From an uncultured Methanolobus sp. (GTDB lineage Archaea > Halobacteriota > Methanosarcinia > Methanosarcinales > Methanosarcinaceae): 64,000 bases of DNA. Positions 1 to 64,000 of the stretch are shown here, piece by piece; within the stretch, counting starts at the first letter, position 1; each line of letters starts with the position of its first letter. The notes under the pieces are model-generated. The model made no database searches. It worked only from the letters and a program-made list of their open reading frames with translations, and was not told the origin of the DNA. The stretch lies in NCBI GenBank assembly GCA_963675495.1, contig OY776215.1:352001-416000 (forward strand), written 5' to 3'. A program made the position numbers and the translations under genes.

Positions 1-32
1 GTTTTCGTAAAGAAAACTTCTTGGTACTACAT

Positions 33-1412
33 TTAGAGCCCGTAGTTCTCTGGCTTGAATACTGGTACTTCCTTTGAGAATTTCTCCATACAGTCGCTCA
101 TGAATGTCTCGGACTCTGATGTGAGTGCCTCGAATTCTGCGGTTGCCTTTGCAAGTGCACCGAGCTCGAACTTTGTCATATCGAGACCTTCGGAGCCGTT
201 CAGGATGTTGCAGCATTCCATTCCAGCGTTCTTTGCACGGAGGAAAATGTCCTCTCCGTCCTTTATGATTGCTTCTCCAACCTTGTATGCGTTGTCGTAT
301 GCAAGGATGTAGGACTGTGGGTCTCTGAATCTGTCGGAAGCCATGAGGAGGTCTCTGAGGATCTTCTCGTTTCCTGACTTAAGAGCTGTGTTCATGAGTG
401 CACAGTCATAGTTAAGGGACTCTGACCAGCACTGTACTGAGGTACCACCGAATTCTGCGTGGTATTCTACAGATTCGTTTGACCAGAGGTCACAGCACTG
501 CATGATAAGGTTACCCATGACATCTGAGTGTGCACAGGTTGAAGTCTTACCTTCGAAGGACATTGGCATACCTGAGATTGCTTTTACGATGATGTTCTCG
601 TATCCACAGTCTTTTCCTGGACCTACTGCGCCTGCTTCGTATGCAGCGAGTGATCTTGGAGCGGAGATTGCTCTTGCAACGATTGCAAGGGTGTGTGCAA
701 GGTTCTTGTCAAGGAGACCACCTGCAATAAACATTGCAGTGTTTGCCTGTGCACAGTCTGTGTCACCTGCAGCGGTTACGCCTTTCTGCTGTGCTACCTT
801 TGCGATTTCCTGCCAGAGGTAATCCATATCCATGCTACCGAGGCAGCCGATTGCGTAGAGCATACCTGGAACATCGTTCCTGAGTACTGCGTAGTCGAAG
901 ATTTCCTTTCCACCCATTGATTCAATGGACAGGAGGTCTGCGCCGCTCTCTGCGATCTGGTCGAAGGACTCCATGACTACAGTCATCTTGTCGCCTCTAA
1001 GACCTAAGAATTCCTTGTCTTCTCTGATGTCACCAGGAGTGTGTCTGAGTGCGCATTTGATTCCGTACTCTTCGTTGTACTCTTCCATGATGGTCTTCTG
1101 TGCGTGTGCAACAGCTGCTCCCCATGCTGGGTTGTTGGTCATCTGCTGGACGTGCTCTGTCTCAAGTACTACGGATGGGAAACCGACCTGTACAGCCCTT
1201 GCCATAATGTCTTTTGTGATTCTCTGGTACTCGTTTACGAGTTTTTCCTGAGTCTCTCCTGCTTCTGGCCTTGGTGCGTAGTTTACTTCTGCGGTTGTGT
1301 AACCTGCTCCGATCTCAAGGTCAAATCCTGCCTTCACAGGTTTCTTTGCGTTACCGAAGACCATTTCGTCAGCTTCGGAATAAGCCATTGTTGTAAATCT
1401 GTTAATTGCCAT
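33..1412 (-). CDS. mtaB: Methanol:corrinoid methyltransferase MtaB
   Basis: 459 aa; recognisable MtaB sequence (EVNYAPRP, LETEHVQQMT, GDTDCAQANTAMF, GPGKDCGYE, CCDLWSNESVEYH); directly downstream of mtaC. Confidence 0.97.
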   Translation of the reverse strand: MAINRFTTMAYSEADEMVFGNAKKPVKAGFDLEIGAGYTTAEVNYAPRPEAGETQEKLVNEYQRITKDIMARAVQVGFPSVVLETEHVQQMTNNPAWGAAVAHAQKTIMEEYNEEYGIKCALRHTPGDIREDKEFLGLRGDKMTVVMESFDQIAESGADLLSIESMGGKEIFDYAVLRNDVPGMLYAIGCLGSMDMDYLWQEIAKVAQQKGVTAAGDTDCAQANTAMFIAGGLLDKNLAHTLAIVARAISAPRSLAAYEAGAVGPGKDCGYENIIVKAISGMPMSFEGKTSTCAHSDVMGNLIMQCCDLWSNESVEYHAEFGGTSVQCWSESLNYDCALMNTALKSGNEKILRDLLMASDRFRDPQSYILAYDNAYKVGEAIIKDGEDIFLRAKNAGMECCNILNGSEGLDMTKFELGALAKATAEFEALTSESETFMSDCMEKFSKEVPVFKPENYGL

Positions 1413-1423
1413 TTTTGATCACC

Positions 1424-2188
1424 TTAGTGGGTGTGGAATCTTGCTCTAAGTGCTGCAATATCTGCGCCTGCAAGGATAGCGTCTGCCATCTTTGGTGCAT
1501 CTGCTGCTTCTTCACCATATACTCCAAGTGAGTATGTTCCAACGAAGTCCTGGTTTACAGCTCCGCCACCACATGCGAATGGAAGGTCGAGTCCACCCTC
1601 TACAAGACGGTCGTTGACTTCCTTGAATGCATACATGGTTGTTGTCATGAGTGCTGTTCCGGTGAGCATCATTGGCTTCTCTTTCTTTACAGCTTCGATA
1701 ACTTCATCGACTGGGCAGTCACGGCCAAGGTCGACTACTTCATATCCACCTGCTCTGAGGAGTGCTGCAACAATTGACTTACCGATGTCGTGTACGTCAC
1801 CTTCAGCAACGTGGACAACGATCTTGCCTTTTGTTTCCGGGCTTGCACCAGATTCAGTTTTACAGAACTCGATACCGTCGAGCATTGCATCTGCTGACAT
1901 CATTACGTTTGGAAGGAAAATGACACCCTGGTCATACAGGTCTGTTACTACTTTCATACCGACCATAAGTACATCGTCGATGAGTGCGATTGGGTCTTTG
2001 CCTGCTGCGATAGCTGCCTCAAGACCTTCAATTACATCATCCTCTTCACCCTCGAAGATCGCTTCTGCGATTGGCTTGTATAACTCATCTTTTGGATAGA
2101 GTTCGGCTGCCGCCTCTTCAGGGGTCATTGATTTTTCCATTTTAACGTTGTATCTGATAAGGATACCTTCTTTGTCTACTATTAACAT
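1424..2188 (-). CDS. mtaC: Methanol corrinoid protein MtaC
   Basis: B12-binding DxHxxG motif (GDVHDIGK), LTGTALMTTTM, CGGGAV; GGAGG RBS; operon with mtaB. Confidence 0.96.
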   Translation of the reverse strand: MLIVDKEGILIRYNVKMEKSMTPEEAAAELYPKDELYKPIAEAIFEGEEDDVIEGLEAAIAAGKDPIALIDDVLMVGMKVVTDLYDQGVIFLPNVMMSADAMLDGIEFCKTESGASPETKGKIVVHVAEGDVHDIGKSIVAALLRAGGYEVVDLGRDCPVDEVIEAVKKEKPMMLTGTALMTTTMYAFKEVNDRLVEGGLDLPFACGGGAVNQDFVGTYSLGVYGEEAADAPKMADAILAGADIAALRARFHTH

Positions 2189-2314
2189 TCTATACCTCCT
2201 TCAATTTGGATAGTTTAGTTTATTGAACTTGGGTCAAGTTCAATCCAATCTACACAAAAAGGTTCTCTTGAACCTCAATCATGCAATTTTACCATTGTAT
2301 ATAAATGTTTCTTG
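2189..2314 (-). promoter_or_regulatory. mtaCB promoter and structured 5' leader
   Basis: Minus-strand TATA box TTTATATA at 2298-2305 with purine-rich BRE-like bases upstream; perfect 10-bp hairpin ATTGAACTTG-ggt-CAAGTTCAAT (2222-2244); second hairpin AGGTTC-tctt-GAACCT (2260-2275). Confidence 0.6.
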
Positions 2315-2825
2315 CACATAATACACATATATAGCAGTATCTATTCAAAATAAATTCTAAAAATAAAATAGTAATAGAAAAAGCAGCCTATTGATGCATA
2401 TTAAACTAATTATTCGTTTTTGTGTAATACAAAGTCTACAAGTCATAAGCATAGATTTATATATGATAATTAATACGAAAAATCATAATTAATAGTATAA
2501 AAGAAAATGCTTAGTATATTGTATATGTTACATAAAACATTATATTATTTAAAAAATAATAGCTCTACTGAATTCGGTAATTGGAAATTTTAATCTGCAG
2601 GAATACATTGCTCTGGATACAGGCACAACACTTAAGTATTATTTAAGTTTGTTTTTTAGAATTCATAACCACAAATTGAAACAGTTGATGCTCAAATTAG
2701 TTGTTTTACTACCAAAAACAAAGATAATCAAAAAAATAACCATACATACATTATCTATTATTTTATACAAACTATAATTAAAACATATGGGAAAAAAGAA
2801 TATGCACACTTTAAAACTAAAAAAC

Positions 2826-5800
2826 TCAAAGATTTTCTCTGGAGACACATATCGTTATAGGACTTTCATCAAGTTGCCCCATTGAACAGCGCATCTCAAC
2901 AGGTATAACCTCTTGCGACGAAGATTCAAATGGTATCTCACACACATGTGCCTCACCACTAAGAATATCTTTCAATTCTGCCGCAGCTTCTAGAAATCTC
3001 TTCTGAGGGTAAAGATTAAGCAAATTCATACCTGTGAGTTCATCTATGGAGTAATCCAGTCGTTTGCATGAATAAGGATTTGCATAAAGTATACACCCAT
3101 CGTTATCCAGCATGAAAACCAGATCGGTCATTGAATCAAAAATAACTTGCAAGTTCCTGATATCTTTCTGGTCATCCGACTGCTCACGCATACGACCTAT
3201 TACAGGACCAATCTGAGAAGCAATGGTTTCAAGAGAATCACGGACCTCAAACGGAATCCCATATGTACCATGTGACGAAAGCATCAATATAGCTACAAGC
3301 TCCATACCGTATCTGATAGGAATAAGGGCAGTAGCTTCGAGGCCTTCATAACTTAATTTGTCCCCTGGAATCATGGAAGTCAGTTCATAGAATCTTGTAT
3401 ACAATGGATATTCAGTTTTAAGAAGCCGGGCGTGGATGGACTTACCACTATAGTGCCGTGTACTTTTGACAAACTCTGAAGACAGACCGCTATGAGCTAC
3501 TACATTCATATCCCCGGTGCTTTCATCAACAAGGTAAAGTGCACCACAATCCAGATTATCCATTTGGGTCGTGAACTCTACAAGCTGAGAGAACATGTCG
3601 CCTACATCACCCAGTGGATTGAAAAGCATACTCACATCTGAGCCTAGCTGCATGAAATTATTCACATTCTTGCGCTCAGTGATATCTACTATAATACCTT
3701 GTATATATTGTAGATTTCCTTCAGCATCACGCTTTATAAGTGATCTCTCATCCACCCACCTGACCTCACCTGACTTTGTAAGTATACGATACTCAAATGA
3801 CAGGTTGTCCTCTCCGGATAAAATATCGTACTCCATTGTGAGTCTCTCCATATCTGATGGATGGACAATATCACCGTAAAGTACTTTTCCAGACATAAGA
3901 GCATCAGCCTCATAGCCAAACTGGGAAATATTGTCCGAAACGAATTCCACTTTCCAGTCTTCATCGGGTCTCCAGAAAAATACGACCGCCGGACTGCTTT
4001 TGATAACTGTTTCCAGAACTTTCTGAACCTCGATGAGCTCAATAAGTTCCCTTTCTTTTTCTTTCTGATCAGTAATATCCCTGATAATAGCCATTATAGC
4101 AGGTTTGCCTTCATGATCTATTATAGATGAGTTAATTTCTGCAGGAGTACTTTTTCCTGTCTTTGAGACCAACTCGATATCATACTTTAGAGTTGCTTTG
4201 CGGTTCTTTTCAAGACTTCTCTTAAACTTGTTCATAACAAGGCGCTTGTACTCCAGTACTAAGAAATCTTCAAATTGTCTGTGAAGTATTTCAGTCCTTG
4301 AAAAACCGGTGATCTCACAAAACTTCATATTGGCAAATACGAGGACATTATCCTGCACAACTATAATGCCATCATTGCCTTCTTCAACAAGTGTGGAGTA
4401 TTTCTTCTCGGAAGCCTTAATTTCTGCTTCAGCAAGCTTTCTTTCCGATATATCCCTGATATCGATCATTACAGAAGGTTTTCCTTCATGCATAATGAAA
4501 GACAGGCTTATTTCAGCCGGGAAAGTGGTACCATCTTTTTTAAGGAATTCTACTTCATTATTACGGCGAATGCTATGCATATCTTTCAGGACTTTTTTGA
4601 TACGTTTGCTTACCATCCGCTGATACTCGGCTGGTAAATTGTCCGTAAAAGCTCTTTCAAACAATTCTTCCCTGGAATAACCTGTTAATTCTGAAAATTT
4701 TGAATTTATGAATTTAAACGTACCATCCTGAAGGATAATTATGCCGTCGTTTCCTTTCTCTACAAGTGTAGAATATTTTTCCTCAGATGCTTTTAGCTTA
4801 GCTTCAGCGCGTTTTCGTTCAGAAATATCCCTGACGGCCATCATCACAGAAGGTTGCCGTTCATGTAGTATATATGATATACTTATCTCAGTAGGAAAAG
4901 TAGTACCATCGCTTTTAAAGAACTCAACCTCATCATTTCTTTTTATACCGATTTTGTTCTTCAGGACCTTTTTTAAGCGCTTGGAGATCATACGATGATA
5001 TTCCAGTGGAACATAAGATAGGAGATCTCTACCTAAAAGCTCTGTTTCGGTGCACTCTGACATCTGGCAAAACTTTGAGTTTGCAAAACTTAGCGCCCCA
5101 TTCTGGATGATTAGTAGGCCATCATTTCCTTTCTCCACAAGTGTAGAATACTTTTCTTCAGATGCCTTAAGCTCAGTTTCAGCCATTCTCTGAACTGTGA
5201 TATCTTCTATTGAAAGAAGAATATGTGTATCGTTATAGATTCCAATTTCGAGTGGTCTTGCACTAAAGTGCATTGTCCTGCTACCAAGGCCTTCTACATT
5301 ACAATCCAGTTCCAGATTATCGAAGAAAATGTTATCCACCAACAATTTTTCAAGGAACGATTTAAGTAGAGGCCTGTCCCAATTTCGCCCGTAAATATCA
5401 AAAAATAATCTGCCTTCTGTTTTTTCAGGATCCAATTTGAAATAATCATAAAAATACTTGTTAGCAGTAAGAACATGAAATGTGTTGTCAAGCATTAAAA
5501 GAGGATTTGGTATGGTATCAACCATCTTTTGCCGATAACTATTTTTATTTTCCACAGTGCTGTAGTCAGGTCCCAGACTTCCTGTTACAAATATAAGTCC
5601 ATGAAGAAAACTGTTTCCATCCTGCAAGACCTCAAAAGTCTTTTCAATTACTTCACATGTCCTGCCATCCCTGGCCAGCATCCTGTACCCTGTTGAGAAA
5701 TATGATTTTGTGGAATCATTTCTGAATTGATCAAAACTCTCATTTAATTTTTTAACATCATACAAATGGATGATATCGGAGTAATTTATTTTCCCTGAAC

Positions 5801-5951
5801 TAAAATCTTCAACTGAATAGCCTAATAGGGAAATATTATCTGAAACCGATATTACCGACCTATTGTCCTCATTGCTCCAGAGAAATGAAAAAACAGGGCC
5901 AATATCTGTAAGTTCTGCGTCTCTCAGGCAAGACGAATATTTGGTTTCCAT
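2826..5951 (-). CDS. Multi-PAS/GAF sensor protein with no recognisable kinase or output domain
   Basis: Three similar PAS repeats (KASE(E/K)KYSTLVE(K/E)GNDG...RDI), additional PAS/PAC domains, a GAF-like segment; no HisKA H-box or HATPase G-boxes. Confidence 0.85.
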   Translation of the reverse strand: METKYSSCLRDAELTDIGPVFSFLWSNEDNRSVISVSDNISLLGYSVEDFSSGKINYSDIIHLYDVKKLNESFDQFRNDSTKSYFSTGYRMLARDGRTCEVIEKTFEVLQDGNSFLHGLIFVTGSLGPDYSTVENKNSYRQKMVDTIPNPLLMLDNTFHVLTANKYFYDYFKLDPEKTEGRLFFDIYGRNWDRPLLKSFLEKLLVDNIFFDNLELDCNVEGLGSRTMHFSARPLEIGIYNDTHILLSIEDITVQRMAETELKASEEKYSTLVEKGNDGLLIIQNGALSFANSKFCQMSECTETELLGRDLLSYVPLEYHRMISKRLKKVLKNKIGIKRNDEVEFFKSDGTTFPTEISISYILHERQPSVMMAVRDISERKRAEAKLKASEEKYSTLVEKGNDGIIILQDGTFKFINSKFSELTGYSREELFERAFTDNLPAEYQRMVSKRIKKVLKDMHSIRRNNEVEFLKKDGTTFPAEISLSFIMHEGKPSVMIDIRDISERKLAEAEIKASEKKYSTLVEEGNDGIIVVQDNVLVFANMKFCEITGFSRTEILHRQFEDFLVLEYKRLVMNKFKRSLEKNRKATLKYDIELVSKTGKSTPAEINSSIIDHEGKPAIMAIIRDITDQKEKERELIELIEVQKVLETVIKSSPAVVFFWRPDEDWKVEFVSDNISQFGYEADALMSGKVLYGDIVHPSDMERLTMEYDILSGEDNLSFEYRILTKSGEVRWVDERSLIKRDAEGNLQYIQGIIVDITERKNVNNFMQLGSDVSMLFNPLGDVGDMFSQLVEFTTQMDNLDCGALYLVDESTGDMNVVAHSGLSSEFVKSTRHYSGKSIHARLLKTEYPLYTRFYELTSMIPGDKLSYEGLEATALIPIRYGMELVAILMLSSHGTYGIPFEVRDSLETIASQIGPVIGRMREQSDDQKDIRNLQVIFDSMTDLVFMLDNDGCILYANPYSCKRLDYSIDELTGMNLLNLYPQKRFLEAAAELKDILSGEAHVCEIPFESSSQEVIPVEMRCSMGQLDESPITICVSRENL

Positions 5952-6258
5952 GAGATTTTCAGAACTGATGATATGACCTCCATTTCAATGATATTATAGC
6001 CTTAAACCATTCTATTTATTTTTTATACATTTACATGTTTTAGGCAAACACAATTATCTATAAATAATTAGACTCAAAACTAATTTTCACACTTTATTTA
6101 TATCTGACAAAAAAGAAGATATTAAATACATGGAGGATGCAGATTAATATTTGGCTCTCATCTGAATTTTATACTTCCTTCAATCCAATCTACACAAGAG
6201 GGATATGGCTTTGGATGTGAGCCACCTTCTCTACCTTGGTTTTTATGCAGTTATTACG

Positions 6259-7023
6259 TTAATGTACATGAAATTGTTCCCTTAACTCTTCAATGCTTTT
6301 ATTTAGGATTATTGAATCTGCAATCTTTGGGACCATTGCAGCGTCTTCACAATATATACCCAGTTCATAGTTTTGTACAAAGTCCTGAGTTACAGCCCCG
6401 CCACCACATACAAATGGGATTCGTATGTCATTTTCAATTAAGCGGCTATTAACTTCCATAAAAGAATACATGGTTGTTGTCATCAAGGACGTACCAGTTA
6501 GCATAACAGGCTTGTGTTTTAACACAGCATGTATAACTTCATCAATAGGTACATCACTTCCAAGATCGATAACATTATATCCATTTGATTTCAAAAACAC
6601 TGTTAGTATTTTTTTACCTATGTCATGGATATCCCCTTCAACAACATAAGATACAACTGTCCCCTTACATTCATGGGTCTTTCCAGATATCTGTTTGCAA
6701 TATTCAATTCCGTCAGTCATGGCATGAGATGCAATTATCACATCAGGAAGGAACAAGAGTCCGTCATCATATAGCTGGGATACGATATCCATTCCTACCA
6801 TTAGGGCATCGTCTATAAGGGATATGGGGTCTTTTCCGGCTTTTACTGCTTCTTCAAGAGTAATAATGACCTCATCCTCATCACCCTCAAAAACAGCCTC
6901 AACTATATTGCTTAATAGAATATCTGAAGGGAAAAGTTCTCTTGCCACCTCATCACAGGACAACTCACTCTCAAGTTTGACATTATATCGAACAAGGATA
7001 TCTGTTGGATCTATATCTAGCAT
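6259..7023 (-). CDS. MtaC-family corrinoid protein paralog (orphan; no adjacent mtaB)
   Basis: 254 aa, colinear with MtaC at 1424-2188; GDIHDIGK, LTGTSLMTTTM, CGGGAV. Confidence 0.9.
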   Translation of the reverse strand: MLDIDPTDILVRYNVKLESELSCDEVARELFPSDILLSNIVEAVFEGDEDEVIITLEEAVKAGKDPISLIDDALMVGMDIVSQLYDDGLLFLPDVIIASHAMTDGIEYCKQISGKTHECKGTVVSYVVEGDIHDIGKKILTVFLKSNGYNVIDLGSDVPIDEVIHAVLKHKPVMLTGTSLMTTTMYSFMEVNSRLIENDIRIPFVCGGGAVTQDFVQNYELGIYCEDAAMVPKIADSIILNKSIEELREQFHVH

Positions 7024-7350
7024 TGAGCCTCCTTTACTAGAATTTACGTTTTTCTATACGGTACCTGTTAGTTTACAGATGAATAAACTTGTAATAAATA
7101 TTTATTGTATATACACAATATTAATGGCTTGCTTTAGAGTAAGTATAGTATGTAAAGGTAACGTCTAAAAAGTAGACAAAATGATTTTTTACAGAACTGA
7201 TACAGACAATAAACCGTTAAGTATAGACATTATATGTTAAAATAGTGAATTATGAATTAGAAACATATGTTAAAGAAAAAAAAGAATAGTATCAGGCATG
7301 ATAATACCTGCAACAAATACTGTTTTCATGAATTTGTTTATATAATACAA

Positions 7351-7722
7351 TTATAATTCTGCATTCTCATCGTTTTCCCAGATACCAAAAATATTTCCTT
7401 CCGTATCAAGACATATAGCAAGGTAACCCCAGCCAGGGACTGCCATCTGGTTGAGAACTTTACCACCTGCTTTTTCTATCTTTTCAGCATATTCTTTTAT
7501 GGACGGTACGTGTACATAAGCGGTAATTTGTTGCTCAGGCTTGTCCCTGAGACCCATTCCGCCCCTTACTCCTTCTTCTTTTCCCAGACCAGTTGTTTCA
7601 TAAGAATAGTAATCCATATCTGGAAATGGTTTTTCAAATTTCCAGCTGAAAAGATCAGAGTAAAACTTCTTTGCACGTTCCAAATTGTCCGTTGGTACAT
7701 CTATGTAAGTGAAAGTTGCCAT
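7351..7722 (-). CDS. VOC/glyoxalase family protein, copy 1
   Basis: FYSDLFSWKF, GGKV, VPGWG, DTEGNIFGIW motifs. Confidence 0.9.
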   Translation of the reverse strand: MATFTYIDVPTDNLERAKKFYSDLFSWKFEKPFPDMDYYSYETTGLGKEEGVRGGMGLRDKPEQQITAYVHVPSIKEYAEKIEKAGGKVLNQMAVPGWGYLAICLDTEGNIFGIWENDENAEL

Positions 7723-7912
7723 TTATTAACCCCAATTAAGTTTGCATTTAAAGTGATTAATGAGTTCATATTCATAATTCACTAAACATTTTATAGTCAA
7801 TTTTGCCATTTCCCATCTAACGAGCCAGATAGCCATGGAAGCGATTCTAAAGCAGGACCCGATGCGAGCATCATATTGAGCGGTTAATATGAGTTTTCAT
7901 GCAGTAATGCCC

Positions 7913-8281
7913 TTATTCTGCATTCTCATTTTCTTCCCAGATACCAAAAACATTCCCTTCTGTATCAAGACAGATAGCAAGATAGCCCCACCCTGGCACA
8001 GGCATTTGATTCAATACCTTACCTCCGGCTTTGTCTATCTTTTCTGCATATTCTTTAACAGATTCTACTCCTATATAACTGGTAATTCGCTGGCCTGGTT
8101 CTCCCCGAAGACCCATTCCTCCCCTGATACCTCCTTCTCCATTCAAACCAGTTGTTTTAAAGAGATAATAATCCATTTCAGGAAATGGTTTTTCAAATTC
8201 CCAGCCAAAAAGATCGGAATAGAATTTCTTCGCTGTCTCAAGATCGTCTGTTGGTATATCTACATGAACAAAAGTTGACAT
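7913..8281 (-). CDS. VOC/glyoxalase family protein, copy 2 (tandem paralog)
   Basis: Same motifs; highly similar to 7351-7722. Confidence 0.9.
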   Translation of the reverse strand: MSTFVHVDIPTDDLETAKKFYSDLFGWEFEKPFPEMDYYLFKTTGLNGEGGIRGGMGLRGEPGQRITSYIGVESVKEYAEKIDKAGGKVLNQMPVPGWGYLAICLDTEGNVFGIWEENENAE

Positions 8282-8441
8282 TTCTTAACCCCGAATAAAT
8301 CTAGGGGTTAAAATAATTAATAGTTTTGTGTTTAAATGAAGACTCGCCAAATATGCAAATCTGCCTATTTAGATAATCGTACGAAGACAATCACACCACC
8401 TCACCAAATCCTATATAATCCATATCACCATTTCCCATCCA

Positions 8442-9353
8442 ATGAACCCGGGATCAAAAAAACCATACATTGAACTTGTTACCGGCTCGATTCTTTTCGG
8501 ACTGCTAGGTGTATTCGTTGATTACCTGCAAGATGTGCCTACAGGACCAATGATATTCTACAAGCAGCTCTTTGGTGTGTTTTCACTATTGTTATTTATG
8601 CTGATCACTGGAAAGTTGTCCCAGATAATACCACGGAAGAAGAAGCGATATCTTTTGCTTCTTGGGATTATAAACACAACTACCCTTTTCACATATTTTA
8701 CCTGCATAAAATATACCAGTTTCTCAGTGGCAATACTCATGCTTTATACGGCACCTATGTATGTTACCCTGCTTTCACCACTCATACTCAAGGAAAAAAT
8801 AACACGTAAAGGTATGCTTGCATTAGCAATGTCATTTATCGGGCTACTGTTCATTGTTGACATGACAGGTGTAACTACCGGATTCACAGCAGGCAACGGT
8901 TACATCATAGGCATAGCTGCAGGAATGCTTTCAGGTTTTTCCTTTGGTAGCGAGATTGTTACTATTCGTTATATCAAGGATGACTACTCAAGCGTTGCCC
9001 AGCTATTCTGGTATACTCTTATAGGTGTCATTTTGCTACTACCATTTGCCAGCAAAGTCTCAGGACCCGTGCTTACAGACAACCTGAATATGTTGATAAT
9101 ATTCGGAATTGTTAACACCGCCATGGCTGCACTACTCTATGTTAGTGGCATCGCGCAAATAGAAGCTCAGAAAGGAAGTATACTGGCATTGATAGAACCT
9201 GTTAGCGGCATCTTTTTTGATTTTACTATCCTTCACACACCTTTGCTTGCAAACACAATTATCGGTTGCATATTCATTCTGCTTGGTGCTTATGTCGCTG
9301 TAATGGAAAAGAGTCCCAGGATATTTGGAAAATACTTCAGGATCCAAGTGTGA
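8442..9353 (+). CDS. EamA/DMT family transporter
   Basis: About 10 hydrophobic segments; LYTAPMYVTLLSPLILKEKI and IEPV motifs. Confidence 0.9.
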   Translation: MNPGSKKPYIELVTGSILFGLLGVFVDYLQDVPTGPMIFYKQLFGVFSLLLFMLITGKLSQIIPRKKKRYLLLLGIINTTTLFTYFTCIKYTSFSVAILMLYTAPMYVTLLSPLILKEKITRKGMLALAMSFIGLLFIVDMTGVTTGFTAGNGYIIGIAAGMLSGFSFGSEIVTIRYIKDDYSSVAQLFWYTLIGVILLLPFASKVSGPVLTDNLNMLIIFGIVNTAMAALLYVSGIAQIEAQKGSILALIEPVSGIFFDFTILHTPLLANTIIGCIFILLGAYVAVMEKSPRIFGKYFRIQV

Positions 9354-9500
9354 AACAAGAATTGTGCATTAAATTTTTAACAGTAAGACAAATGATAATT
9401 AGATTTATATAGGTATTTCAACATAATTTGAAGTATCTGATATTGAGCTATATTTACAAATGCCAGATTAACAGTGTTAACTTGAGAAAACAGTGGAGAC

Positions 9501-9842
9501 ATGATCATGAGAATGCTTGAGGAATTCTTCCCCGAATTTACCGAGAAACTTGATGAAATAGACAAGCTCTATGCCGAAAAAAGACCTATTGATGAGAAAA
9601 CATATCAATATCTATGCTTTGCCCTTTCCATCAAAGCCAGGTCAAAACCATGCGTATTGAAACATTTCAAAGGTGCTCTGGAGGCGGGGGCCACAGTAAA
9701 GGACCTTTCATATATTTTCGCACTTACCATGAGAGAAGCAGCAGGTGCTGATGACTGCTGGACACATGATGTAATAGGAGACTGGAAAGAGGTCCTGAAA
9801 GGAAATGTATCTTGCAGTTGTTCCGGTGATGAAGATAAATAA
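9501..9842 (+). CDS. Carboxymuconolactone decarboxylase/AhpD-like protein
   Basis: IDEKT...CVLKHFKGALEAGAT pattern; Cys-rich C-terminus. Confidence 0.8.
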   Translation: MIMRMLEEFFPEFTEKLDEIDKLYAEKRPIDEKTYQYLCFALSIKARSKPCVLKHFKGALEAGATVKDLSYIFALTMREAAGADDCWTHDVIGDWKEVLKGNVSCSCSGDEDK

Positions 9843-9907
9843 AATCATAAACCAATATTTCAGCAAACATTACTATCGTTAAAAACAGTGAATTTAGAGG
9901 TTATTAT

Positions 9908-10231
9908 ATGCCAACAAGTGTAAACGTAAACTCAACAATCTGTGGTTTCACACACAAGATAACCGGAAAGTTAGATGGTATGAATATCATTATAGATATT
10001 GAAACACCGTGCCCAAAAATAAAGGAGATGTCATACATGGAAGTTCCAATGATGGAAACCATGGATATAAAGGACAATTATGTAATGGACATGGCAAAAA
10101 AAGCCCGTTGCACACCGGGATGCATTGTACCATCCGGAGTTTTACACATATGTAGACTGGAGTCAGGGATGATCGCAAAGAGCCTTGCAAAGAAAGCAGG
10201 TCCAATTAGTATTGAATTCTCGGAGAGCTGA
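9908..10231 (+). CDS. Small Cys-rich protein (DUF6951-like), paralog 1
   Basis: ICGF..IETPCP..CTPGCIVP..ESGMIAKSLA. Confidence 0.7.
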   Translation: MPTSVNVNSTICGFTHKITGKLDGMNIIIDIETPCPKIKEMSYMEVPMMETMDIKDNYVMDMAKKARCTPGCIVPSGVLHICRLESGMIAKSLAKKAGPISIEFSES

Positions 10232-10375
10232 GCTTTTACAGAAGAAGCTTACCCCTTCTTTTTCAACCTTTATTTGCTCTTCACACTAACTTTTCAGAAA
10301 ATAAACATCAATAAACCATATTTCTGTTATGATGCAATTCTCTATCTATTTACTATGACTTTTTTTCTATGATAC

Positions 10376-11674
10376 TTACCTTTCATCCCTTTCCATTCGT
10401 TCCGTAATGTCCTGGATAACACCCTGATAGTGGGTCACAATTCCCTCGTCATTACGCTGAATGAATGTTTGCTCTTCCACCCACCTCTCATCTCCTGACC
10501 TGGTTCGTATCCTGTATTCCTTGACAAAGACTTTTCCACCTTCTTTGGCAACATCCGAAAGTTCCATCTGGACACTAGGGAGGTCCTTTGGATTGATTAT
10601 TTCACCATAAAGGATAGCTCCTGAGAGGAAATCGTCAACCGAGTATCCAAACACGCTTATATTATCTGAAACGAATTCAGCTGGCCAAAGTTCATTTTCA
10701 TCATCAGGACCTGCTTTCCACAAAAAAGCGATCACTGGACTATGATTAATAATCGTTTCAAGAGCTTGCTTATTTTCTAGCAATTGTTCTTGTTTTTCAA
10801 GTGCCTGCTGAAGAGCGATTTCAGTTTCTTTCTCCTTTGTGATATCCTGAACAATTCCCTGGAAATGAGTTGCATTCCCACCTCTGTCCCTTAGAATAAA
10901 AGTGCTCTCTTTTACCCACAACAGCTCATTATTTCTTGTTAATAAACGATATTCCTGATTATAGTAGTCATTGCCACTTTCACATTGTTTAGCAAGTGTT
11001 TCTTTAACCATCTCATAGTCACCCGGATAAACAAGATCACTGTACACAATACGACCTTTCACAAAATCCTCAGCCGAATAACCAAGTTTTGAAACATTCT
11101 CGGAAGCATAATCTGCAGGCCAGAACTGCTCGTTCCTCCACAGAAAAATCATAATAGAACTATTATTGATGATCTCTTCCATAAGTCTCAGTTTCTTCAA
11201 TGCATCCTGCAGGGTAAATTCCTGTTCTTTCTGTCCAGTTATATCTAAAACAGTACCCTGGTAGTGTGCAACATTGCCAGAATTATCCCGCAGTATATAG
11301 GTTCGTTCATTAACCCAGCGCACTTCACCTGACTTTAAGATTATCCTGTATTTATGATCGAAGAAATCAACTCCCTCTTTACAGTGCTTGGTGAGGGATT
11401 CCTGCAACTCTCTCAGGTCATCAGGATGAACTATGTCAGCATAAAGAATGTCACCGGAAATAAAGTCGTCTGCTGTATAGCCTAAAAGATTCACGTTACC
11501 TGAAACATATTCCACAGGCCATTTTTCATCGGGACTGTCTTCTGCCTTCCAAAGAAAAGAAATAACAGGACTTTTATCCCTTATTCTTTCAAGTTCTTCC
11601 TTTCTTTCAAGGAACCTGTTCAATGCACTTTCAGAATCTTCCTTATAATCCTTATATGGTGTATCTGAATTCAT
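10376..11674 (-). CDS. Stand-alone triple PAS/PAC protein
   Basis: Three FLW..WP..VS.N...GY....YRI...RWV.E.T...H(Y/F)QG...DIT repeats; no output domain. Confidence 0.85.
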   Translation of the reverse strand: MNSDTPYKDYKEDSESALNRFLERKEELERIRDKSPVISFLWKAEDSPDEKWPVEYVSGNVNLLGYTADDFISGDILYADIVHPDDLRELQESLTKHCKEGVDFFDHKYRIILKSGEVRWVNERTYILRDNSGNVAHYQGTVLDITGQKEQEFTLQDALKKLRLMEEIINNSSIMIFLWRNEQFWPADYASENVSKLGYSAEDFVKGRIVYSDLVYPGDYEMVKETLAKQCESGNDYYNQEYRLLTRNNELLWVKESTFILRDRGGNATHFQGIVQDITKEKETEIALQQALEKQEQLLENKQALETIINHSPVIAFLWKAGPDDENELWPAEFVSDNISVFGYSVDDFLSGAILYGEIINPKDLPSVQMELSDVAKEGGKVFVKEYRIRTRSGDERWVEEQTFIQRNDEGIVTHYQGVIQDITERMERDER

Positions 11675-11894
11675 AAAACCCCCTCTTTAACTAACCCTTT
11701 TTCATTTTATTATTAGTTTGAATAGTTAATAATATTATGCACTATAGATTTCTAGAGGGTTATTTGAGAAGAAATCAAATCATATAAGCACAGCTAAAAC
11801 AGTGCTGTTTGTCATAGGAAAAATATTAATAACAAAGAACAGGCATTTTATTTATACCCCGTATTAACCGTGCAACTATTGATTAAACGGGATA

Positions 11895-12218
11895 TTAGCC
11901 TTCCTTGAACTCAATGGTCATTGTCTCTACTTGCTTTGCAAGGCTCTTTGCGATCATCCCTGACTCCAGCCTGCAGACATGCATAACACCTGTTGGTACG
12001 ATACATCCTGGACAGCAAAGAGCTTCTTGTGCTCTGTCCATCACATAGTTATCTTTGATGTATAAAGTTTCCATCATTGGAACTTCCATATGAGACATTT
12101 CTTTTACCTTTGGGCAGGGTGTTTCAATATCTATGATAATATTTGTCCCATCAAGTTGTCCTTTTACTATATGTATGAAACCACAGATGCTTGAGTTTAC
12201 GTGTACGACAGATCCCAT
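11895..12218 (-). CDS. Small Cys-rich protein (DUF6951-like), paralog 2
   Basis: Very similar to 9908-10231; start moved to the ATG after the AGGAG RBS, giving the same 107-aa length. Confidence 0.75.
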   Translation of the reverse strand: MGSVVHVNSSICGFIHIVKGQLDGTNIIIDIETPCPKVKEMSHMEVPMMETLYIKDNYVMDRAQEALCCPGCIVPTGVMHVCRLESGMIAKSLAKQVETMTIEFKEG

Positions 12219-12632
12219 ATAACGTCTCCTTTTTTTTCTAATTAATAGTTTAGTTTTTACAGTAAAGTAAATATCCCTGTTTTTAGCCGGACAGGGAAAA
12301 TACAAGAAACTTAAGGATATTTAATGTTGTAAACAACGTGAATATATCATTTTCTCTCTGAATCGAGCTGGCTTCAAACAAAATCTATAATGTTTTTGTT
12401 TTGTGTTTTTCTTTTAAAAGCACAAAAATAAGTGCTTGTAGTTCCATGAGAACACAGAACCCTGTAAAACCATAACGATAGTCGAGGATGTAGCCACTTC
12501 AACGCGAAAATCGACAGAACCTGGAAAGATTACTCCAGCATCCTCCCCAATCAACATGAATAGAACTGGTATTACTTTTCCAGAAACCTGTCACTATAGA
12601 TTTTAGAGGTAAGAAACAAGAGCTAAAAAAGC

Positions 12633-12980
12633 TCATTCTATCTTGTCAATAGTAAGCTCTACTTTTTCTATTTTCCTTGCGAGAGTCTTTGAGATATTTT
12701 CAGTTTCTACCCAGTATGCATTCATTACGGTTGCAGGCACATAACAATTGTCACATATTTTGTTCTTCATGCTCTTCATTAACAGTTCATAGTAAGGAAT
12801 ATTCTGAGTTGCCAGATCTGCATTGGGGAGATCGAAATCACAACCCCACTTTTTCAACTTCTCACACCCTGTTTCAATATGTATGTGAGTCTTCCTGCCT
12901 TCAGTAACCGCTGTTATGAAGGTCTTGTAACCGCAAAGAGAATCGACTGACATTGTAACGACCATATACTTACCCTCCAT
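12633..12980 (-). CDS. Small Cys-rich protein (DUF6951-like), paralog 3
   Basis: LCG..IETGCEK..CDNCYVP..ISKTLA; real start probably ATG 12965. Confidence 0.65.
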   Translation of the reverse strand: MEGKYMVVTMSVDSLCGYKTFITAVTEGRKTHIHIETGCEKLKKWGCDFDLPNADLATQNIPYYELLMKSMKNKICDNCYVPATVMNAYWVETENISKTLARKIEKVELTIDKIE

Positions 12981-13012
12981 TTCAAGAATTGAAATAATTC
13001 ATTCAACGCTAT

Positions 13013-13399
13013 TTATTTGATCTCTTCGAATTTTATGTCAACACCTTTGTATCCACGTGCGACATCTTTAGGGATCTTCTCATTCTCTATCCAGTAAGCA
13101 CTCATCACCGTTGGAGGCACATAGCAATTACTGCAAATAGAACACATTTCCCTTTTTTTGTTAAGCAGATCAAAAGCTACATCCTTGTCCATGAGATCAA
13201 TTTTTGGAAGGTTGAACTCATTGCCCCATTTTTTTATCTTTTCACAGGTAGTATTAACGTTTATACGTGTATTCTTACCTTCATGCTGGGCCAGAATCGT
13301 TGTTCTGTTCCTGCATATATTTTCCAATGACATAATAACTGTAATTTTACTGACCTCCTGGCAAAGTATTACAAATATTGACGAATATATATCAAACAA
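13013..13399 (-). CDS. Small Cys-rich protein (DUF6951-like), paralog 4; start uncertain
   Basis: ICR..TTCEK..CSNCYVP; ATT sits where paralog 3 has ATG after the GGAGG RBS. Confidence 0.6.
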   Translation of the reverse strand: MFDIYSSIFVILCQEVSKITVIMSLENICRNRTTILAQHEGKNTRINVNTTCEKIKKWGNEFNLPKIDLMDKDVAFDLLNKKREMCSICSNCYVPPTVMSAYWIENEKIPKDVARGYKGVDIKFEEIK

Positions 13400-14134
13400 A
13401 TTTTAAAAAGATTGGCCAATTGCCTGAAAATCAATCCATTTGATAGCATTTTATTATATTTTACTAGATTTGTATGTGTACAACATGCTTAAATCTTGCG
13501 TTTTAAGCCTAAAACTTAAAACCACTAAGTAAAAAATTAAAATAAAAGAAGGAGGTGTGGAGAAGTTGGGGTGCAATGCATCCACATAGCCTTGAGACCC
13601 TACAAATATTGGAAACCTACAAGCCTTTCTTAAAGAGATGGCAGTTCGTTTTTCATGAGGATTGAATCATATTGTTAAACTGGAAGCTTTTACCGTTTTT
13701 ATATTGAAAGCAGGGATATGTGTTTCTTTTTTCCAGTATGAAGAAAGCTGATAGTTCATTCTGCTTATCGTACATCGTCTGAAATGGTTCAGGTTTATGA
13801 CCTTATACCTCAGTGTTGTTGCTATATCCATATTTTCACCTTTTTACCAATGTAGTACATCGGCATCCTTTGTACTACTTTATTTTATTTAAAGTTTTTG
13901 TATTATGAGCTTACTTATAAAGTACCTTACTTTAGAGTGAAATAACCGAATTTGTGGTCAAATACTTACTTTACAGTAATATTTTGACCGAAAATCGAAC
14001 TTTCCTTTAGTTTACACCATTGTATTTCAAATTAGATTGAAATAGAAAGTTTTATATGTGTATAAGCATTTCAAACATTACTGAAATACTATTTTATGAG
14101 GTTGACATAAATCGAGAAAAAGAAGGAATAATAT

Positions 14135-14959
14135 ATGGAAATAATTTTAATAATTAGTCTACTCATTACAGGATTGGCTGTTGGGCTAGCAGCTGGAATT
14201 TTGGGTGTTGGCGGGTGCTTTATTATGGTTCCCGTCCAGTTTTGGGTTTTGACCCAAATGGGAATTGATCCTACTATTGCAATACGTATTGCTTTTGGAA
14301 CAAATCTTGCTGTAGTTCTTCCAACAGCAATGAGTGGAGCTTACGGACACAATAAAAAAGGAGCCGTACTCTGGAAACAGGCAGTTTATCTTGGAGCATT
14401 TGGATTCTGTGGTGCTATTGGAGGAGCTTATGTTGCCAGCAATCTTCCCGGAAATGTGTTAAAGATCGCATTTGGACTTGTTATACTTCTGGGAGCTGCA
14501 AGAATGTTGACAGCCAAACCTCCACGCATTGACGAAGAGATTACCCAGTCCCCTGTGTTATATGCAGTTGCAGGAATTATCCTTGGACTCGTATCCGGAA
14601 TAATAGGTATTGGTGGAGGAGTTATAATGATCCCTATTATGGTAATGGGATTGAAATTCCGAATGCACCAGGCAGTAGGCACCTCCACGGCAGTAATGGC
14701 TCTTATTGCCATTGGTGGAATTCTTTCATACATATATAACGGTTGGAATGTTGCAGGTTTACCTGCTTATTCTCTGGGCTATGTGAATATGCTTCAGTTT
14801 GTACTTCTGGCAGGTACCAGCGTACCGATGGCATATATCGGCTCTAAAATTGCACACAGATTATCTCATAAGAACCTGAAAAATCTCTTTATTGTAGTGA
14901 TGGCATACATGGGATTAAAAATGATTGGAGTTTATAGCTGGTTGGGATTACCACTATAA
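14135..14959 (+). CDS. TauE/SafE (TSUP) family membrane transporter
   Basis: Duplicated G(V/I)GGG motifs, AVGTS, hydrophobic profile. Confidence 0.9.
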   Translation: MEIILIISLLITGLAVGLAAGILGVGGCFIMVPVQFWVLTQMGIDPTIAIRIAFGTNLAVVLPTAMSGAYGHNKKGAVLWKQAVYLGAFGFCGAIGGAYVASNLPGNVLKIAFGLVILLGAARMLTAKPPRIDEEITQSPVLYAVAGIILGLVSGIIGIGGGVIMIPIMVMGLKFRMHQAVGTSTAVMALIAIGGILSYIYNGWNVAGLPAYSLGYVNMLQFVLLAGTSVPMAYIGSKIAHRLSHKNLKNLFIVVMAYMGLKMIGVYSWLGLPL

Positions 14960-15076
14960 ACTTATTTTTTAATAAGAAAATCAATGTGGCCAAATAATAG
15001 TTTTTTTTGATTGATAAATTGGGGATTTTTGGTCAAGCCCTTTTGATAGAATATAACCTACATAAAAAAACCATAT

Positions 15077-15808
15077 CTAAAATCCCACATCAAGCAACCA
15101 TTTAGTAATAATCCCCACAAAAACCGCAATTGCAAAACTCAATAAAGTGCCTATCAATATATATTCACTCACCCTCCTATCGGTTGTAAACCTGAATATT
15201 GATTTTGCAGCAACCAACAAACCTATAGCTTGATACTGGTCAAGCAGCACAAAGGTCAGTAGTAAAAATCGCTCAAGACGACCTATCCACAGACCGGCAT
15301 TCGATAGGCCTGTGCCTTCATTTCCATCTTTGTCATTCTGCCAGGGTTCAGTAAATTTACCTATTACAATACCACTGGGCCAGATTACTACCACATATGC
15401 AACAAGCAAAATCCAGAAATTCGTTCCTGCAAACGGAAGAATGGGCAAGATTTTCATCATTGGTATTAATCCTGCTATAAAGATCCAGGCTACAAGAATG
15501 GTAAACAAATGGGCTGCCTGATCCAGAGTAAACCATCTAAGATCATCTTTTCTGGTTGATTTGAAACCATCGATCAATACATGAGAAAACGCGTAAGCAA
15601 TGAAAAGCCAGACATAACTGAAGGCACCTGAAAGGATATATGCAAGTAAACCGGCAGTCAGACCATGTATGTAAAGCCATTTTGAAAGCCATTTGTTCTC
15701 AAAACGGTCATTTACCATTGATCTGGTCTGGAATACAAAATCAGCAAGCAGGTGTGAAAGAATAAGTTTTGCAAGCAGAGATATATTCAAAAGACCCGGG
15801 TCCATCAC
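15077..15808 (-). CDS. DUF3307 membrane protein
   Basis: HLLADFVFQ, H..ID, DQAAH, G.WIG.LER, AAKSIFRF, EYILIGTL. Confidence 0.85.
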   Translation of the reverse strand: MMDPGLLNISLLAKLILSHLLADFVFQTRSMVNDRFENKWLSKWLYIHGLTAGLLAYILSGAFSYVWLFIAYAFSHVLIDGFKSTRKDDLRWFTLDQAAHLFTILVAWIFIAGLIPMMKILPILPFAGTNFWILLVAYVVVIWPSGIVIGKFTEPWQNDKDGNEGTGLSNAGLWIGRLERFLLLTFVLLDQYQAIGLLVAAKSIFRFTTDRRVSEYILIGTLLSFAIAVFVGIITKWLLDVGF

Positions 15809-16497
15809 TTATCACTCTCTACAAATACATCCTCATATTCAAATAAGTGTTCATAGTTAAAAAGGAACTTCTTAACTGCATCAAAACCCAAAGCTTTCAG
15901 ACTCTGGGAAATCGTTGACTGGGATTTACAGTGTCTTGAGGCTATCTCTTCCTGGGTTGAACCAGAGAGTTTCTCCAGAATTATCTCTTTCTGGATGTTT
16001 GTCCACCTGCCAGCTATGAGATCAAAAAAAGCACATTGGGTCTCAAACATCAGATTCAGCACTGGATCTGAAGTTGTAACCAGCAGATTTTGACCTTTTT
16101 GCTTCATCGTATCAAGTGCTTTTCCGGAAAGTCTGAAAGCCACACCATCGGCTTCTCCTATGTTACCGGAGTCCGGGATATACTCAATTGTTCCAATGCC
16201 AATTGATAACCTTGCCGCAAAATCCTTTGACCCTTCATTGAACAGACTAAGCCTTTGGGATAAGAGTACAGAAGCAAGTAATGCACGATCTGGCTTGCTA
16301 AGAACAACCTGAAAACTATCACCCCTGAATATATCAAAAGGGAGGAAAATCGCATCATGAAGTTGTAAGTGATTCTCTATGAACATGAGAGAATCGCGAA
16401 GATAAGCGATCATTTTTTCTCTGTTTTCGTTTTCCAACTGGGATGACTGTACAAGATCCCCTGTTATGACAGCGTATAATATTTTTTCATTGAGCAA
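15805..16497 (-). CDS. satD: SatD family protein with C-terminal HTH
   Basis: AVITGDLVQS, RGDSFQ, RLSIGIG, DGVAF; TQEEIA..SQSTISQ HTH; 4-bp overlap with DUF3307 gene. Confidence 0.8.
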   Translation of the reverse strand: MLNEKILYAVITGDLVQSSQLENENREKMIAYLRDSLMFIENHLQLHDAIFLPFDIFRGDSFQVVLSKPDRALLASVLLSQRLSLFNEGSKDFAARLSIGIGTIEYIPDSGNIGEADGVAFRLSGKALDTMKQKGQNLLVTTSDPVLNLMFETQCAFFDLIAGRWTNIQKEIILEKLSGSTQEEIASRHCKSQSTISQSLKALGFDAVKKFLFNYEHLFEYEDVFVESDK

Positions 16498-16645
16498 AAC
16501 CTTGAACCTCTGTTGTGGGAATAAATATAATTTATCAAGGCTATATTTTATTAATATAAGTTTTTAAGATGATATTTACTTATTAGTAGTTATAAGACTT
16601 ATATTTTATTGTCAAAAATATATAACAGTGATTACTAAGGGCACA

Positions 16646-16670
16646 ATGTTTAGCTTACAACGCTAAACAT
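16646..16670. other. Inverted repeat (terminator or operator candidate)
   Basis: ATGTTTAGC-ttacaac-GCTAAACAT between the 567-aa gene and satD. Confidence 0.45.
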
Positions 16671-16815
16671 CGAATATGAAAAAATTAAAGAAATTGTGTG
16701 CTGAAGCTTCAATTATCTAAACCAATTAATAAAAGAACTTCGTAGCTTATCGCTTTTTGAATTGTGTAATTATAAAAAGTAAAATACCCAAAGGAAAGGA
16801 AGAATAAGAGAATAT

Positions 16816-18519
16816 TCAATATCTCTTATTTCTTCGGTTGCCAACCATTCCAACCATGAACAACATCAAAGACATCATACCTATTAATGAACTGCTACTA
16901 TTGCCCGTTACTACATTGGCACCAGTCCTTAGCACCGGTGTTGTCTGCATATTCAGTGAATAGGCAGGGTCAATACCCAGTATGAAAAGATCGGTGAGTC
17001 GATAGACATCCGAATTTCCTTCTACCGTGTAGTTCACGTATGTCTGGTTACCAGCAGTCCCATCTGCCTGCATGGTACCTACATCCCACCAATAAGCAGT
17101 TCCTGTAACCGGAGAAAGCACAGATGTACTACCATCAGGATTGGTAACCCAGGAAACATTGGTGAATCCCTGTGGGATTATATCATACACAACTACTGTA
17201 GGAGGTGTAGCAAGATCACCTTTATTGTGTATCCATAAGGAAACATCATAGTAGTCAGGATCAGTATCGTTCTTGGTAATCGTTTTCCTGGCTTCCACAA
17301 GATAACCATTTATGATGTATATTTTTTCAATTACCTCATAAGTACCGTTTATTGTGAGGTAACTTTCACTTAGCTGGTTTCCTGTAAGATCTACACTTAG
17401 ATTTACATCCATCCATCCTACAGGAACGGGGTCAGGAAAATCATATATCTTCCATTCATCCTGCGTCCATACTTCGGATTGTGAAATAGTACCTACACTG
17501 CTATTAACTGAAGTCTCAACTGCCGAACTGTAGTCAAGGTCACTGCTTGTGGTCACATACATTGTTACAGCTGAAACAGTGTAATCTATACTCTCTGTAT
17601 CAGTATTGGTAATAACAGGTGTAAATCCCCAATCATCTCCGCCTGAGCCGCCCTCTGAACTATCTAGTTGGTTCTTCTGCAGATCGAACATGAAGTTAAG
17701 GGTTGTGCCGGTAGGTGTACCTGTAACTGAAACATTATTTCCTGATTGCACCCCATTATTAACTGTGAACTGCAATGTGCCATTGCCTATGAACATTTCC
17801 TGTGCGGACTGTGGTGATGAAGCTATATGAGCTGCACTATCATTCTCAGTAGCCGTGAAAGTCAGGCTGGCATTTGTAACAGATGAGTTAAGTTCTGATA
17901 TCGTCCACATGACAGTGTCCTGTGAAGGATTTGTCACGGCACCTGTATCTGCACTGGCATCAGAGAAACGAAAATCACTTATGGAATTGCTATTGCTGTC
18001 AGAAGCTACTTTTGTGAATGCAATGGAGCTTATTGTTGAGTCAATTTGTCGTTCTATTTCAAGGTTCACATCAATTGAATCATTTATAAGCATCATGTTT
18101 GCTGAATAACTTTCATTAAAAGTGACCGGTCTTGAACCAGAACAATCGTAGTTTATTACCGCAGAGTCACCATGACCAAGATAATTAATGTGCACTTGCA
18201 CAAATGCGCTGTTGCTGGTGTCAAGATATACGCCAGATGAAGACGAAGACCATGTTGATGATAACGTTGTGCCATTATTGAAACTGATGTTCACGTCGTA
18301 TAGATCAGTTGAAGATAATGAATTTGTGATCGTTATCTGTCCTGAACCGGATGCATCACCGCTTGTCAGCGACCCATTGAACAGATCAGTTGCACCAATG
18401 GATTCACTTACCTGAATATCCAGGACCTGCGTCGCTCCTGCAAACGATACAAAGACACAGAATACAAATATGAAAATTGTTATCCCTGTTAAATTACTAT
18501 GCATTCCTTTCCTATCCAA
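16816..18519 (-). CDS. Secreted beta-rich multidomain surface protein with C-terminal TM (candidate filament subunit)
   Basis: Signal peptide, many N-x-S/T sequons, DUF11-like C-terminal domain, hydrophobic tail plus RRNKR. Confidence 0.7.
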   Translation of the reverse strand: MDRKGMHSNLTGITIFIFVFCVFVSFAGATQVLDIQVSESIGATDLFNGSLTSGDASGSGQITITNSLSSTDLYDVNISFNNGTTLSSTWSSSSSGVYLDTSNSAFVQVHINYLGHGDSAVINYDCSGSRPVTFNESYSANMMLINDSIDVNLEIERQIDSTISSIAFTKVASDSNSNSISDFRFSDASADTGAVTNPSQDTVMWTISELNSSVTNASLTFTATENDSAAHIASSPQSAQEMFIGNGTLQFTVNNGVQSGNNVSVTGTPTGTTLNFMFDLQKNQLDSSEGGSGGDDWGFTPVITNTDTESIDYTVSAVTMYVTTSSDLDYSSAVETSVNSSVGTISQSEVWTQDEWKIYDFPDPVPVGWMDVNLSVDLTGNQLSESYLTINGTYEVIEKIYIINGYLVEARKTITKNDTDPDYYDVSLWIHNKGDLATPPTVVVYDIIPQGFTNVSWVTNPDGSTSVLSPVTGTAYWWDVGTMQADGTAGNQTYVNYTVEGNSDVYRLTDLFILGIDPAYSLNMQTTPVLRTGANVVTGNSSSSLIGMMSLMLFMVGMVGNRRNKRY

Positions 18520-18710
18520 AAGAAGCCTCTCCTAAGAATTCCGATAATTATATAATAGATATTATTATTATAACATGTATTGTTTAATTAACATTCAAAT
18601 GTGTATATGTGCAGACACTATATATATTTTAGTATACTTTAAATATATATAATAATTGCGTGCTGTGTAGATCTTGTTAAAAAGGAGGAAGGGAAATAAA
18701 AGTAGCTACA

Positions 18711-19442
18711 ATGATACTGATGCTGGTATCTGTTCTATTGGCAACAAGCATTCCTGCTAATGGGGAAATTTTAGTAGAGGTATGGGAACATTACAATGTA
18801 ACACTTAATGTGCATTCTGAAAGTACACACGTAACTGAAGAACTCACAATCAGGAATGTTATCGATAAAACCGTTGTTCCGGGATATGGATACATAACGC
18901 TCAGTACAGAAAGCAAATCACGTTTTTTAGGACTAACCATCCCTTTTACAGGAAATACTCAAGCCATGGAAATATCAGACGTCTCTGCGAAACTTGATGA
19001 TGGCACAATAATAAATGATGTAGAGGTATCCACCACCGAGAATGAAACCACAATTAAGTATGGATTCTGGATACCTATAATGCCTGGAGAAAGCCGGACA
19101 ATAACGATCGAATATACAACAGATGATATTGTTGAGGATGGACTGGTATTTGACCAGGTCACCTATAGCATACAACCATCCAGCATACCAATTGAAAATG
19201 CAAGGATGGAAGCAAACATTGATGGAAAGCATTTATCGTACTCCAATTATCCTGCCCTAAGTGTCGATGACACAATAGTCTGGACAAATAATAATATAGA
19301 TAACAATACCTGGGAAGTCAACTTTGAATATGGGGCCCTGCCGTTTCCAAAACTTCCCTTCAAATGGTCATTGATTTTTTGGGTAATGATATTTGGAATA
19401 ATATGTTTGTGGTCATACCGCCAGTGGAAATCCGACAAATAA
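18711..19442 (+). CDS. Secreted membrane-anchored beta-sandwich protein
   Basis: Signal peptide, PGESRTITIEY, C-terminal TM. Confidence 0.7.
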   Translation: MILMLVSVLLATSIPANGEILVEVWEHYNVTLNVHSESTHVTEELTIRNVIDKTVVPGYGYITLSTESKSRFLGLTIPFTGNTQAMEISDVSAKLDDGTIINDVEVSTTENETTIKYGFWIPIMPGESRTITIEYTTDDIVEDGLVFDQVTYSIQPSSIPIENARMEANIDGKHLSYSNYPALSVDDTIVWTNNNIDNNTWEVNFEYGALPFPKLPFKWSLIFWVMIFGIICLWSYRQWKSDK

Positions 19443-19447
19443 TATAG

Positions 19448-21826
19448 GTGATTAAAAGGATGAAGGCTACGCTATTCAAACAATTATCACTGATGATCAT
19501 TGTAGCAGTAGCTTTTCAGTTTTCAGCAACAGCACTTGCAGAACAGCCAGTTATAATCACAGACAAAGCATCCTATAATCCCGGGGAAACCGTATATATA
19601 TCCATAAACGAGACAGGCAATGTCACAGCACACGTTATTGACCCATTAAATAGACTAACAGAGCTTACATTAGTCCCATCGGAAGATGCTTATCTTACAG
19701 AATACTTCCCACAGCAGGGAGTGGTTCTGGGTACATACATAATTCTTGTAAGCGGAGAACAGGTCAGTGAGACATGCGAATTCGATATACGGACACTATC
19801 TATAAACACAAGTTTCGAACAACAATATCCTTTAGGCGAGATATTCCTGTCTGGAAATATAACAGATGCTGCTACTCAAGCACCGGTAAATGCATCGGTA
19901 AATATTACGATAGATAACCTGACTGTTAGCACCTATGCTTTAAATGGTATTTTTTCGACGAATTGTTCAACGAACTTAACAGGTCAGAAAGTCGTGAGCA
20001 TTTCAGCTATTGATAACCAGAAAATAACAGGATCAAACACAGCAGAATTCGAGGTATATAATCCTACTACTGTTAACCTGGCCAGCAACACATCACAAAC
20101 TTCTGAAACGGCAACTACATCACCTGTGAGCAACAGTCTGGGCATAACTGCAGAACCACTGGAAACAAACAGTGCTCCCATGCTTTCATTCATCGGCTCA
20201 CAAACAGTCAATGAATCAGAATCTCTGACCATAACACTCAATGCAACTGACCATGATACCGATATACTGACCTACAGTACAAACGCAACTTTTGGAAACC
20301 TCACGGACAACGTTTTCACATGGACACCCGAAATTGGTGATTGCGGCGTTTACTACGTGGAATTCACGGCTTCAGACACTACACTCAACGACACCGAGAT
20401 AGTCACAATAACAGTAAATGCAAAACCTCCTGAGATCAATTCCATTGCAAACACCCCGGACCACTTGCTGCAGGGTGAGACCATAAACATCACAACCAAT
20501 GTGACAGATGTCCGGGCTGTGGACTCAGTGTGGGTTAAAATAAACGGAACGAACTATACTATGCAGAATATTGAAAAGCTAGAGGAATATAGCCTTACGA
20601 TCCAGCCAGGAAACGAAGGAAAGGACTCTTTCCTTTCTAAAAGAAACACTAACAATAACTATGGAACTTCTGAATATATTGGTGTCTCAAATACAAACTT
20701 TCAAGAGAGAGCAGTTCTTGAATTCAATCTTTCAGACATTCCTGCAAACGCAATCATCACCTCTGCACAACTGGAACTTTATTATTATGATGGAGGAGGT
20801 TCCTCAACAGGGCATATAGAAATCCATCGTCTGACCCAAAACTGGACCGAGACAGGAGTTACCTGGAACAACTACGATGGGTCTGCTTCCTGGACCAGCG
20901 CGGGAGGGGATTATGATACAAGGGTGGAAGATACAGTTTCAATAAGTGATGTTTACGGATGGTATGAATGGAACATAACCGATCTCCTTGAAAAATGGTA
21001 CAATGGCACATATACGAACTATGGTGCCATACTTACAAAAGAAGGAAATAAAAACTCTAAGAACTTCTATAGCAGTGATTATTCTAATTCAGATTACCAC
21101 CCAAAGCTTACTATCAACTATACAATTATCAATGCAACAAACGATTGGAACTACATCTTTAACACTTCATCACTATCCTCCAGCATCTATGATTACACGG
21201 TCTACGCAAGCAACACAGCTGGAAGTGAGGCAGTACCACAAACAGCAAACTTCACAGTAAAGGCCAATGAACCACCTATATTAACTCCGATAGGGTCACA
21301 AGCGGTCAATGAATCAGAAACATTGTCCATAAAACTCTCGGCAACTGACCCCGATGAGCAAACGATAACTTACGGCACGAACGCAACATTCGGAAACCTC
21401 ACTGGTAATGTATTTACATGGACAACAGACTACACTAGCAGCGGAGTATATTACGTAGAGTTCACTGCCTCTGATGGCAAGCTTAATGATTCCGAAACCA
21501 TCACAATCACGGTCAATGAAACATACATAGACATCAGCATCATCAAGAGTATCGAGAAGGGAACTGAAGCTGACAGTTACAATGTAAACCTGAAGTTGAC
21601 GAACAATGCAGAATACAATATAACTGGCATTAGACCATATGAGCTCATCCCCTCCAGCTTCCAAGTATCCAGTCCGGCACATAATTACAGCGGTCCCTAT
21701 GGTAATATGTATTACTGGGGCCTGAACCTTGCAGCAGGGGAGAGCAAGACTGTGACGTATGCAGTTAGCGCAAACGGAAAGTATTGTGCTAAAGACCTTT
21801 TCAGAACAGGAGTTGCCAACTCATGA
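19448..21826 (+). CDS. Secreted protein with Ig-like repeats, DNRLRE/disaggregatase-like domain and DUF11-like C-terminal domain
   Basis: TDKASYNPGETV, two N.AP/PP...NESE.L...ATD.D.. Ig repeats, NNNYG...FNLSDIP..I.SA.L.L..W.E...TWN...PKL.I.Y. Confidence 0.8.
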   Translation: MIKRMKATLFKQLSLMIIVAVAFQFSATALAEQPVIITDKASYNPGETVYISINETGNVTAHVIDPLNRLTELTLVPSEDAYLTEYFPQQGVVLGTYIILVSGEQVSETCEFDIRTLSINTSFEQQYPLGEIFLSGNITDAATQAPVNASVNITIDNLTVSTYALNGIFSTNCSTNLTGQKVVSISAIDNQKITGSNTAEFEVYNPTTVNLASNTSQTSETATTSPVSNSLGITAEPLETNSAPMLSFIGSQTVNESESLTITLNATDHDTDILTYSTNATFGNLTDNVFTWTPEIGDCGVYYVEFTASDTTLNDTEIVTITVNAKPPEINSIANTPDHLLQGETINITTNVTDVRAVDSVWVKINGTNYTMQNIEKLEEYSLTIQPGNEGKDSFLSKRNTNNNYGTSEYIGVSNTNFQERAVLEFNLSDIPANAIITSAQLELYYYDGGGSSTGHIEIHRLTQNWTETGVTWNNYDGSASWTSAGGDYDTRVEDTVSISDVYGWYEWNITDLLEKWYNGTYTNYGAILTKEGNKNSKNFYSSDYSNSDYHPKLTINYTIINATNDWNYIFNTSSLSSSIYDYTVYASNTAGSEAVPQTANFTVKANEPPILTPIGSQAVNESETLSIKLSATDPDEQTITYGTNATFGNLTGNVFTWTTDYTSSGVYYVEFTASDGKLNDSETITITVNETYIDISIIKSIEKGTEADSYNVNLKLTNNAEYNITGIRPYELIPSSFQVSSPAHNYSGPYGNMYYWGLNLAAGESKTVTYAVSANGKYCAKDLFRTGVANS

Positions 21827-23118
21827 GATATCAATCTGTGATTCTGATGGTACTGCTTTTATCGGGAATTTTCTTTACATTTAATGCCGATGCTGTACCC
21901 TTGGATCTCCAACTCCGAACTACAGAATATTTAAGCGGTGTGATCTTTTATCCAAATGGAAGTTCTGCTTATGATAATGTGACTGGTATACTGTACCTGA
22001 CAAATCCATCATTGAATCACACTGTTTCGGATATAAGCATAAACTTCAGTGACCAGGTATCTCCTGGATCAAAACATATAAACCACCTTGAACCGAATTC
22101 AAGCACGTCGATACCTTACAGTATAATTATTTCTGACGTCGCCATACCCTTGTCTGTAAGGGAGTCTTTTACACCAACAAAGATCACACAGGGAATAGAA
22201 CAGGAAGTAGTATTCACTGTAACAATGAATAATTCCGGAAATGAGAATATTTCCATAATTGCTTTTGAAAAGGAATTTTCCAATGAACTGGAATATAGAA
22301 CAATAGAATCTTCCAGAGGAAATTTGTCATTTTTAAACAATACCTGTCTTTGGAGTGCGTTTGAGCTGTCACCGTATTCTGAGGAAACGCTCACCATTAC
22401 ATTTGGCATAATGGCTAATTCCGATATCAGCATAAACCCTTCGACCTTATCTTTCATAAGTCCGGTGTATGCAGTTGCAAACAATCTATCGGTTTCCGCA
22501 ATTACTGACACGACATTCACAGTTGAAAAGGAAAAGATCTATGATGACAATTGGAGGGTAGGCGTTATAGTTGAAGATTCCAGTGATTTTGACTATTCAC
22601 TTTATCGGGTAGAAGTATACGTTTCTGATACAATGCTCAATGATACAACACTGATAAAGGAGTATGATCTTAATACCACTCTTAATCCAGGTGACTCATG
22701 GAATGACTGGTTTTTCTACGAATATGAAGGAACACCTGTATTCTTTGCCAGAATATTTTACACGATATCTTACAGCATCTCCGGTACTTCCATGCCTTTG
22801 ACAGCATCACAAAGCGGAGGATTTATTATCAGTTCGACTGTTCAACCGCTTAGCGAGATTGAAAGCTCAATTGGCGGTATGGTCGAACCCGCACAAGCAG
22901 ATACTCCAGCAGAGAATATTTCACAGAACATAACTGAACATCTTCAGTACAACATAACCCAGATAGAAAGTATTAGTCCATTGTTCCAGACAAAACCAAT
23001 TATTAATGAACAAAATGAGAAAACATCATTTATTGATATTGAAAAAGTTCAATATGTCGCATATGTAGTATTTGGCGCAGGTGCTATGCTGCTTGTTCTT
23101 GGTAAAACTAAGTTTTGA
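21823..23118 (+). CDS. Secreted membrane-anchored paralog of the 567-aa protein (candidate filament anchor)
   Basis: Aligns by eye to the N-terminal and middle domains of 16816-18519; C-terminal stalk plus TM; ATGA overlap with upstream gene. Confidence 0.7.
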   Translation: MRYQSVILMVLLLSGIFFTFNADAVPLDLQLRTTEYLSGVIFYPNGSSAYDNVTGILYLTNPSLNHTVSDISINFSDQVSPGSKHINHLEPNSSTSIPYSIIISDVAIPLSVRESFTPTKITQGIEQEVVFTVTMNNSGNENISIIAFEKEFSNELEYRTIESSRGNLSFLNNTCLWSAFELSPYSEETLTITFGIMANSDISINPSTLSFISPVYAVANNLSVSAITDTTFTVEKEKIYDDNWRVGVIVEDSSDFDYSLYRVEVYVSDTMLNDTTLIKEYDLNTTLNPGDSWNDWFFYEYEGTPVFFARIFYTISYSISGTSMPLTASQSGGFIISSTVQPLSEIESSIGGMVEPAQADTPAENISQNITEHLQYNITQIESISPLFQTKPIINEQNEKTSFIDIEKVQYVAYVVFGAGAMLLVLGKTKF

Positions 23119-23391
23119 ACCTAAAAATCATGAAGAGCAGAAATAATCATTTCCGGTCATTGTAATTCATTTAAGAGGAACTGATTAAATCACTGTAATG
23201 ATCGCATATCGTTTTCTGTTACGTGGTATTTTAGTTGCTTCCTTTATTTCTTATCGACTTTTTAAGGGCAATAATATCGTTTTCAAAGATTATTGCTATT
23301 CTAATAATACTTTAAAATCGACAGATATTGCTGTGAGTTATAACTGTGGACGGGAGCAAAATTAATTAAATATATGCATAAATGAAAAACA

Positions 23392-23522
23392 GGCTCTGTA
23401 GAAAACCGATTAAAATCACAATCAATAGCCCAAATTCTACAAAAAAATCACCATTCAGGGCAACATACTAAGCATTTATAGAGTTGCATAATCGCTTGAA
23501 TTTAGAGGATTTCTACAAAGCC
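23392..23522. mobile_element. 131-bp MITE with IS5-family ends
   Basis: Ends GGCTCTGTAGAAAACC / GAGGATTTCTACAAAGCC match the two ends of the IS at 50972-51973; 8-bp TSD GAAAAACA at 23384-23391 and 23523-23530. Confidence 0.9.
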
Positions 23523-23581
23523 GAAAAACAACCATATAAATAACAATCAACAAAATTAATAATAATTGAGGATAGGAGTGA

Positions 23582-24307
23582 TTGAGGTTGAACATCAGAT
23601 TACTTACAGTTGCAGCAGTTGTCTTTCTTATATTCATGACTTCAGGTTGTGTATCAGACAGCACTGAAGACAATAATATCAATACAACGCCAGATGCTGA
23701 TGAACATACAGAAAATACCGACGATGCTAATGTGACAACAGGCGCAATAACGTCTCTTAGCCATGGGTATTCAGAGAATGACAGCCAGAGCACAGTCTAT
23801 GCTATTGTTGGCGATACAATTGTTGTTGACCTTAAAGAGAATCCCACAACCGGATATTCATGGAATATGACATACAGTAGCGGACTTGAGCTTAAAGATG
23901 ATATGTTCCTTCAAGAAAGCATGCATGTAAACCTTGCAGGTGTAGGTGGTTCTCACAAATGGATCTTTGAAGTTACTGACACAGAAGAGCAGAACATATC
24001 CGCAGTATACATCCGTCCATGGGAAGAAAGGACAGGAATCGAGAACAGCTATAATCTGGCTATAATTGTACTTGCTGAAAATGAACTTATAACCAACAAC
24101 GGAAAGGTAACATACAACGATATTGAAGGCGGTTTCTATGGAATCACTGGAACTGATGACGTAAAGTATGATCCTGTAAACCTACCTGAAGACTTGAGTA
24201 CTGATGACACAGAGATTAGATTTACAGCCTATCCACGTGATGATATGGTGAGTTTCCACATGTGGGGACAGATCATAGAATTAAGGACCATCGATCAGGT
24301 CTTATAA
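23582..24307 (+). CDS. Lipoprotein with I42 (chagasin) protease-inhibitor domain
   Basis: SGC lipobox; ENPTTGYSW, GVGG, RPWE chagasin motifs. Confidence 0.88.
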   Translation: MRLNIRLLTVAAVVFLIFMTSGCVSDSTEDNNINTTPDADEHTENTDDANVTTGAITSLSHGYSENDSQSTVYAIVGDTIVVDLKENPTTGYSWNMTYSSGLELKDDMFLQESMHVNLAGVGGSHKWIFEVTDTEEQNISAVYIRPWEERTGIENSYNLAIIVLAENELITNNGKVTYNDIEGGFYGITGTDDVKYDPVNLPEDLSTDDTEIRFTAYPRDDMVSFHMWGQIIELRTIDQVL

Positions 24308-24599
24308 AACCAAATACAGTACTTCGCTAATTTCGGCTCCATAGAAATTCTACTAACTCTTCTCTGAATAAATATTTGAAAAAACATAAATATAGTTTGA
24401 ATAATGTTCATTCTATAATTATTATATGTATTGTTTACAATAAAATTGAACTATTGCGCATATCAAATAATGGGAAAGGAAGTGGTATTGCGGATTATTA
24501 ATCAGTGGGTAGACTATTATCTCGATTAGTAACCCCTAGTAAACGATTCCTCTCTCAAAAAATAAATGAATCGTTAATCAGAATCTGGAAGGGCATTAA

Positions 24600-24655
24600 A
24601 TGGGAAGAAGAATCTTATCCAGCATAATGACTATTGCAATTGTGGCTCTTCCTCC
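24600..24655 (+). pseudogene. 5' relic of a tasA-like gene
   Basis: Translates MGRRILSSIMTIAIVALP (compare MDRKILLSIMTIAVVAL); preceded by a degenerate copy of the tasA leader. Confidence 0.65.
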
Positions 24656-24852
24656 TCATATTGCCGGGGTTAATAGTACTAGCTGGAAAGAGATTGGTGA
24701 TATGATTTAGCTTAATGAAAAAGAGGGTCAAGATAATCGCGTTTCTTTAAAATGCATTAAGTATATCCCACATTATTATATTAAAAAAGATTATATATAA
24801 TAACTAAGAAACTTCAGGTCATTGATGATTAATATCATGTTTCTAGAAATAA

Positions 24853-26088
24853 ATGAGGGAAAGTATGAAAAGTGAACAAAATATCTGTGTAGGGACAAGT
24901 CATGATTCTGACTCAATTAAGGCTGGTCAATTAGCAGCATGTGAATCTATGAGTTTACTGGAGAGAAGTGAGTTAGTTGGCTGGGCACTGGCATTTTGTG
25001 GGGGACGGCATAATAGCGAGTTTTTTCTTGAGGGACTGCGCTCTCAACTTGGTGAAGTTGAGATTGTGGGCGGATCTACTATTGGCACAATATCAAACAG
25101 TTCTATAAGCTACACTGGATATGAAGGTTCTGTGGCTATATTTCCTGCTTCCATTCCTAAACCTATTATTATAGCAGTTGATGAACTGCATGCTGGGGAA
25201 ACTGAGGCAGGTCTTAAACTTGGATCTAAGCTTCGTGAAATTGCGAATGACGGAGATACGGTGCTTCTTTTTTACGATTCTATACGCAGAAGTCCGCCCC
25301 CTGAATTGTATACAGGCAGCCTGTTAATAAGTGGTATTTACAAGGGTCTTGCAGGAAAAGATCTTACGTTAATAGGGGCTGGAACTGTCGGGGATTATCA
25401 ATTCGCTCAAAGTTTTGTATTTGATGGGTCCCATAGTGTTAAACATACCGTGGTGGCGGTTTTATTGCCTTCGGTTTTGAGAAGTCATAACATTATTATG
25501 CACGGCTGTATTCCAATCAGTTCTTTCCTGGAGGTTACCAGGGTTGAAGGGCCTATAATTTACGAATTGGATGGTCGGCCGGCTCTAGAAGTAATCTCGC
25601 AAATGCTTCAAAAAGAAATAGACGATCTGGCCGATACACTGTCCCTGACTGTGACCCTTGGTGAAAAACATGGGGATCTTTATGCACCCTATGAAGAATC
25701 TGCTTATAAGAACCGGCTAATTATAAATTCTAACCTGAAAGATGGTTCAGTGACGCTTTTTGAAGCCGATTTTAAAGTGGGTACAAAAATCCAGATTATG
25801 TCGCGCAATAATCAACTGATGCTTGATTCGGTACGCAAGGGGACCGGTGAATTGATCAAATCCATTGGCCAACAAAAGCCCATTTTTGCCCTTTACACAG
25901 ACTGTGCCGGCAGAGCTTCTTGTTCAAATGGCGCAGAGGTTGAAGAAGCAAGTATTTTGCAGGCTGAGCTTGGAAAAGATATACCTCTTCTAGGGTTTTA
26001 CTCAGGAGTGGAAATTGCTCCTGTATTGGGTCAAAGCCGTCCACTCGACTGGACAGGCGTGCTCACGTTGTTTACCTTGGAGGGTTAA
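24853..26088 (+). CDS. FIST signal-transduction domain protein
   Basis: VGGSTIG, HGC.P, IYELDGRPA, CAGR, GFYSGVEI. Confidence 0.9.
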   Translation: MRESMKSEQNICVGTSHDSDSIKAGQLAACESMSLLERSELVGWALAFCGGRHNSEFFLEGLRSQLGEVEIVGGSTIGTISNSSISYTGYEGSVAIFPASIPKPIIIAVDELHAGETEAGLKLGSKLREIANDGDTVLLFYDSIRRSPPPELYTGSLLISGIYKGLAGKDLTLIGAGTVGDYQFAQSFVFDGSHSVKHTVVAVLLPSVLRSHNIIMHGCIPISSFLEVTRVEGPIIYELDGRPALEVISQMLQKEIDDLADTLSLTVTLGEKHGDLYAPYEESAYKNRLIINSNLKDGSVTLFEADFKVGTKIQIMSRNNQLMLDSVRKGTGELIKSIGQQKPIFALYTDCAGRASCSNGAEVEEASILQAELGKDIPLLGFYSGVEIAPVLGQSRPLDWTGVLTLFTLEG

Positions 26089-26091
26089 TCG

Positions 26092-27786
26092 TTGATAGAT
26101 GATCTCAAACGTGAACGAGATTTCTACCGTAACCAGTGTAATGATGTGGGTTCGAGGTTGATACGCCTACAAGAAGAGTATGCTCAATCTAAACTGGAGG
26201 GAAAACGCGCTTATACAACAGCCAAACTTATTAATGAGTTATATCAGCTTGACTACTCCAGCATCTCTATGGATGAGGTGGGTAAGCGTTTCCTTGAGAT
26301 TATTCTGGAAACGCTGAATGTTACCGGTGCAACCATAATGAAGTATTTGCCGGAAAAACGCTGTTTCATCGCCCAGCATGCCCTTGGTTTACCACAATCT
26401 GCGAAACCTATTCTCATTCCACCAATCCTGCCCGGGGAGTATCATTTTGTCAACTCAAATAGCGCCTCGGTTCCTTTATTAAACTGTCTGCTCCAGGCCA
26501 CTGGTATGCCTTATCTGCTATGGGCTTTCAATTCCCATGCCGGGTTTGCGCTGGCGGTCGGGAATGATACGGAGGATCAGCATCTTAAATGCCGATTTGG
26601 TGAAATGGATAAGGATATTGTCGTCGGAGCTTTGAACATCTTCATTGATATTGCCAAACGCAAGCAAGCTGGAATGAAAATACAGGAATCAGAATATAAA
26701 TTTAGAACCATATTCAACAACGTCAATGATGCGATTGTTATGCATGATATGGATGATAACATCCTGGAGGTAAATGAAGTAGCTTGTAAGATCCTCGGTT
26801 ACAGTCTAGGTGAGTTGTTGCAGATGTCACTGAGGGACCTGGATGCTTTAGAATCCATAGTATTGTCGCCTGCTTTTATTAAGGAACAACAGAGTTGTGG
26901 GCATGCTTTATTTGAGAGTGTATGTTGTTGCAGGGATGGTTCTACTATCCCAATCGAGGTCAGTAATTGTATCATTAGGTATGACGGAAAGCCAGTTGTG
27001 CTCTCTGTTATCCGAGACATCACTGAGCGCAAGAAATCTGAGAAGATGTTGGATGAAAAAATTAAATCTGAAGCTGCCAATTATGCTAAGAGCGAGTTTT
27101 TAGCAAATATGAGTCATGAATTGAGGACACCGCTAAATGCAGTCATAGGTTTTTCAGATTTGCTTTTAATTAAAGGTTTTGGTGAATTCAATGAAAAGCA
27201 GTTAAAATATCTCAACAATATCTCAATAAGTGGTAAACACCTTTTACAACTCATCAACGGAATATTAGATCTCTCGAAAATTGAAGCTGGAAAGATGGAA
27301 CTGCACATAGAAGAGTTACCCATATCTGATGCAATAGATGAGGTGAAGGTGGGACTAAAAACTTTGGGATCAAAGAAAAATATTGATATAAAATATTATC
27401 TGGATAAAGAACTAACAGCCATAAAAGTTGATAAAACCAAATTCAAGCAGATATTATACAATCTCATAAATAATGCAATAAAGTTCACGCATGAGGGTGG
27501 AGCTGTTGCCGTTAATGCTCGACCAGAGGGTGACAAAGTACGAATCAATGTTATCGATAATGGGGTTGGAATATCTAAAGAAGACCAGAAAAAGCTTTTC
27601 CAACCTTTTGCGCAGCTTAACAGATTCGAGTCCAAGGAACAACCTGGAACCGGATTGGGATTGGCTCTTGTCAAACGTTTTGTTGAAATGCATGGGGGCG
27701 AGGTTTGGGTTGAAAGTGTGTTGGGCAAAGGTAGCAAATTTAATTTTACGATCCCGATTGAAACGAGTACAAACAATTCTAATTAA
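26092..27786 (+). CDS. PAS sensor histidine kinase
   Basis: H-box FLANMSHELRTPL, N-box NLINNAIKF, DNGVGI, GTGLGL. Confidence 0.93.
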   Translation: MIDDLKRERDFYRNQCNDVGSRLIRLQEEYAQSKLEGKRAYTTAKLINELYQLDYSSISMDEVGKRFLEIILETLNVTGATIMKYLPEKRCFIAQHALGLPQSAKPILIPPILPGEYHFVNSNSASVPLLNCLLQATGMPYLLWAFNSHAGFALAVGNDTEDQHLKCRFGEMDKDIVVGALNIFIDIAKRKQAGMKIQESEYKFRTIFNNVNDAIVMHDMDDNILEVNEVACKILGYSLGELLQMSLRDLDALESIVLSPAFIKEQQSCGHALFESVCCCRDGSTIPIEVSNCIIRYDGKPVVLSVIRDITERKKSEKMLDEKIKSEAANYAKSEFLANMSHELRTPLNAVIGFSDLLLIKGFGEFNEKQLKYLNNISISGKHLLQLINGILDLSKIEAGKMELHIEELPISDAIDEVKVGLKTLGSKKNIDIKYYLDKELTAIKVDKTKFKQILYNLINNAIKFTHEGGAVAVNARPEGDKVRINVIDNGVGISKEDQKKLFQPFAQLNRFESKEQPGTGLGLALVKRFVEMHGGEVWVESVLGKGSKFNFTIPIETSTNNSN

Positions 27787-28030
27787 GACTCTGTAGAAAT
27801 CCCATAAACTTGACTGATTTTTAGATGTAGCTTGTTTAAAAAACAAATGTTACAAACTGTTTTGTACTACAAAACAAAAGAGCATTTCCTTTTAAGTTAA
27901 TTCATGCTTACAATATTGAGCAAGTATGGGGGTTGCTTTAAACCAGTTATATCCCAAGTGTGACAGTCAAAAGTAATAAATGTAGTAGTTCGCTACTTTC
28001 CCCCCATCATTTTCTTTAATAGCAATCAAT

Positions 28031-29040
<1,010 letters not shown>

Positions 29041-29054
29041 GAGCTCAAGTGGAT

Positions 29055-29715
29055 TTAATTAGCAAAGTGCTGGGGTAAGCTGAAAATAGGAAGGCTTTTC
29101 ACAAGCCCGAAATCAACCATTCCAAATTCGATACTCAGGATGTAACCTACCAATACACTCGCAATGACCAGCATGGTTTTGAAAGTACCTTTTACTTTCA
29201 AGGCAACAAGAATTATAGTGATTAACGTTACAAGAGCAATGGTGGAAGAAGACAGAATAGTAGAGCCCGAAGCATCGGCAAAATAATTAAAAGAATGCTG
29301 GACTGCCACATTGGCAAGAGAGAAAACCATAAGCATGATGGTTATACCCTTTACAAGAGTTGAGAAAAGGTTTTTCAGTTTACCGATGAGTCCTAAAGCC
29401 CCCTGTTAGCCCTTAGAGGATACCACCTACGATCAAAGCACCTTCCATCGCAGCAAGCCCAATACCAGAACCTATAGAAATGAGAGCGGGAATAAAGGCA
29501 AAACTCGACCCCTGTACTATCGGGAACTTAGAACCAATGAAGGTTTGCAAAAGAGTGGCAATACCCATTGCAAGAAGAACAGACTGCATCAGCAGTGCAA
29601 TATCCTAAAGTGGAAGACCTATGGCAGAACCAATCACTAGAGGAACAGTGATGGTTGCACCGAACATTGCCAGCACATGCTGAAATCCTAAAACAATTCG
29701 TTTCATATAAATCAC
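29055..29715 (-). pseudogene. NCS2 uracil/xanthine permease fragment, copy 1
   Basis: GFQHVLAMFGAT, QGSSFAFIP; stops and frameshifts; truncated at the ISH3 remnant. Confidence 0.85.
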
Positions 29716-30191
29716 CAGGATATTCGTGTCAGTAAATACTAGAATTTACTAGAATTCAATTCTAAAAAAACTATTTTGACCAACCTGGATATAGTTGCTG
29801 GATTTTTTGAAACGAACGTTACAAAATAAGCTGATGCACAAATAACAATTAATTTTCAATGATAATAATTCCAGACACTTCAGTTAAAATTAAGGCGAAC
29901 TTCTTGAAATTGTGTATACATGCACCCATAATATCCCATCGCGATGGGAGGATATTTAAATATCTATCACAATACTTCAGTAATATTTATATAAAAAAAA
30001 GTATATTTATTTTAAATAATAATTTGCATTATAAAAACAAACAATTGCAGATTAGATCATAATTGGAAGGGAGCTATAATTGCAGGTTATGAACTTAGGA
30101 ATGTTTTAATCTTTAATTGCACCCCCCCCTAAATTTACAATAAAAACTCATAATGTTGGTGATTGTACACAATTTGTTTGGAGGAAAACTA

Positions 30192-30809
30192 TTGGAAAGA
30201 GAACTCTTATTCAGTATAATGATCATTGCAGTCGTAGCTCTTTTGATCGGAGGTGGAACCTACGCATATTTCAGTGATACTGAAAGCAGCGAAGATAATA
30301 CCATCACAGCAGGTACACTGGACCTAAGTGTTGATGATGAAAATCCCTGGACAAGCACCAAGCTCACGGTAACTAATGCAATACCTGGTTCAAGTGGCTC
30401 CGTCACCATGACATTAAAAAATGAAGGGAGCGCAGACGGCCTCAGCCTGACCGTTAATATTACTAATGTCGCTGATGGACCAGGAACCACACCCGAATCA
30501 GAACCTACACCAGATAATGGTGAACTTAGTCAAAATACGGACATAGTATTGTGGGAGGACACTAATTATGATGGGGTAATAGATGAGGGTGAGGATGAAA
30601 TCTATAACAATACCCTCAGTGCTGCTACCACAGGTCCATGGGAGATCGGCGCTCTTGCCGCTGGTGCTACCAATTATGTCAGTTTATCCTATGAGATCGA
30701 TGAAACAGTTGGAAATGAGATACAGGGAGATAACTGCAGCTTTAACATCGTATACGTTCTTAGCCAAAACTTAATCAGATCAAAGATTGCAGTTCCGATC
30801 ATGCCATAA
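30192..30809 (+). CDS. TasA/camelysin-like protein with SipW-type signal peptide (duplicate of 32201-32785; C-terminus runs into the permease relic)
   Basis: TTG start after GGAGG; GGGTYAYFSDTE, GTLDL, PG.SG, N.G, NEIQGD. Confidence 0.85.
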   Translation: MERELLFSIMIIAVVALLIGGGTYAYFSDTESSEDNTITAGTLDLSVDDENPWTSTKLTVTNAIPGSSGSVTMTLKNEGSADGLSLTVNITNVADGPGTTPESEPTPDNGELSQNTDIVLWEDTNYDGVIDEGEDEIYNNTLSAATTGPWEIGALAAGATNYVSLSYEIDETVGNEIQGDNCSFNIVYVLSQNLIRSKIAVPIMP

Positions 30810-31708
30810 AGTGCCGTTGTCAGACCACCCAATACAGGTGCAGGAATAGAGGCCAGCAGGCTGGAGAATTTGGGGATTAGCGAGAGCAGTATTAGAATAA
30901 CTGCACCGATTAGCACAAGCTGGACACTTGATATTTTTGTAAGGTCCACAAGACCGATGCTCTCTGAATAGCTGGTTGTACCACAGGCAACAAATACACC
31001 GGCAATAGAACAGGAAAGACCTTCCGAACCAATACCACGGTTTATCTTCTTATTATCTATGGGAAGGTCTGTTATCGTTGATATGGCATGGTAGTCACCT
31101 ACACTTTCTATAATGCTCACCATGAAGGCAAAAATAATTATGATTATGGGGCTGATGTCAAATACCGGAAATCCCCATGGAAACAATTTAGGAAGGATCA
31201 AAAGTGGAAGGCTTTTCACAAGCCTGAAATCAACCATTCCAAATTCGATACTCAGGATGTAACCTACCAATACACCCGCAATTACCGACATGGTGTTGAA
31301 AGTACCTTTTAGAGAGAAAACCATAAGCATGATGGTTATACCCTTTACAAGAGGTGAGAAAAGGTTTTTCAGTTTACCGATGAGTCCTAAAGCCCCCTGT
31401 TAGCCTTTCGATGATACCACCTACGGTCAAAGCACCTTCCATCGCAGCAAGCCCAATACCCGAGCTTATGGAGATAAGAGCGGGAATGAAAGCAAAACGT
31501 GATCCCTGTACTATCGGGAACTTAGAACAATGAAGGTCTGCAAAAGAGTGGCAATAGTCATTGCCAGAAGAACAGACTGCATCAGCAGTGCAATATCTGA
31601 AAGTTGAAGACTTATGGCAGAACCAACCACAAGAGGAACTATGATGGTTGCACCGAACATTGCCAGCACATGCTGAAATCCTAAAACAATTCGTTTCATA
31701 TAAATCAC
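30790..31708 (-). pseudogene. NCS2 uracil/xanthine permease fragment, copy 2
   Basis: QHVLAMFGAT, ESVGDY, TTSYSESIG, PVLGG; frameshifts and internal deletion. Confidence 0.85.
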
Positions 31709-32200
31709 CAGGATATTCGTGTCAGTAAATATTAGAATTTACTAGAATTCAATTCTAAAAAAACTATTTTGACCAACCTGGATATAGTTGCTGGATTTTT
31801 TGAAACGAACGTTACAAAATAAGCTGATGCACAAATAACAATTAATTTTCAATGATAATAATTCCAGACACTTCAGTTAAAATTAAGATATAGCTCTTAA
31901 AAATCGAATGCATGCATTTTTAGAATTAAACTACATGATTTCGAAATTTTTATTTTTAATTTATTATGCAACATTTTAGTTAAATATATATATAATAACA
32001 AAAATACATTATTAAAATAATATTAATTATAATAATATTAAACAATTGCACAATTATCATACTTGGAAAGGAACCATCACTATAGGTTAACACCCATAAG
32101 ATATGAATTCATATCATGAATGATTTAGCCTCGAATTTACAACCCTATTTCCAACAAAAATGTATGTCCATAATAATTGTGAAATATTGGAGGAAAAATA

Positions 32201-32785
32201 TTGGACAGAAAACTCTTATTCAGTATAATGACTATTGCAGTCGTAGCTCTTTTGATCGGAGGTGGAACCTACGCATATTTCAGTGATACTGAAAGCAGCG
32301 AAGATAATACCATCACAGCAGGTACACTGGACCTAAGTGTTGATGATGAAAATCCCTGGACAAGCACCAAGCTCACGGTAACTAATGCAATACCTGGTTC
32401 AAGTGGCTCCGTCACTATGACATTAGAAAATGAAGGGAGCGCAGACGGCCTCAGCCTGACTCTTGATGTTACTGATATCGCTGATGGACCAGGAACCACA
32501 CCCGAATCGGAACCCACATCAGATAATGGTGAACTTAGTCAAAACACGGACATAGTATTGTGGGAGGACACTAATTATGATGGGGTAATAGATGAGGGTG
32601 AGGATGAAATCTATAACAATACCCTCAGTGCTACTGCTACCAACGGTCCATGGGAAATCGGTCCACTTGCCGCTGGTGCCACCAACTATGTCGGATTATA
32701 TTATGAGATCGATGAAACAGTTGGAAATGAGATCCAGGGAGATAACTGCAGCTTTAACATCGTATACGTCCTTAGCCAATATTAA
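32201..32785 (+). CDS. tasA: TasA-family major subunit candidate
   Basis: SipW-dependent signal (GGGTYA|YFSDTE), GTLDL, PGSSG, ENEGS, NEIQGD..FNIVYVLSQ; immediately upstream of sipW. Confidence 0.85.
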   Translation: MDRKLLFSIMTIAVVALLIGGGTYAYFSDTESSEDNTITAGTLDLSVDDENPWTSTKLTVTNAIPGSSGSVTMTLENEGSADGLSLTLDVTDIADGPGTTPESEPTSDNGELSQNTDIVLWEDTNYDGVIDEGEDEIYNNTLSATATNGPWEIGPLAAGATNYVGLYYEIDETVGNEIQGDNCSFNIVYVLSQY

Positions 32786-32854
32786 GAATAATTAATAGTG
32801 ATGGTGATGAGCCTCCTATTAATTCCGTTTTTTAAGGGAAAAAAGGAATGTGAG

Positions 32855-33367
32855 ATGGGAAAACTGCTAAAGCATGCAAGTACGTTTTTACTTGTACTAC
32901 TTATAATGATAGCTTTGTTCACATTCATTGCACCAAATTTTGGATGGAGCATAGATGCTGTGAAATCTGGAAGTATGGAACCAGAAATATCGACTGGAGA
33001 CCTTGTTGTAACAAAACCAGTTAATGCAGATGAAATTAAAGCTGGAGACATCATCACTTTTACTACTTCATCCAAAAAAAGACTCACGACCCACAGAGTT
33101 ATAGCCATCGGGGAGGAAGGCCAGCTACAATTCCAGACCAAAGGTGATGCAAATGAAGATGCAGACATTTATATGGTTCCTGAAAATAATGTGGTTGGAA
33201 AGGTCTATCTCAAAATACCCTATTTTGGTTATGTCAGCCAGTTCATAAAAACCCCAATTGGTTTTGTGCTGACTTTTTGCATACCCGGCATTATGATTAT
33301 CCTTCAGGAGGTAAGAAAACTCTGGCAAGCGCGGGATAATAGCAAAGATACAGAGAAGGGAACATAA
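32855..33367 (+). CDS. sipW: Signal peptidase I, SipW/ER-type (S26B)
   Basis: SGSMEP catalytic Ser, THRV His, TKGDAN..D, IPYFGY; start set at MGKLL. Confidence 0.93.
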   Translation: MGKLLKHASTFLLVLLIMIALFTFIAPNFGWSIDAVKSGSMEPEISTGDLVVTKPVNADEIKAGDIITFTTSSKKRLTTHRVIAIGEEGQLQFQTKGDANEDADIYMVPENNVVGKVYLKIPYFGYVSQFIKTPIGFVLTFCIPGIMIILQEVRKLWQARDNSKDTEKGT

Positions 33368-33368
33368 G

Positions 33369-36300
33369 ATGGAGTTTAAGTCTATCCTTTCAATTGTATC
33401 AATTGGTATTATATTGCTGCTGGCAATTAATAGCGGTTTTACAAACTGCTTATACATAGATGTTGAGACTTCCAGTAACAATATTTTTGGAGCCTGGACT
33501 TCCACACTCTGGACACAGACAACTGAAGCAGATTTTAGCGCCGGGGTCCTTAGTGATATTAATGTTTCAGCAAGTTCAGGAGATGCCATCGCAGATGGTT
33601 GTGAACTTTCCGAGATTTGGTATAACGATGCATGGCTTTACAGGAAAGAAATTGTTCTGAATAATTCCGGCTCTGCACTTTCAGACTATCAGGTCAAGGT
33701 TGATCTGGCCTATGATGACCAGATGCAGTCTGATTTTGATGACATAAGGTTTGTAGATTCTGATGGAATTACACAACTTTTTTGCTGGCTTGATGACTAT
33801 AATGATTCAATATCTGCCACTTTCTGGGTTAGGGTCCCTGATATCCCTTCAGGTGGCAAAACCATCTACACCTATTATGGTAATGATGACGCTCTTAGTG
33901 CCAGCAATGGATCTCAGACATTTCTATTCTATGATGACTTTGAGGAATATGATGAAGGCGATGTCCCCCGGAACTGGGAAATAAAGGATTCTAATAGCAG
34001 TACATGGAATCTTACAGATAGTTCTGATTACATCTATAATAGCTCAAAGATAGAATTTGAAGACGGCTATGCCCAGCTTATTGGCACGTCAGATCCAGAA
34101 TGGTGGGATGGAGATTGGAGATACCGTGTATACCTTGATGTGAACACAAGTAGCCATAACAGGACCGATCCGGTAGTCACATGGAATGCCAATTTCACAT
34201 CCCTCTTAAATAACCCTGATCTGACATTTGATGATAACTCAATAAGGGTAATTGAGTATGACCCTATCGGAAATATCCTTGGGGAAAGAACATCACAATT
34301 GATAAAAGAAAACAGTTATGATGCTTCCAATAACGCTGTTGGGGATGTAATATGGATCCTTAATGGCTCCACAATGTCCAATACTTCAAGGTACTATTAC
34401 GCTTACTTCGATACAACTACAAACCCCAAGAATGCGGCTGGATATACCAATATTTCCATAAATTCAGACACAGATTATGCAGATCAAAATGGAGTATGGT
34501 ACGAGATAAGTGAAAAACTTCACTGGAAACTCCATGAGAGCAAAGGAGGATTGTACAATGATATTAACTGGGACAATTCCAGCCATACCTATAGCACTAC
34601 TGACCACTGGGAATTTGGCACAAATATGCGCCCAGCTCCTGATCAGGAACACATGCAACCCTCTTTTGGAAGCATGACAACTGATTCTCCAGAAGTAGGT
34701 CCTATAAAACTCAAATTCTATCAGCATTACAGTGATGGTTCCTATGTGGAGACTATTTACTACAAGGACCAGCCCTGGATGAAGGTCATCTATCATTATT
34801 ATACTAGCTGGAATGGTAATCTCTGGGAGATCGAATCAGTTGCGGAGGTGGGAGCAAATGCCAACCTTGTTGCCTGGGATAGTCCCGATTATCAGAGTGC
34901 TGTCATGGCAGGTGATCTATCTTCTATAATTTACAATGTAAATATGAGTGGAGCATGGCATTCTGAGGTACTTGACGATAGTAGCTGGCATGACAATCCA
35001 TCTAAGTACATGAGTACATTAAACCAACAGGATGTTGAATGGTACTTCATTTACAAGGAACCTAATGTAGATACACAAGCAGAGGCGCAACCCATAATAG
35101 AAGAGGTGATCACGCCTGTGAACGTTACCCAGGGAGCGGTTTCAAATCCTTCATATTCCAATGATGCTCCAAGCATTCAGCCTGTTACTGGATATTCCTA
35201 TGATTCAATATGCAATTTCAGTTCCATTCAGGGACCTGACAATCAGGGTGAAATAAGATATCAGATAAGTAATGATAAGATTAGCTGGTATTATCATGAT
35301 GGAACAGACTGGGTGGTTTCTTCAGGATTTGCCCAAACCAACAGCGTAGAAGATGTTGAGTCTAGTGTAGGCAGCCTGGAGGATGATATTGGTCCGGGTA
35401 TTTTCTATTTCAAAGCCTTTTTGTCTAGCGATGGGACCCAGCAGGTCCAGCTCGATGAAATAAGCATCTCAAGATCCACTGTAGAAGTCCGGTCGGATGC
35501 CGGAAATAAGGTATTGTATGATGGCAATGGAGTGGGCGGAAATGTTGTCGCCGGAAACTTCTCCTGGACAGACATTGCCTGCAGACAGATGTTCAGATCA
35601 ATTGATGGGAACATATCTAATGCAGGGCTTGTTGTTCATTATACAAACGAGACACGTGAAGTATACGGTGGGATCATAAGTAACACAATAACACAACTGT
35701 GGGAAAGAAATGAATCTGCTTCATGGGCCGATGCTAGTGGATGGAATCAGATCGGTGGCAACTGGAATATTTCCGATGTTGGCACCAGCTGGCATATGCA
35801 AGAGCTGAGGGTATTGAATAGTACGGTAGATTTCTACCTCGATGACGTATATATCGGCAATACAACATTGGATCCCGATGCACCTATTTCTGGAAAAACT
35901 GGTTTTTGGAGCCAGTATGGTGAAGAAGGCTATAGGGACGAACATATCGTTCGCAGATATGCTTTTCCTGAACCTGTAACTGTTGTGGGTTCCAAAGAAT
36001 ACCAGTATGATGAACAGTGGAATTTCAAAAAGAAAATTACAATAGACCACACAAAGGTCGAAGCTGACCTGACAGACTTCCCTGTTCTGATCAACATTTC
36101 ATCAGACTCTGACCTTGTTGCTCATGCACAGGCAGATGGCGATGATATTCTGTTCACAGATACTAATAATAACAAACTCAGCCATGAGTTTGAAGAATTC
36201 GATGGTGGCACTGGCAAACTGATATCATGGGTAAAAGTTCCGGAGCTATCCAGTACTACAGACACCGAGATCTACATGCGCTATGGCAATCCTACATGCG

Positions 36301-38321
36301 AAAGTCAGGAAAATGCCAGCGGTGTCTGGGACGACAATTTCCAGATGGTGCAGCACATGGAAGAGACTTCAGGAAGCCATGCTGATTCAACAGTTCTGGG
36401 GAATGATCTCACACCTCAGGGATCCATTGATCAAAATGCTGTCGGAATTATCGGAGGCGCAAATTACTATGACGGTATTGATGATTATCTCTCACGAACA
36501 GATGCCATACTTAACGGAGATATCCCTGCCAAAAGCACAGGAAGTGCTAATTATTTCACACTCAGCGCCTGGGTCAAGTTGACTGGCAGTTCAGAAAGAT
36601 ATCCATTGATAGTGAAACAGGGAGACTGGGATACAAATATGGATAGAGGTTTTCTCGTTGGGGCCACTTCCAGCTATTACCTTGAAAGTGAGGTATTTCG
36701 TGGAAATGACGGAACCAATGACAAGTCCGAACTTTCATCGACTCAGGCACTTTCAGCAGATCAATGGTATTATGTTACCTACACTTACGATTACGTCACC
36801 GACGGCACATCAAAGATGTACATTTATTTGAATGGAGTACAGAATGGAAGCAATGAACTTGCTTACGGACCTCCCATCGAGAATACCAGAGATCTCTACA
36901 TTGGACACTATTATTGGTCCGGATCATACAATAAATACTTCAAGGGAAATATCGATGAAGTACGTATCTCAAATACTGTCAGAAGTGAAGGCTGGATCAA
37001 AACCAGTTATAACAACCAATATTCTTCTTCAACCTTTTATGACATAGGTTCAGAGGAAGGCGAGTGTCCTGTCACCACAGGTACTATTGCATCCCAGATC
37101 CTTGAATCAGGTCATGAGAATTATAATAAGAAAATTACTATCGACCACACAAAGGTGGATGGAGAGCTTACAGATTTTCCGGTATTGATAAGTCTATCAA
37201 CAGATGCTGATCTGGCTGCCCATACACAAAGTGACGGGGACGATATATTCTTTACTGCAGCAGATGACACAAGGCTTAGCCATGAGATCGAGGAATACAA
37301 TAGTTCCACTGGAGAACTTATCGCATGGGTGAAGATCCCAACCCTTTCCAATACTACGGACACGGATATTTACATGCAATATGGTGATCAAAGTTGTGGA
37401 AGTCAGGAAAATGCCGCTGATGTCTGGGACAGCAACTTCCTTATGGTCCAGCATCTGAACAATTTGAACTCAACAACTACAGAAGATAGTACGTCTAACA
37501 ATTATGATGGTACAAAGACCGCTGTCGATGAACCTCTTGAGGTTGATGGGATGATCGGAAATGCACAGTATTTTGATGGATCCAATGACCACGTAAATGT
37601 TGGAGTAATGAATCATAACATAGGTTACGGAAATTATACATGGTCAGTCTGGGCAAAAACTCCAGACGCATACAACAACATCAATCCAATAATGACAAAC
37701 GGAAATTATGCCCCTGCGATCTATACTAAAACATACCAGCACACCGAATGGGGTACATACTATGAAAGCTACAGAAGAACTGGCACTGTTCTTTCCCTGA
37801 ATACATGGTACCATCTGGTGGTTCAGAGAGAGGATGGAATTGTTAGATTCTATCAGGATGGAGTATTACTCCCCATCAACCATTCTTTCGTTTTTTCCAT
37901 GGCAAATAGTGAATTTTATATCGGCAGGAGTGGAGCTGGGTGGTATGGAAGGAATACAGTAGATGAGGCAAGGGTATCGAATACAGTCAGAAGTGAAAGC
38001 TGGGTCAAGACATCTTACAATAACCAGTTCTCGCCTTCTACATTTTATAGCGTCGGTCCGGAGAATTACCAGATCAATATAGATGGATTGTTCTGGGATG
38101 AAACTCTTGCATCGGGAACTGACATAAGCTTTGATATCAGGGCATCAGACACTCTTTTTCTCAAAGATGATGCAGCACCTTCCTGGACATCGATCGGGGG
38201 AACATCGCCGGTTACTTCAGGGTTGCCTTCCGGTAAATATGTGCAATGGCGTGCAACGTTGACCTGTGCAGAAGGGAAAACTCCAATACTGCATGAGGTA
38301 AGACTTTATTATCATAGCTAA
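33369..38321 (+). CDS. 1650-aa surface adhesin: SipW-type N-terminal strand, DUF2341 and LamG/ConA domains
   Basis: N-terminus ..FTNCLYIDVETSSNNIFGAW; repeated KKITIDHTKV..DFPVLI..DDI.F...WVK.P modules; LamG-like W(Y/H)..V..Y.(N/D)G and DE.R.SN. Confidence 0.85.
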   Translation: MEFKSILSIVSIGIILLLAINSGFTNCLYIDVETSSNNIFGAWTSTLWTQTTEADFSAGVLSDINVSASSGDAIADGCELSEIWYNDAWLYRKEIVLNNSGSALSDYQVKVDLAYDDQMQSDFDDIRFVDSDGITQLFCWLDDYNDSISATFWVRVPDIPSGGKTIYTYYGNDDALSASNGSQTFLFYDDFEEYDEGDVPRNWEIKDSNSSTWNLTDSSDYIYNSSKIEFEDGYAQLIGTSDPEWWDGDWRYRVYLDVNTSSHNRTDPVVTWNANFTSLLNNPDLTFDDNSIRVIEYDPIGNILGERTSQLIKENSYDASNNAVGDVIWILNGSTMSNTSRYYYAYFDTTTNPKNAAGYTNISINSDTDYADQNGVWYEISEKLHWKLHESKGGLYNDINWDNSSHTYSTTDHWEFGTNMRPAPDQEHMQPSFGSMTTDSPEVGPIKLKFYQHYSDGSYVETIYYKDQPWMKVIYHYYTSWNGNLWEIESVAEVGANANLVAWDSPDYQSAVMAGDLSSIIYNVNMSGAWHSEVLDDSSWHDNPSKYMSTLNQQDVEWYFIYKEPNVDTQAEAQPIIEEVITPVNVTQGAVSNPSYSNDAPSIQPVTGYSYDSICNFSSIQGPDNQGEIRYQISNDKISWYYHDGTDWVVSSGFAQTNSVEDVESSVGSLEDDIGPGIFYFKAFLSSDGTQQVQLDEISISRSTVEVRSDAGNKVLYDGNGVGGNVVAGNFSWTDIACRQMFRSIDGNISNAGLVVHYTNETREVYGGIISNTITQLWERNESASWADASGWNQIGGNWNISDVGTSWHMQELRVLNSTVDFYLDDVYIGNTTLDPDAPISGKTGFWSQYGEEGYRDEHIVRRYAFPEPVTVVGSKEYQYDEQWNFKKKITIDHTKVEADLTDFPVLINISSDSDLVAHAQADGDDILFTDTNNNKLSHEFEEFDGGTGKLISWVKVPELSSTTDTEIYMRYGNPTCESQENASGVWDDNFQMVQHMEETSGSHADSTVLGNDLTPQGSIDQNAVGIIGGANYYDGIDDYLSRTDAILNGDIPAKSTGSANYFTLSAWVKLTGSSERYPLIVKQGDWDTNMDRGFLVGATSSYYLESEVFRGNDGTNDKSELSSTQALSADQWYYVTYTYDYVTDGTSKMYIYLNGVQNGSNELAYGPPIENTRDLYIGHYYWSGSYNKYFKGNIDEVRISNTVRSEGWIKTSYNNQYSSSTFYDIGSEEGECPVTTGTIASQILESGHENYNKKITIDHTKVDGELTDFPVLISLSTDADLAAHTQSDGDDIFFTAADDTRLSHEIEEYNSSTGELIAWVKIPTLSNTTDTDIYMQYGDQSCGSQENAADVWDSNFLMVQHLNNLNSTTTEDSTSNNYDGTKTAVDEPLEVDGMIGNAQYFDGSNDHVNVGVMNHNIGYGNYTWSVWAKTPDAYNNINPIMTNGNYAPAIYTKTYQHTEWGTYYESYRRTGTVLSLNTWYHLVVQREDGIVRFYQDGVLLPINHSFVFSMANSEFYIGRSGAGWYGRNTVDEARVSNTVRSESWVKTSYNNQFSPSTFYSVGPENYQINIDGLFWDETLASGTDISFDIRASDTLFLKDDAAPSWTSIGGTSPVTSGLPSGKYVQWRATLTCAEGKTPILHEVRLYYHS

Positions 38322-38447
38322 AGGAAAATATACTTCAGAAAATAATTGGAAAAAGGCTATCATTATTGACCATAAAGCCATGGGTTTGATATATTTTCAA
38401 AAATAAATCATAGTATCAATGTTTGTACCCAATTTAGGAGGAGTTTA

Positions 38448-40520
38448 TTGGAAAGAAAAATCTTATTCAGCATAATGCTTATTGCAGTCATAGCTCTTTT
38501 GACAGGGGCTGGAACCTATGCATATTTCAGTGACTCAGAGGGTGCAAGCGATAATACATTTGAATCAGGCACACTGAATTTGCAGGTTGGAAATACTGAT
38601 CCATGTGAAGGATCAATATCAATAGACGGATTAAAACCCGGAGATAATGGTAATGCAATTTCCTGGTTGATAATTAACAATGGTTCAATAGCCGGTGACC
38701 TTAGTATCAATATCTCTACAATAACAAGTAACGAAAATACTCTCTATGAAATAGAGACTGGCACTGGAGATAACAGTGCTATTGATGGTGAACTCGAAAC
38801 GTTCTTGATGGTTGCTATCTGGATGGATAATGATACCAGTAATACCTGGAATGCTGGAGATTACTACCTTGAAGCTGGTGGGACTAAAGTACCGTATTCA
38901 TCAGGTAGCTTACCAGTTGAAGCATACAACTTCCTGAATAGCTATGAGTCTGATTCATGGGCAGATGTTCAGACTAACCTTAGTAATGGAGATATTGGAA
39001 CCTTAAATATAGAATATGATCTTCCATATCATGTCAATATAAATCAGGTCCAGAGTGACAGTTGCACATTCGACATAATTTTTACTCTTCAACAATGGGA
39101 AAGCATCGTAAGTCTGACGATGTCAGCACCTGTACTTTCAGTTCTAAGCGATAATAGGAAATATGCAGCACCATCGGAGGAATGGAATGAGACGTTTGGT
39201 GGAGCCAGCAGTGACTATGCCTACTCGTTGAAACAAACAAATGATGGGGGGTACATAATTGCAGGAGATGCAGGTTCTTTTGGAGGAGGGTATCACAATG
39301 CCTGGTTGATAAAAACAGATCTAAACGGAAGTGAAGACTGGAACAATACTTTTGGTGGCACTTCTAGTGATTATGCTTATTCTGTTCAGCAGACCAGTGA
39401 CAGTGGCTATATACTTGCAGGGAAGACAAGTTCATTTGGAGAAGGCAGCTCTAATGCATGGTTAATAAAAACAGATCTCAATGGTATTGAAGAATGGAAT
39501 AATACATTTGGTGGAAGCATCGATAATTATGCACGTTCTGTAATGCAGACCAGTGATGGGGGGTATATCTTTGCTGGAAGAACTTCTGATCTTGATGAAT
39601 CATATCAATTCATAGACTATGCATGGTTAGTAAAAACAGATGAGAGCGGGAATCATTTATGGAATCAGACATTTGGTGGAACCGGAAGTGATTATGCATA
39701 TTCTGTTATGTTGACAGATGATGGTGGGTACATAATTGCAGGTAAAACAAGTTCATTTGGAGAAGGTCCCTCTGATGCCTGGTTGATAAAAACAGATCCA
39801 AACGGTAATGAGGAATGGAACAACACTTTTGATGGTTACGATGGATCATATTCTGATGAAGTGCATTCTGCTAAACAGACAAGTGACGGAGGATATATAG
39901 TTGCAGGTGAAAAAACTAATTTAGGTGGAAGTATAAGTATCTGGCTCATAAAAACAGATACGAATGGAAATGCCATGTGGAACAAAACATTTGGGACCAC
40001 CCAAAGTGGAAAAAGTTATGATGTCTGCCAAACAAAGGACGGTAGCTATATAGTTGTAGGTAACACCGAATCACCCATTGAAAGTTACACCTACGATGGA
40101 TTCATCATCAAAACTGATAATGAAGGAAATGAACTTTGGAATAAAACCCTTGGTGGCACCTCTGATGATTATATCTATTCTGTCATTGTGACCGATGAAG
40201 AAGAGATATTAGTTGCAGGTGAAACTACGCCAATTGATTCATGGTATACAGATGGATGGATCGCCAAACTGGGATTGGAACCACTTCTGATCGGAATAAA
40301 TGAGTCTGAATTGCTGACGATAACACTTAACGCTACAGATATTGATGGAGACTCAATAAGTTACTCCACAAACGCAACCTTTGGAACACTGGTTGAGAAC
40401 GTATTCACGTGGACACCCGGAACTGGTGAGATTGGTGTATATGGCGTAGAATTCACAGCATCTGACGGTCAGCTCAGTGATACAGAGAACGTGACTATCA
40501 CGGTCAATGATATTGTATAA
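38448..40520 (+). CDS. TasA domain fused to beta-propeller-like repeats and an Ig-like domain
   Basis: GAGTYAYFSD..GTLNL..KPGD..QSDSCTFDIIFTL; about 7 W-N-x-TFGG..QT.DGGYI.AG...WLIKTD repeats; C-terminal Ig repeat like those of 19448-21826. Confidence 0.85.
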   Translation: MERKILFSIMLIAVIALLTGAGTYAYFSDSEGASDNTFESGTLNLQVGNTDPCEGSISIDGLKPGDNGNAISWLIINNGSIAGDLSINISTITSNENTLYEIETGTGDNSAIDGELETFLMVAIWMDNDTSNTWNAGDYYLEAGGTKVPYSSGSLPVEAYNFLNSYESDSWADVQTNLSNGDIGTLNIEYDLPYHVNINQVQSDSCTFDIIFTLQQWESIVSLTMSAPVLSVLSDNRKYAAPSEEWNETFGGASSDYAYSLKQTNDGGYIIAGDAGSFGGGYHNAWLIKTDLNGSEDWNNTFGGTSSDYAYSVQQTSDSGYILAGKTSSFGEGSSNAWLIKTDLNGIEEWNNTFGGSIDNYARSVMQTSDGGYIFAGRTSDLDESYQFIDYAWLVKTDESGNHLWNQTFGGTGSDYAYSVMLTDDGGYIIAGKTSSFGEGPSDAWLIKTDPNGNEEWNNTFDGYDGSYSDEVHSAKQTSDGGYIVAGEKTNLGGSISIWLIKTDTNGNAMWNKTFGTTQSGKSYDVCQTKDGSYIVVGNTESPIESYTYDGFIIKTDNEGNELWNKTLGGTSDDYIYSVIVTDEEEILVAGETTPIDSWYTDGWIAKLGLEPLLIGINESELLTITLNATDIDGDSISYSTNATFGTLVENVFTWTPGTGEIGVYGVEFTASDGQLSDTENVTITVNDIV

Positions 40521-40596
40521 AGCTAATGGCATTATTGACATATGATGAATTATAAATACTAACTGCTCTCCGATTACTCTATATTTGACTTAATGA

Positions 40597-40683
40597 AAAT
40601 ATATTCAGTGGCGTGCAACTTTGACCAGCACAGAAGGAAATACTCCCATGTTGCATGAGGTAAGACTTTATTATCATACTTGA
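40597..40683 (+). pseudogene. 3' relic of a second large adhesin gene
   Basis: Translates KYIQWRATLTSTEGNTPMLHEVRLYYHT*, matching the end of the 1650-aa protein (KYVQWRATLTCAEGKTPILHEVRLYYHS*). Confidence 0.85.
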
Positions 40684-40701
40684 AAAAGGGAATCTAAGAT
40701 A

Positions 40702-41547
40702 ATGTCACTCAAATTTATGGCAGGACAAGGAGTAAAAATTAATTCGATATTGATAGTCGGGTTATTCTTGCTTGCATTATTGCTCCTGCCTGCACAGGCT
40801 CAGGGTTCTGTGATCGATCTGGAACTTGGTGGTGAAGGTGCAATAAGCTGGGAAATAAGCAATATCAAGCCAGGGGATAGTGGCATAAAGACCATCGAAC
40901 TTCACAATAACGGAAGTATTGACGGTTTTGTCAGCATCTGGATAAGCGACATCAACGAAAGCGACTATGGTGGTGATGGTGCCAGCCTTGATGATTACCT
41001 TCTACTTAACCTTTCAAGTGAACGCATGCAAACAAACATGTCTTTTCCGTCCACTATCTACGAATTCCCACAAAATGCCTATGACCTGAAATATATCAAT
41101 ATAGCTGATCTTGACAGTGGTGAAGTGAACAACCTTGACTTTGCATGGGAATTTCAGATGACAGAAACATCTCAAAATGATGCACAGGGAGATGAACTTT
41201 CATTCACCATTAATTTCATGCTTGAAGGATCACCATCCTCAGAAAAAGAAGGGCACAATAGTTACGATGATGACCCGAGACTCAATGTAACTACTCCTGC
41301 TGAGCCAGATATTCCAGAAGAGATCCATTCAGATGAATCAAATGATTCTTTTTATCAAGATCTTATTCAAATAGAACAGCTTGAACCTTTGTTCACAATA
41401 GATAAGAGTATAGATAACAGAGATCATTGGACATCGTTTATTGATAACGATGGTTCATATATCACGTATATTGCGTCTGCCACATTAATCTCAGGTGCCA
41501 TCCTGCTTCTTTTAGTTAAAAGAAGAAAAAAGAAAAAACCATTTTGA
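40702..41547 (+). CDS. Membrane-anchored TasA-like domain lacking the N-terminal donor strand (candidate anchor)
   Basis: Ordinary signal peptide (AQA), IDLEL..NIKPGDSG..NNGS..NDAQGD.LSFTINF, stalk, TM plus KRRKKKK. Confidence 0.8.
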   Translation: MSLKFMAGQGVKINSILIVGLFLLALLLLPAQAQGSVIDLELGGEGAISWEISNIKPGDSGIKTIELHNNGSIDGFVSIWISDINESDYGGDGASLDDYLLLNLSSERMQTNMSFPSTIYEFPQNAYDLKYINIADLDSGEVNNLDFAWEFQMTETSQNDAQGDELSFTINFMLEGSPSSEKEGHNSYDDDPRLNVTTPAEPDIPEEIHSDESNDSFYQDLIQIEQLEPLFTIDKSIDNRDHWTSFIDNDGSYITYIASATLISGAILLLLVKRRKKKKPF

Positions 41548-41960
41548 CTAATCTGGATATAGTTTCTGGAATTCAGTAAATGAATGTTTCGAAATAATAA
41601 AATGAACAAATGAGAGTTCATACCATTTGAAAGAACACACACATTTCAATCAAATATGGATATTGATCGAAAAATATCTCACCCATACTTTTAATATTCC
41701 AGTATCTGTATCAGAAAATAATTGATTTGATATTTATGAAATTAATTTAGCAATATTTATATATTATACATGAATATTGAAATTATATTCACAATAAAAT
41801 CGAACAATTGCACAGTAGAATATAATTGGAAGATATATCATTGCATATTATAACCCCAGGGATATGAAAGGTCTCAGGAATAATATGAGCTCTGATCATA
41901 TTTCAGCTTCCAACTAAAAATTATAATGCCTCCAATTGTACACAGGTTTGAGGAAATTCA

Positions 41961-50940: not shown

Positions 50941-51864
50941 TCATTGAACTGAATCCAGAGGATAAGAAAAGGGCTCTGTAGAAATCCTCATTTGAACAAT
51001 AAAAATAACCTTGACATACCTGTCAAGGTTATGGATTAATATCTTGAATTTGACTTCTTTCACTTGATTCCAATACTTTTTTGCCCTAACCGCTTCCCCA
51101 TATTTCCTTTTCAGAACGGAGAACATCGTTTCAACCAGGTTTCTGTTATGATACAATTCTTCATCAAATTCCCATACCATTTTTCTGCGATATTTCCCTT
51201 TAATTCTCTTCCTCTTTCTTTGTCTCAAAGGAATCATAGCTACCGCTTCTAGTTGTTCTCTTGTTAGCGAATGTATGTCCTCTGAATCATACCCTTTATC
51301 CATCACATAGTACTTTGATCTGCGATTTTTATGGCATTGCTTCAATAATTTCATTGCCTGCTTTGCATCATGCACAGGCTTACCTGATATCTTGAAACCA
51401 GTAATAATGAATTTTCCAGTATCGATGGAAATACTAGTTTTCAGAAAAGATCTACGTTTCTTTCCTGTTCTCCAGGAATAATAGTAGCTACAATGACCAC
51501 TCGAAAATCCACTTGAATCAATAGCTGTAACCTCTATCTTTTCTCCACGTGAATAAAATAGTTTTAGTGTTTGTTGAAGTAATCCATGAAAATAAACGGA
51601 TTTTATTCGAGCAACAAACTTTTGGAGTGTAGTGAAATGAGGAACTTGTTTTATTCCAATTCTTGATTTAATTTCATCCATTAATTCAATAAGTTCAACA
51701 ATATCTCTGTAATCTTCATCAAGGTATTCTTTTAATAAAACCAGTACCAATAGCTGATGTTGTGTGTACTTTCTTTTGGAATACTTGCAACTATATATCT
51801 GAAGATGTGAGTTTCCTGATACAGCTAACGCTGTATCAACAAACTTTAAGTACTTATTAGACAA
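50941..51864 (-). CDS. IS5-family DDE transposase
   Basis: [32 protein letters not shown]; ORF reads through the TIR and stops in flanking DNA. Confidence 0.92.
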
Positions 51865-51973
51865 AACACAATCATCCCCTTTGTGTTTTCTTGTGGTAAG
51901 TAATACTTTGGGGAGTTATCCTTTTTAAATTATTATGCTAAAATAAAATTGAAAGTAGGTTTTCTACAGAGCC
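50972..51973 (-). mobile_element. IS5-family insertion sequence (1002 bp)
   Basis: TIRs GGCTCTGTAGAAA; 8-bp TSD AAGAAAAG at 50964-50971 and 51974-51981. Confidence 0.93.
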
Positions 51974-53158
51974 AAGAAAAGCACTATTGAAGTACATGGA
52001 TTACATAGTTTTGACACATCAGAGAACAAGTATGAGAAAGAAGGAAAATATTTCCATCCTCTACTTGCTTCAATGATTACATCAGGTTCAAGATTATTCT
52101 TAGCTATGGCTGAAGCCAAAGTAAAAGAGTTAGGTTCTGTTCATGCTTACATGGATACAGACAGTATTTTTGTTACTCCTGAACATGCCCAGGAAGTTGT
52201 TGATTATTTCAACAAACTAAACCCTTACAACCCTGAACTTGATATTCCACTTCTGAAGAAAGAAGAAGGGAAAGAAGATGTGTGGTTCTATGGTATTTCT
52301 TCAAAGCGTTATGTTCTCTACAGAATCATAGACAGAAAGTTTGAGTTAGTAGATTTTAAGCTGCATGGACTTGGACATCTAACAAACCCATTTTCAAATA
52401 AAGAAAAATGGCAACAGGAAATATGGTTAGATATTCTTAAGGTACGCTATGGAATTGCAAAACCTGAAGACATTGAAGAGAAATACGCTACTATGTATGC
52501 AATCTCTAGGCTTACTGTCAGCACTCCTAATGTTTTGCATAGGTTTGATAAGTTGAATGATGGGAAACCCTGAGAAGAACAGATTAAACCCTTTAATTTC
52601 TTCCTTGTTGGATTCCAGACAACAGAAGAGAATAACAAAGCTGTCAAGCCATTAGCACCTTTTACAAAGGATTATCAGAAGATAGTTTATGAAGCATTTT
52701 TGGACTATGAAACAGGAGAATACAAGGAAGGAGTACACTACTTTAAGCCATTGAGTAGAACAATCATGCAATATTCTGAGCATCCAGAGCATAAGTTCAA
52801 TGGTGATATTGGTATTCTGAAAAGAAAAAACGTTCATGCAAATGATACTATTGAGATTGGGAAGGAAGCTAATAACATTGATGAGCAGTCGTTAGGAGTC
52901 AAGAAAGCACAGGAGTTCAGGAATAAAGAGAAGATCATGCAAAGGATTCTTGGTATATCTGTATCTGAAGCTAAGGAGTTAGGAGTACCTAAAACTACAT
53001 TGTGGGATATGCAGAAAAGGATAAGGGAAACTGGGGGTTTGAATTTGGGTACCTCAGCGGTTAGGAGGTTGATGTAAAACTAATAGATAAATTTAGATGA
53101 ATCTATGGTTCATACTCTATAAATTTTGTTAGTTTATAGATCCATCTAGCTATTTAAG

Positions 53159-54304
53159 TTAGAATTTTAATGTGCGTCCTATTTCAGCAGAATTTTTACC
53201 AAAGGATGCCCAGTTATTTTTTGGATTTATTTCTAGGGCTTTGTCATAGCACTTTATTGCTTGATCAAATTGTTTAAGTTTCTCTAGGGCATTACCTTTC
53301 CCTACCAAAGGTATGTCATTTTTTGGATCAATTTCTAATGCTCTATCAAAGCATCTGATTGCATCCTCAAATCTTTCAAGGTCGATTAAACACTCTCCTT
53401 TACGGTTCCATGTTTCTGCTTTATCAGAATTCAGTCCTAATGCTTTATCAAAACATTTCAAACTTTCTCCATACTGATGCTGAATCCATAGAATTAAACC
53501 TTTATTATGCCAGGCTAAACCATTTTCTGGATTAATTTCTAGTGATTTATCATAGCATCTAAGGGCTTCATCATTCCTTTTAAGGTTAAAATTAGAAATT
53601 CCTCTTCTAAACCATGCCTTATCGCTTTTTGGATTTATTTCTAGGGCTTTCTCATAGCATTTTATTGCTTGATCAAATCTTTCAAGCAGATCTAGAGTTT
53701 CACCTTTGTTAGCCCATATTATTGTTTCTTCTGGGTTTATCTCTAATGCTTTATCAACACATTGCAAAGCTTCTTCATGACGATTAAGAATATTTAGAGA
53801 ACAGGTTTTATTATTCCAAGCCCGATAATTTGTTGGGTCGATAGATAAAGCTTCATCAAAAGCTCTTAAAGAGTCCTTAATTTTCTGAAGTTGAACTAGA
53901 GCAATCCCTTTACCAGCCCAGGCACTCGCATTTGTTATATCTAAACCTAACATTTTATCATAAAAATAAATGGCTTTTTCGAAATTACCAGAATCGTACT
54001 CAAAGTTTCCTAATTTTAAATATGCTTCAGGTGTACCTACTGGTTTATTGAAAGAAGAGTCTGCTTCTTCTATTTTTTTAGCAATTTGTTCTGTAATAAC
54101 TTGTTGGTCAGAGCTTACTCCCGCGGGTTCATCTCCAACTTCATCTTTTATTCCTACCGCATCCAATACTTTGCTGAGTTGGTCTGATATGGTTTTGAAC
54201 TGATCTTCTCCAACTCCCTGAAGATTAATGTTTGTAATTTGCCTAGCTACCCCAACTGCACTAGTTTCTGACTCTTTGTTTTCATCAGCTTGCATATTAT
54301 CCAC
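53159..54304 (-). CDS. TPR repeat protein (element cargo)
   Basis: About 8 TPR units of the type AW..KG..L..L....A..C(Y/F)DKALEI(N/D)P. Confidence 0.9.
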   Translation of the reverse strand: MDNMQADENKESETSAVGVARQITNINLQGVGEDQFKTISDQLSKVLDAVGIKDEVGDEPAGVSSDQQVITEQIAKKIEEADSSFNKPVGTPEAYLKLGNFEYDSGNFEKAIYFYDKMLGLDITNASAWAGKGIALVQLQKIKDSLRAFDEALSIDPTNYRAWNNKTCSLNILNRHEEALQCVDKALEINPEETIIWANKGETLDLLERFDQAIKCYEKALEINPKSDKAWFRRGISNFNLKRNDEALRCYDKSLEINPENGLAWHNKGLILWIQHQYGESLKCFDKALGLNSDKAETWNRKGECLIDLERFEDAIRCFDRALEIDPKNDIPLVGKGNALEKLKQFDQAIKCYDKALEINPKNNWASFGKNSAEIGRTLKF

Positions 54305-54599
54305 CTTTTATTATCGAAAAATGATTTTATTGAACCAAATTACACATAATTTTAACCATTCATAAATTTGGCTTGCCACCATTATAAAGCTTCCTTTTTG
54401 TTATTTGGTATCCATTTGTAAATTTATGTTCAAAAAAAACTAAAACTAAGCTTAAATATTTTTTTAACTTTTTGTGTGTTATTTTTGAAATGACAAACCT
54501 AATCACATATAATAATTTATAATATGATATTTTTTTATTTCACCTAATTAAATCATTTGTCCAATGATTTCAAAAAAAAGAAAAATCAAATTGATGAAA

Positions 54600-54797
54600 T
54601 TATTTAATTAAATTTGTAGTGTGACCACAAAAGGGACAAGATCTTTTTTTTGTGAATAAACCAGATCGAGGCAAAGAATCACCACACTCATCACAATATA
54701 TTTTACTACATTTTGTACATTGATGCCATCTTCCAAACATAGTAGATGGAGTAAGACTGTGCAATTTACCACATAATATGCATCTTACTCGGGACAT
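54600..54797 (-). CDS. Small zinc-finger protein (element cargo)
   Basis: Four CxxC pairs in 65 aa. Confidence 0.65.
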   Translation of the reverse strand: MSRVRCILCGKLHSLTPSTMFGRWHQCTKCSKIYCDECGDSLPRSGLFTKKRSCPFCGHTTNLIK

Positions 54798-54828
54798 TGT
54801 TATTTTGCATCCTAAATATATTCAATAT

Positions 54829-55041
54829 TCACATGAATGTTGTCAGTATTTTTGGAAAATCCATCTCTGAAAGCCACATACCCCACATCCAAATCGCCCC
54901 TATCAAAAAACTTATTGCTTTTCCTTTCAGCCCAAGCCTTTCATGAGTTACTCCCAATAATAAAAAGGTGGCTAAGACGTTGCTAATCATCAAAACCATG
55001 TTAATCTCTGTTTGAAATTCTACTATCATAAAGTTCACCAT
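54829..55041 (-). CDS. Small two-TM hypothetical protein
   Basis: Two hydrophobic segments. Confidence 0.45.
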   Translation of the reverse strand: MVNFMIVEFQTEINMVLMISNVLATFLLLGVTHERLGLKGKAISFLIGAIWMWGMWLSEMDFPKILTTFM

Positions 55042-55300
55042 TTTATGGTCTTAATACATAATATTTAAAAGTTGCTATTTGATTTTTTAAGGATTTCTTT
55101 TTTAGTATTATTATAAAGTGCCAATATACTTTGTTATAACAAAGTTCGGTTTTTTGGCGTTACCTATTACCCATAGCTGTCAATTGGGGTAATAGTAATA
55201 ACCAAAAAACGCAACGCAAATTAAACAGCATAGTCAATTTTTCAAAATTACAAGAAATTAACAAACTGAAAAAAGTAAAAAAAAAAGAAATGTTTGTGGT

Positions 55301-56563
55301 TTATTGACCGAATTGTCCACCACAATGAGGGCAAAACTTTGGAGTTTGTGGAAGATTTAGCTCAACTCCACAATAAGGGCACATCTTAAAAGATTGTGGT
55401 TGGCTTGGTGTCCCAACATTACCCTTAATCATCCCTACGTCTTTGATCTGTGTAGAGTTATCTGAGTGAAAAGTAGTTTCATGCCCATACCCAAAAAACA
55501 CATTACCATTTACATGAATTGCATTATGATGTCTATTCAAATTTTGGTCTTCTGGAATTTTAGAGTCATCATGCCTTTGCTCTTTATGCACTCTAGGTTT
55601 TGGTTTATTTGTGAAAGCTTTTGAGTGGTTAGGAGTCTCAACGTTATCGTTAATCCTCCCTTTACCTGAGTTGGCTTCTGTTTTCACATTATTTTTCGGA
55701 GTGTTTTCAGAGATTGCTGAAGTAAAAACATGTTCTAACATCGAGGATACTGCAGTCTGGTTAAGCGTCTCAACATTATCGTTAATCCTCCCTTTACCCA
55801 AATCTGCTTCTGCTTTCACATTAGTTTTCAGAGTGTTTTCAGAGTAAGCGCTAAGATCTATATTTGAATCTAGAATTTTAAAAGAATTATTAATGTTTTC
55901 GACTACTTTTTTCCCAGTTATTGCCGAATTATATATCTGTTCTAATCTACTTTCTTCATAGAGTAAGAACCCGAATTCACAATCAAACCACTTTGTTTTG
56001 TTAATGCCATGATTATTATATTTTATTTTCCACGCCTTCCTTGTTCCAAAAAAAGTATCGATTGTTTCTGTTCCAAGTACACTATACTCAAATCCAAAAC
56101 CTTTCTTTAATCCCAATCCATTGCATTCCGTACATTCTACTTTTCCAGAACCGTTGCAGAAAATACATTCTTGATTTGTCCAACTACCTGTCCCTTTACA
56201 ATGGTCACATACTTTAGACCCATAGCTACATTCTGGACAGTGCTGGTATTTCCAAGAAATTGGAAAATTTAAAATGTCTGATTTCATTACTTTGTCTTCT
56301 TGATTTAAATCCATTAAAGATAAGAAAGTAGCCCCATCATTACTAATATTATCCAAATCCGGCCCAATTACAGATTTTCCATCAATGTCAATGTCAATTT
56401 TCATAGCATGGGACGCACTTGCTACTCTAAAAGAAACTGAATTTATAGTTCTCCTAATAATTTCTAATTTATGATCAGAAGTACCATACTCACTGTCTTT
56501 AAATTTATAAATAATATAATTTCCTTCCTGCATCCAATCCAGATTTGGTATCATTTTGTCCAC
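55301..56563 (-). CDS. Hypothetical protein with DnaJ-like CxxCxGxG zinc finger, internal repeat and C-terminal double zinc ribbon
   Basis: CDHCKGTG, CIFCNGSG, CTECNGLG; SENT.K.NVK.EA..GKGRINDNVET x2; CPYCG..CPHCG. Confidence 0.75.
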   Translation of the reverse strand: MDKMIPNLDWMQEGNYIIYKFKDSEYGTSDHKLEIIRRTINSVSFRVASASHAMKIDIDIDGKSVIGPDLDNISNDGATFLSLMDLNQEDKVMKSDILNFPISWKYQHCPECSYGSKVCDHCKGTGSWTNQECIFCNGSGKVECTECNGLGLKKGFGFEYSVLGTETIDTFFGTRKAWKIKYNNHGINKTKWFDCEFGFLLYEESRLEQIYNSAITGKKVVENINNSFKILDSNIDLSAYSENTLKTNVKAEADLGKGRINDNVETLNQTAVSSMLEHVFTSAISENTPKNNVKTEANSGKGRINDNVETPNHSKAFTNKPKPRVHKEQRHDDSKIPEDQNLNRHHNAIHVNGNVFFGYGHETTFHSDNSTQIKDVGMIKGNVGTPSQPQSFKMCPYCGVELNLPQTPKFCPHCGGQFGQ

Positions 56564-56660
56564 CTATAATAAATTAAGTAACAGATTTATAAGTAATTAT
56601 GTAGGATTTTTTAAGTTTTAAATGTTCTCTTTTAAAATCAAATAAGAAGAAAGGTATGTG

Positions 56661-56915
56661 TCAAAATCCACTTACTAATTTCCTCACCTCTTTTGTCCAG
56701 AAATTGAACCCCTTATCACTCAAAATCCTGTCCTTCATCCTCTTCAAAGAACTTCTTTGCATCACTCCATATTCCCTTGCTTCCTTTGGAGTCAGAGCCA
56801 TTATTTGCTGTTTGATACCTTCCTCATCAATGAAAGTCTGAGCTCGCTGAAGCTCTAATTCCTCTTCATCAATGTTGTTGGTTTCCTTTCCGATATAAAG
56901 GATAGTATCTTTCCC
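56661..56915 (-). pseudogene. C-terminal fragment of a second casposon-type PolB
   Basis: DTILYIGKETNNIDEE..AQTF..EAREYGV..KRMKDRI aligns with DTIEIGKEANNIDEQ..AQEF..EAKELGV..MQKRI of 52700-53077. Confidence 0.8.
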
Positions 56916-56935
56916 AACTCAAAAAAAAATAATAT

Positions 56936-57640
56936 TCAAGCAAACGCCTTCAACGCTGAAACCGCAGCCTTCTTCAAAAATCCCTTGCATTCAATATCAA
57001 GATTGCCATTATTAAGTGAGTGGGACAACTGACCAGTAGGGTCATTGCTGTGAAGTATTGACTTTAGAGTGGTCTCATCGGTTGAAACGGATACTGTGGG
57101 ATCGATTCCGCCTCTTGAAGAAACTTTCTGGAATTCTGTGATGACACCATCTTTTGTAACGGCTTTTATCTTCAGGTTTGTGTTATCATTCTGTGTTATC
57201 TCAAGAAGGATCACATCATTTCCTGCAATCTTTTTGACCACATCTGGAACCTCATCAATACCGTTATTATAATACCCGACATACTTCTGAATTTCGCTGT
57301 AGAGATCGGTTTTCGTGGGTTTTGCATAAATTCCTTCGATGGATTGTGTACTTGTAGCCTGTGTTTGAGAAGCAGATGAACTGGAATCGGAATTCGAGTT
57401 TGAATCTGAGCTTGAACCGGAACCTGACCTGTGGGTCTGTGATGATGTTGTGGATACTGATTTACCTTCATCCATATTTTTATCTGTCAGAGAGCTTAAG
57501 ATACCATGTTCATCCAGTTCATCTTTTATGGAATCCACTACTCCCGCCAGTGACAGGTTTGAAAGCAGCAGAGCGATCAGGATCGTTGCACCAACTAATA
57601 AAATCTGTTTTCCATCCCGCCTTTTAGTATCCACTCTCAT
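56936..57640 (-). CDS. Secreted hypothetical protein with Ser-rich linker
   Basis: Hydrophobic N-terminal signal, poly-Ser linker, C-terminal globular domain. Confidence 0.7.
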   Translation of the reverse strand: MRVDTKRRDGKQILLVGATILIALLLSNLSLAGVVDSIKDELDEHGILSSLTDKNMDEGKSVSTTSSQTHRSGSGSSSDSNSNSDSSSSASQTQATSTQSIEGIYAKPTKTDLYSEIQKYVGYYNNGIDEVPDVVKKIAGNDVILLEITQNDNTNLKIKAVTKDGVITEFQKVSSRGGIDPTVSVSTDETTLKSILHSNDPTGQLSHSLNNGNLDIECKGFLKKAAVSALKAFA

Positions 57641-57880
57641 AATTAAACATTATTTATGTCGGGTTTAAAAAGACTATGTCCATGAAATTTGCGAGTATGT
57701 ACCTGAAATTGCGTACAACGGAGTTCATGTACATGTTAAACAGTTTTATTCAAAACAACTGTTCAAATTCACTAAATTTAAGTAGTAAAAATTCTATATT
57801 GTGAGGCATAACAGAACGAATGACAATTAAAAAACAAGACTTTCAACAAGTTACAAGAATTGTTGTCAGGGGGAATATAA

Positions 57881-59809
57881 GTGAAAACAGGAATAAGTAA
57901 ACAAATTTGTCTACCATTAACCATTCTTTTAGCAATCTTGTTAGCAACCTCGCCAGCCATGGCCGCTGCATCAATTGATTACATGAGTATAGATGTCGAT
58001 ATCAACAATGGATATGCAGTTACCACCGTGGAGCAGAAAATCACAAGCAATGAAGATGAAGCCGCCTATGATGATTTCAGCATATTCAAATCGGAAGAGG
58101 CATTCATATCAGGCTTTACCCTGATAATCGACGGAGAGGAATATAATTCCGAAGTACTTCCAAAAGGACAAGCTGCAGAAGAATTCGAGGAAGCCGTGTC
58201 TGAAGGAAAATCAGCAGGACTGCTCACAGATGCAGGCAAAGACAGGTTCAGCTACGCATTGAACTTCGAACCTCACCAGAGTATTATCGTCAGGCTGACC
58301 TATGAACAGGCTCTGAAAAAGGCCCTTGGAGAATATGAGTATATCCAACCACTTCGCAGTTATCATGAAGTTGATAACCTATCTGTAAATGTAGACATAA
58401 GTTCCATAAACAAAATACTCAGCATGGAAACTTCCGGATCTTCCGGAGCTAATGTGGAATATATCTCATCCACCAACGGACAGGTAACATACAATTCAGA
58501 CTCAATGCCTAATTCAGATCTAAATATCATTTTCACGACCAATGACCCTGAACTGAATGGGGATATGCTCTTTTACGAAACCGGCGGTCAGGGTTACATG
58601 ATGCATATATTCTCTCCAACTGAAGAAGACCTGGGCACAACAGCACTCAGCAAGGACATCATCTTTGTGATTGACAAATCCGGTTCCATGGAAGGAGAGA
58701 AGATGTACCAGGTCAAGAGTGTGTTTTCGGATATCATCTATGGTCTACCAACCAACGATCGCTTCAATTTAATCTTCTTTGACAGTGAAGTGCACACATA
58801 CTCGGAACAATTGATGGAGGCTAATGCAAGCTCCAGAAAAGATTCCATCGAATTCGTGGACAGCTTAAGAGCCGATGGCGGCACGAATATCAATGATGCC
58901 CTGGTGACTGCGCTTGGAATGTTCAGCAGCGAAAACGAAAATGTCCCGATCATTGTTTTCCTCACCGATGGTGAGCCAACTTCCGGTGTTACTTCCAGGT
59001 ATGTGATCAGTGAGAACGTACTGGAGGCGAACAAGGCTGAGGTTTCCATATTCAGCATCGCTTTTGGAATCGAGCATGAGGAATATTATGAGTCACTAAG
59101 GGTGCTGAGTCTGGAGAACAACGGTAAAGCAGAGCGTTTCACCTCCACTAATGGTGCAGAGCAGGGTATAAGCGATTTCTATGCAACTATATCCACCCCG
59201 CTGATAACAGATATAGAATTCAATTACAATGGAAAAGTATCGGATATTGTGAACACCGTAGAAAGCAGCCTGTTTGCAGGCTCTGATGCAATTGTGCTGG
59301 GTAAGTACAATACAGGAACCTCTGCTATAAACTCAGAGATACAGGCAACCAGCCGCTCAGGAACCCAGAAATTCAGCAACCAGTTCACAGTAATTTCAAA
59401 ATCAGAAAATTCCTTCATCCCAAGATTATGGGCTTACGAAACAATCAACGACCTGCTTGACAGAATCGAGGTGGAAGGCGAAACTGACGAACTTGTCACT
59501 TCTGTTACAAATCTCTCACTGGAATTCGAATTTGTGACTCCATACACCTCGCTCTTTGTAAAGATACCTGATATCGAGGAAATTGATTCTGTTAATAGTC
59601 CACCTCCCAGTGACATGTATACAGGTGAGGGTATAGCTGTGGATGATTCTGCGGTTGCAGAGGAAGCGATGGAAGAAATGCCTGTTGAAGAAGAGATGGT
59701 TAATGAGGAAATGCCCATTCAAGAGGCTACAGAATCACCCGGATTTGAAGCTTTGTATACTATTATGGGAGTCGTTGGAGTGATGTTATTGTTCAGAAGA
59801 CGTGAGTGA
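57881..59809 (+). CDS. VIT + vWA domain surface protein with PGF-CTERM
   Basis: VIT-like N-terminus, DKSGSM MIDAS, GGTNI, FLTDGEP, FVTPYTS; PGF-TM-RRR tail. Confidence 0.92.
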   Translation: MKTGISKQICLPLTILLAILLATSPAMAAASIDYMSIDVDINNGYAVTTVEQKITSNEDEAAYDDFSIFKSEEAFISGFTLIIDGEEYNSEVLPKGQAAEEFEEAVSEGKSAGLLTDAGKDRFSYALNFEPHQSIIVRLTYEQALKKALGEYEYIQPLRSYHEVDNLSVNVDISSINKILSMETSGSSGANVEYISSTNGQVTYNSDSMPNSDLNIIFTTNDPELNGDMLFYETGGQGYMMHIFSPTEEDLGTTALSKDIIFVIDKSGSMEGEKMYQVKSVFSDIIYGLPTNDRFNLIFFDSEVHTYSEQLMEANASSRKDSIEFVDSLRADGGTNINDALVTALGMFSSENENVPIIVFLTDGEPTSGVTSRYVISENVLEANKAEVSIFSIAFGIEHEEYYESLRVLSLENNGKAERFTSTNGAEQGISDFYATISTPLITDIEFNYNGKVSDIVNTVESSLFAGSDAIVLGKYNTGTSAINSEIQATSRSGTQKFSNQFTVISKSENSFIPRLWAYETINDLLDRIEVEGETDELVTSVTNLSLEFEFVTPYTSLFVKIPDIEEIDSVNSPPPSDMYTGEGIAVDDSAVAEEAMEEMPVEEEMVNEEMPIQEATESPGFEALYTIMGVVGVMLLFRRRE

Positions 59810-59826
59810 AAATTTAGTGTTAGATG

Positions 59827-59849
59827 GAGAGGTTCAAATTGAACCTCTC
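59827..59849. terminator. Perfect inverted repeat between convergent genes
   Basis: GAGAGGTTCAA-a-TTGAACCTCTC. Confidence 0.5.
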
Positions 59850-59899
59850 TAAAATATATAGGAGATAAAGACAAAATTCATTTTTATAAACTAGCAAAT

Positions 59900-60706
59900 T
59901 CAGGACAATGGTTGAATTTCTGTAACTGGTACAGAATCCTTCAAATAGTATTCGAAAAACTCTTTTCCCCATTCCAGTGCAGTTTTATCACGACATAAAA
60001 CATACTTGCTGTCAATTTCACCATTATTTTTTAGTAAGGATAACAGAATGTAATATTCATTAATTGAAACAAATTGGAAATTCATTTTTTTGGCGTAAAC
60101 AAAAACATGAACTAACTTATTTTGAATGATCTTTGCAAAATTTTCGTAGTGCTCATTTACTAATTTATCCCGCAAATCTTGGGTGATAATAAAGTATAAA
60201 TCAACCCCATTGCTGACATGATCATCAACTAGCTCTTTAAAATTTGGATGAACAAAGGTACTAATTATATAGTGGGACTTGGAATTCATACTTGCTTTAT
60301 GAAATTCCTTATCATTCTCATAGAATTCTGTAACATGAGGCATCATATATTTAAGCTCATCACATTTGAATATTCTTTTTAAGAGATCGGATGGGATAAA
60401 ATCAAAATTGTGAGTTCCCCAGTAATCTATTTTTTTATCAAAAACTCTAGTTATATCCAATAAAGGAATCATAGGATTTACAATATGTTTCCCGATAGGC
60501 GTTAATTCATAAATGTCATTTGAACAAGTAATAAGATGATGATTACGTAAAATCTTCATCTGTGGAAGTAAAGATTGCCTTGTTGTTTCTAATGACTCAA
60601 GGATAATATTCATCTCCTTGGGTCCATCATATAATAAAAGAAGCGCATTCTTTCTCTTTTCAGATTGAAATATCACATCAATCAATGGTTTTTTAGTTTT
60701 TTTCAT
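59900..60706 (-). CDS. Methanosarcinales winged-helix regulator (ArsR-like HTH plus DUF1724-type domain)
   Basis: SEKRKN.LLLL..GP, TRQSLLPQ, YELT.IG, YW..H..DFIP, LEWGKE.FE. Confidence 0.88.
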   Translation of the reverse strand: MKKTKKPLIDVIFQSEKRKNALLLLYDGPKEMNIILESLETTRQSLLPQMKILRNHHLITCSNDIYELTPIGKHIVNPMIPLLDITRVFDKKIDYWGTHNFDFIPSDLLKRIFKCDELKYMMPHVTEFYENDKEFHKASMNSKSHYIISTFVHPNFKELVDDHVSNGVDLYFIITQDLRDKLVNEHYENFAKIIQNKLVHVFVYAKKMNFQFVSINEYYILLSLLKNNGEIDSKYVLCRDKTALEWGKEFFEYYLKDSVPVTEIQPLS

Positions 60707-60945
60707 ATCCTACCAACTAATTGAAATTCAAAACTTTATTAAAACATAATCAGCCTTTCTTGTTTTTTTAAGTAAATATATCTTTTTCTCCAAATGTTCT
60801 GAAATTGATGGTACAATTGCTATTAAAAAATAATTAACAAGCTCCATACTTCAAATTATCACCCAACTTTCCCGATATACACGCATCCTTTAGAATTCCT
60901 GTTGAAACTGTAAGTTAGGAAAAATGAAAAGAATTAAAACAATAT

Positions 60946-61731
60946 TCATAGCTCAGTTATCGGTGAAGAATCTTTCAAACAGTGTTCAAAGAGCTCTTTT
61001 CCCCATTCGAGCGAATCTTTGGTAGAACATAGAATGTGTTTGTTGTCAAACTCACCTTTTTTCGTCAGCAAACCTGCAAGTATGTGGTGATCATCAAATG
61101 TAAAGAATGAGAACTCCATTTTTTTGGTGTAAACATAAAAATTAAAATACTCACTTTCAATGAACTTTTTAAAATCTGCAGAGTAATGCAGTTTTATCTT
61201 GTCAAGTAGCTCTTTTGAGACGATCATAAAAAACTCTATCTTTTTTTCAATAGTTTCAGAGATTATTTTATGATAATCTGGATATAGAAATGTAGTAACC
61301 ACATAGACAGACTTTGTCGGACTGGAACTATCATTGAACGTTTCATGAACAGTATACATATCTGCCAGGGAAGGATTGATCATCTCATAATTTCTCATCT
61401 TACTTATGCTTTTGAGAAGATGAGGCGGAATAAAATCAACGTTGTGATTTCCCCAGTAAGCAATATCTTTATCAAAAACCTCAATTGTCCCTAATAATGG
61501 AACCATTTCGTCAACTACCAGCTTTCCGATGTTTGTCAATTCATAAGTATCATTGTAATGAAAAACAAGGTGCTGTCCTTCCAGAATCCTTATCTGTGGA
61601 AGTAAGGCTTGTCTGGTTGTTTTCAGAGACTTAAGAAGTGTTTCCATTTTCTGAGGGTCATTTTGCAACAATAAGAGCACATTCTTTCTTTTCTCTGATT
61701 TGAAAACAACATCAAGTAACGTTTTTTTCAT
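60946..61731 (-). CDS. Methanosarcinales winged-helix regulator, tandem paralog
   Basis: Same motifs as 59900-60706. Confidence 0.88.
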   Translation of the reverse strand: MKKTLLDVVFKSEKRKNVLLLLQNDPQKMETLLKSLKTTRQALLPQIRILEGQHLVFHYNDTYELTNIGKLVVDEMVPLLGTIEVFDKDIAYWGNHNVDFIPPHLLKSISKMRNYEMINPSLADMYTVHETFNDSSSPTKSVYVVTTFLYPDYHKIISETIEKKIEFFMIVSKELLDKIKLHYSADFKKFIESEYFNFYVYTKKMEFSFFTFDDHHILAGLLTKKGEFDNKHILCSTKDSLEWGKELFEHCLKDSSPITEL

Positions 61732-62022
61732 GTATACTATGTCCTGATAAACAACGTGTGTATTTTCAGCATTGATTTAAGCTAAAGTGTGACAATATTA
61801 AGTTGTTATTCATAAAGCTTTGCATCTACTTCTTCAACTTTCCACTATTTAACTCTTCACTACTTCTTGAAGTCTTCAATATTGATCCGTCAAAAGCATT
61901 CAGAATAAATAACTAGTCTCAAAATTCAGATTCATATAATGCGAAGTGCTTTTGAGACCTACCTGGGCATCTCAACAACAATCATTAAATATTCCAACAA
62001 TCAAAGAAAGATGGTGATACAT

Positions 62023-62439
62023 ATGGATTGTTTATTCTGTAAGATCGTTGCTGGCGAGATTCCTTCGAATAAGGTTTATGAAGATGAATTTGTGTATGCT
62101 TTCCTGGATATATTCCCCAGTTCTGAAGGCCATACAATTGTTCTTCCGAAACAGCACTTTGACAGGTTCACAGACATGGAGGAGAAAGATGCAGCTTCGT
62201 TGTTCGCTTCGGTGAACAAGGTTGCAAAGACCATAGAAAGAACGCTTGGACTGGAAGGAATGAACATAGGCATCAATAACGGGGAGATTGCCGGGCAAAC
62301 TGTACCACATGTGCATGTTCATATAATACCCAGACATGCAGGAGATAGCGAAGGGAACATGCATACCATCGTAGAGTTGCATCCTTCAACAGACAACATT
62401 GCAGAACTGGCTGAAACAATAAGCAGGTCATTTGATTAA
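62023..62439 (+). CDS. HIT family protein
   Basis: MDCLFCKI, AGQTVPHVHVHIIPR. Confidence 0.93.
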   Translation: MDCLFCKIVAGEIPSNKVYEDEFVYAFLDIFPSSEGHTIVLPKQHFDRFTDMEEKDAASLFASVNKVAKTIERTLGLEGMNIGINNGEIAGQTVPHVHVHIIPRHAGDSEGNMHTIVELHPSTDNIAELAETISRSFD

Positions 62440-62525
62440 TATAACCAGTTGACCTATTACATTAGTATCTATCAAAGCTATCACATTTATCGCATTTATT
62501 ACGATCAACTACAGGAGAATAAAAT

Positions 62526-62726
62526 ATGGCAGACGATGAACAGAAAGTACTTGATGCACTTAAAGATGCAGCAAAACCACTCAGACCTGGTGACATTGCA
62601 GAAGCAACCGGCCTTGAAAGCAAAGAGGTCAGCAAAATACTCAAGAAACTAAAGAGCTCAGATGCAGTCTGCACTCCTAAAAGATGTTTCTATGCACATG
62701 CTGACTACGAAAAACCAAGTGAATAA
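62526..62726 (+). CDS. Small winged-helix protein
   Basis: PLRPGDIAEATGLESKEVSK..PKRCFY; AGGAG RBS. Confidence 0.8.
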   Translation: MADDEQKVLDALKDAAKPLRPGDIAEATGLESKEVSKILKKLKSSDAVCTPKRCFYAHADYEKPSE

Positions 62727-62834
62727 AACCTTTTTATTCCTTTTTATCCTATTTTTTACATTGATTTATTCCACTTTTATTTTTCAACCATCATCCCTAG
62801 CTTAATATGCTTATTTCAATAGCCAAGTAATGTT

Positions 62835-63160
62835 GAAAAACCTCTTACACCGGGAACACTTGATAAATATATCAGTACCGTTGGTACATTCTACAAATCG
62901 TTTTACATTGAGATCCCAAAATTACCAAGGTCAAAAAATAAGGTGAGACCCCTTAAAGAGAATACGAAGAAGATAAAGAAGAAAGGTATTCAGCAGGCTT
63001 TATTGTCAAAGCTTATAGTAGGATTTCCGAAAATGCAGGCATGAGTACGACGAAGGGCTCATTCAACATCTTCAGAAGCTACAATTTGCGTAAATTCTTC
63101 AAAATATTGGCATCTTCTCAGGTCTATCAAATGTTTTTTAGTGGGGCGACTGAATCAATT
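62835..63160 (+). pseudogene. Decayed tyrosine integrase fragments
   Basis: PLTPGTLDKYISTVGTFYKSFYIEIPKLPR..RPLKEN, then KGSFNIFRSYNLRKFF, resembling the HxxR box region of Methanosarcinales integrases. Confidence 0.55.
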
Positions 63161-63280
63161 ATCCGGTGTATGTGAATTCGGAATGATCAGTTTTGCAACT
63201 AACTTTAGCTAGGTTGGCTCTAAGCTTTTTACACCATATTTTGTGGATACCTGAATATTCTTTGTACCACATGCCGTAGA

Positions 63281-64000
63281 TCATGCTTCCTTACAAAGTC
63301 TTTTTAGATTAGTCGGTTGGGCTGAAGCATCCAGTTTCATGGACGGACCTGAGAGGATCTTCTTCTTGTCCCAATCGATCTCCCATCCATGTTCTTCTTC
63401 AAGCATCTTGAGAAGTTCTCCACGCTTTGCAAGAGGCAGGTCTGTTTCGGTCCTGACAAAAGTGTGCCAGTCATCGGGCATTATTCCGAGATACTTCTGG
63501 CTGAGTTCAATATAATGAGTGAGTTTGATCATCCTACCCATATTATTGTCACTCGGGCGTATGCAGCTCTTGGCAAGCATTGGCATTAGCTCTTCAATAG
63601 TTTCCACCGTTGTCAGCAGGTATTCAGGCGCAGGCGCTATTGGCATCACTTCACCATTACGTGCATCGTATACTTTCCATTTGTCCATATCATATGGTTT
63701 ACCGATTATCGCCCTGCGGAACTTCGAGCCGTGGGGTCCGAGCACCACAGGTATTCCCAGTCTGTTGCACCCTGTTCCAATGGACAGGGCTTTCTGTGAA
63801 TAGGCCCCCCAGGCAATCCCAACTGCACCCACACGGTTCAGGATATAGTCAGCGATCTCTTCGTAGTTACCAGTGATGTCCCTCTGTGCAAATATTGCTG
63901 CAACTTTTATTGCAACTGCCGTAATATGGGAGTTGGACACACAGGAACCCATATTGATCAGGTTGCCTTTGAGGAACTTTGCCGGATACTTCTCATAGAG
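63281..64000 (-). CDS. cdhA: CO dehydrogenase/acetyl-CoA synthase alpha subunit, 3' part (runs off the window)
   Basis: [54 protein letters not shown]. Confidence 0.93.

Follow-up and report, generated by a model that had tools for sequence, protein, structure and literature searches.

We found that a cluster of four genes in the window, the 64,000-nucleotide stretch of Methanolobus DNA analyzed here, encodes surface proteins of which one, the 567-aa protein, combines homologous parts of two of its neighbors. We consider it moderately probable that these proteins form a modular plug-and-socket assembly at the cell surface, with the 431-aa protein as an anchor, the 792-aa protein as a glycan-binding tip, the 567-aa protein as a two-ended link, and the 243-aa protein as a membrane accessory. 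The joint would have two halves, a socket made up of three domains (D1 to D3) and a plug, a β-sandwich of about 110 residues (D4), and two edge strands of the socket would be the partners of the first and last plug strands. The 431-aa protein would serve as the base, its socket carried by a flexible stalk followed by a membrane helix, and the 792-aa protein as the tip, a secreted, heavily N-glycosylatable cargo of the carbohydrate-binding type that ends at its plug. The 567-aa protein has both a socket and a plug and thus appears to be a two-ended link, which might bridge tip and base or join head to tail with further copies of itself. Such an assembly could build an adhesive stalk or fiber; that the 567-aa protein uses the same joint in trans is an inference, as is any chain length.

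The open reading frame (ORF) list and the translations place the genes for the 567-aa protein at 16816 to 18519 on the reverse strand and those for the 243-, 792-, and 431-aa proteins at 18711 to 19442, 19448 to 21826, and 21823 to 23118 on the forward strand, and the translations contain the motifs quoted in the original prediction, whose gene positions are likewise confirmed. All four proteins begin with a hydrophobic, signal-peptide-like segment, and the 567-, 243-, and 431-aa proteins also possess a hydrophobic C-terminal helix. The 243-, 792-, and 431-aa genes lie head to tail, with the stop codon of the second overlapping the start codon of the third (ATGA), and the 567-aa gene is divergent from this trio across an AT-rich 191-bp spacer (18520 to 18710). 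Direct reading of the spacer showed TATA-like runs on each strand and, ahead of the 243-aa start, a purine-rich stretch, suggesting that it is the promoter region of the divergent genes. Domain annotation identified no protease gene and no usher, chaperone, or TasA-type domain within the four-gene cluster. None of the four proteins matched Peptidase_M73 at an E value of ≤1, unlike a second cluster in the window (30153 to 42611), which codes for five Peptidase_M73 proteins and an S26 peptidase; the claim that the present cluster is not a TasA system thus stands.

Plain BLASTP gave too weak a signal to decide on the homology of the pairs and was dropped as a test in favor of profiles: the 567- and 431-aa proteins aligned only marginally (E = 0.02; 22% identity over 281 columns), and the C-terminal match of the 567- and 792-aa proteins sat inside a long alignment with an E value of 7.9. 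Profile-profile comparisons with hhalign, using profiles built from orthologues of other genomes, aligned residues ~1 to 385 of the 567-aa family with residues 1 to 330 of the 431-aa family (probability, 98.3%; E = 1.4e-14) and residues 407 to 518 of the former with the last ~100 residues of the 792-aa family (99.0%; E = 2.4e-18). Negative controls in the same setup, namely, the 243-aa family against the other three and the 431-aa against the 792-aa family, all had probabilities of ≤2.2%, on which ground the 243-aa protein was rejected as a paralogue of the others. As an independent check, the 567-aa family profile also matched the C termini of neighboring cargo ORFs in four other genomes (E, ~1e-11). 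The split homology is thus real: as originally proposed, the 567-aa protein is partitioned between two neighbors, its N-terminal part corresponding to the 431-aa protein and its C-terminal domain to the end of the 792-aa protein, with both relationships significant at the profile level rather than lost in nonsignificant alignments.

The 567-aa protein consists of a signal peptide, the socket, the plug, a conserved tail, and a C-terminal membrane helix whose end is basic. Its family comprises 38 proteins recovered by homologue searches, of which 37 carry the precomputed database label PF27408 and 2 carry PF01345 (DUF11), and 28 homologues were used for the family alignment. The socket (residues 31 to 405; 17305 to 18429, reverse strand) contains three β-sandwich domains homologous to the 431-aa ectodomain and is followed by the plug (residues 406 to 518; 16966 to 17304, reverse strand). 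The 431-aa anchor has a signal peptide, a socket (residues 25 to 342), a low-complexity stalk (343 to 408), and a membrane helix (409 to 431). A PF01345 (DUF11) match in its residues 118 to 202 (33.3 bits against a cutoff of 24.6) covers one domain only and is uninformative about function, and the same label is precomputed for most of its homologues. According to Pfam and NCBIfam, the 792-aa cargo contains Ig-like domains, a DNRLRE/CBM96/disaggregatase-repeat domain (residues 391 to 557), and the terminal plug but no membrane anchor; it has 34 N-glycosylation sequons. Its plug (residues 693 to 792; 21524 to 21823, forward strand), delimited by hhalign and by the interface residues of the complex model described below, starts about two residues after the preceding Ig domain, and the protein stops at the last strand of this domain. 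The cargo proteins of three lineages likewise end 0 to 3 residues past the last plug strand. Across relatives, the length of the cargo ranges from 645 to about 2,500 aa and the plug is retained, as would be expected of an exchangeable tip.

The original prediction required a complementary interface between the parts. Such an interface is predicted, in trans, for the C-terminal domain of the 792-aa protein on the N-terminal domains of the 431-aa protein, that is, between tip and anchor. This is one of three proposed joints; the original prediction had placed its contacts between tip and subunit and between subunit and anchor. We modeled residues 24 to 350 of the 431-aa protein with the last 113 residues of the 792-aa protein and obtained ipSAE values of 0.79, 0.81, and 0.79, with 0.00 for the best of three controls. 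Of 80 solved complexes, 58 reach the mark that the tool sets for this score, as do 2 of 110 mismatched pairs; because we supplied our own alignments (21 and 8 rows), these counts apply only roughly here. At least 93% of contacts were common to the runs, and the partner pLDDT was 77 to 79. In the predicted register, residues 229 to 237 of the 431-aa protein run antiparallel to plug residues 16 to 23, and residues 308 to 310 pair with plug residues 107 to 109, suggesting that the plug docks on the socket by two-edged β-strand pairing. Against such a joint, the plug residues at the interface are no more conserved than the rest (0.66 versus 0.67), and those of the 431-aa protein are only weakly more so (a value reached by 796 of 10,000 random sets). 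In its favor, conservation in the 567-aa family is higher at the socket-equivalent residues than elsewhere (0.78 versus 0.65; a value reached by 18 of 10,000 random sets), and these are the most conserved positions of the ectodomain. An intermolecular isopeptide bond from the invariant socket lysine (K236 of the 431-aa and K282 of the 567-aa protein) to an acidic or amide residue in the first plug strand was considered and dropped for want of support; the candidate partner position is E in the 567-aa protein, D or N in most cargo proteins, and H or T in Methanocellaceae.

Conservation of the four-gene set extends across orders: it is kept in Methanosarcinales (including ANME-2), Methanocellaceae, and a third family, f9, which bears out the expectation that these genes occur together. 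The full set is present in eight loci (the window, L007, L010, L012, L013, L016, L018, and L019) and in a further one, L059; four others (L011, L014, L004, and L006) agree with it as far as they go, being truncated at the locus end. In all nine of the full-set loci, which are those with both genes, the cargo stop overlaps or abuts the anchor start. The 243-aa gene is always beside or near the anchor gene, and seven f9 loci have the order 567-like, 243-like, 431-like. Roughly two plug-bearing genes were found per genome examined: in the genome of the window, the plug ORFs number exactly two, with a single socket of each type and a single 243-aa gene, and in each of five f9 genomes tested there are exactly two plug ORFs as well, a 567-like gene and one cargo gene elsewhere. 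The supposition that a plug-only protein is missing from those f9 genomes in which no cargo gene is adjacent was thereby refuted, and with it fell the argument for docking of the 567-aa on the 431-aa protein that it had supplied. The cluster is patchily distributed (16 of 251 Methanosarcinales genomes and 12 of the 166 of high quality) and is thus dispensable.

The same parts could be assembled into a true multisubunit filament, the full model of the original prediction, in which the 567-aa protein is the major subunit, freed at its conserved tail and stacked plug into socket, with the 431-aa protein as base and the 792-aa protein as distal cap; we regard this as a tentative possibility and rather unlikely as it stands. 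In its favor is an exact parts list, with one plug-only, one socket-only, and one plug-and-socket protein per genome. In Methanosarcinales, moreover, the 567-aa gene lies on a promoter side of its own, and it heads the collinear clusters of Methanocellaceae and f9, a placement common for genes of major pilins. The tail between plug and helix (residues 519 to 531; 16927 to 16965, reverse strand), which is conserved in the 28-homologue alignment and has an AlphaFold2 pLDDT below 50, has similar counterparts in the 567-like proteins of f9, and cargo proteins end where this tail begins. The 431-aa anchor would also be redundant were the 567-aa protein to stay in the membrane, and a like cap logic has been proposed for the Sulfolobus threads, whose putative cap, Saci_0405, bears a donor strand but lacks an acceptor site (PMC9715654). 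Against release, neither a processing enzyme nor a known sorting signal was found. The membrane helix with its basic end (residues 543 to 567; 16819 to 16893, reverse strand; helix at 543 to 566 in the model, with conserved G557 and G560) begins about 25 residues past the plug, an arrangement more in keeping with tethering in the membrane than with release as a fiber subunit. No PGF-CTERM or PEF-CTERM-type motif is present in the tail, which is unlike the PGF- or PEF-type tails of other proteins of the same genome, and NCBIfam has no family for the 567- or 431-aa protein at an E value of ≤1. The 100%-complete genome has no match to the sortase family PF04203 (the control query was positive in 3 of 14 reference genomes), no LPXTG motif was seen on reading the four translations by eye, and the one exosortase-family gene lies about 320 kb from the cluster; with no sortase in the genome and no protease gene in the cluster, no enzyme for processing the C-terminal helix was found. 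Self-cleavage at the D517-P518 pair, invariant in the 567-aa family at the end of the plug, was rejected as a general mechanism: the window's 792-aa protein ends in GVANS and the cargo proteins of L007 and L013 in GIDTV and GVAPQ, so that Asp-Pro is missing from these plugs and such cleavage is unlikely to be a common chemistry.

It is unlikely, in our assessment, that the units are closed and form no chain, the 431- and 792-aa proteins being an anchor-cargo pair and the 567-aa protein a fused paralogue that inserts its plug into its own socket or forms a reciprocal dimer as a separate, membrane-tethered protein. The junction between D3 and D4 is very short (3 to 4 residues) and highly conserved (G405, Y406, E409, and K412 are invariant), as expected of a fixed intramolecular arrangement, and the protein bears its own membrane helix. 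It also occurs alone in L009, where none of the other three genes lies in the 10 kb upstream or the 5.5 kb downstream, and in the g38 genomes the 567-like gene is not linked to the 243/431-like pair. The AlphaFold2 model of the 567-aa protein (pLDDT, 75; pTM, only 0.52; junction pLDDT, 60 to 69) is uninformative either way on whether the plug fills its own socket in cis. In the complex model, no residue of the 431-aa protein past position 312 contacts the plug, though the construct extends to 350 and unnamed residues are uncertain; this is suggestive of the C terminus of the socket not lying beside the N terminus of the plug and would be at odds with docking in cis through a link of 3 to 4 residues. 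As the 792-aa plug is predicted to dock in trans despite its linker of about two residues, the short junction of the 567-aa protein would be compatible with trans docking, and its strict co-occurrence with the other parts in three lineages points to a joint function.

A more skeptical view, which we hold to be improbable, is that these are unrelated surface glycoproteins that share common Ig-like modules without docking specifically and that the complex model passed falsely. Domains of the Ig-like and DUF11 types are widespread among the surface proteins of archaea, a language-model atlas search with the 567-aa protein retrieved generic DUF11 clusters only (scores, ≤0.84), and the alignments behind the complex model are shallow. 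Against this, the plug profile (A5) matched only the 567- and 792-aa ORFs in the whole 2.87-Mb genome and the plug is thus not a generic module, the synteny with its overlapping stop and start codons is conserved, and the modeled score is well apart from its controls, with a clean strand register. A surface sensor, in which the anchor relays the state of its ligand (whether a plug is bound, or whether the cargo is under load) to a PIN-like cytoplasmic domain, is highly improbable: a conserved domain of about 100 residues does follow the membrane helix in the 431-aa homologues of Methanosarcina, Methanocellaceae, and f9, but its match to PIN (PF01850; E = 6.5e-4; 20.7 bits) falls under the cutoff of 23.6, and the window's 431-aa protein and its Methanococcoides relatives end directly after the helix, so that the domain is dispensable for the role of the cluster here.

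The preferred plug-and-socket reading has parallels in several known systems. Cellulosomes are built from anchoring scaffoldins, adaptor scaffoldins, and dockerin-bearing enzymes, and, like them, the present set combines cargo that bears only a connector, an adaptor that bears both halves, and a cell-bound receptor, with a joint that would be modular, noncovalent, and open to exchange of cargo. Cohesin modules are among the fold matches of the 567-aa socket (4dh2_C, 2vo8_A, and 4uyp_A; Z, ~9), a generic likeness, and Pfam detected no cohesin or dockerin sequence match in the four proteins. Unlike the calcium-binding, helical dockerin, the plug is a β-sandwich with a predicted edge-strand joint, and in place of cohesin arrays and SLH anchoring there is one socket per protein and a membrane-helix anchor. 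Sortase-assembled pili of Gram-positive bacteria, which consist of tip, shaft, and base pilins, resemble the cluster in coencoding such parts, in their Ig-like/CnaB-type domains (the socket fold matches RrgB, BcpA, EbpB, and LrpA with Z scores of 9.6 to 11.2), and in a shaft protein with a hydrophobic C-terminal helix and basic end; they differ in their sortase, which this genome lacks, and the joint here is predicted to be noncovalent. With the donor-strand pili and fibers (chaperone-usher, type V, TasA/archaeal bundling pili, and Sulfolobus threads), the assembly would share β-strand pairing between neighbors, end pieces that bear one half of the joint, and Sec-exported, glycosylated subunits. 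In those fibers, one strand completes an incomplete fold, whereas the plug is predicted to dock as an entire folded domain, by two edge strands clamped by a three-domain socket, which sets the joint apart from both donor-strand exchange and cohesin-dockerin pairing. We found no description of this cluster in the literature searched, which covered mu-homology domains in archaea, DUF2207 and ribophorin, DUF11 surface proteins of Methanosarcina (including PMC5898192), and donor-strand filaments of archaea. Methanosarcinales, ANME-2, and Methanocellales live in aggregates, biofilms, and syntrophic consortia, and little is known of how they attach to partners and polymers. A conserved, self-sufficient set consisting of an anchor on a stalk, a glycan-binding tip that can be exchanged, and an extender with two ends would offer a simple, engineerable means of displaying proteins on archaeal cells and may underlie an undescribed fiber.

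At its most ambitious, the evidence could be taken to point to a new class of surface fiber in methanogens and methane-oxidizing ANME-2, whose subunits, held in the membrane until freed at their conserved tail, would be linked head to tail through strand pairing of whole plug domains with sockets, between a stalked base and a variable glycan-binding tip, and to hint that the eukaryotic adaptor (mu-homology) and ribophorin I/Ost1 folds have older, extracellular relatives in prokaryotes; we consider this doubtful. The 567-aa socket (residues 29 to 398) superposes on mu2 and its relatives (best, 9fiw_M; Z = 14.9; root mean square deviation [RMSD], 3.7; 235 of 252 residues), with ten mu-homology entries at Z scores of 12.4 to 14.9 versus ≤12.0 for single-domain matches, and Foldseek gave E values of 1.9e-10 to 1e-7 against mu-homology domains. 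No sequence match to a mu-homology family was obtained in Pfam at an E value of ≤1. Mu-homology domains, found in clathrin-adaptor mu subunits, delta-COP, and muniscins, bind linear motifs through strand pairing and consist of two subdomains; the fold match of the socket does not settle homology. Those proteins are cytosolic and eukaryotic, whereas the 567-aa protein is extracellular, glycosylated, and archaeal and has one extra domain; the likeness may lie in a shared manner of nesting two β-sandwiches. If the homology were true, both this fold and that of the 243-aa protein would bear on the origin of the eukaryotic modules.

The 243-aa protein, whose gene travels with that of the anchor, probably acts at the membrane in export, glycosylation, or assembly, the last being the role suggested in the original prediction. 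It is a single-pass membrane protein (AlphaFold2 pLDDT, 77.7), and searches for a name proved uninformative: there was no Pfam match to Ribophorin_I (PF04597) at an E value of ≤1, its profile gave only chance matches (E, 0.5 to 0.6) to the sequences of solved structures, distant relatives in ten clusters have no informative name, and a match to DUF2207_N (E = 0.0089; 16.7 bits) lies under the cutoff of 24.4, with nothing archaeal found in the DUF2207 literature. A Ribophorin_I cluster is among its language-model leads (score, 0.85). Its β-rich ectodomain (residues 20 to 213) has a fold resembling that of ribophorin I/Ost1, superposing on ribophorin I (6s7o_E; Z = 15.3; RMSD, 3.1; 173 residues aligned) and Ost1 (6c26_1; Z = 14.7), with a Foldseek E value of 4.5e-7 against oligosaccharyltransferase subunits; other β-saddle domains, those of M1 aminopeptidase N-domains and lpg2210, reached Z scores of 10 to 13.3. 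The likeness is to the membrane-proximal lumenal domain of this subunit of the eukaryotic oligosaccharyltransferase, and in both proteins a single membrane helix comes next.

The gene for the 567-aa protein (window positions 16816-18519, minus strand) is separated by an AT-rich spacer of 191 bp from three open reading frames arranged head to tail on the plus strand, which code for proteins of 243 aa (18711-19442), 792 aa (19448-21826), and 431 aa (21823-23118), the start of the last being overlapped by the stop of the 792-aa gene. Their translations all begin with a signal-peptide-like hydrophobic segment; a hydrophobic C-terminal helix is present in the 567-, 243-, and 431-aa proteins and absent from the 792-aa protein. 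N-glycosylation sequons are 5 to 7 times denser in the 567-, 792-, and 431-aa proteins (3.35, 4.29, and 3.48 per 100 aa, respectively) than in open frames of at least 200 aa across the genome, a single contig of 2.87 Mb (0.64 per 100 aa), with the 243-aa protein at 1.23 per 100 aa. The names carried by close homologues assign the window to Methanolobus. The 567 family bears a precomputed Pfam label, PF27408, and a literature search found no publication on the four-gene cluster.

The original prediction held that the 567-aa protein is partitioned between two of its neighbors. Single-sequence comparisons are marginal (BLASTP E values of 0.02 against the 431-aa protein and, for the C terminus, 7.9 against the 792-aa protein). 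Family profiles built from orthologues in other genomes and then compared with each other nevertheless confirm this split homology: residues ~1 to 385 of the 567 family align with residues 1 to 330 of the 431 family (probability 98.3%, E = 1.4e-14), and residues 407 to 518 align with the final ~100 residues of the 792 family (99.0%, E = 2.4e-18); the probabilities of negative controls (the 243-aa family versus the other three and 431 versus 792) did not exceed 2.2%. Searched across 251 Methanosarcinales genomes, the 567-family profile also matches the C termini of adjoining large open reading frames in G051, G176, G184, and G150 (E of ~1e-11). The 567-aa protein accordingly consists of three domains, D1 to D3 (the socket), a fourth domain, D4 (the plug), a tail, and a membrane helix; the 431-aa protein has a socket followed by a stalk and a membrane helix, and the 792-aa protein has a cargo region that ends in a plug. 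The whole genome holds exactly two plug-bearing open reading frames, a single socket of each type, and a single 243-aa protein, which sets the plug apart from generic Ig modules.

The 792 plug and the 431 socket were chosen for complex modeling because any interaction between them would have to occur in trans. With socket residues 24 to 350 (21-row alignment) and the final 113 residues of the 792-aa protein (8 rows), the complex passed with ipSAE values of 0.79, 0.81, and 0.79, the best of three controls reaching 0.00; solved complexes attain this mark in 58 of 80 cases and mismatched pairs in 2 of 110, a calibration that is only roughly applicable because custom alignments were used. At least 93% of the contacts agree between runs, with a partner pLDDT of 77 to 79. 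In the modeled contacts, 431 residues 229 to 237 run antiparallel to the first plug strand (792 residues 695 to 702), residues 308 to 310 pair with the last plug strand (786 to 788), and D1 loops 66 to 70 and 87 to 90 also touch the plug, the strand register being clean. To our knowledge, there is no similar complex, so recall of a solved structure by the model seems unlikely. The 792 plug is predicted to dock onto the 431 socket, with the ipSAE values expressing model confidence rather than a measurement.

The 567-aa protein is modeled (AF2 pLDDT of 75, pTM of 0.52) as all-beta apart from a helix at residues 543 to 566. Its residues 29 to 398 are structurally closest to mu-homology domains, with ten such entries at Z scores of 12.4 to 14.9 (best, 9fiw_M; Z = 14.9, rmsd of 3.7, 235 residues aligned), followed at Z scores of 9 to 12 by single sandwiches of the pilin, CLIPPER, and cohesin types. 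Foldseek concurs on this fold for the socket, and no sequence match of the socket to the mu-homology family was found. The cargo of the 792-aa protein combines a DNRLRE/CBM96/disaggregatase-repeat domain (NF033679, E = 9.4e-37) with Ig-like domains, which we read from its sequence as those of a putative adhesin of the carbohydrate-binding type.

The 567-aa protein carries both halves of the joint. Within its ectodomain, conservation is highest at the socket-equivalent residues (mean of 0.78 versus 0.65; 18 of 10,000 random residue sets reach this value, in a test that takes residues singly when strands are conserved in blocks). The short D3-D4 junction should be no bar to docking in trans, since the 792 plug, which begins ~2 residues after the preceding Ig domain, docks in trans in the model. 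Moreover, no 431 residue beyond 312 contacts the plug in the model, where residues not named are merely uncertain; because the contacts stop there, the model hints that the socket C terminus does not lie beside the plug N terminus, contrary to what cis docking would need. On this basis, we favor a chain in which the 567-aa protein would receive the 792 plug in its socket and insert its own plug into the socket of the 431-aa protein, possibly lengthened by 567-on-567 additions. The earlier proposal of a filament with a 567 subunit, 792 tip, 431 anchor, and 243 assembly factor is partly supported: the best-supported reading is a surface assembly joined by plugs and sockets and made up of an anchor, a link with two ends, and a tip of the glycan-binding type, and a true filament is possible.

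The membrane helix of the 567-aa protein, ~25 residues past the plug, stands against a long free fiber. The tail is conserved from Methanosarcinales through f9, a third family besides these and Methanocellaceae, and selection must therefore act on it; a processing site, a strand extending the joint, and a contact for the 243-aa protein are candidate roles. Unlike many other proteins of the genome, it lacks a PGF or PEF signal, and the genome has no sortase. Many of its proteins carry PGF-type or PEF-type C-terminal sorting tails, yet a single exosortase-family gene was found (G000:C1:691953-692681), far from the cluster.

Structural comparison of the 243-aa protein (model pLDDT of 77.7) recovered the membrane-proximal lumenal domain of ribophorin I (Z = 15.3) and Ost1 (Z = 14.7) as best matches, followed by lpg2210 (Z = 13.3) and M1 aminopeptidase N-domains (Z of 10 to 12). 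A language-model search returned a Ribophorin_I cluster as a lead (score of 0.85), and Pfam gave only a sub-threshold match to the DUF2207 N-domain. Since its gene in every case lies beside the anchor gene or with just the cargo gene in between, and since its membrane helix is strongly conserved, we infer that it acts at the membrane together with the anchor.

The complete four-gene set recurs in seven further loci: L007 (Methanococcoides), L010, L012, L013, and L016 (Methanosarcina and relatives), and L018 and L019 (Methanocellaceae). The Methanocellaceae order is collinear, running from 567 through 243 and a cargo of 1,742 to 1,751 aa to the anchor. L011, L014, L004, and L006 hold the 243 gene and the beginning of a cargo gene before the locus or contig ends, L015, L017, and L020 are only fragments, and L009 has a 567 gene without the other three. 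L016 (9917-11658; G150) encodes its 567 homologue in two frames of 323 and 225 aa, either through a frameshift or an assembly error. In another Methanolobus genome (G020; L005/L008), the C-terminal part of the 567-aa protein, from residue ~282 and with a single TAG, abuts that of the 431-aa protein, from residue ~296, a remnant whose sequence implies deletion of ~5 kb between them.

The distribution is patchy: among 251 Methanosarcinales genomes, 16 have a match to the 567 profile (12 among the 166 of high quality), in 6 of 31 genera, and the 243 profile finds members in 28 of 401 genomes sampled phylum-wide, confined to families f1, f2, f15, and f9. In f9, a 567-like gene (619 to 709 aa) is followed by a 243-like gene and one for a 465- to 545-aa homologue of the 431-aa protein (hhalign, 98.6%, E = 8.7e-16); a plug-ended cargo frame is adjacent only at L051 and L057. 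Five f9 genomes searched with the plug profile (alignment A5) each have exactly two plug frames, one for the 567-like protein and the other for a cargo of 645 to 2,504 aa encoded elsewhere. Five genomes of group g38 present a similar picture, the 567-like copy being fragmentary in three. In all lineages, the cargo C terminus lies 0 to 3 residues past the last plug strand.

Outside Methanolobus and Methanococcoides, 431-type anchors have a conserved cytoplasmic domain of ~100 residues after the membrane helix (L059:2669-4528, L010:3194-5044, L013:4277-6010, and L049:10632-12074, among others), which the 431-aa protein of the window lacks; in L059, it gives a weak, below-cutoff match to PIN (PF01850, E = 6.5e-4).

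The window also encodes a first, TasA system (30153-42611), with five proteins matching Peptidase_M73 (TasA/camelysin; 30153-30809, 32201-32785, 38448-40520, 40702-41547, and 41961-42611), an S26 signal peptidase (32798-33367), and a DUF2341/Laminin_G protein of 1,650 aa (33369-38321). It has modules in common with the four-gene cluster: 792 residues 254 to 324 (20207-20419) share 73% identity with the C-terminal Big_9 domain of a 690-aa TasA-like protein (40296-40508), and the 431 stalk and membrane helix (residues 353 to 429; 22879-23109) share 34% identity with the C-terminal end of a 281-aa TasA-like protein (41287-41523).

Directly downstream of the cluster lies a gene (23582-24307) whose 241-aa product contains a peptidase inhibitor I42 domain of the chagasin family; it is kept only in the close relative L008. 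An overlapping pair of SatD-family and DUF3307 genes (15077-16497) adjoins the 567 gene and is not conserved with the cluster past its closest relative. A 258-aa frame (28031-28807) partially matches a DDE transposase profile (positions 30 to 131 of 200) and is probably a fragment.
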